Assembly (NCBI GenBank): GCA_945883565.1
Contig: CAMCXO010000010.1
Span: forward strand, 8,019-72,018
Source: Chryseobacterium gleum
Lineage (GTDB): Bacteria > Bacteroidota > Bacteroidia > Flavobacteriales > Schleiferiaceae
Length of the DNA: 64,000 nt
Reading direction: 5' to 3'
Shown here: positions 1 to 64,000 of the stretch, one piece after another
How positions within the stretch are numbered: position 1 is the first letter of the stretch
Layout of the letters: every line of letters begins with the position of its first letter
Translations under genes and position numbers: made by a program
The notes under the pieces: model-generated
The model's database searches: none
Seen by the model: the letters and a program-made list of their open reading frames with translations, nothing else
Told to the model about the DNA's origin: nothing

Positions 1-895
1 GGCATCGGCTGTAAGGTGTTCGGCATATTGATTGGCCAATTCGGCCACATCGGCACGTCCGGTACCAATTAAATAATCGGCCATTTTGGGGTCGTATCCA
101 AAGGTAGAGGTGGTGGCTCCAATTTCGGCTCCCATATTGCAAATGGTGCCTTTGCCGGTACAGCTCAGGCTTTGGGCGCCTTCGCCAAAATACTCAAGTA
201 TATAGCCTGTTCCGCCTTTCACGGTTAAAATGCCGGCCACTTTTAAAATAACGTCTTTGGCCGAAGCCCAGCCGCTTAGTTTTCCAGTAAGCTTAACGCC
301 AATTAGTTTGGGAAATTTAAGTTCCCAGGCCATGCCGGCCATTACATCTACCGCATCGGCCCCGCCTACGCCTATGGCCACCATGCCCAAGCCGCCTGCA
401 TTTACCGTATGGCTGTCGGTGCCAATCATCATGCCACCCGGAAACGCATAGTTTTCGAGAACAACCTGGTGAATAATGCCTGCTCCGGGCTCCCAAAAAC
501 CAATGCCGTATTTATTGGAAACACTTTGAAGGAAGTTAAAAACTTCGGAGCTTTTGTTTAGTGCATTCTGCAAATCGGCTTCGGCCCCGTGTTGCGCCTG
601 AATAAGGTGATCGCAATGCACGGTAGAGGGTACAGCTGCCTGGCTTCTGCCGGCCTGCATAAATTGTAAAAGAGCCATTTGGGCGGTGGCATCTTGCATG
701 GCCACGCGATCGGGGGCAAAATCTACATAGTCGTTGCCACGTTCAAAAGCTTGGGTTGGCGTGTCTTCCCAAAGGTGGGTATACAGAATTTTTTCTGTGA
801 GGGTGAGGGGGCGATTCAATATTTGGCGCGCAGCGTTCACCCTTTCCGGAAAGCGTGCATACACCTTTTGAATCATGTCGAAATCGAAAGCCATG
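1..895 (-). CDS. acnA: aconitate hydratase (mitochondrial-type aconitase A), N-terminal ~298 codons; the gene runs past the window start
   Basis: Minus-strand translation from the ATG at 895-893 reads [41 protein letters not shown]...[18 protein letters not shown]...[11 protein letters not shown]...[25 protein letters not shown]...[16 protein letters not shown], the conserved aconitase N-terminal domain. It is open to position 1, so the ORF track does not list it. Confidence 0.85.
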
Positions 896-1159
896 TTTTA
901 GAAGGGTTGGTTTAGTTCAGGCGCGAATTTAGCACCTGAAGGCCTGCTTTCCTAGAGCTTGCGGAAATTCGCTGAAATGAAACCATTCACAAAGAAGGTG
1001 CTCCAAATGACCATCCATATCTTTTATGAACTTGACTGAATGTACCTTTAAACTTAGCGCTGTATTAAGAAAAAATAAACATCATAGAATGGTTTGCTAA
1101 TTTGCTATCAAAAACCGCACCTTTGCCTAACCACTTATGGTGAGTGAAAAAATTCTTAC

Positions 1160-2596
1160 ATGAGCAAGTACTACAGCATTGCAGAAATATTCTCGAAATC
1201 GCCCATAGGCCACGATGTAGAGGTGAAGGGTTGGATTAGAACTTTTCGCAACGACCGTTTCATAAGCTTGAGCGATGGCAGTTGTGTGGCAACCCTACAG
1301 GCTGTTATAGAAGCCGGGCATTTTGCTGAAGAGGTAGTTAAAAAGCTAAATACAGGGGCGTGCATAAGCATTCAAGGCAGTGTTGAAAGCTCCCCGGCCA
1401 AGGGTCAGGCTTTAGAGGTGCATGTAAAAAGTTTGGAGATATTGGGAGAGGCTGAAGCCGATAAGTTTCCGCTTCAACCCAAAAAACACAGCCTCGAATA
1501 TTTGCGGGAAATGGCGCATTTGCGCCCGCGAACCCAAACCTTTGGAGCGGTTTTCCGCTTGCGTCACCATTTGGCTTTTGCCGTGCATAAGTTTTTCCAC
1601 GAGCGTGGTTTCTTCTATGTAAATACCCCAATTATTACGGCCTCTGATGCCGAAGGGGCGGGCGAGATGTTTTCGGTTAGCACGCTGCCGCTTAACAAGG
1701 TGCCCAAAACAGATGAGGGTTTGGTTGATTTTAAGCAAGATTTTTTTGAACGTCCTACCAATTTAACCGTTTCGGGTCAGCTCGAAGCCGAGCTGTTTGC
1801 CATGGGGCTATCGAAGGTGTATACTTTTGGTCCCACCTTTCGTGCCGAAAACTCAAACACATCGAGGCATTTGGCCGAATTCTGGATGATTGAGCCGGAG
1901 GTGGCCTTCAACGAATTGGACCAAAACATGGATTTGGCCGAAGAGTTTGTGAAATATGTAATTCAACAGGCGGTTCAGCATTGTGCCGACGAACTGGAAT
2001 TGCTCGAAAACAGACTTTTGGAAGAGGAAAAACAAAAGCCCGCAGACCAGCGATCGCCCATGCCTTTGCGCGAAAAATTGCAGTTTGTTCTCAACAATCC
2101 TTTCATACGGTTGAGCTATACGGAGGCCATCGACATTTTGCGCGAAAGCAAACCGAATAAAAAGAAAAAGTTTAAATACCTCATTGAAGATTGGGGAGCC
2201 GATTTGCAATCGGAACATGAGCGCTATTTGGTTGAACAACATTTTAATTGTCCGGTTATTCTTTTCGATTATCCGGCCAACATCAAGGCGTTTTATATGC
2301 GCCAAAACAGCGACGGAAAAACCGTAAGGGCCATGGATGTGTTGTTTCCCGGAATTGGTGAAATTATTGGCGGTAGCCAAAGGGAAGAGCGTTTGGATGT
2401 TTTGAAAGCCAAAATGGCAGCCTTTAACATTTCGGAAGAAGAACTTTGGTGGTACCTCGATACGCGGCGCTTTGGAAGTTGTAAGCACAGTGGCTTTGGC
2501 CTGGGCTTTGAACGCTTGGTTCTGTTTGTAAGTGGTATGACCAACATCAGAGATGTGATTCCATTCCCCAGAACGCCCGGAAACGCCGAATTTTAA
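1160..2596 (+). CDS. asnS: asparagine--tRNA ligase
   Basis: 478 aa. N-terminal OB anticodon-binding domain; class II motifs FRAENSNTSRHLAEFWMIEPE, GSQREER and GFGLGFERLV; Bacteroidetes-type insertion. Confidence 0.93.
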   Translation: MSKYYSIAEIFSKSPIGHDVEVKGWIRTFRNDRFISLSDGSCVATLQAVIEAGHFAEEVVKKLNTGACISIQGSVESSPAKGQALEVHVKSLEILGEAEADKFPLQPKKHSLEYLREMAHLRPRTQTFGAVFRLRHHLAFAVHKFFHERGFFYVNTPIITASDAEGAGEMFSVSTLPLNKVPKTDEGLVDFKQDFFERPTNLTVSGQLEAELFAMGLSKVYTFGPTFRAENSNTSRHLAEFWMIEPEVAFNELDQNMDLAEEFVKYVIQQAVQHCADELELLENRLLEEEKQKPADQRSPMPLREKLQFVLNNPFIRLSYTEAIDILRESKPNKKKKFKYLIEDWGADLQSEHERYLVEQHFNCPVILFDYPANIKAFYMRQNSDGKTVRAMDVLFPGIGEIIGGSQREERLDVLKAKMAAFNISEEELWWYLDTRRFGSCKHSGFGLGFERLVLFVSGMTNIRDVIPFPRTPGNAEF

Positions 2597-2602
2597 GAGC
2601 TC

Positions 2603-4057
2603 ATGCTAAAACAGAGGCTAAGTCAGAAGCTTTCGCAGAAACTGAGTCCTCAGCAAATTCAGCTGATGAAGCTCATACAATTGCCTATTCAGGCGTTGGA
2701 AGAGCGTATTCAGGAAGAATTGGAAGAAAACCCGGCCCTGGAAGAGGGAGACAACGTGGTAGATGACGAGGTGCATTTGGAGATGGATGCAGGCGAAGAC
2801 GATAGCCAAAAAATTGATGCCGACGACATCGACATCGATGCCTATTTGAGCGACGATGAAATTCCGGAGTATCGACTGCAGGCCAATAACTACAGCGCCG
2901 ACGATGAAGAACCAAGGATGCAATCGGCAGGGGTATCGGATTTTTACGAGCAGCTTCGCGAGCAATTGAGTTTGGTGGGAATAGAAGAATCGATAAAAAA
3001 TCTGGCGGTTTACTTAATTGGTTGCATAGAAGACGATGGATATATTCGCAGGCCTTTGGATCGCATTTTAGACGATTTGGCCTTTAGCGAAAACATTTTT
3101 GTTGAATTATCGGATCTTGAAAAAGCGCTGACTGCGGTTCAAAGTTTAGAACCTGCCGGTATTGGGGCCCGGGATTTAAAAGAGTGTTTGCTTTTGCAGC
3201 TGGAACGCAAACGCCCAACGGCCTACACTTCTATGGCCATCGAAATTTTAGAAAGCCATTTTGAGGAATTTACCAACAAGCGCTACAACCGCATTTTGCA
3301 ACGCCTCGAAATTGATGAAGAAAACCTAAAACTGGTTATCCGCGAAATCACCCAGCTAAATCCAAAACCCGGCAACAGCATGGCGCAGGGTGGAAACACC
3401 ATTGGCCAGGCCTTAACCCCCGATTTTTCTATTCAAATTCGCGATGGAGATTTGGAACTCCAGCTTAATGGACGAAATTTACCTGAGTTAAATGTGAGCC
3501 GCGAATACCGCGATATGCTTCAAACCTATAAAGAACAGCGAAACCCAAACAAACAAACCAAAGAGGCGGTGTTGTTTGTGAAACAAAAAATAGATTCCGC
3601 CAAATGGTTTGTAGATGCTGTTCGTCAGCGGCAGCAAACCATGATGCTGGTAATGGGCGCCATTATGGAAAAGCAAGAGGCGTATTTTTTATCGGGCGAT
3701 GAGCGCGATCTAAAACCCATGATTCTAAAAGACATCGCCGAAATGACCGGAATGGACATCAGCACCATTTCGAGGGTGGCCAGCAATAAGTATGTTCAAA
3801 CGCCCTATGGAACATTTTTAATAAAGACGTTGTTCTCGGAGTCAATGACCAATGACCAAGGGGAGGAGGTAAGTACCCGCGAAATCAAGAAAATATTGGA
3901 AGAGTTGATAGCCCAGGAAGACAAACGCCAGCCTCTGGCCGATGAATTATTGGCCATTGCCCTCAAGGAACATGGCTATCCAATTGCCCGTAGAACCATA
4001 GCCAAGTACCGAGAGCAACTAAACATACCAACGGCGCGTTTGCGTAAAGAGCTGTAA
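2603..4057 (+). CDS. rpoN: RNA polymerase sigma-54 factor
   Basis: 484 aa. Acidic/Gln-rich N-terminus, core-binding region, and C-terminal RpoN box ARRTIAKYREQLNIP. Confidence 0.93.
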   Translation: MLKQRLSQKLSQKLSPQQIQLMKLIQLPIQALEERIQEELEENPALEEGDNVVDDEVHLEMDAGEDDSQKIDADDIDIDAYLSDDEIPEYRLQANNYSADDEEPRMQSAGVSDFYEQLREQLSLVGIEESIKNLAVYLIGCIEDDGYIRRPLDRILDDLAFSENIFVELSDLEKALTAVQSLEPAGIGARDLKECLLLQLERKRPTAYTSMAIEILESHFEEFTNKRYNRILQRLEIDEENLKLVIREITQLNPKPGNSMAQGGNTIGQALTPDFSIQIRDGDLELQLNGRNLPELNVSREYRDMLQTYKEQRNPNKQTKEAVLFVKQKIDSAKWFVDAVRQRQQTMMLVMGAIMEKQEAYFLSGDERDLKPMILKDIAEMTGMDISTISRVASNKYVQTPYGTFLIKTLFSESMTNDQGEEVSTREIKKILEELIAQEDKRQPLADELLAIALKEHGYPIARRTIAKYREQLNIPTARLRKEL

Positions 4058-4665
4058 TGCCTAACCTTTTAGCCCGATTTCTCTCTTATCTTTTTCATCC
4101 TGCTTTAATGCCATTGGCAGGTTTTGGATTGTTAATGTATTTGCATCCTTACCCCATAGAAAGCGGGGTTTTGGTTTATACCCTTAGTTTTTTGGTTTTA
4201 GGTACCTATATAATGCCGGGCTTTATATCGGTTTTGTTTGTAAAAATGGGACTTATAGACAGTTTGCACATGCGCGATGCCGAATCGAGGCGTTGGCCTT
4301 TTTTGGTGGCTGTGGTGTTTTATGTGTTTACAGCCTTGTATTTAAAAGTATTCCCAATTCCGCAAGAAACCCCTCGTTATTTACTGGGTGCCGCAGCAGG
4401 TATTGGAACCCTCATCATTTTATTGCCTATTTTAAAAGCCAGTGCCCATATGGCCGGGATTGGGGGCTTTTTGGCATTGGTATATTACCTCGGAGAAGCC
4501 TATCAAGTGGATTTGTACACCGTGTTTCTGGCCGCTGTGCTTTGCAGTGGTGTGGTGGCATCCGCCCGCTTGGCTTTGGGAGCCCATGATATGAACGAGT
4601 TGATTATTGGCTTTTTGTGCGGTTTTTCAGGGGTGTTAAGCGTTATGATGTGGTTTCAGTTTTAA
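4057..4665 (+). CDS. polytopic membrane protein, possibly PAP2-like (hypothetical)
   Basis: 202 aa with about 6 predicted TM helices. Weak PAP2-like motifs (SAH; ARx5Hx3E). Start codon overlaps the rpoN stop (TAATG). Confidence 0.5.
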   Translation: MPNLLARFLSYLFHPALMPLAGFGLLMYLHPYPIESGVLVYTLSFLVLGTYIMPGFISVLFVKMGLIDSLHMRDAESRRWPFLVAVVFYVFTALYLKVFPIPQETPRYLLGAAAGIGTLIILLPILKASAHMAGIGGFLALVYYLGEAYQVDLYTVFLAAVLCSGVVASARLALGAHDMNELIIGFLCGFSGVLSVMMWFQF

Positions 4666-4753
4666 GCAAATGAATTGGAACGATGATTGCATAATGGAAT
4701 CAAAACAATTCGCATCTTTGAAATGCGATCTTTAAAAGCATCAAGCAAACAAA

Positions 4754-5311
4754 ATGAAACAGAAAACAGCAACTTTAAGCATTTGGATTTTAGCCATTGC
4801 CTTGATGGCGGTGTATGGTTTTAAAAGCCGTGAAGGTTTTAAATCCAATAAAGAAAATCAGGTAGCGGTTTTAAACGTAGGCGACAAAGCCCCTGAGTTG
4901 GCTTTTCAAGATCCAAGCGGAAAAATTAGAAAGCTCAGCGAATTAAGAGGCAAAGTGGTCCTTATTGATTTTTGGGCTTCTTGGTGCAGGCCTTGTCGCG
5001 ACGAAAACCCGAATGTGGTGCGTACCTACAACAAATACAAAAGCACGGCCTTTAAAAATGGAAAGGGGTTCGAAGTGTTTTCCGTAAGCCTCGACCAACG
5101 CAAAGAGCCTTGGGTGAAAGCCATAGAAACAGATGGTTTGGTTTGGCCGAGCCATGTGAGCGATTTAAAGTTTTGGAACAGCGAAGGGGCCCGTCTGTAC
5201 AACGTAAACAGCATTCCGGCTACTTTTTTAATTGATGGCGAGGGTGTAATCATTGCCAAAAATTTAAGAGGTGCAGCCTTAGAGGGCACTTTAGAAAAAT
5301 TGGCCAAGTAA
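4754..5311 (+). CDS. TlpA/AhpC-TSA family thiol-disulfide oxidoreductase (thioredoxin fold)
   Basis: 185 aa. N-terminal signal/anchor; FWASWCRPCRDENP CxxC active site; thioredoxin-like fold. Confidence 0.85.
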   Translation: MKQKTATLSIWILAIALMAVYGFKSREGFKSNKENQVAVLNVGDKAPELAFQDPSGKIRKLSELRGKVVLIDFWASWCRPCRDENPNVVRTYNKYKSTAFKNGKGFEVFSVSLDQRKEPWVKAIETDGLVWPSHVSDLKFWNSEGARLYNVNSIPATFLIDGEGVIIAKNLRGAALEGTLEKLAK

Positions 5312-5324
5312 TTAGCCTGAAGCC

Positions 5325-5774
5325 ATGGGGCCCGAAGATTATTTGGCGGCTTTAGATGAAAGTAGGCGCACGCCTATGAGCAAGCTGCGCAAAACCATTT
5401 TGGAAAATTTACCCAAAGGTTTTGTTGAAACCATAAACTATGGCATGATAGGTTATGTGGTTCCGCACGAACTTTATCCGGCCGGGTATCATTGCGATCC
5501 CAAATTGCCATTGCCTTTTGTTTCTATTGCTTCACAAAAAAGCCATATGGCCTTTTACCACAGTGGGATTTATGCCGATGAACAATTGCATAATTGGTTC
5601 GTGGAGTCTTATGTTTCGGCAATAGGCAAAAAACCCGATATGGGGAAGAGCTGTGTGCGGTTTAAAAAAGCCGAACACATTCCTTTCGAACTGATTGGGC
5701 AGTTGATGCAGAAAATCACCCCTCAGGATTGGATAAACCAATACGAGTCTGCCCTCAAACCTAAAGGCCGTTGA
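5325..5774 (+). CDS. DUF1801 (YdhG-like) domain protein
   Basis: 149 aa. MGPEDYLAALDESRR...LRKTILENLPKG...MIGY pattern typical of DUF1801. Followed by a terminator hairpin. Confidence 0.55.
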   Translation: MGPEDYLAALDESRRTPMSKLRKTILENLPKGFVETINYGMIGYVVPHELYPAGYHCDPKLPLPFVSIASQKSHMAFYHSGIYADEQLHNWFVESYVSAIGKKPDMGKSCVRFKKAEHIPFELIGQLMQKITPQDWINQYESALKPKGR

Positions 5775-5782
5775 TGTGAAAG

Positions 5783-5818
5783 TCCGTCGATTAGAAACAG
5801 TTGACGGATTTTTTTTGA
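5783..5818 (+). terminator. rho-independent terminator downstream of the DUF1801 gene
   Basis: TCCGTCga...ttGACGGA stem followed by T8. Confidence 0.55.
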
Positions 5819-5865
5819 ATGGATATTTGAAAAACCTTTTAAATATCTGAATTCGATATCCGGAT

Positions 5866-6642
5866 TTACAACAGGTTTTTAGACCTTAAAAAATTCTCTA
5901 CCGATTGATATAAGGCATCGGGTTGCTCAGCATGAACCCAATGGCCTGCTTGATTAATAGAGTCGAGTTGCATAAAAGGAAAATGTCGATGGGCCACCGG
6001 CAAATCCTCATCGGTTAAATAGCCCGATTTGGAACCCCTAATAAACAGCGTTGGACCTTCGAAAAGGGCATCGGCATTTAATGGCTTGCCAACTTCTTCT
6101 ATTTGGTTTGCAATGGTTTGAAGGTTAAAGCGCCAATCAAATCCCGAGTCAGTTCTGTAAAGGCTTTTCAATAAGAATTGCCTAATGCCCCATTCTGAAA
6201 TATGTGGCGCCAAAGATAATTCGGCTTCTTGACGGCTTTGGATGGCATTCAAAGGAACAGACAATAGGGCGTTTATAATGCTTCGGTGATGAACAGGATA
6301 GGCGTGTGGGCCTATGTCTATTACCACCAAAGCCGACAATTTATTGGCGTGTTGAACAGCCAGCTCCATGGCCGTTTTCCCGCCCATGCTGTGGCCCAAA
6401 ACCACCACATCGCGAAACAGGTTTCTGTCATCCAGATATTCTGCTACGTCATTGGCCATGGCCTCGTAGTTCCAAACCGTACTATGTGGAGACCTTCCGT
6501 GGTTGCGAAGGTCCAAGGTGTGAACTTCAAAATGCTTGGCCCAGCGCTTGCTCAATGCGGCCCAATTATCGCCCAATCCAAACAAGCCATGCAGAATAAC
6601 CAAAGGCTTACCACTGCCTTCTATTCTTGAAAACAATTTCAT
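5866..6642 (-). CDS. alpha/beta hydrolase fold protein
   Basis: 258 aa. HGLFG oxyanion region and GHSMGG nucleophile elbow; C-terminal His. Confidence 0.85.
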
Positions 6643-7376
6643 AGGGCGGAATGATGAGAAGCCAGTTCTAATTGTCGCAAATACATCCTCACCGTATTTT
6701 CCAAACCAAAGTAAAGCGCATCTGCAATAAGCGCATGCCCAATGCTCACTTCCAGCAAGCCCTCTAAATTTTGAGCAAAAAAACGAAGGTTGTCGAGATT
6801 TAAATCGTGCCCGGCATTAACCCCCAAGCCCAATTCTAAAGCATGTCTGGAAGCTACTTTATAGGGGTAAACCGCTTCGTTTGGGTTTAAAGAAAAGCCG
6901 GAAGCATAGGCTTCGGTATACAGCTCTATTCGGTTTGTGCCACATTTTTTGGCGGCATCCACCTGCTTTAATTCAGGGTCTAAAAACAAACTAACCCGCA
7001 TGCCTCCGGATTGAAGCCTGCCAATGGTATCAATTAAAAAAGCCTGGTTTTCTATGGCGTTCCAACCCGCATTAGAAGTTAGCACATGAGGTGGATCGGG
7101 CACCAGGGTAACTTGATCGGGTTTGATGTCTTCTACCAATTTCAAAAACCCTTCGTCGGGATAGCCTTCTATGTTGAATTCGGTTTTAACCACCTTTTTC
7201 AATTCGTAAACATCAGAATATCGAATGTGGCGTTGGTCGGGTCGGGGATGAACCGTTATACCTTGCGCCCCATACAACTCGATGTTTTGGGCAGCCAATA
7301 TTGGGTCGGGAATTTGCCCCCCTCTGGCGTTGCGCAGAGTGGCAATTTTGTTGATGTTAACGCTGAGTTTTACCAA
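6639..7376 (-). CDS. pdxJ: pyridoxine 5'-phosphate synthase
   Basis: 245 aa. [17 protein letters not shown]...[13 protein letters not shown]...GVNAGHDL motifs of PdxJ. 4-nt overlap with the downstream hydrolase gene. Confidence 0.9.
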
Positions 7377-7414
7377 GGTGTTGCGAAGATAATTCTGTTA
7401 AGTTTGTTGCCAGC

Positions 7415-8077
7415 ATGATTGTAGAACGATTCATAGAAAGAGAGCATCTTCCATTGCAATGGACCGATAAAGTAGGATTTGCTTTGGGAAGCATGGATGC
7501 CGCGCATTTGGCCCACCTGCCAGTTTTAGATGGCGATATTTTTCTGGGGCTCATCTCTGAAGAGCAGTTGCACGATGTTGACGATGAAAACATAAAGTTA
7601 TGCGATGCGCGAATTTTACCGTTGAGGTATTTTGTTTCAAAGGAACGCAGCGTTTTTGAACTTTTGAAGATGTTTCATTTGGGGCAACTAACTGCTATTC
7701 CCGTTTTAGAAAACAACGGCTTGTATGCCGGATATGTTTCGGCGACAAATGTAGTTTGGAAAATTTCGGAAATGCTTTCGGCCAATAAACCCGGAGGCGT
7801 TATCATTTTAGAAATGGCAACAGAAGATTATCACCTTTCCGAAATTGCACAAATTTTAGAATCGAATGATTTAAAAGCCTGGAGCATCATTACCGAAAAC
7901 AAACCGGATAGCACACTTCTGGAAGTGGCTGTTAAGTTAGATAAGCGCGATTTAAGCCGAGCCATTCAAACGTTTAGTAGATACGAATACACCCTTCTGA
8001 GTGCTGAATACGAAGATGTACACGATTTAAAACTAAACGATAGGTACGACTTGCTGATGCGCCTACTCGATATATAA
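7415..8077 (+). CDS. CBS domain pair protein
   Basis: 220 aa. Two CBS-like segments. Sits between pdxJ and nadK as in many Bacteroidota. Confidence 0.7.
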   Translation: MIVERFIEREHLPLQWTDKVGFALGSMDAAHLAHLPVLDGDIFLGLISEEQLHDVDDENIKLCDARILPLRYFVSKERSVFELLKMFHLGQLTAIPVLENNGLYAGYVSATNVVWKISEMLSANKPGGVIILEMATEDYHLSEIAQILESNDLKAWSIITENKPDSTLLEVAVKLDKRDLSRAIQTFSRYEYTLLSAEYEDVHDLKLNDRYDLLMRLLDI

Positions 8078-8080
8078 AAG

Positions 8081-8962
8081 ATGAGAATCGCCATTTTTGC
8101 CAAAGCCCTCCCCGAAGAGGCCAAGGTGCATGTAGAGAATTTACTTAGACTGCTTTATTCTGAACAAATAGAGCCTGTTCTATATGAAGAAGTTTATAAG
8201 TTCATGCAGCACTTACCCGAGCTTAAAAAATGTTTACACTTCAACAAACCTCTTGAGCTCATTGAAATGTTGCCCGGCTTACTTATTACACTAGGTGGAG
8301 ATGGCACCATTTTGGAAGCCGCAACCTGGGTGCGCGATTCCAGAATTCCGGTTCTGGGTATTAATTTAGGTCGATTGGGCTTTTTGGCTGATGTGGCCAA
8401 GTCGGATATAAAAAGCAGTTTGAGGCAATTTTTTGATGGCAATTACAGGATTATTGAGAGAAGCTTATTGGCGATAGAAACCGATGTAGACTTAAAAATA
8501 GATTTTCCTTATGCCCTTAACGAAATAACGGCAAGTAGGAAAGACTCCACGGCCATGGTAACGGTTTATGCCTATATAAACGGTATTTTTTTAAACGCCT
8601 ATTGGGCCGATGGATTGATTGTTTCTACACCAACAGGAAGCACCGGATATTCGCTGAGTTGCGGAGGGCCCATCATTATGCCCGAAGCTCAGAATTTTGT
8701 GTTAACACCTATAGCCCCTCACAATCTAAATGTGAGGCCTTTCGTTATACCCGACGATAAGCCCATTTTGTTAAAGGTGGAAAGCCGCGAAAAACGCTTC
8801 TTGGTTTCTTTGGATTCGCGAATTTACAATGCACCTAAAGGCTGTCAAATTAGTTTGAGAAAAGCCCATTTTGCCTTGCATTCTGTTCAATTAGACCAAC
8901 AGCCATTTGCCAGCACTTTACGAAACAAACTTTATTGGGGTTTAGACCGAAGAAATGTTTAA
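8081..8962 (+). CDS. nadK: NAD(+) kinase
   Basis: 293 aa. GGDGTILEAA, NEITASR and TPTGSTGYSLSCGGPI motifs. Confidence 0.9.
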   Translation: MRIAIFAKALPEEAKVHVENLLRLLYSEQIEPVLYEEVYKFMQHLPELKKCLHFNKPLELIEMLPGLLITLGGDGTILEAATWVRDSRIPVLGINLGRLGFLADVAKSDIKSSLRQFFDGNYRIIERSLLAIETDVDLKIDFPYALNEITASRKDSTAMVTVYAYINGIFLNAYWADGLIVSTPTGSTGYSLSCGGPIIMPEAQNFVLTPIAPHNLNVRPFVIPDDKPILLKVESREKRFLVSLDSRIYNAPKGCQISLRKAHFALHSVQLDQQPFASTLRNKLYWGLDRRNV

Positions 8963-9027
8963 CCCTAAATAAAAGACTTGAACAATTATATTTGCGCACT
9001 TTGCCGAAAACCTTAGAAATCCTTCCA

Positions 9028-9849
9028 TTGAACATTAAAGCGGCTTGGCTTTTAGTCGGCGTCGTTCTATCGTTTTTTGGCCATGCCCAAAACGCGGAAA
9101 TTGGCTTGAGCGGTGGCGGCAGCAATTTTGTGGGAGATGTAGGCCATTATGGCATTCATGCGCCTACTGGTTATTATTATGGAGGATTTTTTAGGTATAC
9201 TTTCCAACAATACTATGCTTTGAGGGTAGGTGGCCATGCTGGGGTATTAGAAAACAGAGACGAATGGAGCCAAATTGAGGAAAGGAAAAGACGAAATTTG
9301 AGTTTTAGAAGCGATATCTGGGATGCCTATGCAGTGGTAGAATTCAATTTCTTCGAGTTCAATCCGCGTTCGAAAGAACACAATAAAACCTTCTTTATTT
9401 TTGGTGGCATTGGCATTATGGGTTACAACCCTAAGGCTTTTTACGAAGACGAGTGGGTTGATTTAAGGCCACTTGGAACCGAAGGGCAGGGCACACCCTT
9501 AAGCCAAGAGGCGGTTTACAGCAAGGTAGATCTTATGATGCCTTTTGGTATGGGTTTTAAATGGGCTTTTAACGAACATTGGCAAATTAGCTTAGACTTT
9601 ACCGCCCATTCTACCGCCACCGATTATTTAGACGATGCAAGTGGTAAATATGTTAATGCCCAGGATTTGTCCTTATACAATGGTGAGTTGGCCGGTATTC
9701 TATCAGACAGGTCGGGAACAGACCTGGATAAAAGCCAATACTACAGAGGCAACCCTGATAATAACGATTGGTATTTCTACAGCGGATTGAGCCTTATTTG
9801 GCGTTTCACCAGCAACTATGAAAAGTGCGATAAATTTTGGGGTCGGTAA
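9028..9849 (+). CDS. DUF6089-like outer-membrane beta-barrel protein
   Basis: ORF track gives 8935..9849. A TTG at 9028 yields a clean signal peptide MNIKAAWLLVGVVLSFFGHAQ. The protein is Gly/Tyr-rich with beta-barrel-like alternation. It holds the conserved position upstream of uppS-bamA. Confidence 0.55.
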   Translation: MNIKAAWLLVGVVLSFFGHAQNAEIGLSGGGSNFVGDVGHYGIHAPTGYYYGGFFRYTFQQYYALRVGGHAGVLENRDEWSQIEERKRRNLSFRSDIWDAYAVVEFNFFEFNPRSKEHNKTFFIFGGIGIMGYNPKAFYEDEWVDLRPLGTEGQGTPLSQEAVYSKVDLMMPFGMGFKWAFNEHWQISLDFTAHSTATDYLDDASGKYVNAQDLSLYNGELAGILSDRSGTDLDKSQYYRGNPDNNDWYFYSGLSLIWRFTSNYEKCDKFWGR

Positions 9850-10588
9850 CATGGATGGTGAATTGGATTTGTCTCGTATCCCCACCCATATTGCTGTTAT
9901 AATGGATGGCAATGGCCGTTGGGCCAAAAACAGGGGCTTTTTGAGAAGCCTCGGACACGAAAATGGGGTGGAAGCTTTGCGAAGAACGGCCACCAGGTCG
10001 GCCGAATTGGGGGTGAAGTTTTTAACCGTTTATGCCTTTTCAACAGAAAACTGGAACAGGCCTAAAGCTGAAGTGGATGCACTAATGGGCATCTTAGTTA
10101 GTGCTCTGCGAAAAGAACTAGACACTTTGCAGAATAACAATATAAAACTAGAGGCCATTGGCGACTTAAAAAGCCTTCCGGGAAAATGCTTGAGAGAATT
10201 GGAAGAGGTGAGACAAGCCACCGCAAATAACCAAAGTATGACCTTGACGCTTGCCTTGAGTTACAGCTCTAAATCGGAAATGGTGGAGGCAACAAAATCC
10301 ATAGCACAGGCTTACAAAGAGGGGAGAATAGAATTGAACGATATAAACGACACACTTATATCCAACCATTTGTACACCTCGAGTATGCCCGACCCTGATT
10401 TGCTTATCAGAACCAGTGGAGAATATCGAATAAGCAATTATTTACTTTGGCAAATAGCATATTCGGAACTGTATTTTTGCCCGAAATTGTGGCCCGATTT
10501 TCGAGAAGACGATTTGAACGAGGCCATAGCAGAATATCAAAGACGTGAACGTCGTTATGGCAAAACGAGTGAACAGTTAAAAAGCTAA
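9818..10588 (+). CDS. uppS: isoprenyl transferase (undecaprenyl diphosphate synthase)
   Basis: HIAVIMDGNGRWA, ENW and RTSGE...SNYLLWQ motifs. Alternative start ATG at 9851 (MDGELDL...) would avoid the 32-nt overlap. Confidence 0.9.
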   Translation: MKSAINFGVGNMDGELDLSRIPTHIAVIMDGNGRWAKNRGFLRSLGHENGVEALRRTATRSAELGVKFLTVYAFSTENWNRPKAEVDALMGILVSALRKELDTLQNNNIKLEAIGDLKSLPGKCLRELEEVRQATANNQSMTLTLALSYSSKSEMVEATKSIAQAYKEGRIELNDINDTLISNHLYTSSMPDPDLLIRTSGEYRISNYLLWQIAYSELYFCPKLWPDFREDDLNEAIAEYQRRERRYGKTSEQLKS

Positions 10589-10595
10589 TATTATT

Positions 10596-13058
10596 TTGAA
10601 CTACTTGCGTTTTTTTTCGGCTTTTTCGCTGTTTTTCTTAAGTTTTTTCGCATCAGCTCAGTCCGATATCAACTTGGTACCGGGTGTAGATTATGAAATT
10701 GGTGAAATACAGGTAACGGGAAATGGTCAGCTCGACCCCAATGTTATTGTTCTTCTTTCCGGTTTACAGGTGGGAGATAAAATAACCATTCCGGGCGAGC
10801 AAATACAAAAAGCAATTCAAAAACTTTGGGAACAAAATCTCTTTGATGACATAAGCATATTGGTTACCCGGAAAATTGGCAGCATTGTATTTCTCGAAAT
10901 CAGGCTACAGGAACTTCCAAAATTGAGCAAATACGGCATATTCGGAGTGAAGAAATCGCGTCGCGATAATTTGCGTGAAGAAATTAAACTGAGTAGGGGC
11001 ATAGTGGTAACCGATAATTTAAAGAGAAATACCCAAAGAAAAATAAAAAGCTATTACCGAGACAAAGGCTACATTGAAACGGAGGTGAGAATAGAACAAG
11101 TAAGAGATACCACCCTCAACAATGCCGTTATTCTCAACATTTTTATTGAGGAAGGCGAACGCATTAAAATCAAAGACATTCACTTTAACGGCAACCAAAG
11201 TCTAGCCGACAGGAAACTCCGCAAGGCCATGAAAAACACGAAGCGCAAAAGACCTTGGACCATTTTCAAAAGCAGTAAGTTTATTAAAGACGATTATATC
11301 ACCGACAAAAAAGCCATTATAGAAAGCTATAACCAGGCAGGCTACAGAGACGCTCGTATTGTCCGCGACAGCGTATACATGGTGTCTTCAAAACGACTGG
11401 CAATTGATTTGGAAATTGAAGAAGGAAGGAAATACTACTTTGGCAACATAAGCTGGTTGGGCAATACCAAGTATCCCAATGAAGTGCTGGATCGAATTTT
11501 AAGAATAAGAAAGGGGGATGTTTACGATTCAAAGCTTTTACAGGAACGATTGTTTGCCGATCAAGGCGGAAACGACATTACTTCGCTTTATCTAGACAAT
11601 GGCTATTTGTTTTTCAATTTAAATCCGGTTGAAATTCGGGTAGAAAACGATACCATACATTACGAAATGCGAATGCGCGAAGGCCGGCAGGCTACCATTA
11701 ACAAGGTAACCGTTAGCGGAAACGACCGCACCAACGATCATGTTATTATGCGTGAATTGCGCACTAGGCCTGGTCAGCTGTTTAGCCGCTCCGATATACA
11801 AAGAACCATGCGCGAACTTGCCCAGCTTGGTTTTTTTGATCCTCAGGAATTGGATGTAAGCCCGATGCCTAACCCCGAAACCGGAATGGTGGACATTGAG
11901 TATAAGGTGGTCGAAAAATCGACTTCTCAGCTTGAACTGCAAGGAGGATGGGGAGGTAACAGAATTGTGGGTACCCTGGGTTTAAATTTCAATAATTTTT
12001 CGGCAAAGGGCATTTTAGATAAGAAAAGTTGGAAGCCCTTGCCTTCTGGCGATGGTCAAACCATAAGCTTAAGGGCCCAAACCAATGGAAGCTTTTTTCA
12101 GTCGTACAGTTTTTCGTTTACCGAGCCTTGGCTGGGAGGAAAAAAGCCAAACTCCTTAACATTTAGTGTTTTTCATAACATTCAAACCAATGGTTTGTCT
12201 AGAAGCGATTCCAGACGCCAGAGTTTACAGATTACATCGTTTAACCTTGGTTTAGGAAAGCGTTTGCGTTGGCCCGACGATTATTTTACTTTATATACAG
12301 GCGCTGAGTATCAAATTTTCAATTTGAATAAATACCAAACCGGGTTTTTACAGTTTTCTGATGGATACAGCCGATCATTCAACTTCAAATTTGTTTTAGG
12401 CAGAAACAATACAGATGTTCCCATTTTCCCGACAAAGGGTTCCATTTTCAACTTAACTTTAGAAGCCACACCGCCTTTTTCGGTATTAAGTGGCAAACAA
12501 TTCGCAGGAGAGCCTGAATCGGTAAAGTTCGAGTGGATAGAGTACCACAAATGGAAGTTTAGCGGCAGCTGGTTCAGCGAAATAGCTAAAAATTTTGTTC
12601 TAAGATCACATATGGAATTCGGACTTCTTGGATTTTATAATTCCGATATTGGTTTACCTCCTTTTGAGCGCTTTTTCGTTGGAGGCGATGGTCTTCAAAA
12701 CTTCGTAATTGACGGGCGTGAAATCATTGGTTTAAGAGGGTATCCAAACAACTCATTGTCAACCCAGGCAGGCGATCCATTATACAATAAGTTTATTTTT
12801 GAATTGCGCTATTTGATTTCACCCAATCCTCAGGCTCAGGTATTTGCTTTGGCCTTTGCCGAAGGCGGAAACAGCTACCGCAACTTTGAGAATTATAACC
12901 CGTTTTTGGTAAAGCGTTCGTTGGGTTTAGGGGTTAGAATTTTTATGCCCATGTTTGGTTTGCTAGGCATTGATTTTGCACATGGATTCGACAACATTCC
13001 GGGCGCCATTGGAAAAAGCGGCTGGAATACCCACTTTATAATCGGACAACAATTTTAA
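10596..13058 (+). CDS. bamA: outer membrane protein assembly factor BamA
   Basis: 820 aa. Signal peptide, repeated POTRA-like modules, C-terminal Omp85 beta-barrel with aromatic-rich strands. Confidence 0.9.
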   Translation: MNYLRFFSAFSLFFLSFFASAQSDINLVPGVDYEIGEIQVTGNGQLDPNVIVLLSGLQVGDKITIPGEQIQKAIQKLWEQNLFDDISILVTRKIGSIVFLEIRLQELPKLSKYGIFGVKKSRRDNLREEIKLSRGIVVTDNLKRNTQRKIKSYYRDKGYIETEVRIEQVRDTTLNNAVILNIFIEEGERIKIKDIHFNGNQSLADRKLRKAMKNTKRKRPWTIFKSSKFIKDDYITDKKAIIESYNQAGYRDARIVRDSVYMVSSKRLAIDLEIEEGRKYYFGNISWLGNTKYPNEVLDRILRIRKGDVYDSKLLQERLFADQGGNDITSLYLDNGYLFFNLNPVEIRVENDTIHYEMRMREGRQATINKVTVSGNDRTNDHVIMRELRTRPGQLFSRSDIQRTMRELAQLGFFDPQELDVSPMPNPETGMVDIEYKVVEKSTSQLELQGGWGGNRIVGTLGLNFNNFSAKGILDKKSWKPLPSGDGQTISLRAQTNGSFFQSYSFSFTEPWLGGKKPNSLTFSVFHNIQTNGLSRSDSRRQSLQITSFNLGLGKRLRWPDDYFTLYTGAEYQIFNLNKYQTGFLQFSDGYSRSFNFKFVLGRNNTDVPIFPTKGSIFNLTLEATPPFSVLSGKQFAGEPESVKFEWIEYHKWKFSGSWFSEIAKNFVLRSHMEFGLLGFYNSDIGLPPFERFFVGGDGLQNFVIDGREIIGLRGYPNNSLSTQAGDPLYNKFIFELRYLISPNPQAQVFALAFAEGGNSYRNFENYNPFLVKRSLGLGVRIFMPMFGLLGIDFAHGFDNIPGAIGKSGWNTHFIIGQQF

Positions 13059-13060
13059 AT

Positions 13061-13579
13061 ATGCGTGCTAAACTAATTCTCTCCATTTTCTTGGCATTGT
13101 TTATGCTAGGTGCATCTGGAATAAAAGCCCAAAGGCTAGCTTACATCGACAGCCAAATTATTTTGAAAAAAATACCTGAATATGCACAAGCTCAGGCTCA
13201 GATAGACAATTCTTCTAAGCAGTGGGAGTCTGAAGTGTCAAAGCTTAGAAAGGAAATAGACGAAATGGAAAAAAGCTATCAGTCTGAGAAAGTTTTGTTA
13301 ACCCCAAAACTGCAGGAAGAAAAAGAAAGTGAAATAGCAAAAAAGCATCAGGAAGCCATCGAGTTACAGAGGAAGTATTTTGGTCCGGAAGGCGAATTGT
13401 TTAAAAAGAGGCAAACCCTCATTCAACCTATTCAAGACCAAATTTTTAATGCGGTTCAAGACGTGGCTCAACGGAAACGTTACGACATGGTTTTTGATAA
13501 AGCGGGTGCCATAACTTTGCTGTATGCCAGCAAAGCCATGGACATTAGCGAAGAGGTATTGCAGAAAATGGGCTATTAA
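13061..13579 (+). CDS. OmpH/Skp family periplasmic chaperone
   Basis: 172 aa. Signal peptide; coiled-coil Lys/Glu/Gln-rich; conserved position after bamA. Confidence 0.8.
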   Translation: MRAKLILSIFLALFMLGASGIKAQRLAYIDSQIILKKIPEYAQAQAQIDNSSKQWESEVSKLRKEIDEMEKSYQSEKVLLTPKLQEEKESEIAKKHQEAIELQRKYFGPEGELFKKRQTLIQPIQDQIFNAVQDVAQRKRYDMVFDKAGAITLLYASKAMDISEEVLQKMGY

Positions 13580-13602
13580 CAACAAAAGAAAACAAACCAA
13601 AA

Positions 13603-14112
13603 ATGAAAATCAAACATCTTGTATTTGCAGTGCTTTTTATGGCGGGAAGCCAAATGGCAGCACAAAACAAATTAGCTCATGTTGACCTTGAGGCATTGGT
13701 TCAATCCATGCCCGAAACCCAAGCCGCTCAGGCCAGTTTAGAAGAATATGGAAAGCAATTGCAGAAAGATTTGGAAGATATGTACACCGAATATCAAAAC
13801 CGTGCACAGGCTTTCAAAACCGCAGAGCCCAATATGACCAATTTAAACAAAGAAACCAAGCTGAAAGAAATTCAGGAATTAGAGAGGCGTATTGAAGAGT
13901 ACCAGCAAAGAATGAACGTGGATTTTCAAACCAGACAAGGTGAATTGTTGAAACCCATCATCGAAAAGGTTGAGCAAGCCATTAATGAAGTAACCATTGC
14001 GGAAGGCATCAATTACGTAATCGATAGTTCGGCCAGCAAACGCACCTTACTGTCCATTAACAACGGTACCGATCTTACCCCTGTAGTTAAAAAGAAACTG
14101 GGCCTTAATTAA
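13603..14112 (+). CDS. OmpH/Skp family periplasmic chaperone (second copy)
   Basis: 169 aa. Signal peptide; coiled-coil composition; paralog of the preceding gene. Confidence 0.8.
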   Translation: MKIKHLVFAVLFMAGSQMAAQNKLAHVDLEALVQSMPETQAAQASLEEYGKQLQKDLEDMYTEYQNRAQAFKTAEPNMTNLNKETKLKEIQELERRIEEYQQRMNVDFQTRQGELLKPIIEKVEQAINEVTIAEGINYVIDSSASKRTLLSINNGTDLTPVVKKKLGLN

Positions 14113-14123
14113 GGCCCTTTTTT
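14101..14123 (+). terminator. intrinsic terminator/attenuator overlapping the skp stop codon, immediately before the murI start
   Basis: Perfect 16-bp palindrome GGCCTTAATTAAGGCC followed by CTTTTTT, then the ATG of murI at 14124. Confidence 0.55.
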
Positions 14124-14921
14124 ATGAATGGCCCTATTGGTATTTTCGACTCAGGCATAGGGGGCCTAACGGTAGCGTCGGCCTTAAAAAACCAATTGCC
14201 AAATGAGTCGTTGTTGTATTTCGGCGATACCGCTCACATGCCTTATGGCGATAAATCTGAAGATGCCATACGGTATTACAGCATTAGAATTGCGCAATTC
14301 TTGCTTAAAAACCAGGCTAAAGCCATAGTTATAGCTTGCAACAGTGCCTCGGCCGCTGCCGCCCGTGTGGTTGAAGATTTTGTAGATGGTAAAGTTCCGG
14401 TGATTAATGTAATAGATCCATTAATTGCCTACTTAGGGGAACACCACGGCAGCGATCGTATTGGGGTTATTGGAACCAAGGCCACCATTGGAAGTGAGGT
14501 TTATAAAAACCGAATTGAAGCCTTATTAAACGATTGCAAAGTTCAAAGCCTAGCCACCCCTTTATTGGCACCTATGATAGAAGAGGGGTTTTTCAACAAT
14601 AAAATTAGTCAAACAATAGTTGAGTCGTATTTGAATAATCGAAAACTTAAAGGCATTCAAACTTTGGTTCTAGCGTGTACCCATTATCCTTTAATACGCA
14701 CAGAAATAGAGCGGTTTTATGCCGGCAAAGTGCATGCGATAGACTCGGCACAGCCGGTGGCTATGTATACCAAGCAAAAATTAGAATCGTTAAATCTTTT
14801 GACTCAGAATACAAAAGCCAGATATCAATTTTATGTGAGCGATTATACCCAGTCTTTTGAAAAAAGCGCTAAACTGTTTTTTGGAAACAAAGTAGTATTG
14901 CAAGAGGCCAATTTTTGGTAG
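14124..14921 (+). CDS. murI: glutamate racemase
   Basis: 265 aa. GIFDSGIGGLTV, ACNSAS and LACTHYP motifs. Confidence 0.9.
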   Translation: MNGPIGIFDSGIGGLTVASALKNQLPNESLLYFGDTAHMPYGDKSEDAIRYYSIRIAQFLLKNQAKAIVIACNSASAAAARVVEDFVDGKVPVINVIDPLIAYLGEHHGSDRIGVIGTKATIGSEVYKNRIEALLNDCKVQSLATPLLAPMIEEGFFNNKISQTIVESYLNNRKLKGIQTLVLACTHYPLIRTEIERFYAGKVHAIDSAQPVAMYTKQKLESLNLLTQNTKARYQFYVSDYTQSFEKSAKLFFGNKVVLQEANFW

Positions 14922-14949
14922 AATTCTTTAGTTTATTCAGCCAAAAAAA

Positions 14950-16062
14950 TTATACATTAAAACGGAAATGCATCACATCACCGTCTTGAACCAAATATTC
15001 TTTGCCTTCTACACGCAGTTTACCTGCATCTCGTACTGCCGATTCTGAACCAAACTTCACATAATCATCGAAGGAAATAACTTCAGCACGAATAAAACCT
15101 TTTTCAAAATCGCTATGAATAACACCAGCCGCTTGAGGCGCTTTAAAGCCTTGGTGAATGGTCCATGCACGCACTTCTTTTACCCCGGCCGTGAAATACG
15201 TTTGCAAACGAAGCAACTGATAAGCAGATCGAATCAAACGGTTAACCCCGGCTTCTTCCAAACCAATTTCTTCTAAAAACATTTGCTTTTCTTCAAAAGT
15301 CTCTAAATCGGCTATGTCGGCTTCGGTGGCAATCGCCAGCATTAACAAGCCGGCATTTTCGTTTGCTATGGATTTTTTAACCGCTTCCACATGTTGATTT
15401 CCCGAAACAGCTGAGGCTTCATCTACATTACAAACATATAAAACGGGTTTTGCCGTAAGCAATTGTAATTCTTCAATAAGTTCGGCTTCGGTGTCGGTCA
15501 TTGGCAAAGCCCGCATATTGCTACCGGTTTCAAGGTGCTGTTTGCAACGGTCGAGAAATTCTACTTCTTTAATGGCCTCTTTGGCACCCACTTTAGCGGC
15601 CTTTCTGCTTTTATCGAGGCGCTTTTCGAGGGTTTCTAGGTCTTTAATCTGTAATTCTGTATCAATGGTTTCTTTGTCACGTACCGGATTTATTGTTCCA
15701 TCTACGTGGGTAATGTTTTCGTTTTCAAAACACCTTAGTACGTGCAAAATGGCATTGGTTTCGCGGATATTTCCTAGAAACTGATTGCCTAGGCCTTCGC
15801 CTTTGCTGGCGCCCTTTACAAGTCCGGCGATGTCAACAATTTCTACGGTGGCCGGTACCACCCGTTCTGGCTTAACCAGCTTCTCTAAAGCATATAAACG
15901 AGGGTCCGGAACATTAACAGTTCCTACATTGGGTTCGATGGTGCAAAATGGAAAATTTGCTGCTTGAGCCTTAGCACTTGACAAGCAATTAAACAAGGTT
16001 GATTTTCCAACATTTGGGAGGCCTACAATTCCGCATTTCATGGGCGCGAATATAAAACCCAA
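14950..16062 (-). CDS. ychF: redox-regulated ribosome-binding ATPase YchF
   Basis: 370 aa. MKCGIVGLPNVGKSTLFN P-loop; Obg-family G motifs; C-terminal TGS domain. Confidence 0.93.
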   Translation of the reverse strand: MGFIFAPMKCGIVGLPNVGKSTLFNCLSSAKAQAANFPFCTIEPNVGTVNVPDPRLYALEKLVKPERVVPATVEIVDIAGLVKGASKGEGLGNQFLGNIRETNAILHVLRCFENENITHVDGTINPVRDKETIDTELQIKDLETLEKRLDKSRKAAKVGAKEAIKEVEFLDRCKQHLETGSNMRALPMTDTEAELIEELQLLTAKPVLYVCNVDEASAVSGNQHVEAVKKSIANENAGLLMLAIATEADIADLETFEEKQMFLEEIGLEEAGVNRLIRSAYQLLRLQTYFTAGVKEVRAWTIHQGFKAPQAAGVIHSDFEKGFIRAEVISFDDYVKFGSESAVRDAGKLRVEGKEYLVQDGDVMHFRFNV

Positions 16063-16098
16063 TGCAGCGCCATAAAGCGAAACATTTAGGTTGAAAAT

Positions 16099-18606
16099 CT
16101 ATGGTAGAACAGCAAATGAATAAAACACGAGAGTGGAACCTTCTCCCTGAACAGCCAGTTGAACGCGACCATTTTGCTTAAAATCACCTGCTGCAAACTG
16201 GCCTTCACAATAAATTGGAAATCCTTCTAAAGGCGCTCCGTTTTCATCAAAAATCCATAGCTCATTTCTGCTACCAACCACTCCGGCTACCCAAACCCGT
16301 TGTTTAACATTCAATGTTTTGGCATGGGTAAATGGGGCTTTCAGTTGTTCGATTTTTAAAACCCCCTTTGGTAATTCTATTTCTATATCGCCATTTAAAA
16401 TTCTTAGGCCTTTTTGGTTCGATATTTCGAGGTAGTCGGCTTTGGTATTGGCAACATCTAAATTGCCGTTAGTGAAGAGATAAACCATATCTCCTTTTTC
16501 ATTTAAACCAACAAAACCATCGAGTTTTGCATTATTTTGATTGCTTGGCCACCAAACGCTGCCCTCTTTTATGGTTATTTGCAAATCTTTTTGAAGCCGT
16601 TTGATGCCTGTTCGATCCAAAAAACGCAGAGTGCCATCAGATGAAGTGACCAAAATAAAATCCTTTCCTCCTGAAAATAGGTATTTTGCTTCTTGATTTA
16701 TTTCTTTAGGAAATTTTTCAGCCTTCCAACCTTGTATTGGTTTACCTTCTATATTGTAGTTGGCCATACGTGTGCCCATTGGAATTAGAATTCGATAATT
16801 TCTGTTTTGGTCGTAATCTAAAACGCTAACTGGGGCAGTAGCCGCCTCAGGTAATGAAATGGGATATCCTGGTAAAGGATTTCCATTACGGTCAAAAGCG
16901 TATAGGCTTGCACTGGTATTCGCTACATATTGAATTTTATTGTTTTTGAAAGCATCAACTTCTTTAATACCCCCTATAAGAGGGCCATCAAGAGTTTTTT
17001 TCCAAAGCAGTTTACCGGAAGCGTCTAAATGGTATAAAGTGAAATTAACATCTTGTACCATCAATTCCATTTGTTTTCCTGAATGGGTTTTAACACCAAA
17101 CGGCCCTTTTAAGATACTTCCTTCCAAAGTATAAGCCCAATCGGTTTTTACCAATTCTGTAGGAATCTCCCCCTTTGTTAATTCGAACTTTAGATACAAC
17201 CTCTCGCCTCTTTTTTGCAAACTCCCTCCGCCCATTAAAAAAGGTTGAAGGCGCTCTTCTGATGTCTTTAGTGCGGGCATGCCTTTGCCATTTACAGCAT
17301 CCATAAGTAAGTTTGCTAAGCCGGGATTTTTGCCTCCGAAATGTATTTGTCCTTTTCCCCCAGGTTGCTTATCCAGTTTGGTCTTTTGTAAATAGTTTTT
17401 AAGAAGCAAACCATTTTGAAAATCATTAATCATTGACTTTAACAAATCGATAGACTGCGAAGCGTATAATTGTTTGTCAACAATCGCGAAGTGGCTAAAG
17501 GTTAATGCCGAGTTCCAAGGCAGAAATCCTTTTGAGGCTTCAGGGTTCTCTAGACTGTAAATTTTAGTTTCTCTATAATCTTGGGTTTGAAGATCAGAAT
17601 TTGCAGAAAGCGAGTCGAGCCATAATTCGGGAGTTTGACTTCCGAGGCTTCTGAAATACACGGGTTTCAAATAATCTATAGGGCCTTCTTGGGTATAATT
17701 AAACCAACCGCATGGAGTAGATTTATCCCAAGTTTCAGAGTTTGATTGTTTGGAACCTCTATAGGAGGTATTGAATACCCACCACGACTCGGCAGAAAAA
17801 GGGATGAGCTGTTCAGCTTTGAATTCGTCTCCATCATTTTCACTCAAAACCAATTTGTTGGCTTCGCTGTCTTCATGCAGCAATCCGGCTAGAACGAGCG
17901 CATTTTTTTCATATTGAAGGTCTAGCGTTATCCAGTTCTGGTTTCCTTTTAGTTTGGGGAGTTTTTGTCGTTCGAATAAATGTTTCCAAAAAACATCTAT
18001 TTCTTCAGTTTTAATATAAATATGAGCCAAGGCATTTTGGCCTTGTAAGTTGCTTATTTGCTCTAATTCGTTGGTTTCTTGAGGGGTTTTTAGAAGCTCG
18101 TGTTTTCTTAAGGCTTCCTCTATGAGAAGAGAAGAGGTGGCGGTTAACAATCGATTATCCAGTACACAAGTAAACCACTGTTGTTCGCCATCGCTGAAAA
18201 CTTGAATTTTATGGCTGGTATAAAGACGTTCATCGGTTAGTTTCCATTTTGAAAGACCGTCATGCCAGTTTAACCCATTGTTTGAAGGGGTAATGATTAA
18301 TAATACATCGAAAATATTGGCTCCTGTTTGAGCAAAGGATATCAAAACAGACTCAGAATCGGGCAGTTTTTTAAGTGAATTGAATGAATAGCTCAAACGT
18401 TTTCCGGCTGGGAAAATGTCGAAAACTTGAGGTGTTAAATCGTTTTGCAAAAACGCATTAAAATCTGCCGAATTGGGTATATGCACCACCACAGCGGCTC
18501 TTCCTGGCAAAAGCTGCCAGGGCGTTGTGCTCGTGACTTTGTTCTGCTTGCACGAAATACTCGATAAAAAGGCAATAAACCAAAGTAGGAGGTGGCTTTT
18601 GTTCAT
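16099..18606 (-). CDS. large hypothetical lipoprotein (835 aa)
   Basis: Signal peptide with lipobox-like LSSISC. No recognisable catalytic motif. The C-terminal half has beta-rich repeat character. Confidence 0.55.
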   Translation of the reverse strand: MNKSHLLLWFIAFLSSISCKQNKVTSTTPWQLLPGRAAVVVHIPNSADFNAFLQNDLTPQVFDIFPAGKRLSYSFNSLKKLPDSESVLISFAQTGANIFDVLLIITPSNNGLNWHDGLSKWKLTDERLYTSHKIQVFSDGEQQWFTCVLDNRLLTATSSLLIEEALRKHELLKTPQETNELEQISNLQGQNALAHIYIKTEEIDVFWKHLFERQKLPKLKGNQNWITLDLQYEKNALVLAGLLHEDSEANKLVLSENDGDEFKAEQLIPFSAESWWVFNTSYRGSKQSNSETWDKSTPCGWFNYTQEGPIDYLKPVYFRSLGSQTPELWLDSLSANSDLQTQDYRETKIYSLENPEASKGFLPWNSALTFSHFAIVDKQLYASQSIDLLKSMINDFQNGLLLKNYLQKTKLDKQPGGKGQIHFGGKNPGLANLLMDAVNGKGMPALKTSEERLQPFLMGGGSLQKRGERLYLKFELTKGEIPTELVKTDWAYTLEGSILKGPFGVKTHSGKQMELMVQDVNFTLYHLDASGKLLWKKTLDGPLIGGIKEVDAFKNNKIQYVANTSASLYAFDRNGNPLPGYPISLPEAATAPVSVLDYDQNRNYRILIPMGTRMANYNIEGKPIQGWKAEKFPKEINQEAKYLFSGGKDFILVTSSDGTLRFLDRTGIKRLQKDLQITIKEGSVWWPSNQNNAKLDGFVGLNEKGDMVYLFTNGNLDVANTKADYLEISNQKGLRILNGDIEIELPKGVLKIEQLKAPFTHAKTLNVKQRVWVAGVVGSRNELWIFDENGAPLEGFPIYCEGQFAAGDFKQNGRVQLAVQGEGSTLVFYSFAVLP

Positions 18607-18615
18607 GCCACAAAA

Positions 18616-19260
18616 TTAAGATTCCCCGAACAGCAAGGGGGCTTTTAGGTTTTTATTAATAATTTGAAAAGTTTGACGGTGGTATTTGCACGCGCCTTTA
18701 GTCATAACCATGGTGCGATGTGATGGGGTTGGATAGCCTTTATTGTCTTTCCAACCATAAATAGGAAATTCCTCGTGCAAGGCATCCATTAAAGCATCGC
18801 GATGTACTTTGGCCAAAATAGAAGCGGCAGCAATAGATTGGTACTTACCATCGCCACGAATGATGGCTGAGTGTTCTATATTGGGGTATGGCTTGAATCG
18901 ATTTCCGTCAACCAGTAAAAAATCGGGCTTAACAGAGAGCAAGTCAACACATTTGTGCATGGCTATAAATGTAGCCTGTAGAATATTAACTTGATCAATT
19001 ACGTCGCTTCCAACTTCAGATACAGCCCAAGCCAGTGCATTGGTTTTAATGATTTCGGCTAAAGAACTTCTTTCTTCTGGACTTAATTTTTTAGAATCGT
19101 TTAAGCCTTCTATGGGCTTTAAGGGATTTAAAATAACCGCAGCGGCCACTACAGGACCTGCCAAACAACCTCTGCCGGCTTCATCTAAACCGGCTTCTTT
19201 CTTGTCTGCGTTTAAAAAAGGCAAAAGCTCCATATTACGCTTGTGTTTTTGTGCATTCAA
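18616..19260 (-). CDS. rnhB: ribonuclease HII
   Basis: 214 aa. DEAGRGCLAGPVVAAAVIL catalytic motif. Confidence 0.9.
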   Translation of the reverse strand: MNAQKHKRNMELLPFLNADKKEAGLDEAGRGCLAGPVVAAAVILNPLKPIEGLNDSKKLSPEERSSLAEIIKTNALAWAVSEVGSDVIDQVNILQATFIAMHKCVDLLSVKPDFLLVDGNRFKPYPNIEHSAIIRGDGKYQSIAAASILAKVHRDALMDALHEEFPIYGWKDNKGYPTPSHRTMVMTKGACKYHRQTFQIINKNLKAPLLFGES

Positions 19261-20383
19261 TTAGTCCATCCCAAATATTTCGGGCGCTTTTGTCCCAAGA
19301 AAAATAGGCAAGTCGGTTTTTCCCTTTTTCGATGAGACTATTCCGCCATTCTGGTTTCAAAACCATATTTTTCATTTCAGCCGCCCATTGCTGAGGTTCG
19401 TTTGGGTCAATACAAACAGCGGCATTACCCGCTACTTCAGGCAATGCTGTTCTATTTGAAGTTAAAACCGCCGTTTGGGCCGCCCAAGCCTCAAGAATGG
19501 GGATGCCAAATCCTTCAAAAAAACTTGGATAAACCAAGGCCAAAGCATTTGATAGTAGAGCGTGCTTTTGAGGCTCACTGATGCGGCCCAACACTAAAAT
19601 ATCGTTTTTATTAGGATGGTTGTTAACTAGGGCGTTCCATTCATCTTTATAGAACCGTACACACTTTCCGGCAATGGCCAATTGATGAGACCCCGGATGG
19701 GTGTTTTTAAATATGTGAAAGGCTTCCAGTAAAGTTTCGAGGTTTTTCCGTGGGTGAATAGCACCTACGTACACAAAATAGGGTTCACTTTCTTGCTTCT
19801 TTTTGTATATCAAGTTCCAACGTTCTAATTCTCCATCTTCAAAAAACAAGGAGGGTAAAGCATTGTAAGAAAGCCCTATGTTTTTCATATCGAGTTGGTA
19901 CTGAAAAGCCAAATCCTGCCGAGAAAATTCAGATACTGTAAACAGTTTACAAGCTTTGTTGGCATAAAGTCTGAAATTTCTATTGTAGAATTTTTGAACC
20001 AATACCGGCAAATCGAAAGGACGATGAATAAAATTTAAATCGTGAATCACCAAAACCTGAGGGATTTTTAAATGCATACTGCCCATACCATCGAGCGATA
20101 AGAACACATCACATTTAAGTTTTTTAGCTACTCGAGGTAGACCATATTCCAACCACCACCACCATAAAAAAGGGTGGCGAGTGGGTGGGTTTATTACATG
20201 CGGAAAAACATTCGAACTGAAAACAAAACCGGTGTCGAATGAACGGTCGAATATAAAATGAAAGTCAATTTCTGGATGTTCAATGCACAGCCGTTTGAGA
20301 ATTTCGTACTTAAATACGCCCAAACCTTCCAAACGGTTGTTTAGAAGCAGACGGGCATTTACCAAAACGCTCAATTTTTTCAT
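19235..20383 (-). CDS. glycosyltransferase family 4
   Basis: 382 aa. C-terminal GT4 signature EGFGIPILEAWA. Confidence 0.8.
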   Translation of the reverse strand: MKKLSVLVNARLLLNNRLEGLGVFKYEILKRLCIEHPEIDFHFIFDRSFDTGFVFSSNVFPHVINPPTRHPFLWWWWLEYGLPRVAKKLKCDVFLSLDGMGSMHLKIPQVLVIHDLNFIHRPFDLPVLVQKFYNRNFRLYANKACKLFTVSEFSRQDLAFQYQLDMKNIGLSYNALPSLFFEDGELERWNLIYKKKQESEPYFVYVGAIHPRKNLETLLEAFHIFKNTHPGSHQLAIAGKCVRFYKDEWNALVNNHPNKNDILVLGRISEPQKHALLSNALALVYPSFFEGFGIPILEAWAAQTAVLTSNRTALPEVAGNAAVCIDPNEPQQWAAEMKNMVLKPEWRNSLIEKGKNRLAYFSWDKSARNIWDGLIECTKTQA

Positions 20384-20644
20384 TCAATGTCCAAATGTAT
20401 AGTTTAATTGTAAAAAAATAGCGTTGTATTCAGAATGCTATTTGCGGTTATTTTCTCTAAATTATTTATAAATCAACATAATAGCAATTTTTATATTAGC
20501 TACAATAGAATGTAATTTGTGTTAAATATTAAATATGTGGCGATAAAGTGAAAAAAAGATTTTAAACGGGTTTACGTTAAACCAATGCAGCTACTCATAA
20601 ACTCATACTTGCAAATGTTGTGCTAACAGCCGCACATTGCGCAC

Positions 20645-21223
20645 ATGTTTCAAATTGGCAAAACCTTGGTTTCTGAAGAGCTTTTTTCAGAACAGTTTCA
20701 TTGTAATCTGGAGGCTTGTAAAGGGGCCTGTTGTGTTGAAGGCGATTCGGGGGCACCCTTGCTTGAACATGAAGCAAAAATTCTCAACGAAATATTGCCC
20801 AAAATAAAGCCGTTTTTATCTGAAACAGGTTGGCAGGCTATTGAGGAACAAGGCAGCAGTGTGGTAGACCGTGATGGAGATTTGGTAACCCCACTTAATC
20901 AAGGAGCCGAATGTGCTTATGTCGTATTTGAGAATGGTAAAGCACTTTGTGGAATAGAAAAAGCATGGAAAGCAGGCGTGATTGACTTTCAAAAACCGGT
21001 GAGTTGCCATTTATACCCCATTAGAATTGGAGAGTATGTGAGCTTTGATGCCGTTAATTACAACCGTTGGGAAATTTGCAGTCCGGCTTGCGAATTGGGT
21101 AAAGCCTTAAAAATGCCGGTTTTTAGATTTGTGCGCGAAGCTTTAATCCGTCGATATGGACTGCCTTGGTTTCAAGAACTTGAATCAACCTACGAGTATT
21201 GGTTGCGCAGTAGGGAACTCTAA
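20645..21223 (+). CDS. DUF3109 family protein (Cys-rich)
   Basis: 192 aa. N-terminal CNLEACKGACCVEGD cysteine cluster typical of DUF3109. Confidence 0.55.
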   Translation: MFQIGKTLVSEELFSEQFHCNLEACKGACCVEGDSGAPLLEHEAKILNEILPKIKPFLSETGWQAIEEQGSSVVDRDGDLVTPLNQGAECAYVVFENGKALCGIEKAWKAGVIDFQKPVSCHLYPIRIGEYVSFDAVNYNRWEICSPACELGKALKMPVFRFVREALIRRYGLPWFQELESTYEYWLRSREL

Positions 21224-21392
21224 GCTTTATACCGTTCCTTTTATTTTTTCAACTTTATTGTCTCTAAACATATAATCAGTATGTTATGTGGTTTTTAAAT
21301 GTGTTTTTTGATGTCTATATTTTTTATTTCACGCAAAAGCAGTAAAGAAATAGAAAGTGTATATTCGACACCATTCACTTAATGAATGTATG

Positions 21393-22850
21393 AAGATTTT
21401 ACACCTTAGTATGGAATGTTATCCGGCTGCCAAAGCCGGTGGGCTCGGAGATGTGGTGGGTGCCTTACCAAAGTACCAAAACCGTTTGGGAAACGAGGCT
21501 ATGGTTTTAATGCCTAAATACCTTAGCACTTGGATATCAAAGGTAAAAACGGAGTTGGTTTTTGAAGGCCAATTTGTCCAATATGGGCAGTGGAAATCTT
21601 TTTCAGTAGAGAAGGTATTAAATGAAGGCCTTGGTTTCGATTTGTTTCTTCTCGATTTACGAGGCTATTTCGACCGAGAAGGCATTTATATCCATCCACA
21701 AACTGGCCTCGGATTTGAAGATGAGCCAGAGCGAAATGTGGCGTTTCAAAAGGCCGCTTTGCGCTGGGTTTCATCTTGGGAAACATTACCTGATTTGATG
21801 CATTGCCACGACCACCATACGTCTTTGGTACCTTTCTTTATGAATGAAACCCACGAATATGGGCATTTAAGAAGAATACCCACGGTATTGACCATCCACA
21901 ATGGTATGTACCAAGGCGGAATAGGATGGGAAAAAATTGGAGTTATGCCTGCCTTTCATCCTGATAGAGCCGGGTTGCTTGAGTGGAATCAGCACATTAA
22001 CTCTTTGGCATGTGGCGTAAAATGTGCATGGCGGGTAACCACTGTTTCGCCTGGTTATATGAACGAACTGGCTCAGGAATCGCGTGGAATGGAAATGCTG
22101 TATAGAATGGAATGGCGCAAATGCATTGGCTTACTTAACGGAATAGACAACGAAGTTTGGAATCCAGAAACCGATACTCATTTGGTGGTAAATTACAGCG
22201 GCGATATAGAATATTATAAGGAAGCGAACAAAAGATATATTGCAAGCACTTATGGTTTAAATGGAGATCTTCCGCTTTTTGCCTTCATAGGTCGATTTGC
22301 CCATGAAAAAGGGGCTGATCTCTTGCCCCAAATCATTTCGTTGGCTTTAGAATCGAAAATGGCGGCCAGCTTTTTTGTTTTGGGTAGTGGAGATGTAAGC
22401 GTTCAAAACGAAATTGCTGAATTGTCGGCCAAATACCCGGGCCGATTTGCTTACGAATTTGCCTATAACGAGCCGTTGTCAAGAAAAATATATGCTGGAA
22501 GTGACTTCCTATTGATGCCATCACGTGTAGAACCTTGTGGGCTTAATCAACTTTATGCCTTTAGATACGGCACTTTGCCAATGGTACACGCGGTTGGGGG
22601 ATTGAGAGATACGGTGTTGGATATAAGAAGCAACCCTTCTTCGGGAAATGGTTTCTGGTTTAAGCAGTTAAGTTCCGAAGAAATACTGGCTTCTTTACAA
22701 GCAGCCATCGATCTATATAAAAACCATTCTGCTTATATTGAGCGCATTCAACAAAATCAATTGCTCGACCACTCTTGGGAAACTGCCACAGAAGCCTACA
22801 CCAAACTGTATAAAGAAATAACGCTACAAAAAGACGCAATCCATGCATGA
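21393..22850 (+). CDS. glgA: glycogen synthase (Bacteroidetes type)
   Basis: ORF track start is 21357. The likely start is MKILHLSMECYPAAKAGGLGDVVGALPK at 21393. GT5/GT1-like fold. Confidence 0.85.
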   Translation, partial: KILHLSMECYPAAKAGGLGDVVGALPKYQNRLGNEAMVLMPKYLSTWISKVKTELVFEGQFVQYGQWKSFSVEKVLNEGLGFDLFLLDLRGYFDREGIYIHPQTGLGFEDEPERNVAFQKAALRWVSSWETLPDLMHCHDHHTSLVPFFMNETHEYGHLRRIPTVLTIHNGMYQGGIGWEKIGVMPAFHPDRAGLLEWNQHINSLACGVKCAWRVTTVSPGYMNELAQESRGMEMLYRMEWRKCIGLLNGIDNEVWNPETDTHLVVNYSGDIEYYKEANKRYIASTYGLNGDLPLFAFIGRFAHEKGADLLPQIISLALESKMAASFFVLGSGDVSVQNEIAELSAKYPGRFAYEFAYNEPLSRKIYAGSDFLLMPSRVEPCGLNQLYAFRYGTLPMVHAVGGLRDTVLDIRSNPSSGNGFWFKQLSSEEILASLQAAIDLYKNHSAYIERIQQNQLLDHSWETATEAYTKLYKEITLQKDAIHA

Positions 22851-24114
22851 ACACAATGCCTTAGCCCTCATTTTAGGAGGTGGTGCCGGAACCCGTTTGT
22901 ATCCATTAACCGGCCAAAGAAGCAAACCTGCTGTACCCATTGCCGGTAAATACCGATTAATTGATATTCCCATTTCAAATTGCATCAATTCGGGCATTCG
23001 GCGTATGTATGTTTTAACCCAGTTCAACTCGGCTTCGTTAAACCAGCACATCAAGAATACTTACAATTTCGACTTTTTCTCAAATGGCTTTGTTGACATT
23101 TTAGCGGCCGAACAAACACCCGGAAACGATAAATGGTTTCAGGGAACGGCCGATGCTGTGCGTCAAAGCCAGCATCATGTTGACCGCCACGACTATGAGC
23201 AAATTCTAATTCTATCCGGCGATCAGCTCTATCAGATGGATTTATCGGCTATGCTCACCTATCACAAAGAAAAAGGTGCCGATTTAACCATTGCAACCAT
23301 TCCGGTGGTGGCCCACGATGCCACCAGTTTTGGAATTATGAAGGTGGATAACAATGGCATGATAGAGCGGTTTATAGAAAAACCAAAGGCCGATGTTTTG
23401 GAAGATTGGAAAAGCAAAGTAACCCCTGAAAATAGTCGTAAGCGCAAGTATTTTCTGGCCTCGATGGGAATTTACATATTCAACCGTGAAACCATGCACA
23501 GCTTGCTGAGCCAATACCCTGCTGCTACCGACTTTGGAAAAGAAATCATTCCAATGGCCATAGAAAGTGGATTGAAAGTAGCAAGTTACAGTTATGAAGG
23601 ATATTGGACAGACATCGGAAATATTCCGTCTTTCTTTGAAGCCAATATTGAATTAACCGATCCGCTCCCAAAATTCAATTTGTTTGACGAGAGCAACCGC
23701 ATATTTACAAGGGCGCGCTTACTTTCGCCCTCTAAGTTTTATGGCACACGAATTAACCGGGCCATAATTGCCGAAGGCGCTATAATTAGGGCCAATCGAA
23801 TTACCCGTTCGGTTATTGGTATCAGAAGCCGAATTGGAGATAGGGTCGTTATAGAAAATTGTATAATGATGGGTTCTGATTATTACGAAACCCTCGAGCA
23901 AATTTTAGAACCCGGCCATACACCCATCGGCATTGGGGAAGGCAGTAAATTAATGAATGTCATTATTGATAAAAACGCTGCCATTGGCAAAAATGTGACC
24001 ATTATCGGGAGTTCCAAACTGCCCGATATGGAGGCAGAAAGCTATGTGGTTCAGGGTGGTATTGTGGTGATTAAAAAAGGTGCCATTATTCCAGATGGAA
24101 CGACAATTGCGTAA
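22843..24114 (+). CDS. glgC: glucose-1-phosphate adenylyltransferase
   Basis: 423 aa. LILGGGAGTRLYPLT nucleotidyl-transferase motif; C-terminal left-handed beta-helix hexapeptides. 8-nt overlap with glgA. Confidence 0.9.
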   Translation: MHEHNALALILGGGAGTRLYPLTGQRSKPAVPIAGKYRLIDIPISNCINSGIRRMYVLTQFNSASLNQHIKNTYNFDFFSNGFVDILAAEQTPGNDKWFQGTADAVRQSQHHVDRHDYEQILILSGDQLYQMDLSAMLTYHKEKGADLTIATIPVVAHDATSFGIMKVDNNGMIERFIEKPKADVLEDWKSKVTPENSRKRKYFLASMGIYIFNRETMHSLLSQYPAATDFGKEIIPMAIESGLKVASYSYEGYWTDIGNIPSFFEANIELTDPLPKFNLFDESNRIFTRARLLSPSKFYGTRINRAIIAEGAIIRANRITRSVIGIRSRIGDRVVIENCIMMGSDYYETLEQILEPGHTPIGIGEGSKLMNVIIDKNAAIGKNVTIIGSSKLPDMEAESYVVQGGIVVIKKGAIIPDGTTIA

Positions 24115-24133
24115 ATAGCGCTCTGAATACAAA

Positions 24134-24811
24134 GTGTTTGACCCCCTTTTAGAAATTGCCTGCTTTAATGGCCGCGACTTGATGGTGGCGGCCCAGGCAG
24201 GAGCGGAAAGGCTAGAATTTTGCAGCCACTATTATTTAGGTGGTTTAAGCCCCGATTATTTAGAGCTTCAAACCTTGCGAGCCGAAATAGAACAGCCCAT
24301 ATGGTGCATGCTTCGGTTAAAACCAGATTCTTTTGTGGTGCACGAAAATGAATGGCCTAAATACATTGCATACGCCGAAAAGTTAACCCAAGCTGGTGCT
24401 AACGGTTTAGTGTTTGGCTGTTTAACAATACAAAACGAAATAGATACCGAAATACTAAGCAGACTATGCGATGCTACCCATTTACCTTTTGCGTTTCACA
24501 GGGCTTTTGATAAAGTAGGTAATTATAATCAGGCCATAGAAATCTTATCTAATTATCGAATATCGCACATTTTAAGTTCAGGTGGAGGAGAAGTGGCTGC
24601 AGAAAATGCCGATGTCCTGTTTGAGCTGCAAGAATTTGCCGGAAATGCCATCAAAATAGTAGCAGGCGGCGGGGTTAGAGCCCATAATGCTCAAATGCTT
24701 TTGCCTCTTCAAATACACAGCTCCGCACTAAATTTAAATGCAAACGCCGTAGATGTCTCAGAAATAGCCACTTTAAAGCAAATGGTAGAGGCTTCCAAAG
24801 CCGCCCAATAA
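24134..24811 (+). CDS. cutC: copper homeostasis protein CutC
   Basis: 225 aa. LEIACFN...AERLEFCS, FHRAFD and AGGGVRAHN match the CutC TIM-barrel family. Confidence 0.75.
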   Translation: MFDPLLEIACFNGRDLMVAAQAGAERLEFCSHYYLGGLSPDYLELQTLRAEIEQPIWCMLRLKPDSFVVHENEWPKYIAYAEKLTQAGANGLVFGCLTIQNEIDTEILSRLCDATHLPFAFHRAFDKVGNYNQAIEILSNYRISHILSSGGGEVAAENADVLFELQEFAGNAIKIVAGGGVRAHNAQMLLPLQIHSSALNLNANAVDVSEIATLKQMVEASKAAQ

Positions 24812-24897
24812 GCTGGAAATTCGCAATAAGCCGGCTTTGAGTGCTATAAAAAATTGCTTTCCTTCGCGTTCCAAATTTAATTCCCTACTCGAAACTT

Positions 24898-26025
24898 ATG
24901 AAGCGTAGTATCTTATTGCTGTTTGCAGCTGTTATGACCCTTTCGTGCAATTCACAAAACAAACTCAAAGTGAATGGCGAGAAAGTTGAACTCCAGGATG
25001 GTCTTTATGCCATGATGTCGACTTCTGAAGGCGACATTCTGATTCGTTTAGAACATACTTTGGCACCTATGACGGTAGGTAATTTTGTGGCTTTGGCCGA
25101 AGGTAAAATGCCGAATAAAGCCCGCAAAGCCGGTGAGCCTTTTTACGATAATACCATTTTTCATCGTGTAATTCCAAACTTCATGATTCAAGGTGGAGAC
25201 CCCGATGGAACCGGACAGGGTGGACCGGGTTACAGCTTCGCCGACGAATTTGACCCTAGTCTTAAACACAGTGGCCCCGGTATTTTAAGTATGGCCAATG
25301 CAGGTCCTGGCACCAATGGAAGCCAGTTTTTTATCACCCATACGGCTACTCCTCACTTAGACAATCGCCATTCGGTTTTTGGTAAAGTGATTAATGGACA
25401 GGATATTGTGGTTAAAATTGGCAATGTGGCCAAAGGACAGGCCGACAAACCAAATGTTGACGTGGTTTTGAAAAAACTCAGTATTGTAAGAGTGGGGAAA
25501 GAAGCCAAAGCGTTTGATGGTTTGGCAGCCTTTGAAGCCGGTAAAGTAAAAGCAGCTGAAGCCCAAGCCAAAGCGGATATCGAAAAAGCCAAAAAAGCGG
25601 AAGAAGCTAAAAAGGAAATTGAAAAGCTTATGGGAGAAGCCGAGATTACAGCCAGCGGTTTGGGGGTTATCATCAAAGAAAAAGGAAATGGCCCTAAACC
25701 AAATGAAGGTCAAATGGTAAACGTGCATTATGCCGGTTACTTGGCAGATGGTACTTTGTTCGATAGTTCAATTAAAGAAATTGCCCAAAAAGCAGGCATT
25801 TACAATGCTCAACGCGAGCCATATGCACCCTTTCAATTGCCTTATGGCAATAAAGCTCAAGTAATTGAGGGATGGAAAGAAGGCATTCAAATGCTTTCTG
25901 TGGGCGATAAGGCACGATTAATAATTCCACCACATTTGGGCTATGGTGAGCGCGGCGCAGGAGGGGTTATTCCGCCTAATGCTGTCCTCATTTTTGATGT
26001 TGAAATTGTGAGCATTGCCGAATGA
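24898..26025 (+). CDS. peptidylprolyl isomerase, cyclophilin plus FKBP dual-domain lipoprotein
   Basis: 375 aa. Signal/lipobox LSCNS; cyclophilin motif [14 protein letters not shown]...GSQFFIT; coiled linker; C-terminal FKBP domain ([16 protein letters not shown]...LIFDVEIV). Confidence 0.85.
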
Positions 26026-26966
26026 GTGAACCATTAGCCCAGGGCCTTTACAGTCGCTTTTCGACGAGCAAAGGCCAAATCACCGTTAAGCTAGAAATGG
26101 ACAAAGCACCTTTAACTGTTTCAAATTTTGTTGGACTTATTGAAGGCTCTCTCCCCAATTCATTTAGAAAATCGGGTGAACCCTATTACGACGGGTTGAA
26201 GTTTCATCGCGTTATTGCCGATTTTATGATTCAAGGGGGAGACCCAACGGGCAATGGCTCCGGTGGCCCAGGTTATAAATTTGCAGATGAATTTCATCCC
26301 GACTTAAAACACGATAGTCCCGGGGTTTTAAGCATGGCCAACGCGGGTCCAGGCACCAATGGAAGCCAGTTTTTTATAACCCATCTCGAAACACCCTGGC
26401 TAGACAACAAGCACACTGTTTTTGGCAAGGTGGTAGAAGGCTTGGAAGTGGTGAACAACATCCGCCAAAACGACATCATGCAGAAAGTGGAGGTCATTCG
26501 TGTCGGCGAAAGCGCTCTAAACTTCGATGCCGTGACCGTTTTTAAAGAACACCTTCAAAATGCCGAAAAGGCGGTAAAGGAAGTTAAGGCCAAATTAGAA
26601 GCCGCTTGGAATGCCCTCACCGAAAACAGCCAAGAAACCCTTAGTGGACTTCGATACAAAATGCATACAGAAGGCAAAGGGAAGAAACCACTTAAAGGCA
26701 GTAGGGTAGCGGTACACTATGCCGGTAAACTTATGGATGGAAAAGTATTCGACAGCTCGTTACAGCGCAATCAGCCACTTGATTTTAAGGTGGGTATTGG
26801 TCAAGTAATTGAGGGCTGGGATGAAGGCATTCTATTGCTAAACGAAGGAAGCAAAGCCACTTTTTACATTCCAAGTAATTTAGCTTATGGTGCCCAAGGT
26901 GCCGGAGGGGTTATCCCGCCTCATGCCAATCTTATCTTTGAAGTAGAATTGGTTAAGGTGTATTAA
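26022..26966 (+). CDS. peptidylprolyl isomerase, cyclophilin plus FKBP dual-domain (paralog)
   Basis: 314 aa. Same architecture as the preceding gene ([14 protein letters not shown]; [17 protein letters not shown]...LIFEVELV). 4-nt overlap with the upstream paralog. Confidence 0.85.
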
Positions 26967-26994
26967 CCTAAAAAAAAGCGAGAAATTTGTTTTA

Positions 26995-27022
26995 ATAAAA
27001 AAGGCCCATTGGGCCTTTTTTT
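26995..27022. terminator. bidirectional intrinsic terminator between convergent genes
   Basis: AAAAAAGGCCCATTGGGCCTTTTTTT: a hairpin flanked by an A-run and a T-run. Confidence 0.7.
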
Positions 27023-27031
27023 GTTTTAACA

Positions 27032-28201
27032 TTAAGGGTAAAGCAAATATTTCAATCGCTTTAATTTAAAGGATGCTAATTCCTTTTCATACAATTTGGG
27101 TAAATCATCGGCAGACATGCCACCTATTATGGCTTTTCTAATTTTATCGGTACCCGCCAGTTTGTCAAAAAATGGATTAAAAAACCCTTTTTTATTAGGT
27201 GCCGACTTATACATTTCAACCAGCCACAGCCAATATATTTTTTGGAGGGTTGGCATATAATGTTCTCCAAAGTTGCTTAATAAAATACCCGTACATGCCT
27301 CATTTAAAAAAGGAGGATTGGGTGCAGCTCTTCTTGCTTCGGGCTTAAAATAAAAACTGCCTTCCAAGAACCATGGGGCACCAATAAGTTGGAAAGGATA
27401 GTCGGTGCCTCGGCCCACACTAATGGGTGTTCCTTCAAAAAAGCATAAACTTGGATACAAGGCAACAGCCGCCAAGTTGGGTAAATTAGGAGAGGGTGCT
27501 ATGGGCAGCTCTACCACCATATTGTGGGCATACCCTTCACATTTAACAACCCGCAAATCGGCTTTCAGCCCATTTTTCAACCAACCTTCGCCATTAACCA
27601 TATGCGCGTATTCGCCAACCGTGAGGCCATGCACAACGGGCACAGGATGAAGCCCTACAAAAGATTCAAAACCTTTTTCTAAAACAGGGCCATCTACGTA
27701 GTAGCCATTGGGATTGGGCCGGTCAAGTACCAAGAAAGGTTTTCCGTATTCGGCACAAGCTTCCATGGCATAGCTCATGGTAGAGATATAGGTATAGAAA
27801 CGTGCGCCTACATCTTGAATATCGAAAACCACCAAATCCACATAGTCGAGGTGTTCTGCCAATGGCTTTTTGTTTTTTCCGTAAAGTGAAACCACAGGTA
27901 AGCCACTTTTAGCATCGCGACCATCGTTTTGGGCTTCTCCGGCAGCAGCTTCGCCTCTAAAGCCATGCTCTGGTGCCCAAATTATTCGAATGTCTATGCC
28001 TTTTTCAATTAAGAAATCAACCAAATGGGTGTCGTGTACCCTTGAAGTGTGGTTGGCTATAATGCCCACCCTTTTTCCTTTAAGCCAATCTTCATAGGCA
28101 TCAAAACGTTCGGCGCCTACCGTTATTTGACCCCATGCGAATTGGCTCCATAAGGTCGAAACAACTAACACAAGCCAGCTATATTTACGCCCAATGCCCA
28201 A
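27032..28201 (-). CDS. DUF1343 family protein (NamZ-like exo-beta-N-acetylmuramidase)
   Basis: ORF track extends to 28345. A TTG at 28201-28199 gives the signal peptide M-GIGRKYSWLVLVVSTLWSQFAWGQ. Conserved DUF1343 blocks WAPEHGFRGE and VFDIQDVGARFYTYISTMSYAMEA. Confidence 0.7.
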   Translation of the reverse strand: MGIGRKYSWLVLVVSTLWSQFAWGQITVGAERFDAYEDWLKGKRVGIIANHTSRVHDTHLVDFLIEKGIDIRIIWAPEHGFRGEAAAGEAQNDGRDAKSGLPVVSLYGKNKKPLAEHLDYVDLVVFDIQDVGARFYTYISTMSYAMEACAEYGKPFLVLDRPNPNGYYVDGPVLEKGFESFVGLHPVPVVHGLTVGEYAHMVNGEGWLKNGLKADLRVVKCEGYAHNMVVELPIAPSPNLPNLAAVALYPSLCFFEGTPISVGRGTDYPFQLIGAPWFLEGSFYFKPEARRAAPNPPFLNEACTGILLSNFGEHYMPTLQKIYWLWLVEMYKSAPNKKGFFNPFFDKLAGTDKIRKAIIGGMSADDLPKLYEKELASFKLKRLKYLLYP

Positions 28202-29438
28202 ATTACAAAAAAACCCAAGTTTTGCATGGCTGGTAGCCCAACGGTGGTCGCTCGCACAGGCCGGCAAGATTTCTAAAAGAGTGGTGAAAATTGGCATAAC
28301 CGCCATGGCATTAAGTGTTTTTGTTATGATAGTTTCCATTGCCACTGGCCTTGGACTTCAAAAGCGAATTACCGAAAAAGTTACAAGCTTTACAGGCCAT
28401 TTTCAAATTTTACCTTATCCACCCGACGACAATTTGGAAAACGTTCTGGAAGATGCCGATAGCCTGCTTACCTTTTTAAGGCACCAACCTGGTATTTTGC
28501 ATGTTCAAAAAATAAGCGAAAAACGTGCCCTTCTTAAAACCGAAAACGATTTTGAAGGGGTTGTTTTAAAAGGAATAGATTCTACTTTCGATTGGAACAG
28601 CTTCGATGCGTTTATACGCGCGGGTAAGCGTCCCGATTTTAGTACAGCCGATTTCAACGACAGTCTGGTGGTGAGCGAAACTTTAATGCAAAAATTAAAT
28701 CTGAACCTGGGCGATGAAGTAGCGCTATTTTTTGTTCGCGATCAAGGTCGCCCTCCTTTGGTAAGGCGGTTAACAGTAGGAGGAACCTTTACCACCGGCA
28801 TGGAGATTTTCGATTCTCAATACATCCTTGGTCATCATAAACACCTTCAACAAATAATGAAATGGCCAACCAACGCCGCTCAGCGTCTGGAAGTTTTTGT
28901 GCGTAAGCCAAAAGATGCCGAAAAGCTAGCCGACTATTTTACCGCCCGTTTGCCTATGAGTGCCGATACTTGGTTAGCCCAGAACCGCTTTCCGGAAATC
29001 TTTAAATGGATAGAACTTTTCGACATCAATATCTACCTCATACTTATTATCATGTTGGCCGTTGGCTTGGTTAATACCATTGTGGCCTTACTCACCCTAA
29101 TTCTCGAAAGCAAACGCCATATTGGGTTGTTTAAGGCCATCGGCGCCAGCAATGCGCAGCTTCGAAGTCTTTATCGTTACAGAAGCTTATACATAATGGG
29201 GTATGGCCTTTTTTGGGGAAATGTTTTGGGATTGGGTTTTTGCATATTGCAATCAACCACCGGGTTTTTAAAGCTCGATCCTGAAGTTTATTTTGTTGAC
29301 AAAGTACCTATTGCAATTGAGATTTGGCACATAGTGGCCTTAAACGCTTTGGTGGTGGTTAGCGGTTACTTAAGCATGAATCTTCCTGTACGTATTATTT
29401 CGAGAATAGACCCGACCGAGAGTATGAAGGCTTTTTAA
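28194..29438 (+). CDS. ABC transporter permease, FtsX/LolC-E family
   Basis: 414 aa. N-terminal FAWLVAQRW...KISKRVVKIGITAMALSVFVMIVSIA TM helix, large periplasmic loop, three C-terminal TM helices. Confidence 0.85.
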   Translation: MPKLQKNPSFAWLVAQRWSLAQAGKISKRVVKIGITAMALSVFVMIVSIATGLGLQKRITEKVTSFTGHFQILPYPPDDNLENVLEDADSLLTFLRHQPGILHVQKISEKRALLKTENDFEGVVLKGIDSTFDWNSFDAFIRAGKRPDFSTADFNDSLVVSETLMQKLNLNLGDEVALFFVRDQGRPPLVRRLTVGGTFTTGMEIFDSQYILGHHKHLQQIMKWPTNAAQRLEVFVRKPKDAEKLADYFTARLPMSADTWLAQNRFPEIFKWIELFDINIYLILIIMLAVGLVNTIVALLTLILESKRHIGLFKAIGASNAQLRSLYRYRSLYIMGYGLFWGNVLGLGFCILQSTTGFLKLDPEVYFVDKVPIAIEIWHIVALNALVVVSGYLSMNLPVRIISRIDPTESMKAF

Positions 29439-29445
29439 GAAGTTG

Positions 29446-29799
29446 TTATTGACCCGTTTTCCAAAGATGTTCGAGGCTCTTGGCTTTCTCATTTATCCAT
29501 TGCTCGCCTACCTTTAACCGCAGATCGATATAATGTGCGGTAATATTTTCTATTTCTACCAATTCCAAGCTGTCAAGATTAGAATAATCGCGACTTAAAA
29601 CATCTCTATAGAAAACAAAAAGGGAATCCTGACGCTCCCATTTCGTGTTTATATCATCCTCAACAAGGCTTTGGCTCTCTTTCAACAAAAGCCTTAGTTC
29701 TGCAATAACCTGTTTTTTGTTTTCAGCCCGATGCGAACACGAAAAGGCCCAAAAAACTATACAGCACATCAATGAGCTACTTTTAAAACAGTTTCCCAT
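29446..29799 (-). CDS. hypothetical small lipoprotein
   Basis: 117 aa. Cys-containing signal (FSCS). No recognisable domain. Confidence 0.4.
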   Translation of the reverse strand: MGNCFKSSSLMCCIVFWAFSCSHRAENKKQVIAELRLLLKESQSLVEDDINTKWERQDSLFVFYRDVLSRDYSNLDSLELVEIENITAHYIDLRLKVGEQWINEKAKSLEHLWKTGQ

Positions 29800-29819
29800 G
29801 TCAGTTTAGGGTGTCTTAT

Positions 29820-30521
29820 TTAAAAAGGATTGGTGGCCCAAACACCTAGCTCCGGAATGAAGCCTCTGTCGTCCATTTCAAGCGCCGATACAATGGCATA
29901 GGCCAAATCGGATGCACGAAGTTTATTCGCCTGCTCCAGCCGTTCGTCGCGATCAGGTCGATTAAAAGCAGTAGGAACCTCGCTTGGGTTTACCTGAATA
30001 ACACGCACATTGTAAGGTCTTAATTCAGTTCTCCAACATTCGCTTAATGCCCTTAAAGCAAATTTTGATGCCGAATACACACTGCCATTGGCAAAACCTT
30101 TAAGGGAGGCCGAGCTCCCAATATTCACAATATTGCCATGTCGTTGTTGCATAAAAATTTTAGCGGCTATGGCGCCAGCTATGGCTGCACCAAAAACATT
30201 GGTTTCAAATACCCGCCTAAAAGTTTCGCGGTTAACAGATTCCATAGGGCCAAATTCGCCAATGCCGGCATTGTTAATTAGGGCATCCAAGCGGCCATGG
30301 TTATTCACTATTTGGGCCATCCCAGCTTCAAGGGCAGCATCATCTTCCATAGGCGCTTCTATTGTATGAGCGCCTATTAAAGCAGCTACCGAACGCAACT
30401 TGGCTACATCTCTACCACTAATATAAACTTTGGCGCCTTTCTCGGCCAAAAGGGCAGCAGTGGCCTTGCCTATACCTGAACTTCCACCCGTTATCAGTAC
30501 CACACTGTTTTTAATTTGCAT
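29820..30521 (-). CDS. SDR family oxidoreductase
   Basis: 233 aa. ITGGSSGIGKA Rossmann motif, NNAG, and YSASK catalytic Tyr-x3-Lys. Confidence 0.9.
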   Translation of the reverse strand: MQIKNSVVLITGGSSGIGKATAALLAEKGAKVYISGRDVAKLRSVAALIGAHTIEAPMEDDAALEAGMAQIVNNHGRLDALINNAGIGEFGPMESVNRETFRRVFETNVFGAAIAGAIAAKIFMQQRHGNIVNIGSSASLKGFANGSVYSASKFALRALSECWRTELRPYNVRVIQVNPSEVPTAFNRPDRDERLEQANKLRASDLAYAIVSALEMDDRGFIPELGVWATNPF

Positions 30522-30648
30522 GAGCTTTTATTTAGGCGAAAAGTATGAAACCTTAAGAGGTTAATGCCCAAAAATGTTTTCGTTGCTGCCGATTAGTTTC
30601 GGTTTTTCCGGAAACTCATCGTAATTTGAGCCATGATAATAATTTAGA

Positions 30649-31224
30649 ATGTTCGACCAATTTTACGGCTTTGATTTCGCCTTGCAGGTGTTTTGGGGCA
30701 CCGCCGCCATAGCCTCCGTTATTTTTGTCATTCAGGCCATTATGACTTTCATGGGGGGAGATGCCGGCGATGGTTTATCGGCCGATTTCGAAAGTCTGGA
30801 AGGAGCCGATGGTCCTTTTCAATTGCTGTCTCTTCGAAGCCTTATAAACTTTGCCATGGGTTTTGGCTGGACAGGAGTGAGTTTTTATTACCACATCCCC
30901 AATATGTGGTGGCTTATTGTCCTCAGCACCTTGGTTGGCGTTGCCTTTGTAGCCGTTTTTGTTTTTGTTATGGCCAAATTGAGCCAATTGGCCGAAGACA
31001 ATACCTTCAAAACCGAAGAAACTTTAGGTCAAATAGCCGATGTTTATTTGCGCATTCCGGGCCATATGCAAGGCAAAGGCAAGGTAATGCTAAGCATTAA
31101 AGGTTCTTACAAAGAAATAGATGCCATGACCGAATTCGAAACCCAAGCCAGCGGCAGCGCCGTGCGCATTGTTAAAGTAGAAAACCCCGGCTTGGTTATA
31201 ATCGAGCCTTTAAACAAACCTTGA
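30649..31224 (+). CDS. NfeD-like membrane protein (short form, C-terminal OB-fold)
   Basis: 191 aa. Three TM helices, then a beta-rich C-terminal domain. Immediately upstream of a flotillin gene. Confidence 0.65.
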   Translation: MFDQFYGFDFALQVFWGTAAIASVIFVIQAIMTFMGGDAGDGLSADFESLEGADGPFQLLSLRSLINFAMGFGWTGVSFYYHIPNMWWLIVLSTLVGVAFVAVFVFVMAKLSQLAEDNTFKTEETLGQIADVYLRIPGHMQGKGKVMLSIKGSYKEIDAMTEFETQASGSAVRIVKVENPGLVIIEPLNKP

Positions 31225-31244
31225 AACCTTAAATTCATACCTAT

Positions 31245-32756
31245 ATGCTTAGTCCTGCTATTTTGGTGGTGGTAGCTATTGCCGTCATTTTTATTACCAT
31301 TTCAGCCATTGTTTCACGCTATAAACGATGCCCCAGCGATAAAATCTTAGTGGTTTACGGCCGAACCGGGGGGAGTTCAGCCAAATGTATTCACGGTGGT
31401 GGCGCCTTTATTTGGCCCGTTATTCAAGACTATGCGTATTTAGACCTCAAACCCATTTCTATTGAGGCGAATCTCACCAATGCCTTGAGCAGACAAAACA
31501 TTAGGGTGGATGTTCCGTGCAGGTTTACCATTGCCATCTCTACCGAGTCTGACAGCATGAACAATGCAGCCGAACGTTTATTGGGGCTATTGAATGACCA
31601 AATTCAAGAGCTCTCTAAAGACATCTTGTTTGGTCAGTTGCGTTTGGTAATTGCCACCATGACCATAGAAGAAATTAACTCAGACCGCGATAAGTTTCTG
31701 GACAGTATTTCCAAAAACGTTGATACCGAATTAAAGAAAATCGGCTTAAAGCTTATCAACGTAAACGTTACCGACATCAAAGATGAATCGGGTTACATTG
31801 AGGCTTTGGGTAAAGAAGCTGCGGCCAAAGCCATTAACGACGCCAAAATCAGCGTGGCCGAGCAAGAAAAAATTGGTGAAACAGGCAAAGCCATGGCCGA
31901 TCGGGAACGCGATGTACAAATTGCCGAAACCCACCGCGATCGCGACGTTAAAATTGCCAACACCGTTAAAGACCGCGAGGTAAGCATTGCGGTGGCCCAC
32001 AAAGAAGAAGCCATCGGTAAGGCCGAAGCACAGCGCGATACCCGTATCAAAACGGCTGAAGCCAATGCCTTGGCTATTCAAGGCGAAAACAACTCTAAAA
32101 TAGATGTGGCCGATAGCGATTCTACCCGCCGCGAACGAGAAGCCGAAGCCTTGCGCAAAGCCATTACGGCCGAAAAAATAACCCAGGCCAAAGCCCTCGA
32201 AGAAGCCTATGTGGCCGAGCGAGAGGCCGAAAAGGCCCGTTCTGAACGCGAGCGTGCCACACAACAAGCCAATATTGTGGTTCCTGCCGAAATTGCCAAG
32301 CAAAAGGCCATTATTGAAGCTGAAGCAGAAGCCGAACGTCTTAGGGTAAGTGCCAAAGGCGAAGCCGATGCCATTTTTGCCAAAATGGAAGCCGAAGCCC
32401 GTGGATTGTATGAAATCTTAACCAAACAAGCCGAAGGCTATGAAAAAGTCGTTAGTGCAGCCGGGGGCAGTACCAACAGCGCATTTCAGTTGCTTATTCT
32501 TGAAAAATTACCCGACTTGGTTAAAACCCAGGTGGAAGCCATCAAAAACATTAAAATTGATAAAATCACGGTTTGGGATAATGGACAGGGCGGGCAAACA
32601 GGTAGTGGCTCTACAGCCGATTTTGTGAGTGGGTTAATGAAATCTATCCCACCTCTCAATGATTTATTTGGTATGGCTGGTATGGATTTACCTAAATACC
32701 TGGGCGAAAGCCAAAAAGAAGCTCCTAATTCAAACAGCGAAAGCCCAAAATCTTGA
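31245..32756 (+). CDS. flotillin / SPFH (band-7) domain protein
   Basis: 503 aa. N-terminal TM; SPFH domain; long Glu/Ala-rich coiled-coil (EAEA) region. Confidence 0.85.
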   Translation: MLSPAILVVVAIAVIFITISAIVSRYKRCPSDKILVVYGRTGGSSAKCIHGGGAFIWPVIQDYAYLDLKPISIEANLTNALSRQNIRVDVPCRFTIAISTESDSMNNAAERLLGLLNDQIQELSKDILFGQLRLVIATMTIEEINSDRDKFLDSISKNVDTELKKIGLKLINVNVTDIKDESGYIEALGKEAAAKAINDAKISVAEQEKIGETGKAMADRERDVQIAETHRDRDVKIANTVKDREVSIAVAHKEEAIGKAEAQRDTRIKTAEANALAIQGENNSKIDVADSDSTRREREAEALRKAITAEKITQAKALEEAYVAEREAEKARSERERATQQANIVVPAEIAKQKAIIEAEAEAERLRVSAKGEADAIFAKMEAEARGLYEILTKQAEGYEKVVSAAGGSTNSAFQLLILEKLPDLVKTQVEAIKNIKIDKITVWDNGQGGQTGSGSTADFVSGLMKSIPPLNDLFGMAGMDLPKYLGESQKEAPNSNSESPKS

Positions 32757-33898
32757 AGGTAGCCCTTTTTCAAAATCGGGTACAAGGCGGTGGTCGGTTT
32801 CAGGTAAGCGCCGAAATGGTGCGGGTATTGAACCAACAAGGCATTGTGCCCGATTTTTTATGCTTCCAGAACCGCATTACGCTCGAAGAAATAAAAAAAC
32901 ACTACGGGGCAGAATTGCAATTGCGTTTCGTGAATATTCCCGAGCCTAAATTGCCTTTCGAGTGGAATATTGTAGCTTTTAATATCCTGGTATCTAAATA
33001 CCTTAAGGCATATAATTGGGCTATTAATTCTAATAATACAGCTTTTGGTCTAAAAAGTCCGGTGCCCGTTTTAAATTATGTCCACTTTCCCCGTAAATAC
33101 CGCATGCGGCAGCTCTTGCGCTCGGTGCATTTTCCGGAAGGGCCCTCAAAAAGCCTGAGCGACTGGGCCAACGACCCGTTTAAACTTCTTCACTTTCTTT
33201 ATCGTTTCAACCAATACATTCCCAAAAATGGAACCACGTGGGCCAACAGCCAATTCACCGCTGACTGTCAGGAAGAGTCCTATGGCATAAAGCCGCATCA
33301 AGTGGTGTATCCACCTGTTAACGAGGCCGAGTTTCCAAAATCATGGCAAATGGGAAGGGCCTTGAACACAGTTATCAGTTTGGGTAGATTTTCGCCCGAT
33401 AAACGGCAACTCGAGCAAATTGAATTGGCCAAACTTTGCCCCGAATTCCAATTCAATTTGGTGGGATTTGTAAACAATAAAGCCTACTTTGATCGCTGCA
33501 AACACGCAGCCGAACAAACTTCCAATGTGGTTTTGCATCCCAATTGTGAAGCCCAAAAACGAAACGAATTGTTGCAAGCGGCAGGAATCTTTTTGCATAG
33601 TTTGCGCAACGAGCCCTTCGGTATTACCACTGCCCAGGCTTTGGCAGAAGGCTGTTTGCCTTTGGTGCACAACAGCGGAGGTCAAAAGGAAGTGGTCGCA
33701 TTAAATAATCACCGATATGAGAATTTGGAAGAAGCCCGAATCAAATTGCAAGAAATCAGTAAACTGAATCATTCCGAAGCAGCCAAAAGGCTTGAAATTT
33801 TACAAAAAGACTTAAAAAGCTATAGCCCGACCCAATTTCATGGGCATTTTTTGCGTGAACTAAAGCGTATAACCGAATTAAGTCATCGTGAAGTTTAA
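32753..33898 (+). CDS. glycosyltransferase (GT4-like)
   Basis: 381 aa. Apparent TTG start overlapping the flotillin stop. C-terminal EPFGITTAQALAEGCLPLV resembles the GT4 E-x7-E region. Confidence 0.5.
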   Translation: MKVALFQNRVQGGGRFQVSAEMVRVLNQQGIVPDFLCFQNRITLEEIKKHYGAELQLRFVNIPEPKLPFEWNIVAFNILVSKYLKAYNWAINSNNTAFGLKSPVPVLNYVHFPRKYRMRQLLRSVHFPEGPSKSLSDWANDPFKLLHFLYRFNQYIPKNGTTWANSQFTADCQEESYGIKPHQVVYPPVNEAEFPKSWQMGRALNTVISLGRFSPDKRQLEQIELAKLCPEFQFNLVGFVNNKAYFDRCKHAAEQTSNVVLHPNCEAQKRNELLQAAGIFLHSLRNEPFGITTAQALAEGCLPLVHNSGGQKEVVALNNHRYENLEEARIKLQEISKLNHSEAAKRLEILQKDLKSYSPTQFHGHFLRELKRITELSHREV

Positions 33899-34733
33899 AG
33901 AAATATTGGGTCTTTGGTGGGAACAGCAAAAGCGCTTTTTACCCGAACTAAAGGCACAAGCCCGTCGTTATGGTCCTATTTCAGACGCCACCCATTTACC
34001 CGAACGCATTCAGGCTCAGGCATCGCCTATATTTGTGCTAAGCACCGGCCGCGCAGGTACACAATTTATAAGCCGATTAATGGCCTCTGTAGATGGACTT
34101 CATTGCGAGCACGAAGCCCAACCCGAATTGCTGTATACCAGCCGCTGGGCCTACGAGCATTATGGTCAAGACGATTTGTTGGCCGCAGCCTTTTTGGCAG
34201 CCCGATACGAACATATCCGCAACGCTTACTTCGAAAAAAAACGTTATCTCGAAACCAATAACCGCATGAGTTTCATAGCCTCGGGTATCGCCAAAAGCTT
34301 TCCACGGGCGGTTTTTATTCATGTTATGCGACACCCAAAAGCCTTTGTTAAAAGCGGTATGTTACGGGCTTGGTATACCGGAGAGCATCTTACCGATGCG
34401 GGTAGAATTCATCCACAAAATGCCGACAACTGGTTGAGAGAAGAAAAAATAGCCTGGCTTTGGAACGAAACCAACCAGAAAATTCTCGATTTCGGCAAAA
34501 AAATTGGCCCTGAGCGCTTTATTAGTTTTAAATCGGAAGCCCTGTTTAGCGAGCCCGAAAGCGTAAAACGCTTGTTTAACTTCCTCAAGATTCCGTATCC
34601 CGGCAATGAGTATGTATTAAGCCAGCAAGCCAAACCCGCTAACATCAGCAAACAGAAACCCGAAAGCGTAAACCTCGATCCGCTTTGGAAAACCCATTGC
34701 CCCTTGGCCACCAAAATGGGGTATAAGCTTTAA
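33888..34733 (+). CDS. sulfotransferase family protein
   Basis: 281 aa. IFVLSTGRAGTQFI resembles the PAPS 5'-phosphosulfate-binding P-loop of sulfotransferases. 11-nt overlap with the upstream GT. Confidence 0.5.
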   Translation: MKFKEILGLWWEQQKRFLPELKAQARRYGPISDATHLPERIQAQASPIFVLSTGRAGTQFISRLMASVDGLHCEHEAQPELLYTSRWAYEHYGQDDLLAAAFLAARYEHIRNAYFEKKRYLETNNRMSFIASGIAKSFPRAVFIHVMRHPKAFVKSGMLRAWYTGEHLTDAGRIHPQNADNWLREEKIAWLWNETNQKILDFGKKIGPERFISFKSEALFSEPESVKRLFNFLKIPYPGNEYVLSQQAKPANISKQKPESVNLDPLWKTHCPLATKMGYKL

Positions 34734-34815
34734 GGGCGAAATTCGGCCAAATTGTCAGTAAAATCGCTTTGGCATACCGCTTGACCATCCGCGCCTCATA
34801 AACAAACCGCAGCTT

Positions 34816-36711
34816 ATGGGACGCATACAAGTAACCGCAGAGAACATTTTCCCAATTATTAAAAAGTTTCTGTATTCAGACCACGAAATTTTTCTTCGCG
34901 AACTTATCAGCAATGCCGTTGACGCCACCCTCAAATTAAAAACACTCTCGAGACTAGGCGAAATACCCGGCGAATTGGGCGAACTTAAAATTGAAGTAAA
35001 GCTCGATAAAAATGCCAAAACCCTCACCATCTCCGACCGTGGTATTGGCATGACCCAAGATGAAGTAAACCGATACATCAACGAAGTGGCCTTTAGTGGG
35101 GCCGAAGAATTCTTAAAACAATACAAAGACAAAGCACCCGATACAGGCATCATTGGGCATTTTGGACTCGGGTTTTACTCGGCCTTTATGGTTGCCGAAA
35201 AGGTTGAAATTATTAGCCGCTCGTGGACCAGCCAGGAACCAACCAACGCGGTACACTGGAGCTGCAAAGGCGACCCGGAATTTGAAATGGGCAATGGGGA
35301 ACGCGAATTTAGAGGCACAGACATCGTGCTGCACATCAATGCCGAAAGCGAAGAGTTCTTAGAAGAATACCGCATTCGCGAACTACTTAAAAAATACTGC
35401 CGCTTTTTGCCCATTCCCATCCAATTCGGCACCAAAGAAGAAACCATTAAAACCGGTGAAGGCGATGAGGCAAAAGAAGAAAAGAGCACCATCCCCGATA
35501 TAATAAACAACGCTTTGCCCGCCTGGACCAAAGCCCCGGCCGATTTAAGCACCGAAGACTACGACAACTTCTACCGCGAGTTGTACCCCATGAGCTTCGA
35601 AAAACCTCTGTTTTACATCCACCTCAATGTAGACTACCCTTTTAATCTAAACGGTATACTCTACTTCCCTCGCATAAAGCCCAATATGGAGCTTCAGCGC
35701 AACAAAATACAACTCTACCAAAACCAGGTATATGTAACCGATAGCGTAGAAGGTATAGTGCCCGATTTTCTCACCATGCTGCATGGGGTTATTGATTCGA
35801 AAGACATTCCGCTTAACGTTAGCCGTTCGTATTTGCAAGCCGATGGAAACGTGAAAAAAATATCGGGACACATCACCAAAAAAGTGGCCGATAAACTCGA
35901 AGAGATGTTCAAAAACGACCGCGAAGCCTTCGAGAAAAACTGGGACGACACCAAGATTATTGTAGAATACGGAATGCTTACCGAAGAGAAATTCTTCGAT
36001 AAAGCCAAGAAATTTTATCTGCTTAAAGACACTACAGGCCGTTTTTACACCCTCGACGAATACCAAACCGAACATGGTAAGCTGCACGAAGACAAGGATG
36101 GAAATCAAATTTGGTTGTACGCTTCCGATGTCACCGCCCAGCATACAGGCATCGAACAAGCTCAGGAACGAGGCTACAAAGTGCTGGAAATGAAGTCGCC
36201 TTTGGCCTCCCACTTACTCGATAAGTTTGAACGCGACCTTAAAAACACCCGTTTTGCACGAGTAGACAGCGATGCCATAGACCAGCTCATTAAAAAAGAC
36301 GATCAAATGCCTGCCTTGCTAACAGAAGAGCAAGAAAAGGACCTTAAAACCTGGACCGAAGCAGAACTCGAAACATCTAAGTTTCAGGTAAAAGTAGAGC
36401 GCCTCAGCAGCCAAGACGGCCCAATACAAATATTTGTACCCGAATTTATGCGCCGAATGAAAGAAATGAGCGCAACCGGTGGCGGTTTCATGGGCATGGG
36501 CGATTTCCCCGAAACCTACGAACTAAGCGTAAACGCCAACCACCATTTGTGTGGCAAGCTGTTTGGCTTAAGCCCCGAAGCCCGAACCGAAAGCTTGCGC
36601 GAACTCATCGATTTGGCAAAACTCCAGCAAAACCTGTTACACGGAGCCGAACTCAGCGCCTTTATAAAACGCACAAGAACCCAACTCGAAGACAAACTCG
36701 CCCAGCAATAG
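34816..36711 (+). CDS. htpG: molecular chaperone HtpG (Hsp90)
   Basis: 631 aa. ELISNAVDA, DRGIGMTQDEV and GxxGxG of the GHKL ATPase; middle and C-terminal domains. Confidence 0.93.
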   Translation: MGRIQVTAENIFPIIKKFLYSDHEIFLRELISNAVDATLKLKTLSRLGEIPGELGELKIEVKLDKNAKTLTISDRGIGMTQDEVNRYINEVAFSGAEEFLKQYKDKAPDTGIIGHFGLGFYSAFMVAEKVEIISRSWTSQEPTNAVHWSCKGDPEFEMGNGEREFRGTDIVLHINAESEEFLEEYRIRELLKKYCRFLPIPIQFGTKEETIKTGEGDEAKEEKSTIPDIINNALPAWTKAPADLSTEDYDNFYRELYPMSFEKPLFYIHLNVDYPFNLNGILYFPRIKPNMELQRNKIQLYQNQVYVTDSVEGIVPDFLTMLHGVIDSKDIPLNVSRSYLQADGNVKKISGHITKKVADKLEEMFKNDREAFEKNWDDTKIIVEYGMLTEEKFFDKAKKFYLLKDTTGRFYTLDEYQTEHGKLHEDKDGNQIWLYASDVTAQHTGIEQAQERGYKVLEMKSPLASHLLDKFERDLKNTRFARVDSDAIDQLIKKDDQMPALLTEEQEKDLKTWTEAELETSKFQVKVERLSSQDGPIQIFVPEFMRRMKEMSATGGGFMGMGDFPETYELSVNANHHLCGKLFGLSPEARTESLRELIDLAKLQQNLLHGAELSAFIKRTRTQLEDKLAQQ

Positions 36712-36790
36712 GCAAGTATAGTTTAATAAACAGGGCGCCCCCACTTGGGTGTTAAATCCAAGCTTTGTTTATAAAAGTCCGGTCCCCAAG

Positions 36791-36823
36791 CGGGCCGGGC
36801 TTTACGCTCCAAGTCCTCGCCGC
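36791..36823 (+). repeat. GC-rich conserved motif, copy 1 (CGGGCCGGGCTTTACGCTCCAAGTCCTCGCCGC)
   Basis: Matches 62960..62992 at 32 of 33 nt. In both places it lies downstream of a gene's 3' end and upstream of a 21-nt-period tandem repeat. Confidence 0.8.
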
Positions 36824-36893
36824 ATTAAAAAGCCCACAACCAAACCCAAACCCGGGCGCGGCTGTGGGCTTTCCTCTTCAATCCCTGGCGCGG

Positions 36894-37460
36894 CTTCAAA
36901 CGTTAAACTACCCACGTCAAACATTCAACTGCCCGCTTCAAACGTTCAACTGCCCGCTTCAAACGTTCAACTGCCGACTTCAAACGTTCAACTGCCCGCT
37001 TCAAACGTTCAACTGCCCGCTTCAAACGTTCAACTGCCGACTTCAAACGTTCAACTGCCGACTTCAAACGTTCAACTGCCCGCTTCAAACGTTCAACTGC
37101 CGACTTCAAACGTTCAACTGCCGACTTCAAACGTTCAACTGCCGACTTCAAACGTTCAACTGCCGACTTCAAACGTTCAACTGCCGACTTCAAACGTTCA
37201 ACTGCCCGCTTCAAACGTTCAACTGCCCGCTTCAAACGTTCAACTGCCCGCTTCAAACGTTCAACTGCCGACTTCAAACGTTCAACTGCCCGCTTCAAAC
37301 GTTAAACTGCCCGCTTCAAACGTTCAACTGCCGACTTCAAACGTTCAACTGCCCGCTTCAAACGTTCAACTGCCGACTTCAAACGTTCAACTGCCCGCTT
37401 CAAACGTTCAACTGCCGACTTCAAACGTTAAACTACCCACGTCAAACATTCAACCGCCGG
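36894..37460. repeat. 21-bp tandem repeat array, about 27 units
   Basis: Unit CTTCAAACGTTCAACTGCCCG, alternating with the variant ...CTGCCGA. Head-to-tail with no spacers. Because the unit is a multiple of 3, every frame is open, which produces artefactual ORFs (LPASNVQ, QTFNCPL and AVERLKR repeats). Confidence 0.9.
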
Positions 37461-37471
37461 CTTCTCCAATT

Positions 37472-38190
37472 TTTTTACCGACGTTTTCAAATTATCAATA
37501 GACTTCAAACCTTCCCGCGCCGGCATCAAACACTCATTATTTGGCTTCGAGTATTCATCAATAGGCATTTTCAATTTTTTTACCGGCGTTTTCAAATTAT
37601 TTACAGCCTTCGAATGTTCAACGGCCCACACGGACAACGTAGAGACAGGGCATGCCCTGTCTCTACAATCGTTCATACAATCGCCCAAAAGACCAACCAA
37701 TTGAAGAAATTAAATAGCCGCAGGCTTAGAAAAAATCCATCCTAACACCCAAATCACTATAAAAAAAATAAATCCCGGCCCTTTCAGCATGGCGGCAGGT
37801 AAACAGCCGAAGAGGCTTAGTAAGACCACACGAAGGAGCTCGCCCGGCCGCACTTAGCCTCTTCAATGGAGACCAGCCGACATGATGAACAGGCCTTGAC
37901 CTTTTGCCTACTTTTGGGTCAAGCCAAAAGTAGGAAGCCCCCGCGCCGGCGATTGAGGCGCCCAGAAGATCAACCAATTGAAGGAATTCAATGGCCGCAG
38001 GCTTAGAAAAAATCCATCCTAACACCCACCAGCGTTTTCAAATTATTTACAGCCTTCGAATGTTCAACGGCCCACACGGACGATTGTAGAGACAGGGCAT
38101 GCCCTGTCTCTACAATCGTTCATACAATCGCCCAGAAGATCAACCAATTGAAGGAATTCAATGGCCGCAGGCTTAGAGAAAAAATCATTT
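37472..38190. repeat. mosaic direct repeats: two ~150-bp units (37588-37735, 38033-38185) and a ~65-bp 3' module present three times. Each large unit contains the perfect 28-bp palindrome GTAGAGACAGGGCATGCCCTGTCTCTAC.
   Basis: Direct comparison: the units are about 95% identical. Module CGCCCA(R)AAGA(Y)CAACCAATTGAAG(R)AATT(M)AATGGCCGCAGGCTTAGAAAAAATC occurs at about 37681, 37958 and 38129. A further inverted repeat CCTACTTTTGGgtcaagCCAAAAGTAGG lies at 37905-37932. Confidence 0.85.
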
Positions 38191-38259
38191 AAACAAAACA
38201 AAATCACACCAGCCCTGCGCCGTCGATTGAGACAACAAAACACCCTTCCGTACCCTAAA

Positions 38260-40428
38260 TCATAAGTTGTTCAGCACAAATTGCGTCATGCTTTTGTAAA
38301 GATGTAAACGAGTATTCCCACCATAAATGCCATGGTTTTTATCAGGATAAATAAATTGCGTAAAAGGAACATTCGCTTGCACAAGAGCCTCAGTCATACG
38401 CATCGTATTTTGCACATGAACATTGTCATCAGCGCTTCCGTGCACCAACAAATACTGCCCTTTTATCTTGTTAGCGTGTTGCAAAGGCGAATTTTCATCA
38501 TATCCATTGCCGTTTTGCTCAGGAAGACCCATATAACGTTCAGTGTAAATGTTGTCGTAAAAGCGCCAATTGGTTACCGGGGCTACCGCCATAGCCATTT
38601 TAAACACATCGGCGCCTTTGGCAAGGCATAGGCTCGACATATAACCCCCATAACTCCAACCCCAAATACCAAGGCGATTCGGATCGGCTATTTTTTGATC
38701 AATAAGGTATTTGGCAAAGGCAATTTGGTCTTCACTTTCCAGTTTTCCCATTTGGCCGTAGGTACTTTTTCTAAAATCGCGGCCCATAGCACCAGTGCCT
38801 CGGTTGTCTATAGAAGCCACTACATAGCCTTTAGCAAGCAAATGTTCGTACCACATATGGTTAAAACCGTCGTATTCGTCTTTAACGGTTTGAGAACCCG
38901 GCCCCCCGTAAACGAAGAGCAAAACAGGGTAGGTCTTGTTAGCATCGTACTCAGCGGGTTTCATAATCCAGGCACTCATGCTTTGCCCATTTAACTCAAC
39001 TTGCATAAAGGACTTTTGGCCCATTTCAAATGTTTGCAAACGCTGTTTTAGGTCGTCGTTGTTTTGCAATACCCTGAGGAGTTTATCAGTTTTGGCGCTA
39101 TATAATGTGTAGGAAGGGGGCGTTTGGCTGTTTTCGTGCGTAAGGATGTAATAGGTCATCTGTTTGTTGAATTCAAGCGCATTCCAACCGTTGAGCTTTG
39201 AAAGTTTTTGGCTTTTGCCCGAAAGGTTGCAGCGGTAAACATGACGTTGATGAGGGGCGCCTGCCTCAGCGGCTTGGTAGTAAAAGCTTTTGGTTTTAGA
39301 ATCGAAACCATAAACGGTTTCTACATCGAAGGCGCCTTTGGTAAGTTGGGTAGCTTTTTGGCTATGGGTGTTGTGCAGATAAACATGCATAAAGCCGTCG
39401 CGGTCAGAAGAGATGAGCAGGTTCTTATCGTCGATAAAGTTCAAAATGCCGGGAACTTCGAGATAGGCATTATCAGACTCTTGGTAAATGGTTTTGGTTT
39501 CCAGACTTATAGGGTCAATTTGCACCAAACGCATGTTGTTTTGGAGGCGATTCATAAGCATGGCCACCAGCTTACCGCCCGGTGTCCAGTAAATTCTGGG
39601 GATGTATTCAAAATCTTCACCCAAGTTGATGGCTTTGCTTACACCGTTTAGGGTATAAATCCATAAGCTAACCTTCGAATTGGGTTCGCCGGCCTTAGGG
39701 TATTTGAAACGGTTTTGAGCAGGATACAGGTTTTGGCCGTAAACGTCCATCGAAAACTCGGGCACCTGGCTTTCGTCGAAGCGCACATAGGCAATGTATT
39801 GGCCATTTGGCGACCATTCGTAAGCTTGGTCGGTGCTAAATTCTTCCTCATACACCCAGTCGGGTGTGCCATTAATGATGGAGTTAAAAGTGCCATCTTG
39901 GGTAATAGGGGTAATTTGGTCGCTTTTAAGGTCTTTTACATAAAGGTTGTTTTGATGCGAGAACGCCACTTTATCGTCTACTGGCGAGAAGTTGACGTTT
40001 CGAATGGGCTGGTTGTATACCGGATACAACTTATTGTTGGGTCGGTGGAGAATGTAATAAAGACCTTGTGAAGAATGGCGGTAAATGCCTTCAGTTTGGG
40101 TGGCAACCAACAAACCTTCTTCGTCGGGACTAAAGCGGTAGCTGTCTATGCCGGCCCGCAGTTCGGGAAATTGGCTGGGGTCAAGTACCACTTCGAGAGG
40201 GCTCCCATCGGCAAAGGCGAATCGTTGTAGCTTTTGGTTGTTGCCTCTTTCGCTAAAAGCAGTATAGCTAATGCCATCATCAAGACCTGTAAACCCATTT
40301 ATTCCGGCTGCATAAAACTGGTAACGTTGCCATACATCTTCAACTTCTATGGCTTTCTTTTGTGCGATAGAAAAAATAGGGAGAAAGAAGGCCGCGAACA
40401 GCGTCCATTTCAACTTGTTTAGGGTCAT
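38260..40428 (-). CDS. S9 family peptidase, dipeptidyl-peptidase IV-like
   Basis: 722 aa. Signal peptide, N-terminal beta-propeller, C-terminal alpha/beta hydrolase with GWSYGGY Ser nucleophile, then Asp and His. Confidence 0.9.
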   Translation of the reverse strand: MTLNKLKWTLFAAFFLPIFSIAQKKAIEVEDVWQRYQFYAAGINGFTGLDDGISYTAFSERGNNQKLQRFAFADGSPLEVVLDPSQFPELRAGIDSYRFSPDEEGLLVATQTEGIYRHSSQGLYYILHRPNNKLYPVYNQPIRNVNFSPVDDKVAFSHQNNLYVKDLKSDQITPITQDGTFNSIINGTPDWVYEEEFSTDQAYEWSPNGQYIAYVRFDESQVPEFSMDVYGQNLYPAQNRFKYPKAGEPNSKVSLWIYTLNGVSKAINLGEDFEYIPRIYWTPGGKLVAMLMNRLQNNMRLVQIDPISLETKTIYQESDNAYLEVPGILNFIDDKNLLISSDRDGFMHVYLHNTHSQKATQLTKGAFDVETVYGFDSKTKSFYYQAAEAGAPHQRHVYRCNLSGKSQKLSKLNGWNALEFNKQMTYYILTHENSQTPPSYTLYSAKTDKLLRVLQNNDDLKQRLQTFEMGQKSFMQVELNGQSMSAWIMKPAEYDANKTYPVLLFVYGGPGSQTVKDEYDGFNHMWYEHLLAKGYVVASIDNRGTGAMGRDFRKSTYGQMGKLESEDQIAFAKYLIDQKIADPNRLGIWGWSYGGYMSSLCLAKGADVFKMAMAVAPVTNWRFYDNIYTERYMGLPEQNGNGYDENSPLQHANKIKGQYLLVHGSADDNVHVQNTMRMTEALVQANVPFTQFIYPDKNHGIYGGNTRLHLYKSMTQFVLNNL

Positions 40429-40487
40429 AAGCGAATAAAATTTTGGTAAACCTAGTACACAGCTGCCGAAGCTAAAAACAATTTACG

Positions 40488-41903
40488 ATGCAACACACCT
40501 ATGCCCGCTTAAATGCCGAAAAAATAACAGAATTGAAGTCGCTTTTACCTAATTGTTGGATGAGCGATTTGCCGGAGGTTTTAGAAGACCACAGCCATGA
40601 TTACACCGAAGATCTTCGATTTTTGCCGGAAATTGTGGTGAAGCCAAAAGAAGTCGAAGAAATTTCGACCTTGTTAAAGTGGGCAAACAAGCACATAGTA
40701 CCCATCACGGCCCGAGGGGCAGGTACCGGTTTAAGTGGGGCCGCTTTGGCGGTTAAAGGCGGTATATGCTTGAGCATGGAGCATTTTAACCGCATTTTAC
40801 AAATCGATACGCAGAATTTGCAGGCTACGGCCGAACCCGGGGTTATTAATCAGGTGTTTCATGAAGCCTGTAAAGCAGAGGGCTTGTTTTATCCGCCCGA
40901 TCCATCCAGTTGGGGAAGTTCGTTTTTAGGCGGCAATCTGGCTTTAAATGCTGGAGGTCCGAAAGCGGTGAAGTATGGGGTTACCAATGCCTACGTGCTT
41001 AATTTGGAAGTGGTATTGCCAAACGGGGAGATTATATGGACAGGGGCCAACACTTTGAAAAACAGCACCGGCTACAATTTAACCCAATTGATGGTAGGTA
41101 GCGAGGGCACTTTAGGCATCATAACCAAGGCGGTTTTTAGGTTAATACCCTACCCTAAGCACAAAATGCTTATGCTGGCAGCGTTTCCCTCGGCCAAGAA
41201 AGCCTGTGAGTGTGTTTCGGCCATTTTTAGAGCCGGCATAACCCCCAGTGCTATGGAGTTTATGGAGCGCGATGCCATTGTGTACACCTTAAAGTTTGTT
41301 CCAGAGGCACCTATTCCTTTAAAACCAAACACAGAGGCCCATTTGTTGGTAGAAGTAGATGGAAATGCCACCGAAGTTTTAATGGCCGATTGCGAACAAA
41401 TTCATAGCATTTTAGAAGCTTTTGGGGCCGACGAGGTGCTGTTTGCCGAAAGCGAAAAAGACCAACAGCTGCTTTGGAAGCTTCGCAGAAGAGTGGGTGA
41501 GGCCGTTAAATCGCATTCTATTTATAAGGAGGAGGATACCGTGGTGCCCCGTGCCTTTTTACCTGAATTGTTGGAAGGAGTGAAGGAAATTGGCCGTCGT
41601 TATGGTTTTGAAAGTGTGTGCTATGGGCATGCCGGCGATGGAAACTTGCATGTTAACATCTTAAAAGGAGAAATGAGTGAGCACGACTGGCAAGTAAAAC
41701 TGCCTGAAGGCATTCGCGAGATATTTCATTTGTGCAAAAAGTTAGGGGGCACCATAAGTGGCGAACATGGAATAGGTTGGGTGCAAAAAGACTATATGGA
41801 CATAGCGTTTTCGCCGGCTGCATTAAACATACAAATGGCCATAAAAAACACCTTCGATCCAAATGGAATTTTGAATCCCGGTAAGATGTTTCCGGCCACT
41901 TGA
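40488..41903 (+). CDS. FAD-binding oxidoreductase (GlcD / D-lactate dehydrogenase-like, FAD-linked oxidase)
   Basis: 471 aa. PCMH-type FAD-binding domain with ARGAGTGLSGAA; C-terminal FAD-oxidase domain. Confidence 0.85.
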   Translation: MQHTYARLNAEKITELKSLLPNCWMSDLPEVLEDHSHDYTEDLRFLPEIVVKPKEVEEISTLLKWANKHIVPITARGAGTGLSGAALAVKGGICLSMEHFNRILQIDTQNLQATAEPGVINQVFHEACKAEGLFYPPDPSSWGSSFLGGNLALNAGGPKAVKYGVTNAYVLNLEVVLPNGEIIWTGANTLKNSTGYNLTQLMVGSEGTLGIITKAVFRLIPYPKHKMLMLAAFPSAKKACECVSAIFRAGITPSAMEFMERDAIVYTLKFVPEAPIPLKPNTEAHLLVEVDGNATEVLMADCEQIHSILEAFGADEVLFAESEKDQQLLWKLRRRVGEAVKSHSIYKEEDTVVPRAFLPELLEGVKEIGRRYGFESVCYGHAGDGNLHVNILKGEMSEHDWQVKLPEGIREIFHLCKKLGGTISGEHGIGWVQKDYMDIAFSPAALNIQMAIKNTFDPNGILNPGKMFPAT

Positions 41904-41997
41904 TGAACTTTTTCATATAAGCTTAAAAACTAGAGTGGCCGTTATGGGGAAGACTCTATATTTGCCAACTCACAAAATTTTCGGAGTTAATACGTAA

Positions 41998-44900
41998 GTG
42001 ATGCAGAATAAGGGAGTTATATGGCTTTTCGCCATAGTGTTCGCGCTGGCATGTATATTTCAATTGTCGTATACCTGGGTAACCCGTTCGGTAGAAAAGG
42101 ATGCGAAAGCGTACGCCCAAGGCGATGTGGCCAAAGAAAAGGCCTATCTCGACAGCATGTCGAACCAAGTGGTTTATAATATTTTAATCGACAAGCTGAG
42201 CTATGCCGATGTAAAAGAAAAGGAAATCAATTTGGGGCTCGACTTGCGCGGGGGGATGAACGTTATCTTGGAAGTTTCGGTTAAAGACATTTTGCGTTCT
42301 TTGGCCGGGAATTCCAATAATCCGGTTTTCACCCAAGCGCTTAGCAATACCGATAAAGCCCAAGGCAACAGCCAAAACGATTACTTAACCACTTTTTTTG
42401 AAGAATTTGGCAAGCTTAATTCGCAAGGCTTGAAATTAAGCGACCCGGCTTTGTTTGGCACCAAAGCCATGAACGATGTGGTGGGCTTTAATGCAAGCGA
42501 TGAAGCGGTTAAAGAGGAGCTGGTAAAGCAAGTAGAGGCTTCTGTTAGCAATGTGTACACCGTACTTCGCGCCCGTATAGACCAGTTCGGAGTGGTTCAG
42601 CCCAATATACAGCGCTTGGAAAACAGTGGTCGTATATTAATTGAATTGCCGGGGGTTAAAGATCCTGATAGGGTTAAAAAGCTGTTGCAAAGCACGGCTC
42701 AGCTCGAGTTTTGGAAACTTTACGAGGGTTACGAAATGCTTGGCTTTTTTAACGATGCCAATGAGAAACTCAAAACCATTGTTCCGCGCAAAACACCAAT
42801 ACAAGAAGAGGACAGCTTAGTTAATGAGGCTCCCCAACTGGATGTAGAGCCGGTGGCGGTAGAAAATGACGTGGATTCCAATGGCGTTGCTTTGAATTCA
42901 GACAGTACAGCAGTTTCGGGCGACAGTTCGCTTGCCACCGATGCCGATTCCACGGCTTTGAAGGCAGGCGATGACCACAATCCTCTTTTCGAGGTGTTTT
43001 TGCCAAACTACGATTTTGAAGCCAACCGTCCGGGCGAAGGCGCTTTGTTAGGATACGCTTTGGTGAAAGACACCAATAAGGTAAACAGCTATTTGCGTAT
43101 GGCGCAGATAAAGGCTTTGTTGAGCGGAAACGCCCGTTTCGCAAAGTTTTTATGGACCGCAAAACCCGATGAAAGGGGATTACTGTATTTATTAGCCATT
43201 AAAGGCAATCGCGATAACACACCCGATTTAGGAGGAGATGTGGTGGTAGATGCCTCTCAGGATTTTGACGAAAACAACCGTTCCATTGTACGCATGCAGA
43301 TGAATGCCATTGGCGCTCAAAAATGGCAGACCATTACCCGTGAAGCCGCTCAGGAAAACCCTAAGCGCAGTGTGGCGGTGGTATTAGATGGTTATGTGTA
43401 TTCATTTCCACAGGTACAAGGCGAGATTTCGGGCGGAAATACCCAAATTTCGGGCAATTTTAGCATAGAGGAGGCTCAAGATTTGGCCAATATTTTGAAA
43501 GCCGGCAAAATGCCTGCGCCGGCACGCATTATTCAAGCCGATATAGTGGGGCCTTCGTTGGGTAAAGAGGCCATTCAAGCTGGAATGTACTCCTTTATAG
43601 TGGCCATGATGGTGGTATTGCTCTATATGTTTATGTACTACGGTCAAGCTGGTTTGGTAGCAAATATTGCCTTGGTGGTAAACATCTTCTTCATTTTTGG
43701 GGTGTTGGCTTCATTGGGTGCCGTGCTTACCCTTCCGGGTATGGCCGGTATAGTGCTTACCATAGGCATGGCGGTTGACGCCAATGTGTTGATTTTTGAA
43801 CGCATACGCGAAGAAGTAAGGCAGGGCAAAGGATTGCGTCTGGCCATTTCAGATGGTTATCGACACGCACTCAGTTCAATAACCGATGCCAACGTAACCA
43901 CTTTGTTAACGGCCATTATTTTATACGCATTTGGAACCGGACCTATTAGAGGTTTTGCGACTACTTTGATAATAGGAATTCTCACCTCTCTTTTCTCAGC
44001 TCTATTTATCACCAGATTGGTCTTTGAGGCCTTGTTGGATAAGAAAAAGAACGTTTCGTTTTCAACCAAGTTTACCGAAAATTGGTTCAAGAATGTAAAC
44101 ATCGACTTTTTGGCTAAGCGCAAAATGGCTTATACCATTTCTTCTGTGGTTATATTAATTGGCATAGTGTCTCTGTTTACCAGAGGTTTGAACTACGGGG
44201 TCGATTTTGTGGGTGGACGTACCTATCAGGTTCGTTTTGACCAGCCCGTAAATACTCAGGATTTGCGCAACAATTTGGGCAATTTGTTTATAAATGAAGC
44301 AGGCAATTCTGTGGCTCCCGAAGTTAAAACCATAGGCAGCGCCAATCAGGTGGTTATTACATCGAAGTTCAAGATTGATGAAACCGGAATCGAAGTAGAA
44401 GAAGAAATCAAAGATTTGCTTTACCAAGGCTGTAACGATTTCTTTGCCGAAAAGCTTTCTAAAGAAGCGTTTTTAGCTGACAACCAAATTGGCTTGCTGT
44501 CTGAACGTCAGGTAGGACCAACCATAGCCGACGACATTAAGAAATCGGCCGTATGGGCAGTGGTATTTTCGCTCATCGTCATATTCCTCTATCTCCTTAT
44601 CCGTTTCAGCCGTTGGCAGTTTAGTTTGGGGGCTGTAGTGGCCACCACACACGACGTCTTGGTGGTTTTGGCTTTGTTTTCTTTAGGATATGGCTTCTTG
44701 CCTTTTAGCCTCGAAATTGACCAAGCTTTTATAGCGGCCATTCTCACCGTAATAGGTTATTCACTTAACGACACTGTGGTGGTGTTCGACCGCATTCGTG
44801 AGTATTTTCAAACCCATACGAAACGGAAAGACCTAAAGCCCTTGGTTAACGATGCTTTAAATCAAACCTTAAGCCGTACTCTGAATACCTCGTTTACCAC

Positions 44901-45069
44901 GCTTATAGTTATCGTCATTATTTTCATTTGGGGAGGCGACAGCATTAGAGGCTTCATGTTCGCTCTGTTGGTGGGCATATTGGTAGGTACTTATTCTTCT
45001 CTTTTTGTGGCAGCACCTGTAATGGTCGATACGCTTAAAGACAAAAAGTCTAAACCCGATAGCGAATAA
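41998..45069 (+). CDS. secDF: protein translocase subunit SecDF (fused)
   Basis: 1023 aa. Two 6-TM RND-like modules, each with a large periplasmic loop; typical Bacteroidota SecD-SecF fusion. Confidence 0.93.
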   Translation: MMQNKGVIWLFAIVFALACIFQLSYTWVTRSVEKDAKAYAQGDVAKEKAYLDSMSNQVVYNILIDKLSYADVKEKEINLGLDLRGGMNVILEVSVKDILRSLAGNSNNPVFTQALSNTDKAQGNSQNDYLTTFFEEFGKLNSQGLKLSDPALFGTKAMNDVVGFNASDEAVKEELVKQVEASVSNVYTVLRARIDQFGVVQPNIQRLENSGRILIELPGVKDPDRVKKLLQSTAQLEFWKLYEGYEMLGFFNDANEKLKTIVPRKTPIQEEDSLVNEAPQLDVEPVAVENDVDSNGVALNSDSTAVSGDSSLATDADSTALKAGDDHNPLFEVFLPNYDFEANRPGEGALLGYALVKDTNKVNSYLRMAQIKALLSGNARFAKFLWTAKPDERGLLYLLAIKGNRDNTPDLGGDVVVDASQDFDENNRSIVRMQMNAIGAQKWQTITREAAQENPKRSVAVVLDGYVYSFPQVQGEISGGNTQISGNFSIEEAQDLANILKAGKMPAPARIIQADIVGPSLGKEAIQAGMYSFIVAMMVVLLYMFMYYGQAGLVANIALVVNIFFIFGVLASLGAVLTLPGMAGIVLTIGMAVDANVLIFERIREEVRQGKGLRLAISDGYRHALSSITDANVTTLLTAIILYAFGTGPIRGFATTLIIGILTSLFSALFITRLVFEALLDKKKNVSFSTKFTENWFKNVNIDFLAKRKMAYTISSVVILIGIVSLFTRGLNYGVDFVGGRTYQVRFDQPVNTQDLRNNLGNLFINEAGNSVAPEVKTIGSANQVVITSKFKIDETGIEVEEEIKDLLYQGCNDFFAEKLSKEAFLADNQIGLLSERQVGPTIADDIKKSAVWAVVFSLIVIFLYLLIRFSRWQFSLGAVVATTHDVLVVLALFSLGYGFLPFSLEIDQAFIAAILTVIGYSLNDTVVVFDRIREYFQTHTKRKDLKPLVNDALNQTLSRTLNTSFTTLIVIVIIFIWGGDSIRGFMFALLVGILVGTYSSLFVAAPVMVDTLKDKKSKPDSE

Positions 45070-45091
45070 AAAATTGGGCTCTTTTTTAACG

Positions 45092-45121
45092 AAACCGTCT
45101 CCTAAAAGAGACGGTTTTTTT
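45092..45121 (+). terminator. rho-independent terminator after secDF
   Basis: AAACCGTCTCctaaaaGAGACGGTTT hairpin followed by a T-run. Confidence 0.8.
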
Positions 45122-45410
45122 GTTTTATAGGTCTTTTCCACCAAAAGCAAAAAAGCAATCTTCCATATTTTAAGTCTAATAGGCTCTATAACTTTCTAAT
45201 TTGTACTCTATTTTGGTCGCTACAAAGACCTTATTAGATTCCAATATTGGCCTAGAAGGCACCAACGGTGGGCTATTGTAAGTACGCATGTAACCTTGAT
45301 TTTCTAAAGTTATCAAAGTGCGCACTTTTGACCATTTCGATTTAAGCCAGTGCGCAATATTTTATTCTTTAACATAAGAACCAGAAACTAAAATTATCGT
45401 TCTTTAGAGT

Positions 45411-46526
45411 ATGAGAACAGCCCATTCTGGTTTTAGGTTTACTAAGTTTAGTGGTAAACCTAAAACCCTGTTTGAAGAGCTCTTAGAGCTTTTTAGAGAA
45501 TTATTGCTGCACACATCGGGCGATGTAGATGAAGCTATTTCATGGTTACGTGAAATAGACGCCGAACACAAAATAAGCAAGCCCGATTACACCATCGACG
45601 ATTTTATTGAAGAACTAAAGCGAAAAGGCTGGTTGAGGGAAGAAATTAAAGCCAACGGGCAATTGGGAAGTGTGCCCAGTGCCAAAATGGAGCAGTTTAT
45701 AAGGCAATCCGCACTTGAACAAGTGTTCGGAACGCTCAAGCGAAGCAGCAACAGTGGCAACCACAACACCCGAAAATTAGGTTCAGGCGATGAACCCCTC
45801 GACGCTTTACGTCCCTATGAGTTTGGCGATGCCTTTGAACAGGTCTCTATGACCGATAGCTTAAGAAATGCCTTGATTAGGAATGGCATGGAAGACTTCA
45901 ATTTAGAAGAGAGCGATTTGTTGGTGAATGAAAAAATTTTCAAAGCCCAAATGGCAACCGTCTTGATGATCGACCTTTCGCATTCTATGATTCTTTATGG
46001 TGAAGACCGCATTACCCCGGCCAAACGGGTGGCTTTAGCTCTGGCCGAACTTATAAAAACACGCTATCCCAAAGATACCCTCGACATAATAGCCTTTGGA
46101 AACGATGCCTGGCCAATAGAACTGGCCGACTTGCCATATTTGCAAGTAGGTCCATATCACACAAATACAGTTGCAGGTCTCGATTTGGCTGCCGAAATTT
46201 TGCGTAAAAAGCGGCACCCCAACAAACAAATCTTTATGATTACCGATGGCAAACCGTCTTGCTTACGCGAAGCGGATGGAAGCTATTATCAAAACAGTGT
46301 GGGCTTAGACGATTATATAGTGGGCAAATGTTTGAATAGAGCAGCAGCCTTGCGCAAAGCCAATATTCCGGTTACCACATTTATGATTGCCAGCGACCCT
46401 TGGTTGCAAAAATTTGTGGCCGATTTTACCTCTGCCAATAAAGGAAAAGCCTTTTATACTGGCCTAAAAGGTCTAGGAGAGGTGGTGTTTCAAGATTATG
46501 AGAAAAACAGAAGAAAAAAACTTTAA
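45411..46526 (+). CDS. VWA (von Willebrand factor A) domain protein
   Basis: 371 aa. C-terminal VWA with MIDAS-like DxSxS (MIDLSHSM), ...IIAFG..., FMITDGKPS. N-terminal ~180 aa of unknown function. Confidence 0.8.
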   Translation: MRTAHSGFRFTKFSGKPKTLFEELLELFRELLLHTSGDVDEAISWLREIDAEHKISKPDYTIDDFIEELKRKGWLREEIKANGQLGSVPSAKMEQFIRQSALEQVFGTLKRSSNSGNHNTRKLGSGDEPLDALRPYEFGDAFEQVSMTDSLRNALIRNGMEDFNLEESDLLVNEKIFKAQMATVLMIDLSHSMILYGEDRITPAKRVALALAELIKTRYPKDTLDIIAFGNDAWPIELADLPYLQVGPYHTNTVAGLDLAAEILRKKRHPNKQIFMITDGKPSCLREADGSYYQNSVGLDDYIVGKCLNRAAALRKANIPVTTFMIASDPWLQKFVADFTSANKGKAFYTGLKGLGEVVFQDYEKNRRKKL

Positions 46527-48013
46527 TGGGTACAACCATCAATAAACCACAGATTTCAACTTTAGGAGAGCTTAGAGCACAGGGCTATCAGCCGAAATCC
46601 ATTCGCGAAGAACTCAGAGACAATTTGCTTCTGTTTTTGGCGAAAGGCGAAAACGTGTTTAAAGGCATTTATGGATACGAACACAGCGTAATTCCAGATC
46701 TGGAAAGGGCCATTTTGTCTAGGCACCACATTAATCTGCTGGGTTTACGCGGACAAGCAAAAACGCGATTGGCTCGTCAAATGGTGGATTTGCTAGACCC
46801 ATGGATTCCGTTTTTACCGGTTACCGATCTAAACGAAGATCCTCTGTCACCTATAAGTGGTTTGGCCAAGGCTTATGTAGAAGAAATGGGCGATAAGGCC
46901 GAAGTAAGATGGCTTCACCGCAGCGAGCGCTATTTTGAGAAGCTGGCCACTCCCGATGTAAGTGTAGCCGACCTTATTGGCGATTTAGATCCAATTAAGG
47001 CGGCAAATCTTAAAATTCCCTATTCGGATGTAAGGGCCATTCATTTTGGTATGATTCCACGGGCCAACCGCAGCCTATTTGTCATAAACGAGCTGCCCGA
47101 TTTGCAGGCCAGAATACAAGTGGCCCTATTTAATATTTTACAAGAAGGCGATATTCAAATTAGGGGGTTCAATTTGCGCTTGCCTATCGACATTCAATTT
47201 GTGTTTACGGCCAATCCGGAAGACTATACCAACCGTGGTTCTATTGTAACCCCATTGAAAGACCGAATTGGCTCCCAAATAATTACCCACTATCCGCCCG
47301 ATATTCAAACAGCCTCGCAGATTACCGCCCAAGAGGCCCGTTTAACAAACAGCCAAAAATCGAAAATAGAATTGCCCGGCTTGGCAGGCGAGCTCTTAGA
47401 ACAAATTGGCTTTGAGGCACGAAAAAGCGAGTTGGTGGATTCTAAAAGTGGGGTGAGCGCCCGTTTAAGTGTAAGCGCATTTGAAAACCTTTACAGCACA
47501 GCCGAAAGACGTTTGGTGAAGAATGGAGAAAAACAAACCACTATTCGTTTAAGCGATTTTATGGGCACATTGCCAAGTATTGTAGGCAAGGTAGAATTGG
47601 TATATGAGGGTGAACAAGAAGGGGCGGCTGGTGTAGCAGAAGCCCTGTTAGGCGCAGCCATCAAAGCTTTGGTGGCCAAATACCTGCCAAGCATGGAAAA
47701 ATTAAAAAACACCTCGGTTAACCATCCTTATCATGGCATATTGAACTGGTTTTCGGAAGGAAATGAAATCAATTTGGCTTTTGATGCCTCAAACACCCAA
47801 TACGAGAACGCATTTAAAACCTGCAAGCCTCTGCTCGATTTTATCAAAAACCTAAAAAATCAGAGCTTTAGCGATCATAAGTTCTTTATTATGGAGCTCG
47901 TGCTCTGGGCTTTATCAGAACACGCTAAACTGAATAGAGACAAACTTATCGACGGATTTCAATTTGGCGATCTCTTTGGCGCTTACTTACAAGGCTTAGG
48001 CAAAGAAGATTAA
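46526..48013 (+). CDS. ChlI/BchI-like AAA+ family protein with non-canonical Walker motifs
   Basis: 495 aa. YGYEHSVIPDLERAILSRHHINLLGLRGQAKTRLAR resembles the Mg-chelatase subunit I N-terminus. Putative Walker A is GLRGQAKT. Putative Walker B is LFVINELPDL, with Asn replacing Asp. Start overlaps the VWA stop (TAATG). Confidence 0.6.
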   Translation: MGTTINKPQISTLGELRAQGYQPKSIREELRDNLLLFLAKGENVFKGIYGYEHSVIPDLERAILSRHHINLLGLRGQAKTRLARQMVDLLDPWIPFLPVTDLNEDPLSPISGLAKAYVEEMGDKAEVRWLHRSERYFEKLATPDVSVADLIGDLDPIKAANLKIPYSDVRAIHFGMIPRANRSLFVINELPDLQARIQVALFNILQEGDIQIRGFNLRLPIDIQFVFTANPEDYTNRGSIVTPLKDRIGSQIITHYPPDIQTASQITAQEARLTNSQKSKIELPGLAGELLEQIGFEARKSELVDSKSGVSARLSVSAFENLYSTAERRLVKNGEKQTTIRLSDFMGTLPSIVGKVELVYEGEQEGAAGVAEALLGAAIKALVAKYLPSMEKLKNTSVNHPYHGILNWFSEGNEINLAFDASNTQYENAFKTCKPLLDFIKNLKNQSFSDHKFFIMELVLWALSEHAKLNRDKLIDGFQFGDLFGAYLQGLGKED

Positions 48014-48032
48014 ATGGTGGATATTTTGGTGG

Positions 48033-48830
48033 TCATCCATTTACCGTGTTGACCACCACATACACAATGCCCCCCATGATAATCATGAAATAAGTGAAAA
48101 TAGAAAGGGCCAAAGACAAAATGGCCTTTATAAATTTCCTGCTCCATTTGCCGTTAAACAAACTGTGGTAAACCCAAATGGCGTACGCAAAGTAGGCCAA
48201 TGTGTAAACCGTTGCCCAAACACCGGGGTTTCCGGGAAGAAACAGGGTAATAAAAAACACCACATAGCTGTGAACGAAAACGTAGGTGTTTATAACGGTA
48301 TGTTCTATAAAATTGAATCCACTTTTTCGAAAAAATAAAAAAGAAAAAAGCGCATTGGTCACTATGGTAATAATAGACCAAACGTTTTGGTATTGAATAA
48401 AATAATTGTTGTAGGCATCCTTAAAAGCCTGCATCACTTTTTCACCCTCTATTTTCTTTTCGTTTCCCTCTCCATCCTCTACATTGCCTTCTATTTTTAT
48501 GGCCTCATCAAAATCAATGAGGTTTTGAAAATAGCCGGTCGCGTTTGCCGCGTAAAGGGCTAAACCAACAATAAGCAAAAAGTATTTTACCGGACTGGTA
48601 ATCAAATCGCGCTCTAGGCCTAAATAGGCTTTAATGATATGAGCGGGTTGGTAACTTAAGCCAACAAAGGTTCGAACAAAGCCTTTGTTAATGTTGAATG
48701 CCTCGCTCACTTCGGCAGCCAGGTTCGGAATCGATAGTCTTCTGATGTTGCGGTGCCGAACTACTTCTACTTGATTGTTTGTCCATAACTCAAGCAATGG
48801 GTCGGTTTTCTCCAAATTCTCTTTTAACAT
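48033..48830 (-). CDS. hypothetical membrane protein
   Basis: 265 aa. Several TM helices; Glu/Lys-rich loop. No recognisable family. Confidence 0.5.
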   Translation of the reverse strand: MLKENLEKTDPLLELWTNNQVEVVRHRNIRRLSIPNLAAEVSEAFNINKGFVRTFVGLSYQPAHIIKAYLGLERDLITSPVKYFLLIVGLALYAANATGYFQNLIDFDEAIKIEGNVEDGEGNEKKIEGEKVMQAFKDAYNNYFIQYQNVWSIITIVTNALFSFLFFRKSGFNFIEHTVINTYVFVHSYVVFFITLFLPGNPGVWATVYTLAYFAYAIWVYHSLFNGKWSRKFIKAILSLALSIFTYFMIIMGGIVYVVVNTVNG

Positions 48831-48887
48831 CGTTTAGGCTAAAATTTGTTGCCGAATGTATAAAAACGTCTTTCATAAAACTTCGGC

Positions 48888-48918
48888 ATCACGGAAAACC
48901 GTGATTTACAAAATCACA
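48888..48918. promoter_or_regulatory. candidate operator: perfect inverted repeat ATCACGGaaaaCCGTGAT plus a third half-site ATCACA 7 nt downstream
   Basis: Seen directly in the divergent intergenic region between the 48033-48830 (-) gene and the 48993 (+) T9SS gene. Confidence 0.35.
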
Positions 48919-48992
48919 GAATAAAGGGACTTTGATGTTGCAGAAACCCATGACTTTCGTCTACATCAACATCACCCTAAATTCCAATCGCC

Positions 48993-51900
48993 ATGAATAA
49001 CAAACCCCACATCAACGAAGGCCTGTCAAAAAATTTACCCCAGCGCCCAAAAGAAGTTAAATGGATTCGGTTAACGGCCGCTTTTCAATTGCTGCTGTGC
49101 CTTCTGGGAATTTTGGCTTTGAGTCAGGCACAGGCTCAAATACCCATTCACTTGCCAAATCACTTTAGTGCAACAGACCGTATAAATGCGTTTGCCGAAA
49201 AAGGCGATACCTTGTTTTTGGCCGGGGCTTTCGAGAGTTTAGCGCCTGTTCATCCTTTTGGCGCCATCAGCAACTTGGCCATGGATCAAATAAACTACCA
49301 GGCAGCTACTCCAAACAACGAAGTTTTTGATGCCATTGCCGATGGACAAGGTGGTTTTTATGTGGGGGGCAGTTTTACGCAGGTAGGCGGCCTAGTCCAG
49401 AACCGCGTGGCCCACTATGATGCCAATGGACAATTACTACCGCTCTCTGTTTCGGTTGACGATGGCCACGTTGAGTCTTTGGCTTTATCGGGGAATATTT
49501 TGTTTTTGGGCGGGTCGTTTACTTCGGTTGATGGACAAGCCAGAACCGGTTTGGCCGCCTATGATTTACAATCGGCCAGCTTATTGCCTTGGAATCCAGT
49601 GTTTACAAGTGTATTCTTAACACCTTGGGTAGGTAAGTTACTTATTCACAATCAAACCCTTTATGTAGGAGGGTTTTTTAATCAGGTAAATGCACAACCC
49701 CGAACTTTATTGGCGGCTTTCGACCTCAATACTTTGAATTTAAATGCCTTTGCACCCAGTATCTCGGGTTTTACGGTAGAAGATATGTTGGTGCACAACG
49801 ACCATTTATATTTTTGCGGTGATTTTACCAGTGTTCAGGCCACATCCAGAAAAAGCGTAGCGGCTATAAATCTTTCCAATAATCAGTTAAGCAATTATGC
49901 CCCTATTATCACGGGTACTGTAAGTTCAATGGTTTTTCACAATGCTGCTATTTATTTAGGAGGATCATTTAATGCCTCAGGCTCTTTGTTCCGCGGACTT
50001 TTGTCGAGTAACCCAAATACCGGCAGCTTCAACCTTAACTGGGTTCCAGGTTTTAATACTGCGGTTATTGAAAAAATGGCAGTTATAAACAACACATTAT
50101 GGGTAGGTGCAAGCCAAATCTCGTACAGCAGTGGAAGTCCATCTAAGCGGTTTGTGGCTCTGGACTTAAATACCGCACAAAGATTGCCCAGTTCTTTAGC
50201 TAGCGATGCGAATATCAATACCTTTTGCCAATCAAACAACCAGGTTTTTGTTGGTGGAAAGTTTAAAACCATTGGTACAGGAAACAAGAATTACTTGGCA
50301 GCCATTTCCAAAAGCACAGGAGCGGTATTGGCATGGGCTCCCTTTGTAAACAAAGAGGTAGATGCCCTTTTGGTAGATGGTAATACCTTGTATGTTGGCG
50401 GCCGATTTACCGAAATAAATGGAAACGCTGCCGGCTATTTAGCTGCCTTCGATTTTAATGCCGCCGGCAATTTGTTGCCATGGAACCCAAATATGAGCCA
50501 TGCGGTATACAGCCTTGCCCAATCCAATCAAGTGCTTTATGCAGGTGGCAATTTTACCCAAGCAAATGGACAAGCCCGGAACCGTTTGGCCGCATTCGAT
50601 AAACTGAATGGGGCTTTATTGCCATGGAATCCCGGCGCCAATGCTTGGGTTTTGGATTTGAAAGTGCATAACAACACTTTGTATGTAGGCGGGCAATTCA
50701 CCCAATTGTCAGGCATTCAAAGAAATTATGCCGGAGGCTTTGATTTAACCACTGGGTTATTGGCCAATTGGAATCCCAACGCCAATGGCATAATAAGAAG
50801 TATTGCGCCCGATGGACTAAATATTTACATAGCCGGAGACTTTACCAATTTGGGAGGACATCCAAATGCCGGTGGGTTTTTACGACTTCGATTGGCTGAA
50901 GTAGATGCCCTTAATGGGGTTCCTACGTCTTGGGAGGCTGCAGACAATACGTTTTTAAGTCCCGACATTCAGTCGGTTAACAGTTTAGCCATTTTAGATT
51001 CAACCTTGGTTGTGGTGGGTGAGTTTACCAAAATAGGAGTAGGGGGCGCATTGCGCTTAAATGCAGCTTTGCTAAGCAAACAAACCGGAATGGCCCTTAA
51101 CTGGAATCCATTTGATGCCTCAGCATCGCTTTCGAAGGTGTATTATTCCGATAATAAAATTTACATAAGCGGAAACATGGATCAAGTGGATGGGCAACTA
51201 CGAAGAAATTTAGCCGTATTCCAAATCAATCCGGCTCCGGTTTGCCCTACGCATCAATTAAACGCCATGGTACAGCCAACTTATTCGGTGGCTTTAACCT
51301 GGAATGCCATAGCCCCACAGCACCGTTTACAATGGCGTACGCTAAACGAAGCAAACTGGTCATCGGCACTGGTTGCCGGCACCCAACGCTTTATTCAGAA
51401 TTTAGCCCCGGGCGATTACGAAGCCCGCGTTTATGGAGTGGGTTTAGGCGATACGTCTTGCCTTGTAACCTTTAATATTGGCTGTGCCAACAACATAAGC
51501 TATGCTTCCAATGTATTTCAAGCCGGTTACCTCGATGCTTTGCCCGGCAACAGCGCCCGGGTAAGTGTATTTAATGTAAGCGGCGGAAAAAGCCTTTACA
51601 GCTTCGAACTTGAAAACCTATCTAACAACGGCATTCAAAGAGCAGACAACAGGCGCAATTACACCTTCAATCAACTGGCCGGCGGCAACTATGTGCTGAG
51701 GGTATATGACGCCTTTAACTGCCAAGCCGATTCTGTTACCCCCATCGCCATAAACGCCCTCGATACGGCCTATATACCTAACTTAATTAGCGCAGTAAAC
51801 AGCAGTCCCAATGGTTTCAGACCCATTTGGAACCATCCGCGCCAAAATGGCGCTTTAATGCCGGGTATTTTGAGCTACCAACTGCGGGTGCGCAACGAAA

Positions 51901-52331
51901 CCGACAACCAATTGGTGGATTTGTACACAGGCATAGCCGATACTTTCTTCCACGTAAACAACCTCACCCCCGGCAAATTGTACCGCTTTAACGTTAGGAG
52001 TCGCTACAATCCGGGCGATGGGGCCCGCAATTCGGCCTTTTCTGTACGCCGCGACCGAAACCTGGGCTTAGGCGGCAATAAAACAGAGGGTGCAACAGGA
52101 GTTGAAGAATACATTCGCATCTTCCCCAACCCCGCAACCGATGCGGTGTATGTAGAATGCCCAATAGGCAGCCACATAAAACTCCTCGACCTCCAAGGCC
52201 GGTTGTTGAAAAGCTTAACCACTGATAAGCCTGTAATTAGTCTAGATTTGGGTGCCTGTTCAAGAGGCACTTATATACTTGAAATCGATAACCAAGGCCA
52301 ACTTAACCGCCAAAAAGTGGTGAAACCATAA
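48993..52331 (+). CDS. T9SS-secreted delta-60 repeat beta-propeller protein with C-terminal FN3-like modules and type-A sorting domain
   Basis: 1112 aa. Signal peptide. More than ten degenerate ~50-60-aa repeats of the form GG.FT..NG...R..LAA.D..G.LLPWNP (delta-60 / TIGR02608-like). The C-terminal ~340 aa is paralogous to the C-terminus of the 57886..62838 gene. C-terminal CTD is FPNPATDAVYVECPIGSHIKLLDLQGRLL...KVVKP. Confidence 0.8.
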   Translation: MNNKPHINEGLSKNLPQRPKEVKWIRLTAAFQLLLCLLGILALSQAQAQIPIHLPNHFSATDRINAFAEKGDTLFLAGAFESLAPVHPFGAISNLAMDQINYQAATPNNEVFDAIADGQGGFYVGGSFTQVGGLVQNRVAHYDANGQLLPLSVSVDDGHVESLALSGNILFLGGSFTSVDGQARTGLAAYDLQSASLLPWNPVFTSVFLTPWVGKLLIHNQTLYVGGFFNQVNAQPRTLLAAFDLNTLNLNAFAPSISGFTVEDMLVHNDHLYFCGDFTSVQATSRKSVAAINLSNNQLSNYAPIITGTVSSMVFHNAAIYLGGSFNASGSLFRGLLSSNPNTGSFNLNWVPGFNTAVIEKMAVINNTLWVGASQISYSSGSPSKRFVALDLNTAQRLPSSLASDANINTFCQSNNQVFVGGKFKTIGTGNKNYLAAISKSTGAVLAWAPFVNKEVDALLVDGNTLYVGGRFTEINGNAAGYLAAFDFNAAGNLLPWNPNMSHAVYSLAQSNQVLYAGGNFTQANGQARNRLAAFDKLNGALLPWNPGANAWVLDLKVHNNTLYVGGQFTQLSGIQRNYAGGFDLTTGLLANWNPNANGIIRSIAPDGLNIYIAGDFTNLGGHPNAGGFLRLRLAEVDALNGVPTSWEAADNTFLSPDIQSVNSLAILDSTLVVVGEFTKIGVGGALRLNAALLSKQTGMALNWNPFDASASLSKVYYSDNKIYISGNMDQVDGQLRRNLAVFQINPAPVCPTHQLNAMVQPTYSVALTWNAIAPQHRLQWRTLNEANWSSALVAGTQRFIQNLAPGDYEARVYGVGLGDTSCLVTFNIGCANNISYASNVFQAGYLDALPGNSARVSVFNVSGGKSLYSFELENLSNNGIQRADNRRNYTFNQLAGGNYVLRVYDAFNCQADSVTPIAINALDTAYIPNLISAVNSSPNGFRPIWNHPRQNGALMPGILSYQLRVRNETDNQLVDLYTGIADTFFHVNNLTPGKLYRFNVRSRYNPGDGARNSAFSVRRDRNLGLGGNKTEGATGVEEYIRIFPNPATDAVYVECPIGSHIKLLDLQGRLLKSLTTDKPVISLDLGACSRGTYILEIDNQGQLNRQKVVKP

Positions 52332-52353
52332 TCAACCATAAAACCAAATCGAA

Positions 52354-54642
52354 ATGAATTTTCAAATCATACTTTTTCTTTTTTGCGCGGGTCTTTTCAC
52401 GCTTAACGCCCAACAACCCGGCAGTTTGGATGTGTCGTTCAATCCGGGAACGGGCGCGAATAATGTTGTTAATTGTATACGTATTCAGCAAAATGGCAAA
52501 ATCTTAATTGGAGGTGATTTCACTTCTTATCAAGGCATTACCCGAAACAGAATAGCCCGTTTAAATGCTGATGGCAGTTTAGACCCTACGTTTAATCCCG
52601 GTAGTGGGGTGAATGGTGAGGTAAAGTGTATAGTAATCCAGCCCGATGGCAAAATCCTAATCGGAGGCAATTTTACCGTGTGCAATGGTAACCCTCGCAA
52701 TAGAATAGCTCGGTTAAATTCGAATGGCAGTTTGGATGCTAGCTTTAACCCTTCGTCGGGGTCCAATAATGAAGTTCTCGATATGGCCCTTAATTCTACA
52801 TCCGGAAAAATTACGGTAGTAGGAAGTTTCACCGAATTTAATGGAATTGCCACAGGCAGAATAGTCCGCCTAAATTCTAATGGCAGCATAGACCCGAGCT
52901 TTAACAGCGGAATAGGTTCAAACAACGCCATTACTTCGATTATTTTACAAACAAATGGAAAACTTATAATAGGGGGCAATTTCGATACGTACAATGGTAT
53001 TTCTCGCAGCCGAATTGCACGCCTTAATGTAAATGGTGGTTTAGATTTTACGTTCAATCCCGGCACGGCAGCAAACACATTGTCTATAGTGAATGCCATC
53101 ATTCATCAGCCCGATGGTAAAATTATAATAGGAGGCGATTTCGGTACATTTAATGGTGTTACGCTCAACAGAGTAGCCCGCTTGAATACCGATGGTAGCC
53201 TCGATAACACCTTTAATCCAGGGGTGGGTGCCAACCTTGATGTTTACACCATGGCCCTTCAACCCGATGGTAAAATTTTAATTGGAGGCAACTTTACTAC
53301 ATATAACGGCAACGTTCTTAATAGAATGGCTCGACTTAATGCCAACGGAAGCTTAGATACCACTTTCAATACGGGCTTAGGTTTTACAACCGGGGCAAAT
53401 TTTGTTTTTGTGTCGGAAATTGCCATTCTAAACGATGGTCAGGCCCTTGTAGCAGGTTCGTTTACCCGTTACAACGGAATCAGCCGTAAGCGCATGGCTA
53501 AACTTCATGCTTATAGAAACATTTATACCGATTCGGCCATTGTTACCGGACCAAGTTCGGCGGCGGTGCACGCTACCGTTGTTTCAGGAGGCGGGGCTCC
53601 AATAACGGCGCGAGGCTTTTGTTTCAATACTTCAGGTAATCCCAACTTGTCCGATAGCACCACTTTAAATGGAATGGGGCTTGGTAGTTTTGGTCAAGTT
53701 TTAAACAACCTTGCACCGGGCACTACCTATTATGTAAAAGCTTATGGCACAAATAGTATAGGCACAAGTTATGGCAACGAATTGAGCTTCATAACCCAGT
53801 ATTCAGCCCCAAGTTTAATTACCGACAGCGTTACTGATATGGCATTTTTTACAGCCAAGGTTTATGGAAATGTTCTCTCTAATGGGGGATCAGCCATTTC
53901 ATCGCGTGGTTTTTGTTACAATACCACCGGCAGTCCGAGTTTGTCCGACAGCATCAAAACAGCAAACGGCAGTTTAGGCAATTATAGCCGTCAGCTCAAT
54001 GCTTTAGCTTCCAACACCACCTATTACGTAAAGGCCTATGCCACCAACAGTGTGGGCACGGCTTATGGCAACGAGTTGAGCTTTTCAACTTTAAGCTACC
54101 TGGCGCCAGATTTAAGCACCGATAGCATTTCCAACATTAGCCGCACTGCTGCCAAGGTTTATGGAAATGTTTTTTCTAATGGGGGTTCAGCCATTTCATC
54201 GCGTGGCTTTTGTTACAACACCACCGGCAGTCCCAGTTTGTCCGACAGCATCAAAACAGCAAACGGCAGTTTAGGCAATTATAGCCGTCAGCTCAATGCT
54301 TTAGCTTCCAACACCACCTATTACGTAAAGGCCTATGCTACCAACAATGTGGGCACGGCTTATGGCAACGAACTTAGTTTTACCACAGCCGGATTAGGCT
54401 TAAACAGCCCGAATATCCCTAAGTTAAGGGTATTCCCCAACCCCGCAACCGATGTGGTGTATGTAGAATGCCCAATAGGCAGCCACATAAAACTCCTCGA
54501 CCTCCAAGGCCGGTTGTTGCAAAGCTTCATCACAGAGAGCATTCAAGCCGGTTTAAACCTGGCCGCTTATGCCAAAGGCAGTTATGTGCTTCAAATAGAG
54601 CATCAATCTTTTGTAAGTCGACAAAAAGTGGTGAAACATTAA
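52354..54642 (+). CDS. T9SS-secreted delta-60 repeat protein with triplicated Ig/FN3-like modules and type-A sorting domain
   Basis: 762 aa. Signal peptide. Canonical delta-60 repeats (GGDFTSYQGITRNRIARLNADGSLDPTFNPG...) x~8. Three modules ...RGFCYNTTGSPSLSDS...TTYYVKAYATNSVGTAYGNELSF, the last two near-identical at DNA level. CTD nearly identical to that of the upstream gene. Confidence 0.85.
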   Translation: MNFQIILFLFCAGLFTLNAQQPGSLDVSFNPGTGANNVVNCIRIQQNGKILIGGDFTSYQGITRNRIARLNADGSLDPTFNPGSGVNGEVKCIVIQPDGKILIGGNFTVCNGNPRNRIARLNSNGSLDASFNPSSGSNNEVLDMALNSTSGKITVVGSFTEFNGIATGRIVRLNSNGSIDPSFNSGIGSNNAITSIILQTNGKLIIGGNFDTYNGISRSRIARLNVNGGLDFTFNPGTAANTLSIVNAIIHQPDGKIIIGGDFGTFNGVTLNRVARLNTDGSLDNTFNPGVGANLDVYTMALQPDGKILIGGNFTTYNGNVLNRMARLNANGSLDTTFNTGLGFTTGANFVFVSEIAILNDGQALVAGSFTRYNGISRKRMAKLHAYRNIYTDSAIVTGPSSAAVHATVVSGGGAPITARGFCFNTSGNPNLSDSTTLNGMGLGSFGQVLNNLAPGTTYYVKAYGTNSIGTSYGNELSFITQYSAPSLITDSVTDMAFFTAKVYGNVLSNGGSAISSRGFCYNTTGSPSLSDSIKTANGSLGNYSRQLNALASNTTYYVKAYATNSVGTAYGNELSFSTLSYLAPDLSTDSISNISRTAAKVYGNVFSNGGSAISSRGFCYNTTGSPSLSDSIKTANGSLGNYSRQLNALASNTTYYVKAYATNNVGTAYGNELSFTTAGLGLNSPNIPKLRVFPNPATDVVYVECPIGSHIKLLDLQGRLLQSFITESIQAGLNLAAYAKGSYVLQIEHQSFVSRQKVVKH

Positions 54643-54660
54643 AGTTCGACAGCAAAACGA

Positions 54661-54687
54661 AAAGCCGCCTTCGGGCGGTTTTTTTAT
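54661..54687 (+). terminator. rho-independent terminator
   Basis: AAAGCCGCCttcgGGCGGTTTTTTT. Confidence 0.8.
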
Positions 54688-54895
54688 GCTTTAAGCCAAA
54701 AGCTTTGGGGTAAACCGCCATAACACCAACACCAAAAGCCAATGCCAAGTCTATAAAATGGCAATGGTTTTAGGGCCATAACGCCAACCCCCAAAAAGCC
54801 CAAAGGTCTTAACAAAGCCATAATACGGCCTTGACAATGCCTCGGCAGTCCCCTTCTACTTTTGAAGGGTTCTGAACCAAGGGAAGCGTATTCCC

Positions 54896-56776
54896 TTGAT
54901 TCGGCCATCAAACACCATTCGTATGTTGAGCCAATTTCTAAAACAGAAGTACTTTCCGGTTTGGGTAATGCTATTTTCTTTAGGCCTTAGTCTTTTAAGC
55001 CTCAGAACATCTTCTACCCAAATGGCCCATGCGGCCTACGAATCATGGTTCTTAAATACCGATGCCCTCCTCCGCAGCAAAGCCGAAGCAGCCATTGAAT
55101 CGGCTAACTTATACCTCAATCAACCCAACCTTCAAGCTCAGGTTCAATACGATGTGGCCCAGCTTCGATTGGCCTATAAAGCCATAGAGTGGTGGGCAGC
55201 TTTCCATTTTCCGGAGTATTGTGAAGAATACCTAAACGGCGCACCGGTTATGCAAAGCGCCCGACTCGATAACCGAAGTTTCGCCAAATTGCCCGAAGGC
55301 TTGCAAGTAATAGACGAAGCTGTTTGGGAACCATCTTTAGACGATGAACTCAAAAGCAAAACGGCTCAAGACATCTTGCAATTCAGAAACCGTTATTTCA
55401 TTTTAAGAAACCATCTTAAAGACCTTAGTCCAAAACCCAAAGAAGCCTCTACCGCCATGCGGCTCGGAATTGTGCGCTTGTTTAGTTTGGGCTTAAGTGG
55501 TTTCGATACGCCTGGCTCGCAAAATGCCTTGGCCGAAAGCGCCGCAAGTCTTCGTTCCATGCAAGAATGCTTGCCATGGTTGCATTTTGAACCCGGGCAA
55601 TTACAAAAACTCGATTCGCTGTTTCATTTAGGTATTATAACCCTTAACCAAGCCCAATCATTCGAATCGTTCGACCGCCTGCATTTTCTCAAGCAGGTTG
55701 TAAATCCGCTTTATGCCGCTTTGTACGAACCCGGACAGCAACCGAATAACCGTGGTTGGAACCCAGAGAGTAAATCGCTATTCGACCCACATTTTCTAAA
55801 TCCATACTTCTTTACCGAACTAACGCTTGAAGAGGATTCAAAGGAGCTAAGGGCCCTCGGACAACAACTGTTTAACGATGTAACCCTAAGCAAATACCAA
55901 AACCTGAGTTGCGCTACCTGTCATCCTTCCCATTTGGCATTTCAAGATGGATTGCCAAAATCTGAATCTAACCAAAATGGCACCCAATTAGAGCGAAATA
56001 CACCGGGCTTGATTAACTCGGTATTTGCCGACCGCTATTTTTACGACCTTCGGGCCTATACCCTCGAGCAACAAGCCGAACACGTTATTTTCAACGCTTC
56101 TGAATTTGCCACCAATTACAACGAAATCATAGAGCGTCTCAATGCCCAAAAGGCCTACCGAAAAGCCTTTAAAAAAGCATTGGGTAAAAAGCAGATAGAA
56201 AGAGCCGACGTACAAGCGGCTTTGGCTTCTTACGTTTTATCGCTTACAGCCTTTAACAGTCCGTTCGATCGCTATGTAAGGAACGAATCCGAATCGCTGA
56301 ACCCCGATGCCATTAGGGGCTTTAACCTGTTTATGGGGAAGGCCGCTTGCGGAACTTGCCATTTCGCCCCATTGTTCTCAGGTTTGCTGCCTCCCGAATT
56401 TAGAAAAAGCGAAAGCGAAGTAATTGGCGTTTTGTCTAAACCCATCGAAATGGAAAACAACCCCCAAAACGCAGGATTAGACGCTGACCTTGGGCGCTAT
56501 AACAATGGGGTGCCCAGCGAACAACTTCAAGCCCACAAGCATGCTTTCAAAACCACCGGATTGCGAAATGCCCAAAAAACAGCGCCTTATTTTCACAATG
56601 GAGCCTATCCAAGTATGAAATCGGTTTTAAACTTTTACAACCACGGAGGCGCCGCCGGTTTGGGATTAGACCTGCCAATACAAACCTTGGCGGCCGATTC
56701 TCTGCACTTAACCACCGGCGAGATTCAAGACTTAGAAGCCTTTATCAACAGCTTGACCGATGTTCCACCATACTAA
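54896..56776 (+). CDS. di-heme cytochrome c peroxidase family protein with ~300-aa N-terminal extension
   Basis: 626 aa. Two CxxCH heme motifs (CATCH and CGTCH); conserved CCP/MauG blocks NTPGLINSVFADRYFYD and APYFHNGAYPSMKSVLNFYNHGG. N-terminal TM/signal segment. Confidence 0.8.
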   Translation: MIRPSNTIRMLSQFLKQKYFPVWVMLFSLGLSLLSLRTSSTQMAHAAYESWFLNTDALLRSKAEAAIESANLYLNQPNLQAQVQYDVAQLRLAYKAIEWWAAFHFPEYCEEYLNGAPVMQSARLDNRSFAKLPEGLQVIDEAVWEPSLDDELKSKTAQDILQFRNRYFILRNHLKDLSPKPKEASTAMRLGIVRLFSLGLSGFDTPGSQNALAESAASLRSMQECLPWLHFEPGQLQKLDSLFHLGIITLNQAQSFESFDRLHFLKQVVNPLYAALYEPGQQPNNRGWNPESKSLFDPHFLNPYFFTELTLEEDSKELRALGQQLFNDVTLSKYQNLSCATCHPSHLAFQDGLPKSESNQNGTQLERNTPGLINSVFADRYFYDLRAYTLEQQAEHVIFNASEFATNYNEIIERLNAQKAYRKAFKKALGKKQIERADVQAALASYVLSLTAFNSPFDRYVRNESESLNPDAIRGFNLFMGKAACGTCHFAPLFSGLLPPEFRKSESEVIGVLSKPIEMENNPQNAGLDADLGRYNNGVPSEQLQAHKHAFKTTGLRNAQKTAPYFHNGAYPSMKSVLNFYNHGGAAGLGLDLPIQTLAADSLHLTTGEIQDLEAFINSLTDVPPY

Positions 56777-57689
56777 ATTTCGTTTCACTTGGCTGACTGC
56801 TTTCGTGTGTATTTTGATTTTACCCATACCACTAAAAGCCCAGTTTGCCGATCCTACTGCCATTGTTCACACCAGCATGCAATCGGCATTGGCCGATACT
56901 TCTAAACGGGTTCACCTCAACCTTCGCGATCAAAAACTGTTGTTGGTAAGTCCTCAATTGGCCGAAATTCAACACTTGGTGTTTCTTAATTTAATGAAAA
57001 ACCAATTGGAAGATTGGCCAATGGCTTTAAACTCAGCCAAAGCGCTTGAAGTGCTCAATTTGCGCGAAAACCGCTTGGTTGTTATTCCGGCCAGCATTAA
57101 CGAATTAAAGCAGCTGCGCACCCTCGATTTAATTCAAAATGAAATCAAAGCCTTACCAAGCCAAATAGGCGACTTGCAAAACCTGGAGTACGCTTATTTC
57201 AACCTCAATCGGCTTACCAGATTGCCCGAATCTTTGGGCCAATGCAGTAGGCTAAAAGTTCTTGAACTTCAGGTGAACCAACTAAGCAGTCTTCCCGCAG
57301 GCATTCAAAATTTGAGTAACCTAAAAGTATTGCGCCTTTCCGACAACCATTTTTACGACTTGGGCGAACATTTGAAAGGACTAAAAAGCTTAGAAGAACT
57401 CCATCTCGACAAAAACCGTTTGCAAAAGTTGCCGAATGAGATAGGGGGACTTAAAAACCTCAAAGTTTTGATGCTAACCAACAACCAGCTAAGCCAGCTG
57501 CCCGAATCGCTTTGCCAACTCGAAAAGTTAGAAATGCTCCTGCTTTCTGATAATCCACTGAAACAATTGCCCCAAAACATTCATCGCCTTAAAGCTCTAA
57601 GAACACTGAGTCTTTTAAATTGCCCCATTGGCGAAGACGAAAAAGCCCGAATTGTGAAAGCCCTCCCCAATTGCAGGGTGGTGTTTTAA
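56760..57689 (+). CDS. leucine-rich repeat (LRR) protein, secreted
   Basis: 309 aa. Signal peptide; about 10 LRRs (LxxLxLxxNxLxxLPxxIxxL). Overlaps the CCP gene by 17 nt. Confidence 0.8.
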   Translation: MFHHTKFRFTWLTAFVCILILPIPLKAQFADPTAIVHTSMQSALADTSKRVHLNLRDQKLLLVSPQLAEIQHLVFLNLMKNQLEDWPMALNSAKALEVLNLRENRLVVIPASINELKQLRTLDLIQNEIKALPSQIGDLQNLEYAYFNLNRLTRLPESLGQCSRLKVLELQVNQLSSLPAGIQNLSNLKVLRLSDNHFYDLGEHLKGLKSLEELHLDKNRLQKLPNEIGGLKNLKVLMLTNNQLSQLPESLCQLEKLEMLLLSDNPLKQLPQNIHRLKALRTLSLLNCPIGEDEKARIVKALPNCRVVF

Positions 57690-57885
57690 GATGATTAGGG
57701 TTTTTTCTGTGTCATGAATTTGTGAATAGATTGTTAATGTATTAAAACCTATAATAGTTTGTAATGCTGAGGATTATAAGATTTATGACTTAAAGACTTT
57801 ACAGTATAGTAAAGATAAAATCACATTTCGCTGCTGCTAAGTTCATGTAAGAGTTGGTGCTTCGCTGCAAACCTAAATCCCTTAT

Positions 57886-60800
57886 ATGAAGAAATTTACC
57901 TTCACACTTTTGGGCTTGTGTTGGCTCGCCATTTCGGCAAGCGCACAGGTACAAACCTTCGAGAAGCGCATTGCAGCTTCTACCGACGATGCTGAAGAAC
58001 GTGGCGCCAATGCTACCTCTTCGGTTGGTGCTATGGACATAACCAGCTCCGACCTCGAGCTTACGCGCGACGGAAGCAGCACCGGCAACCAATTTATTGG
58101 CATGCGCTTTATTGGGGTTAACATTCCTCAAGGCGCCATCATCCAAAACGCCTACATTCAGTTTGAAGTAGATGAAACTCCGAACGAAAGCGGAACCCTC
58201 ACCTTCGAAGTGCAAGACGCCGACAATCCGAGCACTTTCGTTAGCACGGGTTTTAACATCTCATCTCGCCCACGTGTAGCCGGTGTTTCAGTAAACTGGA
58301 GCAACATTCCAACTTGGACAGTGGTTCAACAACAGGGCGTTAATCAGCGTACCCCCGATTTGAAAACCTTGGTACAAGCCTTGGTAAGCCGTTCGGGTTG
58401 GGCAAGTGGAAACGCTATGGTATTCATAGTAAGTGGAACAGGCAAACGCACGGCCGAAGCCTATGATGGCTCTACTTCAGGTGCTCCTAAATTGGTGGTT
58501 GAATACGTGGTTCCGGTAACGGCTACTTTCAATATTTTAAGTGGAAACGACGACGTAGAACAAGACGTTAATACTGGGGCAATGGATTTAAGCAGCTCTG
58601 ATTTAGAGTTTACCGCCGATGGCAGCAGCATCCAACTTATTGGTTTGCGCTATGGAAACGTAAGCATTCCTCAAGGTTCTCAAATTTTAAGCGCCTATGT
58701 ACAATTTACAGTAGACGAGGTTAACACCACAGGAACCGTTAACGTTTTAATAGCGGCCGAAAACGCAGCCAACAGCTCGCCCATTACCGCAGCCACCAAC
58801 AACCTGGCTTCTCGCAGCTATACTTTTGGAGCAGTTCCAACCATTTGGACGCCCGGTGCTTTCTCTACCGTAGGCGAAAGCGGTCCTGCACAACGCACTC
58901 CCGATATTTCCGGTCTTATCCAATCATTGGTAAACAATGTGTCATGGAACAGCGGCAATGCCATTTTATTGGGCATGGTTGATCCGGCCATTGTAAGTGT
59001 TCCTGGCTTTAGCCCAAATACGGCTAAGCGCGTGGCCCAAACTTACGACCGCGACCCAAACAACGCCGCTAAATTGGTGGTAAGCTTTATTCCTCCGGCT
59101 ACCTATCAAACCGGAACTTTCCCAATTGCTGCCGGTGCTTCATGGAAATACCTCGACGACGGAAGCGATTTGAGCGGAACCAACTGGACGGCTACCCAAT
59201 ACAACGACAGCAGCTGGGCTTTTGGCAATGCGCCTCTTGGCTATGGCGATCCGGTAACCACCACAGTAGGTTTCGGCCCAGATGCCAACAACAAATACAT
59301 CACCACCTATCTGCGCAACACTTTCACCATGTCGAACACGGCTCAATTCGACAGCTTGCAATTCCGTGTGCGCCGCGACGACGGGGCAGTGGTTTACCTA
59401 AACGGTGTTGAAGTTTTCCGCCAAAACATGCCCAACGGTGCGGTTACGGCCGGTACATTGGCCTCTACAGCAGTAGGCGGAAGCGATGAAACCACTTTCT
59501 TCGTTAACATGACCGATAACCTGTTGGTAAACGGGCTTAACGTGGTAGCGGTTGAACTTCACCAAAGCGCTGCCAACAGCTCCGATATGGTATTCGATAT
59601 GGCCATAAGCGGCAAAAAACCACCTTTGGCAGCAGCAAGCTTCCCATTCTTAGCCGGAAGCGAATGGCATTACCGCGACAATGGCGCTTGTTTCGATGGC
59701 ATGCCATGGAACACCAACGCCATGAGCGACGACAACTGGGCCCAAGGCCGTGCACCACTTGGTTATGGCGATCCAATGGCCACCACCATTTCTTTTGGTC
59801 CAGATCCTAACAACAAATTCATTACCTATTATTTCCGCCGCGATATCGACATCGATCTAGCCCAATTGCCCGATACCATCGAATTTGGTCTTCGTCGCGA
59901 CGATGGCGGGGTGGTTTATGTAAATGGTGTGGAGCTTTTCCGCAGCAATATGCCAAGTGGCGTATTTACTTGCGATTCTACCGCCCCTGCTACCATTGCC
60001 GGTGGAGACGAAACCGTTTACTACACCTACCTATTGCCTAAAACCGTTTTCAACCAAGGCATCAACGTTTTGGCCGTAGAAATTCACAACCGCGATATTT
60101 TCAGCTCAGACCTGGGATTCGATCTTTACATCAAAACCCCTCCTTTCTTTAACCCACCGGCTTTAGGTTGTTCTAATGGCAACGAGGCACATTTTGCTTG
60201 CTTCACCTCTTTGCAGCCATCGGCCCAAGGCCCCACAATGGTGATTCCTTCAAGCCACCGCTTCCAAATGTTGTGGAAACAAGGTCAAGCCTACAGCAAA
60301 GGCGGAGGCATTGCACCCGGTTTACACGACTTCACCGGCTATGTAGCCACGAACGGCAGCAGCGAACTAGGGCATCTTTCTATTAACCACGAAACCGCTC
60401 CTGGTGGTGTGTCTTTGCTCGATATGCACTACGACAACGCTTCTAACCTTTGGGTTATAGACACTTCAGAAGCAGTAGATTTCAGCCATCCGGCTTTGGT
60501 TCGCACCGAACGCAACTGTTCTGGCGGCATTACCCCTTGGGGAACGGTGGTAACAGCCGAAGAAACAGGATCTGCAGCCGATGCCAACAACGATGGTTAT
60601 TTTGATGTGGGTTGGTTGGTAGAAATAGATCCGGTTTCGGCCAAAGTACGCGATTACGACAACGACGGAAATCCAGATAAAATTTGGGCTGCCGGCAATG
60701 CCAGCCACGAAAATGCTTGCTTCACCAACGATTCGGCCGTAATGTACTGGGGCGAAGATGGCGGTTCAAGCGCGGTATTCAAATACGTAATGACCAGCAA

Positions 60801-62838
60801 AGGCGATTTAACCAACGGCATGCTTTACGTATTAAAACTCGATCAGCCTTTGGCAGGTGGCGAGCCCACCGGCACCACCGCTACTTGGGTATTGGTTCCA
60901 AACACCACCCAAAGCGAACGCAACAATACCCGCAGCTTGGCTATTGGATTGGGCGCTACCAACTTTAATGGGGTAGAAGACGTAGAAATCGGTCCTTTAG
61001 ATGGCAAAATCTATTTTACCGGAAAAGGCAACAACCGCACTTGGAGATTCACCGACAATGGTTCTACCATTTCTAACTTCGAAACTTTCGTGGGCGGAAC
61101 CAGCTACAACATCACCTCTAACAACGGCAACTTTACCGAATCTTGGGGAAGTGGAAACGACAACCTTACCTTCGACGACCAAGGCAATTTGTATGTGCTG
61201 CAAGATGGAAGCCGCAACCACCTTTGGATGGTGCGTCCAGACCACACCCAAACCACGCCTAAGGTTGAGCTTTTCATCAAAACCCCAGCCGGTTCTGAAC
61301 CTTGTGGCATGACCTTCACCCCCGATTTCCGTTTCGCTTTCTTGTCTATTCAGCACCCAAGCGGTTCTAATGCCGCCCAAATGGATGCCTCAGGCAATAT
61401 GGTGGCTTTCAATGCATCGGCAGCTTTCGTTATAGCCCGCAGCGAGCACCTTGGCAGCCAAAAACCAAGCGTTCAAACCTTGGGTGTTAACCAAATCACC
61501 TCACAGTCGGCAGTGGTAGAAGCTCAGGTAACCGACAATGGCGGTATGGCCCTTACAGCCCGCGGTGTTGCTTACGATACTTTGACCAACCCAACCTTGG
61601 CCAATCAGTTCACCTCCGATACCACCATGGCCAACAACTACACCACCCAGTTAAGTGGATTAAATGGCAGCACTACCTATTATGTTCGCGCCTATGCCAC
61701 CAACGCTTTGGGAACCTCTTATGGCAACGAAATGATGTTTACCACCAAGGCCGCTTGCCTTAACATTTTATCGGCTGCCCCCGGCATTAATGGAGATTAC
61801 AACCAATCGTTCTCTTGGACGCCTATTAGCGGTGCCACCAATTACCGTTTACAATGGCGCTCAGTAGGAAGCATGAACTGGGCAGGCAATACCTTGTCGG
61901 CTACCCAAAGGCTTATTCAAAACCTGGCTCCCGGTAACTACGAAGCCCGTGTATTCGCTATAGGATTGGCCGATACATCTTGTACAGTAAACTTTAGCAT
62001 AGCCTGCGCCACCAACATCAGCTATTCGGCCAATACTTTCCAGGCAGCTTACCTAAATCCATTGCCAAGCAGCAGCGCCCGTGTAAGCGTGTTCAACGTA
62101 AGCGGAGGAAAGAGCCTTTACACCTTCCAGTTGGAAGATCAGAATGGCAATATGCTACGCGCCGAAAACCGCCGCAATCACACCTTTAGCCAATTGGCCG
62201 GAGGCAATTATATGTTGAGCGTATTCGATGCCTTTAACTGTGAGGCCGATTCGGTAATGGCCATTCAGATCAACAGCCTCGATACAGCTTACATACCCAA
62301 CCTTTTGGGTGCCACCAACAGCAGTCCAAACGGCTTTATGCCTTTCTGGAACCGCCCACGTCAAAATGGTATTTTGATGCCCGGTGTAGTGAGCTACCAG
62401 GTACGCGTGCGCAACGAAACCGACAACCAATTGGTGAATTTGTATACCGGAATCGCCGATACTTTCCACCACGTTAACAACCTTACCCCCGGTAAGTTGT
62501 ACCGCTTTAACGTACGCAGCCGCTACAACGCCGGTGCCGGCGATCAAAACTCTGCCTTCTCGGTTCGCCGAGACCGCCAGTTGGGAGTTTCAGGCAATAA
62601 AAACGAAGAGAGCCGCCACGAGGTACGCGTTTACCCCAATCCAACCAGCGATTTGGTAAACATCGAAACCACCGAAGCTACTCAAATTGAATTGCTCGAT
62701 TTACAGGGCCGTTTGTTGCAAAGCTTTACCGTTAATGGACTGTACACCCTACCATTAAGCGCTTACAGCCAAGGCACTTATGTGCTTAAGCTGAAAATGC
62801 AGGAGGGCACCCAAACCATTAAAGTGGTGAAACACTAA
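57886..62838 (+). CDS. giant T9SS-secreted multidomain protein with PhoX/DUF839-like phosphatase-type beta-propeller domain
   Basis: 1650 aa. Signal peptide. Two ~190-aa N-terminal repeats (DDAEERG...MD.SSSDLE.T.DGSS). Two Trp-rich ~150-aa repeats (SWKYLDDGSD...DSSW.G.APLGYGD). Central region RTERNCSGGITPWGTVVTAEE...GWLVEIDP...AGNASHENACF...LYVLQDGSRNHLW resembling PhoX/DUF839. C-terminal FN3-like modules and type-A CTD (VYPNPTSDLVNIE...KVVKH). Confidence 0.7.
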   Translation: MKKFTFTLLGLCWLAISASAQVQTFEKRIAASTDDAEERGANATSSVGAMDITSSDLELTRDGSSTGNQFIGMRFIGVNIPQGAIIQNAYIQFEVDETPNESGTLTFEVQDADNPSTFVSTGFNISSRPRVAGVSVNWSNIPTWTVVQQQGVNQRTPDLKTLVQALVSRSGWASGNAMVFIVSGTGKRTAEAYDGSTSGAPKLVVEYVVPVTATFNILSGNDDVEQDVNTGAMDLSSSDLEFTADGSSIQLIGLRYGNVSIPQGSQILSAYVQFTVDEVNTTGTVNVLIAAENAANSSPITAATNNLASRSYTFGAVPTIWTPGAFSTVGESGPAQRTPDISGLIQSLVNNVSWNSGNAILLGMVDPAIVSVPGFSPNTAKRVAQTYDRDPNNAAKLVVSFIPPATYQTGTFPIAAGASWKYLDDGSDLSGTNWTATQYNDSSWAFGNAPLGYGDPVTTTVGFGPDANNKYITTYLRNTFTMSNTAQFDSLQFRVRRDDGAVVYLNGVEVFRQNMPNGAVTAGTLASTAVGGSDETTFFVNMTDNLLVNGLNVVAVELHQSAANSSDMVFDMAISGKKPPLAAASFPFLAGSEWHYRDNGACFDGMPWNTNAMSDDNWAQGRAPLGYGDPMATTISFGPDPNNKFITYYFRRDIDIDLAQLPDTIEFGLRRDDGGVVYVNGVELFRSNMPSGVFTCDSTAPATIAGGDETVYYTYLLPKTVFNQGINVLAVEIHNRDIFSSDLGFDLYIKTPPFFNPPALGCSNGNEAHFACFTSLQPSAQGPTMVIPSSHRFQMLWKQGQAYSKGGGIAPGLHDFTGYVATNGSSELGHLSINHETAPGGVSLLDMHYDNASNLWVIDTSEAVDFSHPALVRTERNCSGGITPWGTVVTAEETGSAADANNDGYFDVGWLVEIDPVSAKVRDYDNDGNPDKIWAAGNASHENACFTNDSAVMYWGEDGGSSAVFKYVMTSKGDLTNGMLYVLKLDQPLAGGEPTGTTATWVLVPNTTQSERNNTRSLAIGLGATNFNGVEDVEIGPLDGKIYFTGKGNNRTWRFTDNGSTISNFETFVGGTSYNITSNNGNFTESWGSGNDNLTFDDQGNLYVLQDGSRNHLWMVRPDHTQTTPKVELFIKTPAGSEPCGMTFTPDFRFAFLSIQHPSGSNAAQMDASGNMVAFNASAAFVIARSEHLGSQKPSVQTLGVNQITSQSAVVEAQVTDNGGMALTARGVAYDTLTNPTLANQFTSDTTMANNYTTQLSGLNGSTTYYVRAYATNALGTSYGNEMMFTTKAACLNILSAAPGINGDYNQSFSWTPISGATNYRLQWRSVGSMNWAGNTLSATQRLIQNLAPGNYEARVFAIGLADTSCTVNFSIACATNISYSANTFQAAYLNPLPSSSARVSVFNVSGGKSLYTFQLEDQNGNMLRAENRRNHTFSQLAGGNYMLSVFDAFNCEADSVMAIQINSLDTAYIPNLLGATNSSPNGFMPFWNRPRQNGILMPGVVSYQVRVRNETDNQLVNLYTGIADTFHHVNNLTPGKLYRFNVRSRYNAGAGDQNSAFSVRRDRQLGVSGNKNEESRHEVRVYPNPTSDLVNIETTEATQIELLDLQGRLLQSFTVNGLYTLPLSAYSQGTYVLKLKMQEGTQTIKVVKH

Positions 62839-62863
62839 AAAGAAACGCCTTACCAAACCAAAA

Positions 62864-62890
62864 GGCCGCCTTCGGGCGGTCTTTTTTTTT
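62864..62890 (+). terminator. rho-independent terminator
   Basis: GGCCGCCttcgGGCGGTC followed by T9. Same hairpin core as the terminator at 54661. Confidence 0.85.
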
Positions 62891-62959
62891 GACTTAAAAT
62901 AGGGCGCCCCCGCGCGGGGCAAAAGGTTTATGCAAGGCCAAAATACCATCAGCCCCTCG

Positions 62960-62992
62960 CGGGCCGGGCTTTCCGCTCCAAGTCCTCGCCGC
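62960..62992 (+). repeat. GC-rich conserved motif, copy 2 (CGGGCCGGGCTTTCCGCTCCAAGTCCTCGCCGC)
   Basis: 32 of 33 identical to 36791..36823. Flanking similarity extends further (GGGCGCCCCC upstream; GGCTG(Y)GGGCTTT...CTGGCGCGG downstream). Confidence 0.8.
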
Positions 62993-63187
62993 CATTGTCT
63001 GAACCATGATTTTCTGGATTTAAGGATGGGCATGATTAATTCAGAAGGCTTTGGTCAAGGCGGCTGCGGGCTTTACGCTGCAATCGCTGGCGCGGACTGT
63101 CTGGTTTTTTTGTTGTTTGTTCTTGTAGAAACGTTATTTATTTTTGTTAAGACTTGGTTCAAATTACCTGCCTTGATGAGCGCATCT

Positions 63188-63280
63188 CTGCGAAGGTGAC
63201 TTACGAGACTGCGAAGGTGAGTGACGAGACTGCGAAGGTGACTTACGAGTCTGCAGATGGTGACTTACGAGACTGCGAAG
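63188..63280. repeat. 21-22-nt tandem repeat, about 4.4 units (CTGCGAAGGTGACTTACGAGA)
   Basis: Direct reading gives four and a partial head-to-tail units. The same period as the 36894-37460 array but a different unit sequence. Confidence 0.8.
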
Positions 63281-63510
63281 TAAGCCGACACTCATTGCCG
63301 ACCTTGTGTTTTTTATTTTTTCCCACCCGCATTTTTTAAAAACAATTTTAGCCAAACCGCAAGTGGCACATTTGGCTTTAACCCCACCCGCAAGCCGACC
63401 CTTCGCAAAACCAAAAGAGCCATTCTTTGCCAACGCCATGACTAATTAATGTGACAACTGTTAATAATAAACACAAGTTAAACATGAGGGAAACTTTCGA
63501 TTCCATAAAT

Positions 63511-63527
63511 TTGTCAAAACCTGACAA
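63511..63527. promoter_or_regulatory. candidate operator palindrome TTGTCAaaaccTGACAA, 5 nt upstream of the HTH-MTase start codon
   Basis: Perfect 6-bp arms with a 5-nt spacer. HTH-fused C5-MTases of the SsoII type and C-proteins autoregulate via such sites. Confidence 0.45.
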
Positions 63528-63532
63528 GTCAT

Positions 63533-64000
63533 ATGAGAGAAACGATTGGACAATATATAAAAACCCTTAGAAATGACAAGGGTTGGACACTTACTCAACT
63601 TGCCGCAAAGCTTGATATTGATTCTGCCAATTTGAGTAAGATTGAAAACGGTAAGAGAGAACTTGATGAAAAAAAACTGACCAAGCTTTGTAAAATTTTC
63701 CAACTCGATAAATCTGAAATGGAAAAAGAGTTAGTAAGTGAAAAAATAGCGAGAGCTATTTGCGACAAAGAGCTAGACCAATCTATCCTAACTCTTGCAG
63801 AAGAAAAAATTAAATACATTAAATACGGTTCCATCTCACACCAAACTGATTATTCAATTGCAACTGAATCTGACTTGTTTGGTGAAAATGACTGGAGATT
63901 AAAAGAGTTTTCTAATCCTACGGCAGAAATAAGAATTGGAACTTTGTTTAGTGGCATTGGAGCCATTGAACATGCTTTTAGACGACTTAATTTAAATCAT
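63533..64000 (+). CDS. HTH (XRE-family) domain fused to a DNA (cytosine-5)-methyltransferase, N-terminal 156 codons; open to the window end
   Basis: Translation MRETIGQYIKTLRNDKGWTLTQLAAKLDIDSANLSKIENGKRE is a Cro/C1-type HTH. It ends with IRIGTLFSGIGAIEHAF, which is C5-MTase motif I (FxGxG, AdoMet binding). No stop codon before 64000. GC drops sharply here relative to the rest of the window. Confidence 0.6.
   Translation, partial: MRETIGQYIKTLRNDKGWTLTQLAAKLDIDSANLSKIENGKRELDEKKLTKLCKIFQLDKSEMEKELVSEKIARAICDKELDQSILTLAEEKIKYIKYGSISHQTDYSIATESDLFGENDWRLKEFSNPTAEIRIGTLFSGIGAIEHAFRRLNLNH

Follow-up and report, generated by a model that had tools for sequence, protein, structure and literature searches.

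The convergent genes htpG (plus strand, ending at 36711) and an S9/DPP-IV peptidase gene (minus strand, ending at 38260) are separated by a gap of 1.5 kb that gene callers leave empty, and the question raised by this locus is what kind of DNA fills it. All coordinates refer to the window, i.e. the whole stretch of 64,000 nucleotides analyzed here. The original prediction named four possible natures without choosing among them: a structured ncRNA locus, a phase-variation or slippage locus, a satellite-like protein-binding array, or a decayed non-autonomous mobile element. The evidence favours a mixture of a structured ncRNA locus and a slippage-prone dispersed repeat, and a classical decayed mobile element finds no support. 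The gap is a real, strand-polar, non-coding patchwork of repeat modules. As judged by sequence likeness, these modules belong to a lineage-specific dispersed family with at least four related loci, counting that of the window; the complex is not the one-off it was taken for, as the same module family was found at at least three further loci. With a probability of about one half, we read the complex as a set of strand-polar dispersed non-coding modules together with a minisatellite grown by slippage, with putative minus-strand transcription and presumed hairpin terminators.

On the minus strand the first part of the complex runs from a tail and module B through palindrome P2 and module A to U2, with a terminator-like U-run. 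The second part leads from module B through palindrome P1 and module A to the 21-nt tract, in which eight degenerate units are followed by 27 homogeneous ones, and then to a Flavo-1-like element, which is closed by a hairpin and U-run and adjoins the 3' end of htpG. Both this strand polarity and the left flank (36728-36900), where a conserved structured element is located, had previously gone unnoticed.

The related loci L211/L212 and L213 carry the 21-nt unit and a 105-bp higher-order repeat, with module order and orientation as in the window. L211 has none of modules A, B and P, and the modules form mosaics that are shuffled differently from locus to locus. The diverged arrays of L211 and L212 are identical assemblies from two samples. 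Tetranucleotide composition of the coding flanks correlates with that of the window at r = 0.96 (L211/L212) and 0.93 (L213), as against r of 0.85 or less in a set of about 130 other loci (minimum length 8 kb); these values suggest that L211/L212 and L213 belong to the genome of the window or to a sister genome. The closest relatives of HtpG are found in Cryomorphaceae, Owenweeksia and Schleiferiaceae MAGs (62-72% identity). The best of them (72%) is non-syntenic and has no tandem repeats, and none of the 80 relatives gave a BLAST match to the gap.

The independent ENA contig k141_692234 (L001) shows 0 mismatches to the window in 28,992 flanking nt. Because this metagenome contig carries the same locus, the locus structure is regarded as real, with 27 units as the as-assembled count. 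The two sequences differ in the array (27 units in the window, 8 in L001), in the 103-bp tail module (one copy versus two) and in a rearrangement breakpoint inside the Flavo-1-like element of a second locus in the window, locus B, which also contains three SNPs. All differences between these two otherwise identical assemblies fall in repeat modules, which fits the ongoing slippage or recombination suggested earlier. Array-length polymorphism is not proven by this comparison, because the 8-unit array of L001 could be a short-read collapse (MEGAHIT, several k-mer sizes); the extra tail unit in L001 cannot be explained in this way.

The 21-bp minisatellite and its degenerate continuation

Tandem Repeats Finder reports a repeat of period 21 at 36894-37458, with 26.9 copies, 92% matches and 0 indels; together with a unit census this locates the homogeneous, head-to-tail minisatellite of 27 units at 36894-37460 (minus strand), as originally described. 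The census also bears out the two unit variants, ..CTGCCGA (12 units) and ..CTGCCCG (10 units), and adds a single TTAAAC variant; the array is bordered on either side by a two-unit 'edge' block, whose copies differ by 2 mismatches. The 19-nt unit core has 29 matches in the window, compared to 0.01 expected from shuffles. Read on the minus strand, the unit consists of GTTGAACGTTTGAAG and a variable 6-nt linker; the core GTTGAAyGTTTGAAG is conserved among units. GC skew across the array is approximately -0.44, and predicted folding of the array RNA yields -41 kcal per 126 nt on the minus strand versus -12 on the plus strand.

The 21-nt register does not end at 37460, as had been assumed, but extends over eight degenerate units (37461-37628, minus strand) organized as a 105-bp (5-unit) higher-order repeat with a spacing of 105, common to L211 and L213. 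The register is kept without indels over 35 units in the window and 46 units in L211, the old units being only about 50% alike. Conserved positions lack 3-periodicity, and the old units contain in-phase A-tracts (GGTAAAAAAATTGAAAATG). Such a strict register over 46 L211 units at about 50% divergence is not obviously predicted by a purely neutral minisatellite; it hints at a phase constraint, from the DNA helical repeat or from protein binding. In a set of about 200 Bacteroidota loci, tandem repeats of at least 12 bp most often have a period of 21-22 bp, and in Fulvitalea pFA9 a 21-bp array is located 0.45 kb upstream of a rep gene. The search for the unit elsewhere was positive for L211/L212 and L213 and gave no match in JGI metagenomes or IMG/VR; the unit therefore shows no conservation beyond this lineage.

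The array would have originated at the 5' edge of the Flavo-1-like element, which contains TTGAAG, the unit (...GTTTGAAGCGGGCAG) resembling the Flavo-1 boxes GAUUGAAGnGGAAAG, and would have grown through slipped-strand mispairing and unequal recombination. The homogeneous, presumably young units adjoin this element and the decayed units lie farther off. Most likely the array itself would be an expandable tract without a sequence-specific role, its main consequence being rapid structural variation. Like bacterial VNTRs and minisatellites, the tract has head-to-tail units, a homogenized core, decay to one side, a 5-unit higher-order repeat and a copy number that differs between near-identical genomes (27 versus 8, possibly by collapse); unlike them, it is multi-locus, keeps a fixed orientation relative to other modules and holds 35-46 units in strict phase.

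Several other identities of the array were rejected. It is not a CRISPR, as already stated in the original prediction: the units are strictly head-to-tail at a spacing of 21 throughout, with no spacers between them, and the sole Rfam CRISPR match is noise (E = 5). An ECF-type promoter spacing (AAC...CGT) was discarded by inspection, with 20 nt instead of 16-17. For an oriC or plasmid iteron origin there is no DnaA box in 36.7-38.3 kb (7 in the entire window versus 15 expected), no window-wide skew inversion at the locus and no rep gene nearby.

Of the alternatives to slippage-grown modules, the one that survives best, though still unlikely, is a phased protein-binding DNA array, with 35-46 units two helical turns apart presenting the TTGAA-containing box on one helix face; many copies of a DNA-binding protein would then form a nucleoprotein structure or a titration sink, comparable to iterons, LytTR-type direct repeats or centromere-like sites, with the Flavo-1 boxes as further sites for this protein. 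The indel-free register despite low likeness, the missing 3-periodicity, the core kept beside a varying linker, the in-phase A-tracts and the frequency of 21-22 bp periods, including that of pFA9, all agree with such an array. LytTR regulators bind 9-bp direct repeats with 21-bp spacing in boxes such as ACAGTTGAG, and the array unit contains GCAGTTGAA, which may resemble a LytTR box. Plasmid iterons and LytTR operators likewise combine a period of two helical turns with a conserved core and a variable spacer; the gap array differs from them in having 27-46 copies rather than 2-7 and no adjacent rep or regulator gene. None of the loci has a rep, par or regulator gene next to it, their neighbours differ, and the array unit of locus B (63.2 kb) is unrelated and lacks TTGAA. 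Strand asymmetry and conserved U-run hairpins would not be needed for a double-stranded DNA site, and unequal crossing-over in unit register can keep phase without selection.

Promoter-like modules and REP-like palindromes

The remaining part of the gap is built around a repeat of about 150 bp, the two copies of which (37582-37735, 154 bp; 38028-38182, 155 bp) are 93.5% identical, close to the 95% first estimated. Module A (minus strand) is located at 37582-37635 and 38028-38081. Its first copy contains TTG (37621-37619), a 19-nt spacer and TAATTTG (37599-37593) and points into the 21-nt tract; the second contains TTG (38067-38065), a 19-nt spacer and TAATTTG (38045-38039) and points into U2. 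The sigma-A consensus of Bacteroidota is TAnnTTTG (PMC9723704). An exact scan for TTG-N17-21-TAnnTTTG found 8 matches in the window and 0 in the gap, so that it is the TAATTTG variant that carries the promoter call; this variant also occurs upstream of two window genes. We infer that module A is a near-consensus Bacteroidota sigma-A promoter, one position off consensus; the motif is degenerate in L213. Matches from a sigma-70 promoter scan were set aside as uninformative for Bacteroidota.

Module B, copy 1 (37667-37735, minus strand), contains the imperfect hairpin CCAATTGAAG.AATT.AATGG and an A/T run and is also present in L213. Copy 2 and the 103-bp tail unit (38131-38233), the one that occurs twice in L001, together occupy 38114-38233 (minus strand). 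Copy 3, the expected third occurrence of the 3' module, was located at 37958-38026 and is part of U2 (37760-38027, minus strand), a candidate structured RNA of about 270 nt according to minus-strand folding (-123.5 kcal/mol, z -4.6; plus strand -93.1). U2 also contains a long hairpin of about 120 nt and the 11-bp-arm hairpin, found at 37905-37932 as predicted; the latter is a dispersed element, which shares 95% identity with a counterpart in Parabacteroides distasonis. The end of U2, GGGCCGGGAUUUAUUUUUUUU (37781-37761), resembles an intrinsic terminator, and this module is conserved in L213 and L216.

The sequence GTAGAGACAGGGCATGCCCTGTCTCTAC occurs exactly at 37639-37666 (P1) and 38086-38113 (P2), with 0 copies expected, and both window copies lie in the gap; each ~150-bp unit accordingly holds the perfect 28-bp palindrome first noticed there. 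P1 is GTAG-tagged and REP-like, and an inverted-repeat search showed P2 to be contained in a perfect 40-bp palindrome (38080-38119), both lengths being within the 20-40 bp range of REP stem-loops. A wider search, as originally suggested, found the exact palindrome in 5 viral contigs, its core in more than 120 metagenome contigs and near-exact copies in Parabacteroides, Fulvitalea and Persicobacter. The palindrome is 100% conserved among Flavobacteriales, Cytophagales and phage contigs, with one compensated pair differing in Bacteroidales; A/T and G/C variants co-vary, boundaries are sharp and flanks are unrelated among copies. GTAG is found at one or both ends in 100 of 113 other distinct copies (one end 53, both 47, neither 13); in the window it is at both ends and paired. 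The 54 sites between two called ORFs comprise 31 tandem, 19 convergent and 4 divergent arrangements, and annotated examples agree with this distribution, being mostly just 3' of genes and seldom between divergent genes. In 10 cases the TAG of GTAG serves as stop codon. Inverted doublets of about 108 bp recur.

Judging from these copies, the palindrome behaves like a GTAG-type REP dispersed across Bacteroidota and some phage contigs, and not like the locus-specific hairpin it was thought to be. It shares with GTAG-tagged REPs and REPINs (PMC3733652) a 28-bp GTAG palindrome with sharp edges and unrelated flanks, sites mainly 3' of genes in convergent or unidirectional arrangement and some ~108-bp inverted doublets. 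In GTAG-tagged REPs, in contrast, GTAG is an unpaired tag at one end, whereas it is paired and at both ends in the window, and those repeats are species-specific, whereas the window palindrome is conserved across Bacteroidota orders and phage contigs. For Bacteroidetes, the survey of Di Nocera et al. (2013) described repeats of the CGTC type only (PMC3733652). Neither variant of the palindrome was found in any searchable paper. A likeness to the Tn5 mosaic end (AGAGACAG) covers only 8 nt and is treated as coincidence, because compensated natural variants of the palindrome exist.

The spread of the palindrome over the entire phylum and its phages is one reason to consider MITE-like non-autonomous mobile elements, which would have transposed en bloc into safe sites between genes and would now be decaying. 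The recurrence of one module order at several unrelated loci, the mosaic and reshuffled modules, and the exact switch between the sequences of the two strains at the edge of a Flavo-1-like element, that of locus B, also suit this explanation, which we nevertheless find improbable. Inspection of the outer ends of the loci in the window, L211 and L213 revealed neither terminal inverted repeats nor target-site duplications in common, and no transposase or RAYT gene was seen at the compared loci (64 kb of the window's genome covered). Locus boundaries and module content vary, as in L211 with its missing A, B and P, and the three SNPs in the Flavo-1-like element of locus B are better explained by homologous recombination between paralogs than by transposition.

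The Flavo-1-like element and locus B

The Rfam covariance scan proposed for this region produced no family at gathering score in the window. By E-value only weak matches to Flavo-1 and BTnc231 were obtained, and BTnc231 was rejected, its match being carried mostly by the palindrome aligned to the terminator hairpin of the model. The Flavo-1 (RF01705) match at 36789-36899 (minus strand) scores 25.5 bits against a gathering score of 42; L212 reaches 29.9 and p5482 24.5 bits, so that all matches (24.5-29.9) remain under 42. Based on this match, on paralogs and on folding, a Flavo-1-like structured element of about 170 nt is placed at 36728-36900 (minus strand). Its paralogs are located at 62897-63100 (minus strand) in the window (locus B) and at 1160-1335 in L211. 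Both Flavo-1 boxes align with posterior probability '*' in 4/4 copies, with a hairpin between them, and are near-identical in the A and B copies of the window, L211 and Bacteroides p5482; the 3' box is identical at 28/29 positions to the copy on the plasmid p5482. The element directly adjoins the last array unit and ends in a terminator-like hairpin and GGGGGCGCCCU(G)UUUAUU.

In common with Flavo-1 as described by Weinberg et al. (2010, PMC2864571) the element has the phylum and the boxes GAUUGAAGnGGAAA... and ...UUGgAGCGnAAAGC on either side of a hairpin. It differs in scoring below the gathering threshold, in a terminal hairpin larger by 35-65 nt, in a conserved part that runs about 60 nt further 3', to the hairpin and U-run, and in its fusion to the 21-nt repeat tract, which is absent from the Rfam description. 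Flavo-1 ranges over Bacteroidota, mainly Flavobacteriia, and the window is consistent with this by its HtpG relatives. A search of six Flavobacteriaceae loci (131 kb) for Flavo-1 gave 0 matches, and nhmmer with an alignment of the Flavo-1-like elements added no copies in about 2 Mb of collected loci. In F. psychrophilum Flavo-1 matches are sense or antisense to transcripts and many are untranscribed (PMC9723704); given this inconsistency, the Flavo-1-like element may act as DNA rather than RNA.

For the array, U2 and the Flavo-1-like element, predicted RNA folding is much more stable on the minus strand than on the plus strand, and the predicted pairs are rich in G-U. The Flavo-1-like element reaches -82.9 kcal/mol (z -4.5) on the minus strand versus -69.3 on the plus strand; many of its predicted pairs are G-U and therefore exist on the minus strand only. 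Terminator-like U-run ends on the minus strand are conserved in A, B, L211, L213 and L216. The two blocks would be transcribed from the minus strand as non-coding RNAs, and palindromes and U-run hairpins would form 3' hairpins or terminators, insulating the transcripts of the convergent htpG and DPP-IV genes.

Locus B follows downstream of a T9SS-sorted PhoX-like gene. Its Flavo-1-like element is accompanied by a second 21-bp array of 4.4 copies of the unrelated unit CTGCGAAGGTGACTTACGAGA (63188-63280, plus strand, from tandem-repeat analysis), which is preceded by a consensus promoter TTG-N19-TATTTTTG at 63117-63146 (plus strand). From these orientations the array appears to be transcribed opposite to its Flavo-1-like element. 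The pairing of array and Flavo-1 is not obligatory, because the 21-nt array of L213 stands alone, without a Flavo-1-like element, and locus B pairs such an element with an unrelated array.

A quite improbable reading is that of a multivalent ncRNA, in which dozens of minus-strand UUGAAG(C)GG boxes upstream of the Flavo-1-like fold act as scaffold or sponge, either for an RNA-binding protein or for a second RNA, and array length tunes the dose. The array unit has UUGAAGCGG in common with the conserved 5' box of Flavo-1, in both the window and L211 the array and the Flavo-1-like element share a strand, with the array on the 5' side, and the predicted folding and terminators are minus-strand-specific. 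Against this reading stand L213 without a Flavo-1-like element, the different unit of locus B, the absence of the unit from JGI metagenomes and IMG/VR, and the Flavo-1 motif itself, for which there is neither a demonstrated function nor a consistent orientation to transcripts (PMC9723704). CsrB/RsmZ sponge RNAs provide an analogy of mechanism only, i.e. many short motifs on one putative transcript ending in a terminator; the gap array has no sequence or structural relationship to them and its transcription is putative. We know of no cognate protein for a sponge of this type in Bacteroidota.

Coding capacity, assembly and significance

The gap has no coding capacity, and the open reading frames across it are repeat artefacts, as initially proposed. 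Their codon log-odds range from -0.44 to 0.14, compared to 0.22-0.57 for real genes, and Pfam returns only compositional coiled-coil and low-complexity noise. The sole open minus-strand frame has an in-frame TAA in every copy (3 in the window, 8 in L211), and the ORFs on the plus strand differ between the window and L213, with unrelated N- and C-termini and the palindrome read in different frames. Units vary in the linker and at stop-creating sites instead of at third codon positions. A protein search with the AVERLK array gave nothing at E <= 1e-8.

A real or recently inactivated heptad-repeat gene, AVERLK[RS] on the minus strand or LP[AT]SNVQ / QTFNCPL on the plus strand, is accordingly scarcely credible, even though 21 bp equal 7 codons, the minus frame is a canonical a/d heptad matching hundreds of coiled-coil Pfam models and the plus frames are open for 250-326 aa. 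In addition to the stops in each minus-frame copy and codon log-odds under those of all real genes, neither start nor signal peptide nor terminus is conserved between loci, the degenerate units would place proline at every seventh residue, inter-unit variation is non-synonymous or nonsense, and no homologous protein is found except tiny ORF calls on the same DNA. An assembly artefact, the concern raised at the outset, is equally hard to credit: copy numbers do disagree between the two assemblies and a Logan contig breaks 107 bp after htpG, but the locus recurs in an independent contig, modules, junctions and order recur in independent assemblies from several samples, L211 equals L212 in two samples and the flanks are identical on both sides.

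The modules are the sites at which otherwise identical strains differ and at which short-read assemblies break or collapse, and fragmentation and wrong sizes are to be expected at such repeat loci in MAGs of this lineage. The palindrome may be a phylum-wide 3'-end or terminator element ignored by annotation pipelines, which supplies the stop codon in some genes. Flavo-1 has been an orphan since 2010; here a Flavo-1-like element is joined, physically and directionally, to a tract whose unit resembles its own conserved box, and the junction suggests TTGAAGCGG as a candidate bound sequence, in DNA or RNA. It is conceivable, if doubtful, that the 21-nt tract and the Flavo-1-like element together constitute a new element class, an expandable multivalent ncRNA or a phased DNA array, whose dozens of TTGAAG(C)GG boxes, akin to the conserved boxes of Flavo-1, recruit or titrate a putative Bacteroidota protein. 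If true, this would give the first functional handle on Flavo-1, and array length would be a rapidly evolving dose control.

The htpG / DPP-IV gap and its coding status

The gap (36712-38259) is flanked by the 3' ends of two convergent genes, htpG (34816-36711, plus strand) to its left and an S9/DPP-IV peptidase gene (38260-40428, minus strand) to its right, and is left empty by gene callers. Its anatomy, described in the original prediction as a 21-bp array, large units, a palindrome and a hairpin, proved accurate. According to Tandem Repeats Finder, the array spans 36894-37458 and holds 26.9 copies at 92% matches, free of indels; the unit core has 29 matches in the window, where chance predicts 0.01. 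Twelve of the 27 units are of the ..CTGCCGA type, ten of the ..CTGCCCG type and one is a TTAAAC variant, the rest forming a two-unit edge block at either array end, with near-identical copies (2 mismatches). The homogeneous part of the array stands as first delimited, but not its end at 37460: eight degenerate units, arranged as a 105-bp higher-order repeat, continue in the 21-nt register up to 37628. The two large units of about 150 bp are located at 37582-37735 (154 bp) and 38028-38182 (155 bp), with 93.5% identity instead of the approximately 95% noted before, and their 3' module occurs a third time at 37958-38026. The 28-bp palindrome is present in two exact copies (0 expected), the second of which extends to a perfect palindrome of 40 bp. 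The 11-bp-arm hairpin is found at 37905-37932.

The long plus-strand repeat ORFs (250 and 326 aa in the window, 290 aa in the related locus L213) were rejected as genes, their N and C termini being unrelated and the palindrome being read in differing frames. A minus-strand heptad gene was likewise rejected, with 3 in-frame TAA stops in the window in the sole open frame (AVERLK[RS]); the paralogous array of L211, a related locus on another contig, has 8 in the same frame. Codon log-odds range from -0.44 to 0.14 for all repeat ORFs versus 0.22-0.57 for the real genes of the window, scored leave-one-out. Variation between units affects a 6-nt linker, G4T (which creates TAA) and C7T, not the third codon positions, and Pfam searches with the repeat ORFs returned compositional coiled-coil matches only. 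Codon log-odds, in-frame stops, unrelated termini, Pfam noise and the lack of gene calls together uphold the claim that the region is non-coding. A replication origin was discarded: the gap holds 0 DnaA boxes, and there is no window-wide switch of GC skew; a CRISPR array is dismissed, as before, by the absence of spacers between the repeat units.

Flavo-1-like elements and strand polarity

The left flank of the array, formerly taken as empty, carries a conserved structured element. BLAST of the gap against the remaining window detected a paralog at about 63 kb: segment 36790-36823 recurs at 62959-62992, and segment 36858-36893 at 63060-63095. The Rfam search suggested with the original prediction recovered the boxes of Flavo-1 (RF01705) on the minus strand, but at 25.5 bits, below the gathering score of 42; it is the only notable Rfam match on that strand. 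The two conserved boxes are aligned with high posterior probability, and the terminal hairpin is expanded. The same behaviour of boxes and hairpin is seen in L212 (29.9 bits), identical to L211, and in the Bacteroides plasmid p5482 (24.5 bits), whose 3' box GGCGAGGACTTGGAGCGTAAAGCCCG matches the window in 28 of 29 positions. Because of the sub-threshold score, the conserved boxes and the expanded hairpin, the element is classed as Flavo-1-like and not as a member of Flavo-1. The paralogs can be aligned across about 170-200 nt and end at the 3' side in a hairpin followed by a GGGGGCGCCCU-U-run, with numerous G-U pairs. Predicted folding of the left-flank element is -82.9 kcal/mol on the minus strand versus -69.3 kcal/mol on the plus strand. 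A caution comes from F. psychrophilum, where Flavo-1 matches fall on either strand relative to transcripts and many lack transcription (PMC9723704).

The second element of the window, locus B (62897-63100, minus strand), is situated downstream of a 1650-aa PhoX-like protein with a T9SS sorting tail. Next come, on the plus strand, a perfect Bacteroidota promoter consensus, TTG-N19-TATTTTTG (63117-63146), and then a 21-bp tandem array of another unit, CTGCGAAGGTGACTTACGAGA, in 4.4 copies ending at 63280. The element of p5482 (Bacteroides thetaiotaomicron; L215 2460-2533) is compact with a minimal loop and is located in the 520-bp intergenic stretch that follows the final gene of a tra operon (DUF4425, TraO); 17 related conjugative Bacteroidales plasmids share its 29-nt box.

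The array has a GC skew of -0.44, the minus strand being rich in G+U, and its predicted folding per 126 nt is -41 kcal for the minus strand versus -12 for the plus strand. U2, a hairpin-rich unit (38027 to 37760), folds as a whole at -123.5 kcal/mol (z -4.6) on the minus strand and -93.1 on the plus strand; its minus-strand end GGGCCGGGAUUUAUUUUUUUU is terminator-like, and L213 and L216 (the locus B end of an independent assembly) conserve this terminator module. On the minus strand each palindrome is followed by module A, which bears the promoter-like motif TTG-N19-TAATTTG, one position off the Bacteroidota consensus (-7 element TAnnTTTG; PMC9723704). The TAATTTG variant also occurs upstream of two window genes, and the motif is degenerate in module A of L213. 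The order of palindrome and module A motif, the minus-strand folds and the conserved terminator tentatively suggest two minus-strand transcription units with predicted promoters and terminators, each of which would run from palindrome through promoter and body to terminator.

Dispersed palindromes, hairpins and related complexes

The palindrome, GTAGAGAC[A/G]GGGCATGCCC[T/C]GTCTCTAC, is not specific to this locus, with copies in IMG/VR, metagenomes and several Bacteroidota replicons (metagenome, viral and plasmid loci L083-L087, L088-L090 and L091-L210). The exact 28-mer occurs in 5 IMG/VR contigs (37-51% GC) whose flanks are unrelated, its 20-nt core in more than 120 metagenome contigs among the matches listed, and near-exact copies in replicons of Parabacteroides distasonis, Fulvitalea and Persicobacter. 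Conservation stops sharply at 28 nt, and the A..T and G..C variants co-vary nearly always. GTAG is present at one or both ends in 100 of 113 distinct copies. Most copies lie directly 3' of genes, with the upstream ORF ending on the TAG as its stop codon in 10 cases, and only 4 of 54 sites fall in divergent intergenic regions. Inverted doublets of about 108 bp (L105 1586-1693, also L145, L164, L173, L176, L180, L189 and L196) consist of two inverted cores with GTAG on the outer ends only and a conserved spacer of about 50 nt, and resemble REPINs. The palindrome thus behaves as GTAG-tagged REPs and REPINs do in a survey that reported CGTC-type repeats as the only ones in Bacteroidetes (PMC3733652); no occurrence of its sequence was found in the searchable literature. 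Judged from these copies, it is a phylum-wide dispersed element that is also carried by phage contigs.

The 11-bp-arm hairpin with its flank shares 95% identity over 39 nt with an element that lies 3' of an HU-family gene in Parabacteroides distasonis, and is likewise a dispersed Bacteroidota element. The hairpin plus CAAAAGGTCAAGG (37893-37931) matches L214 2474-2539, where the first half of the element is tandemly duplicated. The segment order a-b-a'-b' would allow either a pseudoknot or a pair of alternative hairpins.

The small minus-strand ORF 37428-37700, used as query in a protein search, yielded 3 tiny 'proteins', all of them ORF calls on related DNA, whose contigs carry the modules of the gap in the same order (window minus-strand orientation); the complex, formerly seen at a single site, thus recurs. 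L211/L212, recovered in two samples, has a hairpin followed by 22 degenerate 21-mers, among them three 105-bp higher-order repeats; next come 24 arrayed copies of the window's unit, more diverged, a Flavo-1-like element and an S46 peptidase gene. L213, from the same assembly as the gap, lacks a Flavo-1-like element; its U2-type terminator is followed by module B (an imperfect hairpin), a palindrome centred on GCAAGC, module A, 4.4 higher-order repeats and an array of 12 units. L213 (1-100 and 400-432) also contains two copies of GAATCATGTCGCCCCTTCGGGGCTTT, with a partial, sub-threshold match to Acido-Lenti-1, and a 12-bp tandem repeat, GGGCGATTGTAT x2, that continues into the palindrome's left arm. 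Since the tetranucleotide profiles of the coding flanks correlate with the window at r = 0.96 (L211) and r = 0.93 (L213), compared with at most 0.85 for about 130 unrelated loci 8 kb or longer, both loci are assigned to the window's own genome or a sister genome. The 21-bp unit was detected neither in JGI metagenomes or IMG/VR nor in the htpG loci of the 80 closest reference genomes, so on these searches the 21-nt tract is lineage-specific.

Origin, instability and overall reading

The unit end ...GTTTGAAGCGGGCAG resembles the Flavo-1 boxes GAUUGAAGnGGAAAG and CUUGGAGCGGAAAG, and the final unit continues directly into the 5' tail UUUGAAGCC of the Flavo-1-like element, with homogeneous units adjoining that element and decayed units farther off. 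Box likeness and unit gradient fit a birth by slippage between TTGAAG direct repeats, which unequal recombination would have followed. Ongoing slippage or recombination, proposed originally, gains support from the ENA contig k141_692234, an independent assembly of the same strain with 0 mismatches in 28,992 nt: it carries 8 array units versus 27 in the window, which may be an assembly collapse, and 2 copies of the 103-bp tail module versus 1. At locus B the contig is identical for 8165 nt and then shows 3 SNPs, all inside the Flavo-1-like 5' box (63051-63096 versus L216 8166-8583). From 63096 on it continues into wholly unrelated sequence with a U2-type terminator-like module; the window continues into the promoter, the 21-bp array and an HTH-cytosine-methyltransferase gene from 63534. 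This switch is a strain-level rearrangement or an island junction located at the element's edge; neither it nor the extra tail unit can be explained by collapse, and the comparison supports rapid change of the repeat modules. A Logan contig (L002, ERR3719161) breaks 107 bp past htpG, and the contigs of L211 and L213 begin at or within repeat modules; because short-read contigs end there, MAGs of the lineage are expected to be fragmented at such loci.

The 21-nt register of L211 is indel-free through 46 units, the old ones only about 50% alike, and the far end of L213 has one 1-nt slip. Among roughly 200 Bacteroidota loci, 21-22 bp is the commonest period of tandem repeats of at least 12 bp. 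The indel-free register and this prevalence leave room for a DNA-level array with helical phase behind the register, or for a multivalent RNA made from the array. Fulvitalea axinellae pFA9 has a 21-bp tandem repeat of 3.9 copies (L090 17798-17878), 0.45 kb upstream of the plasmid replication initiation (rep) gene; these repeats are probably iterons.

The complex is real and non-coding, and more structured and more widely spread than the original prediction could show. It is best described as combining known kinds, namely REP-like palindromes, a Flavo-1-like element and a minisatellite, in a polar, multi-copy, recombination-prone module family. Its ties to the orphan Flavo-1 motif and to the phylum-wide GTAG palindrome are worth most attention.

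Follow-up and report, generated by a model that had tools for sequence, protein, structure and literature searches.

Two distant spacers in the 64,000-nucleotide stretch of DNA analysed here (the window) carry the same GC-rich sequence, and at both places this sequence is followed by a tandem repeat with a period of 21 nucleotides. What is the shared sequence, and do the tandem repeats belong to it?

A shared element in two intergenic spacers

The core of the similarity, CGGGCCGGGCTTT(A/C)CGCTCCAAGTCCTCGCCGC, lies at 36791-36823 and 62960-62992 and is identical at 32 of 33 positions. An upstream block, AGGGCGCCCCC, is found at 36732 and 62901, at both loci 65 nt before the first of the two boxes described below (box 1), and a downstream block, GGCTG(Y)GGGCTTT...CTGGCGCGG, is likewise found at both loci. 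The core and the downstream block turn out to be two copies of one box, GGGCTTTnCnCTnCAAnnCCTnGC. A degenerate form of this box, GGGCTTTNCNCTNCAANNCCTNGC, occurs four times on the + strand at the two loci, as against 0.05 expected from shuffled sequences, and the observed total of five was reached in none of 100 shuffles. The GC-rich 'leader' of the preliminary description is therefore the same element at 36732-36894 (element 1) and 62901-63096 (element 2), on the + strand in both cases.

Upstream of element 1 is a gene for HSP90/HtpG (34816-36711), and upstream of element 2 is a gene for a 1650-residue PhoX/Por_Secre_tail protein (57886-62838). The intrinsic terminator of this second gene (62860-62885, + strand), an 11-bp stem followed by T9, comes before element 2. 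Both copies are on the strand of the upstream gene and lie 21-63 nt past its end. The preliminary description had reported the 33-nt core, the similarity on both sides of it, and the location of the copies just 3' of htpG and of the 1650-residue type IX secretion system (T9SS) gene with its terminator; all of these observations are confirmed.

Assignment to the Flavo-1 family

Each of the two loci is identified from its sequence as a single copy of the structured repeat Flavo-1 (RF01705), diverged and bearing insertions. When Rfam was searched with relaxed thresholds, Flavo-1 was the sole family match with E below 0.01 at locus 1, where element 1 scores 25.5 bits (E = 0.0025; 36789-36899, - strand); element 2 gives a weak match of 16.9 bits (E = 0.8; 62958-63096, - strand). 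The Rfam gathering cut-off for Flavo-1 is 42 bits, which places both copies below it, and at gathering thresholds there is no match in the whole window. Most of the canonical copies in 18 loci are also below this cut-off, and only two matches reach it.

We built a covariance model (R1) from 29 canonical copies, in which the helices P1 and P2, the GGG:CCC helix and P3 are specified. R1 assigns 63 bits (E = 1e-12) to element 1 and 61.5 bits to element 2, reveals no copies beyond these two when the whole window is scanned with filters off, and finds 129 further copies in the Bacteroidota and Spirochaetota loci that were fetched. The sequence is continuous with accepted members of the family: beyond the scores of the window copies, R1 also matches, on the opposite strand, locus L012, one of the two Flavo-1 matches at the Rfam threshold, and rows of the published Flavo-1 alignment, for example GCGUUAGGGAUUGCAGCGGAAAGCCCACAG...GCGAGGACUUG.AGCG.AAAGCCCGACC, correspond to the R1 consensus when reverse-complemented.

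The organisation of the window copies is also that of Flavo-1, with two GCUUUCCGCUNCAA-type boxes (GGGAUUGNAGCGGAAAGCCC on Rfam's strand) placed around a variable hairpin and the box ends paired. The boxes are at 36797-36820 and 36866-36886 in element 1, and at 62966-62989 and 63068-63088 in element 2. Over the family, covariation is seen both in the P3 base and in the GGG:CCC pairs. The taxonomic range is the same as well. The Flavo-1 motif was described from Flavobacteria, other Bacteroidetes and Spirochaetes (Weinberg et al. 2010, Genome Biol 11:R31), and the host of the window, which encodes Por_Secre_tail (T9SS) proteins, falls within this range. In Rfam, Flavo-1 is listed with the most abundant 'sRNA' families (PMC9029176). 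Our search of the literature on Flavo-1 found no reported function, and a search for the box sequence returned unrelated primers only.

What sets the window copies apart from the Rfam family is the presence of 35-78 nt inserts in P2 and P3. The canonical element is about 80-130 nt long and the window copies measure 163 and 196 nt, having grown by insertions in the two variable hairpins. The two copies are 84% identical in the model columns and are no closer to each other than to copies in other genomes, so the match of 32 out of 33 positions in the core reflects family-wide conservation and not a recent duplication. We infer that the copies are old and have been maintained separately.

A closed fold with strong covariation

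Members of the family follow the plan (T)GGGCG-xy / hairpin P2 / (t)c-GGGCTTTnCGCTnCAA-N-TCCTCG / hairpin P3 / CTGy-GGG-N'-TTTnCnCTnCAATCCCT / y'x'-CGC. On the + strand of the window, this is a closed fold that runs from P1 through P2, box 1 and P3 to box 2. P1 pairs both ends of the element (GGGCGxy...y'x'CGC), and P2 is a variable hairpin that is short in canonical copies and covaries. The box (GGGCTTTnCGCTnCAA-N-TCC) is present in two direct copies, such that the 3' half of box 1 and the 5' half of box 2 form the base of P3, the GGG of box 1 pairs with the CCC of box 2, and two near-identical 11-nt strands face each other as a symmetric internal loop.

The fold is shown by covariation. In the alignment of 29 copies, 94% of the cells are paired and all five measures are above those of 500 out of 500 shuffles. 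In an alignment of 118 copies, which leans towards structure because it was fitted to the model, 96.2% of the cells are paired, as compared with 32-59% in slid-partner controls, and double changes are seen in 16 of the 20 pairs. The central P3 pair is found in all four Watson-Crick types (AAGTCC/GGGCTT, AATTCC/GGGATT, AAATCC/GGGTTT and AACTCC/GGGGTT), and P1 covaries across the family (GCGTT/AACGC, GCGTG/CACGC, GCGCA/TGCGC, GCGCC/GGCGC and others). Of the suggestion of a family of small structured RNAs in the preliminary description, the structured family stands, as Flavo-1, and the RNA part is not the reading favoured below.

Which strand folds is indicated by two features of the alignment. 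One P3 pair is a near-invariant U·G (105 of 114 sequences), and G·U pairs outnumber A·C pairs overall by 135 to 17, an excess to which the use of the + strand for the alignment contributes some bias. Taken together, these features suggest that the folding strand is probably the + strand of the window, which is opposite to the Rfam annotation. They carry the call, since minimum-energy folds are no guide to the strand: of 83 copies, 37 favour + (p = 0.24).

The published Flavo-1 model has 76 positions and stops short of P2 and of the P1 5' arm; the pairing of the element ends is consequently not displayed there. P1 and P2 are additions beyond this model, and they make the element longer and self-closing. 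The inner box-to-box pairs of the Rfam model are compatible with the R1 set, in which they have no significant covariation.

In element 1, the 5' box AGGGCGCC (36732-36739, +) includes the P1 5' arm GCGCC (36735-36739), which pairs with GGCGC at 36887-36891. The expanded P2 (36740-36796, +) consists of the arms CCCACTTGGG (36740-36749) and CCCAAGCGGG (36785-36794), a 35-nt insert and the linker CC. A small terminator-like hairpin lies inside this P2, at 36744-36762. Box 1, GGGCTTTACGCTCCAAGTCCTCGC (36797-36820, +), is an exact match to the family pattern, and its 3' half, AAGTCC, pairs with the GGGCTT of box 2 to form the P3 base. The variable P3 insert of 45 nt (36821-36865, +) contains AAAGCCCACAACC, which has an alternative pairing with GGCTGTGGGCTTT, and is followed by box 2, GGGCTTTCCTCTTCAATCCCT, with the P1 3' arm GGCGC (36866-36891, +). 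Element 2 has the same layout: the 5' box AGGGCGCC (62901-62908, +) with the P1 5' arm GCGCC (62904-62908), paired with GGCGC at 63089-63093; an expanded P2 (62909-62965, +) with the arms CCCGCGCGGGG and CCCCTCGCGGG; box 1, GGGCTTTCCGCTCCAAGTCCTCGC (62966-62989, +), which matches the family pattern; a P3 insert of 78 nt (62990-63067, +) that folds into a long extended hairpin; and box 2, GGGCTTTACGCTGCAATCGCT, with the P1 3' arm GGCGC (63089-63093) and GGA (63068-63096, +). P2 is 57 nt long in both copies, and its stems are different in sequence but compensated.

The consensus fold of element 2 is near the minimum-energy fold (-70.3 vs -75.5 kcal/mol). For element 1 the values are -51.7 and -63.7 kcal/mol, a penalty of 12 kcal/mol for the family fold that arises from the competing AAAGCCCACAACC/GGCTGTGGGCTTT hairpin. 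This hairpin, which had been pointed out in the preliminary description, is real; it contains one A·C mismatch and is part of the minimum-energy fold.

Distribution and genomic context

A scan of GTDB genomes with the degenerate box identified at least 115 loci. The taxa among the matches listed include Flavobacteriaceae, Cyclobacteriaceae, Chitinophagales, Mucilaginibacter and Tannerellaceae, and also Spirochaetales from termite gut and Treponema metagenome-assembled genomes (MAGs); one spirochaete MAG has a very large copy number. The copies are intergenic. By crude ORF calls, 22 are in tandem spacers and co-oriented with the genes, 14 are in tandem spacers and anti-oriented, 19 are in convergent and 15 in divergent spacers, so that the orientation of the copies relative to genes looks random and follows no rule.

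No recurrent neighbouring protein family, such as a transposase, RAYT or integrase, was found in the ~4 kb around the 115 listed loci. The top neighbour 'clusters' were spurious ORFs that read through the element. The flanks of 83 copies contain no direct repeats or target-site duplications, the 3' flanks are not enriched in T, and the flanks show no conserved promoter at a fixed spacing; the signature of an intrinsic terminator (GC hairpin and U-tract) or of an independent sRNA gene (fixed-spacing promoter) is thus absent from these flanks. The only conserved motif in the flanks is ATTTGG, immediately before the 5' end of the element. We considered whether the 5' edge includes a Bacteroidetes -7 promoter box (TAnnTTTG) and rejected this, the spacing being wrong in the copies inspected. 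In the transcriptome of F. psychrophilum, Flavo-1 matches are sense or antisense to transcribed regions, and many are outside them (PMC9723704).

None of 80 unselected htpG loci ascribed to other Bacteroidota (~590 kb; relatives of at most 62% identity, the best of them on metagenome contigs) contains a copy, downstream of htpG or elsewhere, and the element is therefore not an htpG feature.

Two orthologous pairs are present among the loci, both of them filled, with elements that are 91-93% identical. The adjacent spacer is unalignable in one pair, and the second pair has 69-83% identity in the wider flanks. Orthologous copies are thus better preserved than the sequence that immediately flanks them. 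No empty orthologous site was seen among the loci compared. A metagenome scan for the window-specific core gave no match. Among 2.9 million viral contigs, 12 carry the element; one of them (L205) encodes proteins that by eye are integrase-, excisionase- and KAP-NTPase-like, and four other contigs share its sequence around the element.

The 21-nt tandem arrays

Array 1 is a 21-nt minisatellite that abuts element 1 and contains 26.9 copies of the unit CTTCAAACGTTCAACTGCCCG (36894-37458, +; TRF). Array 2 contains 4.4 copies of the 21-nt unit CTGCGAAGGTGACTTACGAGA (63188-63280, +; TRF) and is present in the window haplotype only, being absent from L198, a second assembly of the same population. 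The arrays start 0 and 92 nt, respectively, after the 3' end of the element, and TRF bears out the earlier observation that both copies are followed by period-21 arrays with unrelated units. In L116, an assembly of the same genome from short reads, array 1 is shorter by 19 copies (an offset of 399 nt), which may be real variation or a short-read collapse. Array 1 was rejected as coding sequence, since the AVERLK(R/S) heptads in a - strand frame are broken by stops and there is no intact ORF.

Of particular interest is whether the element and the arrays form a unit, as the preliminary description had proposed in viewing leader and periodic repeats as one organised architecture. According to this model, the element is a leader that seeds or controls the adjacent 21-nt array, much as a CRISPR leader or repeat-generating module would. 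The arrays downstream of both window copies are in its favour, as are the long 21-nt arrays located 166 nt (L013) and 97 nt (L032) downstream of other copies, and the unit of the L032 array resembles the box (p <= 0.006). However, a tandem repeat is present within 500 nt downstream of only 10 of the 129 copies outside the window, 119 having none, while 7 copies have one upstream; the periods of these repeats vary (7, 12, 14, 18, 19, 24, 30 and 128 nt). Of the four long 21-nt arrays in the fetched loci, two (L023 and L111) lie in intergenic DNA where even unfiltered scans reveal no element nearby. The units of the window arrays are not related to each other, have no significant resemblance to the box (p = 0.06-0.85; array 2 unit, 0.69-0.85), and in the case of array 2 are missing from the other haplotype. 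We therefore regard the leader model as very unlikely. The proposed organised architecture is not supported by the comparison with other copies, and neither is the related proposal of a repeat-generating element. The case that the preliminary description had set against its own proposal, a common repeat of intergenic DNA that is not generally associated with tandem repeats, is essentially what our analysis reveals.

We conclude that the 21-nt arrays are independent minisatellites in shared permissive spacers. A weak real link between element and array is possible because the three long arrays near elements (window array 1, L013 and L032) and the shorter window array 2 are all downstream, with none upstream, and because the L032 unit is box-like.

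A breakpoint at the 3' edge of element 2

The assembly L198 (ENA ERZ27280270) is identical to the window over 47886-63050, with 0 SNPs in 15.1 kb. The next 46 nt contain three SNPs, at 63051, 63060 and 63067, in or at the edge of the P3 insert of element 2, and the homology ends after 63096, three bases past P1 of this element. Beyond this point, the window continues with the 21-nt repeat and then with a segment of 33% GC that encodes an HTH_3 protein with a C5-methyltransferase-like motif, and L198 continues with a different repeat module that is present also at 37774-37811. A short peptide at the end of L198 appears transposase-like by eye and has no Pfam match. The breakpoint at 63096 fits a recombination-prone edge, for which it provides weak support; an assembly error at the repeat is possible. 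Similarly, the earlier suggestion of a recombination or integration hotspot gains some weak support from this breakpoint at the 3' end of element 2 and from the location of array 1 at the 3' end of element 1.

Candidate explanations for Flavo-1

We consider it probable that Flavo-1 is a REP-like DNA element that folds as a single strand, and favour this reading over that of a small RNA. Flavo-1 would then be a non-autonomous REP-type repeat that matters as a single strand folded on itself, of DNA more probably than of RNA, in which the twin boxes would be the likely binding surface for a dimeric protein. Spacers that carry the repeat would be places at which rearrangement, insertion and the growth of minisatellites are tolerated or promoted, and the 21-nt arrays would be independent minisatellites that share these permissive spacers. 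Mobility enters this picture by inference, because the loci yielded no enzyme that could mobilise the repeat, no target-site duplications and no empty sites. Counted against the REP-like DNA reading are the scores below the Rfam cut-off and the penalty of 12 kcal/mol for the family fold of element 1.

A small non-coding RNA, the class under which Rfam lists Flavo-1, transcribed alone or as the 3'-UTR tail of the upstream gene, is a possible but clearly less probable explanation. Once folded, such an RNA would either work in trans or serve to stabilise or terminate the mRNA upstream of it, and its twin CUNCAA boxes would be functional loops. It would account for the strong covariation with its near-invariant U·G wobble, for the better conservation of orthologous copies than of their flanks, and for the location of both window copies on the strand of, and shortly past, the upstream gene; co-oriented copies elsewhere often begin 5-60 nt past a stop codon. 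It does not account for the random-looking orientation relative to genes, which includes copies in divergent promoter regions, or for flanks without conserved promoter spacing or T-tract. In addition, element 2 is behind a strong terminator, the strand favoured by the G·U pairs is opposite to the one annotated in Rfam, and matches in F. psychrophilum may be sense, antisense or untranscribed (PMC9723704). A classical miniature inverted-repeat transposable element (MITE) or insertion sequence (IS) end, with P1 as the terminal inverted repeat for a DDE transposase and target-site duplications made on insertion, is quite unlikely. The ends do pair as inverted repeats, the copies are multiple and intergenic, the conserved ATTTGG directly 5' is A/T-rich, and one spirochaete MAG is very rich in copies. 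The sequence of P1, however, is not conserved and covaries even within a single MAG (GCGCA, GCGCC, GCGCG), which is at odds with an enzyme that recognises a terminal repeat by its sequence. Target-site duplications were not found at 83 copies, there is no recurrent transposase within ~4 kb, and orthologous copies persist between species. Least credible of all is a degenerate CRISPR array of two repeats and one spacer, or an integron attC site, although there are two direct repeats of ~22 nt with a variable segment of 8-80 nt between them, and the unpaired conserved bases in the fold and the structural breakpoint at the 3' edge of element 2 recall attC. No copy has more than two boxes, so that the three or more regularly spaced repeats of a CRISPR are absent, the 'spacer' is itself a base-paired hairpin and not a unique spacer, and no cas genes recur nearby. 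For attC, the order is GCGTTA...TAACGC, replaced by GCGCC or GCGTG in other lineages, where RYYYAAC ... GTTRRRY boxes are called for; the copies have mixed orientation, not the single orientation of cassette arrays, and no integrase recurs within ~4 kb of them.

A more speculative version, which we consider improbable, is that Flavo-1 copies are sites of structure-specific recombination or insertion that are recognised in the form of folded single-stranded DNA, a new att-like class and not sRNAs. A dimeric enzyme common to Bacteroidota and some Spirochaetota would bind both boxes in the symmetric loop and act at the 3' foot of P1, where foreign DNA and minisatellites, often with a 21-nt period, would accumulate.

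The window itself contributes little new biology, since its copies are ordinary family members and its tandem repeats are bystanders. The leads concern the family: a longer element that closes on itself via P1 and P2, and a folding strand that is probably opposite to the annotated one. The distribution in any orientation, untethered to genes, and the strain-level breakpoint at the 3' edge fit the REP-like DNA reading better than a small RNA. If this reading is true, many Flavo-1 'sRNA' annotations in Bacteroidota genomes need to be re-read.

Comparison with known systems

The defining features of the REP/RAYT, MITE, CRISPR and attC systems fail in Flavo-1 where they are testable, and yet there are likenesses to two of them. 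attC sites begin with RYYYAAC and end with GTTRRRY. Like these sites, Flavo-1 has conserved unpaired bases, a variable terminal hairpin and a putative recombination junction at one edge, and it may, like them, be recognised as a folded single strand. Unlike in attC, the terminal motifs of Flavo-1 are in the wrong order and are unconserved, and neither cassette arrays nor a linked integrase accompany the copies.

Compared with REP sequences, Flavo-1 lacks the GT[AG]G/GTAG or CGTC foot, its 5' end being (T)GGGCG, and in place of a single hairpin it is a three-helix unit with two direct boxes. In contrast to the REP/RAYT (TnpA-REP) system, there is no RAYT gene beside any copy examined (~4 kb, 115 listed loci). 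The 'atypical' REP-like hairpins of the Bacteroidetes RAYT subclass 2.6 were considered as a match and rejected, because they consist of GCTAG/GCTGG and a hairpin, unlike the Flavo-1 boxes (PMC6006769 Table S1).

The resemblance to the REP/BIME elements of Proteobacteria lies at another level. Flavo-1 and REP/BIME elements are both short, structured, high-copy intergenic repeats that occur in either orientation, and in both the fold counts above the sequence of the stems and the mismatches are strand-specific. REP/BIME elements are hotspots for insertion and rearrangement.

Sequences surrounding the two elements

The 21-nt tandem array that abuts element 1, the Flavo-1 copy 3' of the htpG gene, can also be read as protein: in a minus-strand frame at window positions 36897-37460, it translates to about 26 AVERLK(R/S) heptads, which have a coiled-coil-like pattern and are preceded upstream by decayed copies in the same frame. 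The frame is interrupted by three stops and could be either a dead repeat-protein gene or a chance occurrence.

The 1.5-kb intergenic spacer that holds element 1 contains further repeats. A second repeat of about 150 nt occurs at 37600-37750 and again at 38035-38190, and an incomplete copy lies between the two at approximately 37958-38028; the repeat includes a perfect palindrome (TGTAGAGACAGGGCATGCCCTGTCTCTACA), and hexamers resembling promoters are found on both of its strands. In addition, a 38-nt module (CCCGGCCCTTTCAGCATGGCGGnnGGTAAACAGCCG), which may constitute a second structured repeat family, is located downstream of element 1 at 37774-37811. The same module is found at 15256-15293 of L198, an alternative haplotype from a second assembly of the same population, where it is positioned 45 nt downstream of element 2, the other Flavo-1 copy of the window. 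The hairpin that follows the module differs between its two sites.

Beyond element 2, the GC content drops from roughly 50% to 33% in the segment 63300-64000, which is missing in L198. An open reading frame that starts at 63530 and is truncated by the window end codes for an HTH_3 domain and, after it, a motif (FSGIGAIE) resembling that of C5-methyltransferases, and the segment has the appearance of foreign DNA, from a restriction-modification system or an island. Elsewhere in the window, a 22-nt tandem repeat (GTTTTTCTTAAGCTTTTTCGCT) is present in two copies at 10609-10651.

In a third assembly of the element 1 locus (L117; Logan ERR3719161_23442), the contig terminates within element 1, at box 1 of its twin conserved boxes, which suggests that the repeat breaks short-read assembly graphs.

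Flavo-1 copies in other genomes

Two termite-gut Tannerellaceae MAGs carry 21-nt arrays near Flavo-1: 24 copies at 3861-4360 of L032, 97 nt downstream of the element, and 13 copies at 2499-2837 of L013, 166 nt downstream. The L032 unit (CCTCCAAGCCC) is similar to the element's box.

Nine IMG/VR viral contigs (L200-L208) contain nearly identical 81-nt Flavo-1 copies that have a common downstream flank and at least two types of upstream flank. The proteins encoded in L205, the one contig read, resemble by eye an integrase, an excisionase and a KAP NTPase.

The Spirochaetales MAG Gx481_bin132 (JAISAF01..., L010-L113) alone contributes at least dozens of copies among the matches listed. The P1 helix, which joins the element ends, is GCGCA, GCGCC or GCGCG in these copies, with compensation. 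Many of them have TTATAATTCGGAATTT ahead of them and GCGCRCCCAGCGGC with more hairpins behind, and together with these flanking sequences they form BIME-like mosaics.

Follow-up and report, generated by a model that had tools for sequence, protein, structure and literature searches.

Probable left part of an autoregulated and mobile Type II restriction-modification cassette in the last 900 nt of a Bacteroidota window

In restriction-modification (R-M) systems of the M.SsoII/M.Ecl18kI type, which also includes M.EcoRII, M.MspI and M.ScrFIA, the C5 cytosine methyltransferase carries a helix-turn-helix (HTH) domain fused to its N-terminus. M.Ecl18kI/M.SsoII binds a palindromic operator, distinct from the methylation site, at its own promoter and there represses transcription by sterically excluding RNA polymerase (PMC2760811, PMC3978073). 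A second group is formed by the classical controller (C) proteins (C.PvuII, C.AhdI, C.BclI, C.Esp1396I, C.Kpn2I), which have an XRE fold, are dedicated to R-M systems and are autoregulatory; of these, C.Esp1396I and C.Kpn2I also repress the promoters of methylase (M) genes (PMC3488213, PMC6237814). The classical C gene precedes the restriction (R) gene and is co-transcribed with it. Here we analysed a window of 64,000 nt from a Bacteroidota genome; very probably, its last stretch is the left part of a Type II R-M cassette that moves horizontally and regulates itself. By analogy, the unit would work like M.SsoII but is laid out otherwise. All features described below that have a strand lie on the forward strand.

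The last 468 nt of the window (63533-64000) hold the 5' part of a gene that is open for 156 codons and runs off the window. The preliminary description read this gene as an HTH domain fused to a C5 methyltransferase, and this is what we found: an XRE-type HTH (Pfam HTH_3 on residues 9-60, 47.2 bits) stands in one open frame with methyltransferase motif I, the FxGxG AdoMet-binding loop (LFSGIGAIEHAF; residues 138-149, 63944-63979), and the window ends 7 residues past this motif. The HTH domain is predicted to form six helices over residues 5-99 (63545-63829; pLDDT 86), followed by a linker of about 30 residues (residues ~100-132). Intact fused orthologues of 496-507 aa were found in 10 GTDB genomes and in about 17 contigs from metagenomes, and all have motifs I, IV (PCQ), VI (ENV) and VIII (QxRxR) and a conserved linker (...DLFGENDWRLKEF...), with protein identities that span 48% to 95%. 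The best amino-acid identity to the window protein is 88% in GTDB genomes and 95% in JGI metagenomes; the relatives in the 88-95% range are intact, have 505 aa and the full set of methylase motifs, and have an HNH nuclease gene downstream. By homology, the complete window protein would have about 505 aa. In two relatives, PF00145 matches residues 134-498 with 275-280 bits, and TIGR00675 matches one of the two with 291 bits. The solved structure closest to the methylase domain is M.HhaI (PDB 10mh and others, E 2e-50), which has no HTH domain.

It is highly improbable that the HTH and the methylase are in fact two genes, a controller and a methylase, joined in the window through misassembly or by a recent event akin to pseudogene formation. 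Most members of the HTH family are free-standing proteins of ~108 aa with a separate methylase gene downstream, and in two close relatives from raw-read assemblies (L002 and L003) the HTH is separated from the methylase by +1/-1 frameshifts in A runs. In L003 this leaves an HTH of 105 aa and a methylase of 391 aa that was called as a gene of its own; the split form therefore exists or arises easily. Against this reading stand the ~27 independent complete fused ORFs with their conserved linker and wide range of identity. Moreover, the breaks in L002 and L003 are single-base changes in A runs, and the L003 methylase frame 5' of the called start still encodes the conserved linker.

The HTH homologues are mostly free-standing, and as such they lie directly 5' of DNA methyltransferases of every class. 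Immediately after the free-standing relatives, a methyltransferase gene is found in nearly all of 58 loci, and the 58 downstream ORFs gave matches to PF00145 (38), Eco57I (13), N6_N4 (10) and N6_Mtase (10). This family, like the classical C proteins, is dedicated to R-M systems and is probably autoregulatory, but it precedes or is fused to M, whereas the classical C gene precedes R. The predicted fold resembles SinR, ClgR and the R-M controllers C.BclI, C.AhdI and C.Esp1396I. Foldseek comparison of the predicted structure with classical C proteins gave target-normalised TM scores of 0.63-0.76 at 22-31% identity over 57-68 residues, and phmmer gave E values of 0.017-0.9, no better than for ClgR, SinR and HipB. 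The XRE five-helix fold is present in the predicted window HTH, together with an extra C-terminal helix pair that classical C proteins do not have; the fold is not discriminating, because many XRE proteins that are not controllers share it. The HTH region of M.SsoII has 71 residues, compared with ~100 residues and six helices in the family described here. A tblastn search against 72,556 plasmids returned weak generic XRE matches only, with no sign of a sequence relationship between this HTH and SsoII-type N-termini.

In every relative with downstream sequence, a nuclease-type gene abuts the methylase gene on the same strand, downstream, at a gap of -11 to +5 nt. The partner is PF13391 (HNH_2) in nine loci and GmrSD_N in three. 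By homology, an HNH-type nuclease gene would directly follow the methylase gene in the source genome as well, and would probably be co-transcribed with it. Orphan C5 methylases are common. Their commonness, and the end of the visible sequence at 64000, speak for a solitary HTH-methyltransferase with a role in epigenetic regulation or in protection against similar R-M systems, but the adjoining nuclease-type gene in all relatives with downstream sequence makes this unlikely. For the R-M unit that we favour, the downstream and co-directional nuclease gene seen in relatives differs from the divergent one of the M.SsoII type; the promoter-competition circuit of Ecl18kI, which switches R on, therefore cannot apply.

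A putative operator, the palindrome TTGTCA-aaacc-TGACAA (TTGTCAaaaccTGACAA; 63511-63527, half-site centres 11 bp apart), is present in a single copy in the window and ends 5 nt 5' of the ATG, where a perfect palindrome had already been pointed out. By itself, the window palindrome is no more than chance would give, with 0.23 matches of at most one mismatch expected in the window and a match in 21 of 100 shuffles, and its significance comes solely from the related loci. There, exact TTGTCA-N5-TGACAA was found in 60 of 78 GTDB loci (71 of 78 with at most one mismatch) and nowhere else in 1.07 Mb. Across 1.7 Mb of related loci we detected 133 copies, all upstream of HTH homologues and each 21-50 nt 5' of the start codon (ATG) of an ORF for 80 aa or more. 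The arms are invariant among the related loci while the spacer sequence varies, which argues for a protein site and not an RNA stem. The operator is kept with any methyltransferase class and therefore goes with the HTH and not with methylation specificity.

The left arm overlaps a Bacteroidota-type -7 box (TAAATTTG, 63506-63513), the last three bases of which are the first three of the operator. The consensus of this box in Bacteroidota is reportedly TAnnTTTG (Bayley 2000; Chen 2007), and TAnnTTTG occurs in the same register in 111 of 119 unique operator contexts. At the -33 position the window reads CATG, not TTTG/TTG. A sigma-70 promoter scan of the region was uninformative for Bacteroidota. 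The promoter is of the Bacteroidota -33/-7 type, unlike that of M.SsoII, and the operators differ too: 6-5-6 (TTGTCA-N5-TGACAA) here, and a 15-bp AGGACA..TGTCCT in M.SsoII. The C-box of the classical C proteins consists of tandem palindromes (OL and OR) that serve activation and then repression, compared with the one 6-5-6 palindrome on the -7 box here. The preliminary description had proposed an M.SsoII-like or C-protein-controlled layout; the HTH fusion and the palindrome at the gene's own promoter agree with this, but in the relatives the nuclease gene is not divergent, and the HTH probably comes from another family.

The HTH domain probably binds this palindrome. Since the left arm overlaps the -7 box, part of its conservation could be promoter-driven, and the arms contain cytosines, so that the palindrome might instead be a promoter element, a host-factor site or a CfrBI-like methylation-sensitive switch read by the methylase domain. 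We regard this as very unlikely, since the right arm and the spacing of exactly 5 nt are no less conserved than the left arm, the motif is exclusive to the region upstream of the HTH family (133/133 copies), and linkage to an N6 or Type IIG methyltransferase leaves it unchanged. With the HTH as the binding protein, the palindrome could still be an activator site or a dual activator/repressor site. Classical controllers activate and repress (PMC2175313), and in related loci of the 35-37-nt class a second conserved motif, ACAAGTC, lies 14 nt downstream of the palindrome and could be a second half-site. The fused class lacks ACAAGTC, however, and has one palindrome and no tandem pair; furthermore, the palindrome overlaps both the -7 box and the expected start site, where a bound protein would exclude the polymerase. 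An activator, or a dual activator and repressor, is accordingly improbable here, and we infer that the sign of regulation is negative, with autorepression as the best-supported mechanism.

Under autorepression, the promoter would be free after entry into a cell, and methylase and co-transcribed nuclease would be made. With rising concentration of the fusion protein, the two half-sites, one helical turn apart, would be occupied by two HTH domains, and the bound pair would block the -7 box and the start site and turn off its own transcription in a negative feedback. In an operon that holds both M and R, autorepression of this simple kind would not alone delay the nuclease. Taken alone, the gene is one more HTH-methylase fusion of a known class. 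The regulator-operator pair, TTGTCA-N5-TGACAA on the -7 box with its HTH, accompanies all methyltransferase classes across Bacteroidota, and constitutes a testable model of R-M control in a phylum with promoters unlike the E. coli paradigm; the operator motif can also serve as a sequence tag for finding such units. A literature search found no described M-linked controller or hairpin-flanked R-M cassette in Bacteroidota, which is weak evidence for novelty given the incomplete coverage of the search.

An upstream ORF of 28 codons plus stop (ATG at 63484, stop at 63568-63570; 63484-63570) had been described with 27 codons and as a possible leader peptide or translational-control feature. The ORF exists with 28 sense codons, and the near-duplicate starts of this ORF and of the methylase gene (ATGAGGGAAAC and ATGAGAGAAAC) are real. 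Its ATG is absent in four related loci, the closest relatives read TTTG or CTTG at this position, which is the expected -33 box, and the start lies 5' of the -7 box at 63506-63513. We therefore rejected the leader-peptide reading, as the ORF is not conserved, and judge the ORF fortuitous.

The AT-rich DNA that holds the gene is foreign and variably present. The region 63440-64000 has a GC content of 0.333 (whole window, 0.442), and the last 560 nt are the lowest-GC 560-nt stretch of the 64 kb (mean 0.442, sd 0.035). The methylase ORF fragment has a GC of 0.340 and a GC3 of 0.256, compared with 0.445±0.023 and 0.452±0.052 for the 26 long ORFs of the window, so that its GC3 lies 3.8 sd under the window's genes. 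Elsewhere, the same cassette occurs at 80-88% nucleotide identity in at least seven different genomic contexts, and in three higher-GC hosts its GC is ~0.34 while that of the flanks is ~0.46. The edge itself could be placed with a contig (L001) that was the sole one recovered via the neighbouring 1650-aa protein. Its positions 1-15211 equal window 47886-63096 at 99.98% identity, with three mismatches in all (63051, 63060 and 63067); past 63096/63097 it is unrelated to the window, and it ends 487 nt further on. The first DNA absent from this contig (63097-63132, no strand assigned) is T-rich and ends in CTTGTAGAAAC, and the segment 63097-63260 has no relatives beyond one 39-nt match. The probable edge of acquired R-M DNA that the preliminary description proposed is supported by this near-identical contig without the DNA. 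The composition shift it put at about 63440 is real when measured, but the edge is ~340 nt further left: given the breakpoint at 63096/63097 and a leader conserved from ~63262, the fall in GC at 63440 occurs within the acquired DNA. Of the flanking marks of a classical genomic island, namely a tRNA gene, an integrase or direct repeats, none was found on the side that the window shows; the 64-kb window has no tRNA or tmRNA.

The breakpoint coincides with the end of a dispersed repeat and may reflect chimeric assembly of either the window contig or L001. The adjoining GC-rich dispersed repeat and a second low-GC stretch would fit a native tail, with the difference from L001 an assembly artefact and no acquired island at all. 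This is extremely unlikely, in view of the GC3 of the methylase fragment and of the unrelated contexts, with flanks of higher GC, in which the cassette sits elsewhere. The second low-GC stretch, at ~20.0-20.8 kb, reaches 0.341, and the tail value is therefore extreme and not unique.

Within the acquired DNA, the 21-nt-period repeat reported earlier was recovered as a tandem array of 4.4 copies with the consensus unit CTGCGAAGGTGACTTACGAGA (63188-63280; Tandem Repeats Finder, 86% matches). Alignment with leaders of the L048 type shows that a segment of the leader, present once in related cassettes (ACTTACGGACTGAC...), has been amplified locally. A CA-rich non-coding leader conserved with cassettes of other Bacteroidota follows (63262-63355), and blastn homology to the nearest relatives starts at 63350-63360. 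Next is a conserved hairpin (63356-63430) with the stem GGCACATTTGG / CCAAAAGAGCC and two A.A mismatches, which covariance model R1 matches with 50.3 bits (E 1.8e-10) and matches nowhere else in the window. The stem covaries across related copies and the MFE fold gives the same stem; the thermodynamic z of -0.76 is not significant, and the support comes from covariation only. From comparison with the related copies, this hairpin appears to be the left member of a hairpin pair around defence cassettes, R-M cassettes among them, and a second copy would be expected to the right of the methylase and nuclease genes. Rfam gave no match in 62800-64000 (E<=0.1) and none on the hairpin copies of several loci; elsewhere, its matches are to Flavo-1 only. 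Of the first 80 matches to the hairpin pattern in IMG/VR, 6 pass the covariance model, and the hairpin is therefore not notably phage-borne. The hairpin itself was rejected as a canonical attC, as it has no AAC/GTT ends.

The ends of the related cassettes resemble those of integron cassettes. Integrons are known to carry defence cargo (bioRxiv 10.1101/2024.07.02.601686) and are reportedly almost absent from Bacteroidetes (PMC9024848). In the related loci, the cassettes end in ...AAC / GTT..., and an imperfect palindrome of ~120 nt extends from AAC to the next GTT; under a strict ungapped palindrome test, 17 of 59 right ends pass, compared with 1.3% of random regions. In 12 related loci, the GTT box at the left end is the complement of the AAC (R'') box at the far right end of the same cassette. 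The mean inverted-repeat length is 7.9 for a cassette's own left and right boxes and 2.8 for the mismatched-pair control. In the window, GTTATTTAT (63133-63141) is a putative left-end core (R'-like box), by analogy with related loci that start exactly at GTT, and by eye the CTTGTAGAAAC that ends 63097-63132 resembles the 3' arm and spacer that precede GTT in those loci. At its left end, the cassette in the window has a GTT core at 63133 and a short 3'-arm-like stretch, with no full palindrome upstream; an attC-like fold at 62985-63150 is not significant (z -0.67). The complement of GTTATTTAT, ATAAATAAC, would be the AAC-type box expected at the right end of the cassette. From left to right, the cassette would consist of the junction at 63096/63097, the GTT core at 63133, the leader with its amplified 21-nt segment, the hairpin, the promoter with -7 box and palindrome, and the fusion gene.

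The likeness to integron cassettes, including CALIN and defence-carrying chromosomal ones, comprises the AAC/GTT ends, the left-right box complementarity and the ~120-nt palindrome, which were seen in related loci and are incomplete in the window, as well as the co-oriented genes and defence cargo of the related loci. Unlike integron cassettes, there is no linked integron integrase here, the L-box stems in related loci are ~20 bp, and the units have 2.7-7 kb, their own promoters and an extra internal conserved hairpin pair. Among 96 flanking ORFs we found no linked integron integrase (IntI) or attI, integrase or transposase; PF00589 tyrosine recombinase matches occurred in 3 of the 96, and the flanks hold diverse housekeeping genes. 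A recombinase may act in trans. It is possible, and we propose it tentatively, that the window R-M unit belongs to an undescribed, phylum-wide family of integron-like defence cassettes in Bacteroidota that are moved in trans, start at G|TT+x, end in x'+AAC with a ~120-nt attC-like palindrome after it, contain a hairpin pair and often have the HTH/operator module. Such cassettes would have a direct-orientation hairpin pair, GCACATTTG...CAAAAGAGC with two A.A mismatches, around their genes; the hairpins would shield toxic cargo from outside transcription or serve recombination, and the HTH/operator module would autoregulate the methyltransferase. If the boundary features are recombination sites, integron-like exchange of defence genes would extend to a phylum thought to be nearly integron-free, and would explain how identical R-M cassettes come to lie at many unrelated places in chromosomes with no mobility gene linked to them.

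On the resident side of the junction, the intergenic DNA with GC-rich dispersed repeats (62891-63096, no strand assigned) is common to the window and L001 up to 63096. It includes the second leader copy named in the preliminary description, at 62953-62992, which is 93% identical to 36784-36823 (repeat family D10). The terminator reported there at 62864-62890 is also present, as an intrinsic terminator (62860-62890) with an 11-bp stem (62860-62885, 6 G-C pairs) and a T run to 62890. It lies outside the cassette and serves the upstream gene (57886-62838), which encodes the 1650-aa protein with T9SS/PhoX domains (Pfam) and is co-directional with, and unrelated to, the methylase gene.

The end of the window is probably the start of an autoregulated restriction-modification (R-M) cassette, and the preliminary description, which had proposed an HTH-C5 methylase with its operator in acquired R-M DNA, was right in its main interpretation. 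Genes of this type are known; what is new is a distinct regulator family with a promoter-embedded operator, together with the surrounding cassette architecture. The ORF begins at ATG 63533 (plus strand) and stays open to the window end (156 codons visible), and the completeness of the fusion was judged from relatives. It carries an XRE-type HTH domain (HTH_3 in Pfam, 47.2 bits, residues 9-60) and C5 methyltransferase motif I (LFSGIGAIEHAF, residues 138-149), and the proposed in-frame fusion is borne out by intact fused relatives. Complete fused ORFs (496-507 aa) numbered 10 in the GTDB genome scan, from hosts that include Chitinophagaceae, Vicingaceae, Bacteroidales and Parabacteroides, and about 17 more came from the JGI metagenomes, with at most 95% identity to the window protein over 156 residues; neither scan recovered the contig of the window itself. 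FxGxG and a conserved linker are present in all complete fused relatives, as are PCQ and ENV, the C5 motifs for which a check had been suggested, and QxRxR. PF00145 scores 275-280 bits in the related loci L005 and L086 (residues 134-498), TIGR00675 scores 291 bits in L005, and the closest solved structure to the methylase is M.HhaI. Two raw-read assemblies, L002 (~60-110) and L003 (~520-560), have the fusion broken into two ORFs at the HTH-methylase junction, where A runs differ in length by a single base. Given the ~27 intact copies, we read these splits as sequencing errors or decay; slippage is a further possibility.

The palindrome TTGTCAaaaccTGACAA (63511-63527) lies 5 nt before the ATG, as had been claimed, and on its own it is unremarkable (chance expectation 0.23 with at most one mismatch). 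Its conservation across HTH loci is what distinguishes it. We picked 78 GTDB loci solely because they encode an HTH homologue. The 80 nt before the start contain the exact motif in 60 of these loci, and in 71 when one mismatch is allowed; no further exact copy turned up in 1.07 Mb. Over all 164 related loci we detected 133 copies, each before the ATG of an ORF of at least 80 aa, at a distance of 21-22 or 35-37 nt and rarely of 25, 40 or 50 nt. The arms are invariant and the 5-nt spacer is variable, a pattern expected of a protein-recognised site, and the half-site centres, 11 bp apart, would suit a dimer on one helix face. The two spacing classes (L018-L164) differ in that the 35-37-nt class carries a second ACAAGTC motif directly before the ATG, and the 21-22-nt class looks like a 14-nt deletion between both ACAAGT repeats.

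The Bacteroidota -7 box is reportedly TAnnTTTG (attributed to Bayley 2000 and Chen 2007). In 111 of 119 unique contexts this sequence stands ahead of the motif, and its final TTG opens the left arm, so that a bound dimer would lie over both the -7 box and the start site and would block polymerase access at the gene's own promoter. Autorepression as in M.Ecl18kI is the best-supported mechanism, in which we infer both the binding and its sign. The same promoter bears on an upstream ORF for which a leader-peptide or translational-control role had been suggested. The ORF exists, but has 28 codons rather than 27, the sole numerical slip among observations that all proved real. Its ATG (63484) aligns with TTTG in L005 and CTTG in L003 and sits ~20 nt upstream of the -7 box, at the expected position of the -33 box. 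Because this ATG is found in the window only and lies upstream of the likely transcription start, we regard the ORF as fortuitous.

A protein search returned mainly free-standing XRE proteins of ~100-110 aa that span residues 1-97 of the window protein, and a few fusions. Where the homologue stands alone (58 loci), the ORF behind it nearly always encodes a DNA methyltransferase, at a gap of -41 to +60 nt (mostly -17 to +20; one of 238). The overlapping Pfam matches of these methyltransferases are PF00145 (38), Eco57I (13), N6_N4_Mtase (10) and N6_Mtase (10). This neighbourhood marks the family as an R-M-dedicated regulator placed ahead of the methylase gene (M) rather than the nuclease gene (R), of which the window gene is the variant without a stop codon between regulator and methylase. 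The predicted HTH structure (six helices, pLDDT 86) resembles RghR, ClgR and SinR as well as C.BclI, C.AhdI and C.Esp1396I; sequence similarity to the classical controllers is weak. The proposed working is like that of controller proteins and of M.SsoII, but defining layout features of each are missing here.

All relatives whose sequence continues downstream have a nuclease-type gene directly adjoining that of the methylase (gap -11 to +5 nt), which suggests, from the layout in these relatives, that the unit is an M-then-R operon. SsoII/Ecl18kI differs from this operon-like order in having M and R divergent (PMC2760811). Most loci have an HNH_2 protein of 240-368 aa as the partner; in L007, L014 and L015 it is a GmrSD_N (DUF262) protein of 582-592 aa. 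Thus one HTH-methylase family (55-75% identity) is found with two unrelated nuclease types, the HNH_2-partnered fusions including L005, L006, L008, L010, L011 and L013. The GmrSD_N/DUF262 domain is best known from modification-dependent enzymes. Matches to Flavo-1 RNA (RF01705) occur in or near some cassettes (L003 1792-1867, minus, antisense between the methylase and nuclease genes; L062 1895-1972, minus; L006 16904-16988, plus), and this RNA is not a constant component of the unit.

A conserved, strongly covarying hairpin, GCACATTTG...CAAAAGAGC with two A.A mismatches, brackets R-M and other defence units in loci L003-L164. The window copy (63356-63430) contains GGCACATTTGG...CCAAAAGAGCC, and the energy of its fold is unexceptional. 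With 69 copies as its basis, a covariance model gave 146 matches in 1.76 Mb, of which 145 share the strand of the HTH gene and a single one lies in the window. Among 55 hairpin sequences, pairing holds in 90.7% of cells with few G.U pairs, both sides differ in 274 cells (92.5+-6.9 in shuffles), and the covariation score is 0.626 against 0.157 in shuffles and at most 0.19 in slid controls. An Rfam search with the hairpin matched no family. One copy precedes the operator by ~100-150 nt and another comes 5-20 nt past the unit's last stop codon, in direct orientation (L090, 4350-4423 and 7029-7101; L088, at 750 and 3429). Between the outermost hairpins, ORFs of at least 150 aa number 149 on the plus and 2 on the minus strand, and the cargo comprises Type I, II and IIG R-M, a Piwi-domain protein, SIR2 with HerA, MmeI and DUF3800. 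Candidate roles are transcriptional insulation of a toxic operon and participation in recombination. Flanking ORFs are diverse housekeeping genes, and those within 4 kb outside the units (L005-L164) are mostly co-oriented with the cassettes (198 versus 29).

The cassette ends recall integron attC sites. The shared cassette start falls exactly at GTT (L086 versus L090), and the 6-7 nt following this left GTT have their complement in the 6-7 nt ahead of an AAC at the far right of the same unit, 20-70 nt past the right hairpin and 2.7-7 kb from the GTT. Past the AAC follow an imperfect palindrome with arms of ~20 nt, a spacer of 4-6 nt and then the next GTT, typically 117-123 nt from the AAC. In tandem units the palindrome arms pair mutually and the partner of each AAC box is the GTT box at the far left of the unit to which it belongs, as attC logic predicts; attC-like right ends were identified in L034, L039, L040, L090, L095, L123, L127, L138, L153 and L156. 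Integrons are reported to be nearly absent from Bacteroidetes (PMC9024848), and no integrase linked to the cassettes was found in the flanks of related loci. The sole recognisable end feature in the window is the left-end box, AAAC followed by GTTATTTAT (63133-63141), with no complete palindrome preceding the GTT at 63133 there. An integron-like nature of the window cassette is a lead, and its membership of the class is putative.

The foreign composition noted earlier was confirmed against the window's 26 long ORFs, with GC of 0.340 in the ORF fragment versus 0.445+-0.023 and GC3 of 0.256 versus 0.452+-0.052; GC is 0.333 from ~63440 onward. Cassettes are 80-88% nucleotide-identical in at least seven unrelated contexts, and in three hosts have GC ~0.34 with flanks of ~0.46. 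The edge of the acquired DNA had been put at ~63440, but probably lies at 63097-63133, because of the breakpoint in L001, a near-identical contig, and of where leader homology starts. L001 matches the window at 99.98% over 15,211 nt ending at 63096, encodes an identical 1650-aa protein and is unrelated to the window thereafter; the only three mismatches (63051, 63060, 63067) are no more than 46 nt from the breakpoint. The nearest relatives become homologous at 63350-63360, whereas alignment with a more distant leader type starts at ~63262, inside the last repeat of a 21-nt tandem array (63188-63280), and the array is thus likely a local amplification of a leader segment. A flanking tRNA, suggested as an island marker, was not found in the 64-kb window.

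Before the edge lies a secreted-protein gene of Bacteroidota type with PhoX and Por_Secre_tail domains (57886-62838, plus strand), its canonical terminator (62860-62890) and 206 nt of GC-rich, repeat-bearing DNA (62891-63096, GC 0.56), in which 62953-62992 is 93% identical to 36784-36823. These dispersed intergenic repeats (GGGCTTTnCGCTnCAAnnCCTnGCGC...) occur at 62891-63096, 36720-36895 and 37774-37811 in the window and at 15256-15293 in L001, and the L001/window breakpoint coincides exactly with the 3' end of a copy. Past it, L001 (15212-15583) opens with TTTCATACAGCAAC, resembling the 3' arm ahead of GTT in related loci, and the contig ends after 372 nt (15583). At both window sites a tandem 21-nt array follows the GC-rich repeat. 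The second site (36720-38260), intergenic between htpG and a peptidase gene, has an array in which a different 21-nt unit, CTTCAAACGTTCAACTGCCSR, containing AAAC followed by GTTCAAC, recurs ~26 times, as well as other local repeats and a perfect inverted repeat of 34 nt (37639-37672 / 38080-38113). A second low-GC stretch was detected at ~19950-20850, with 560-nt windows down to 0.341.
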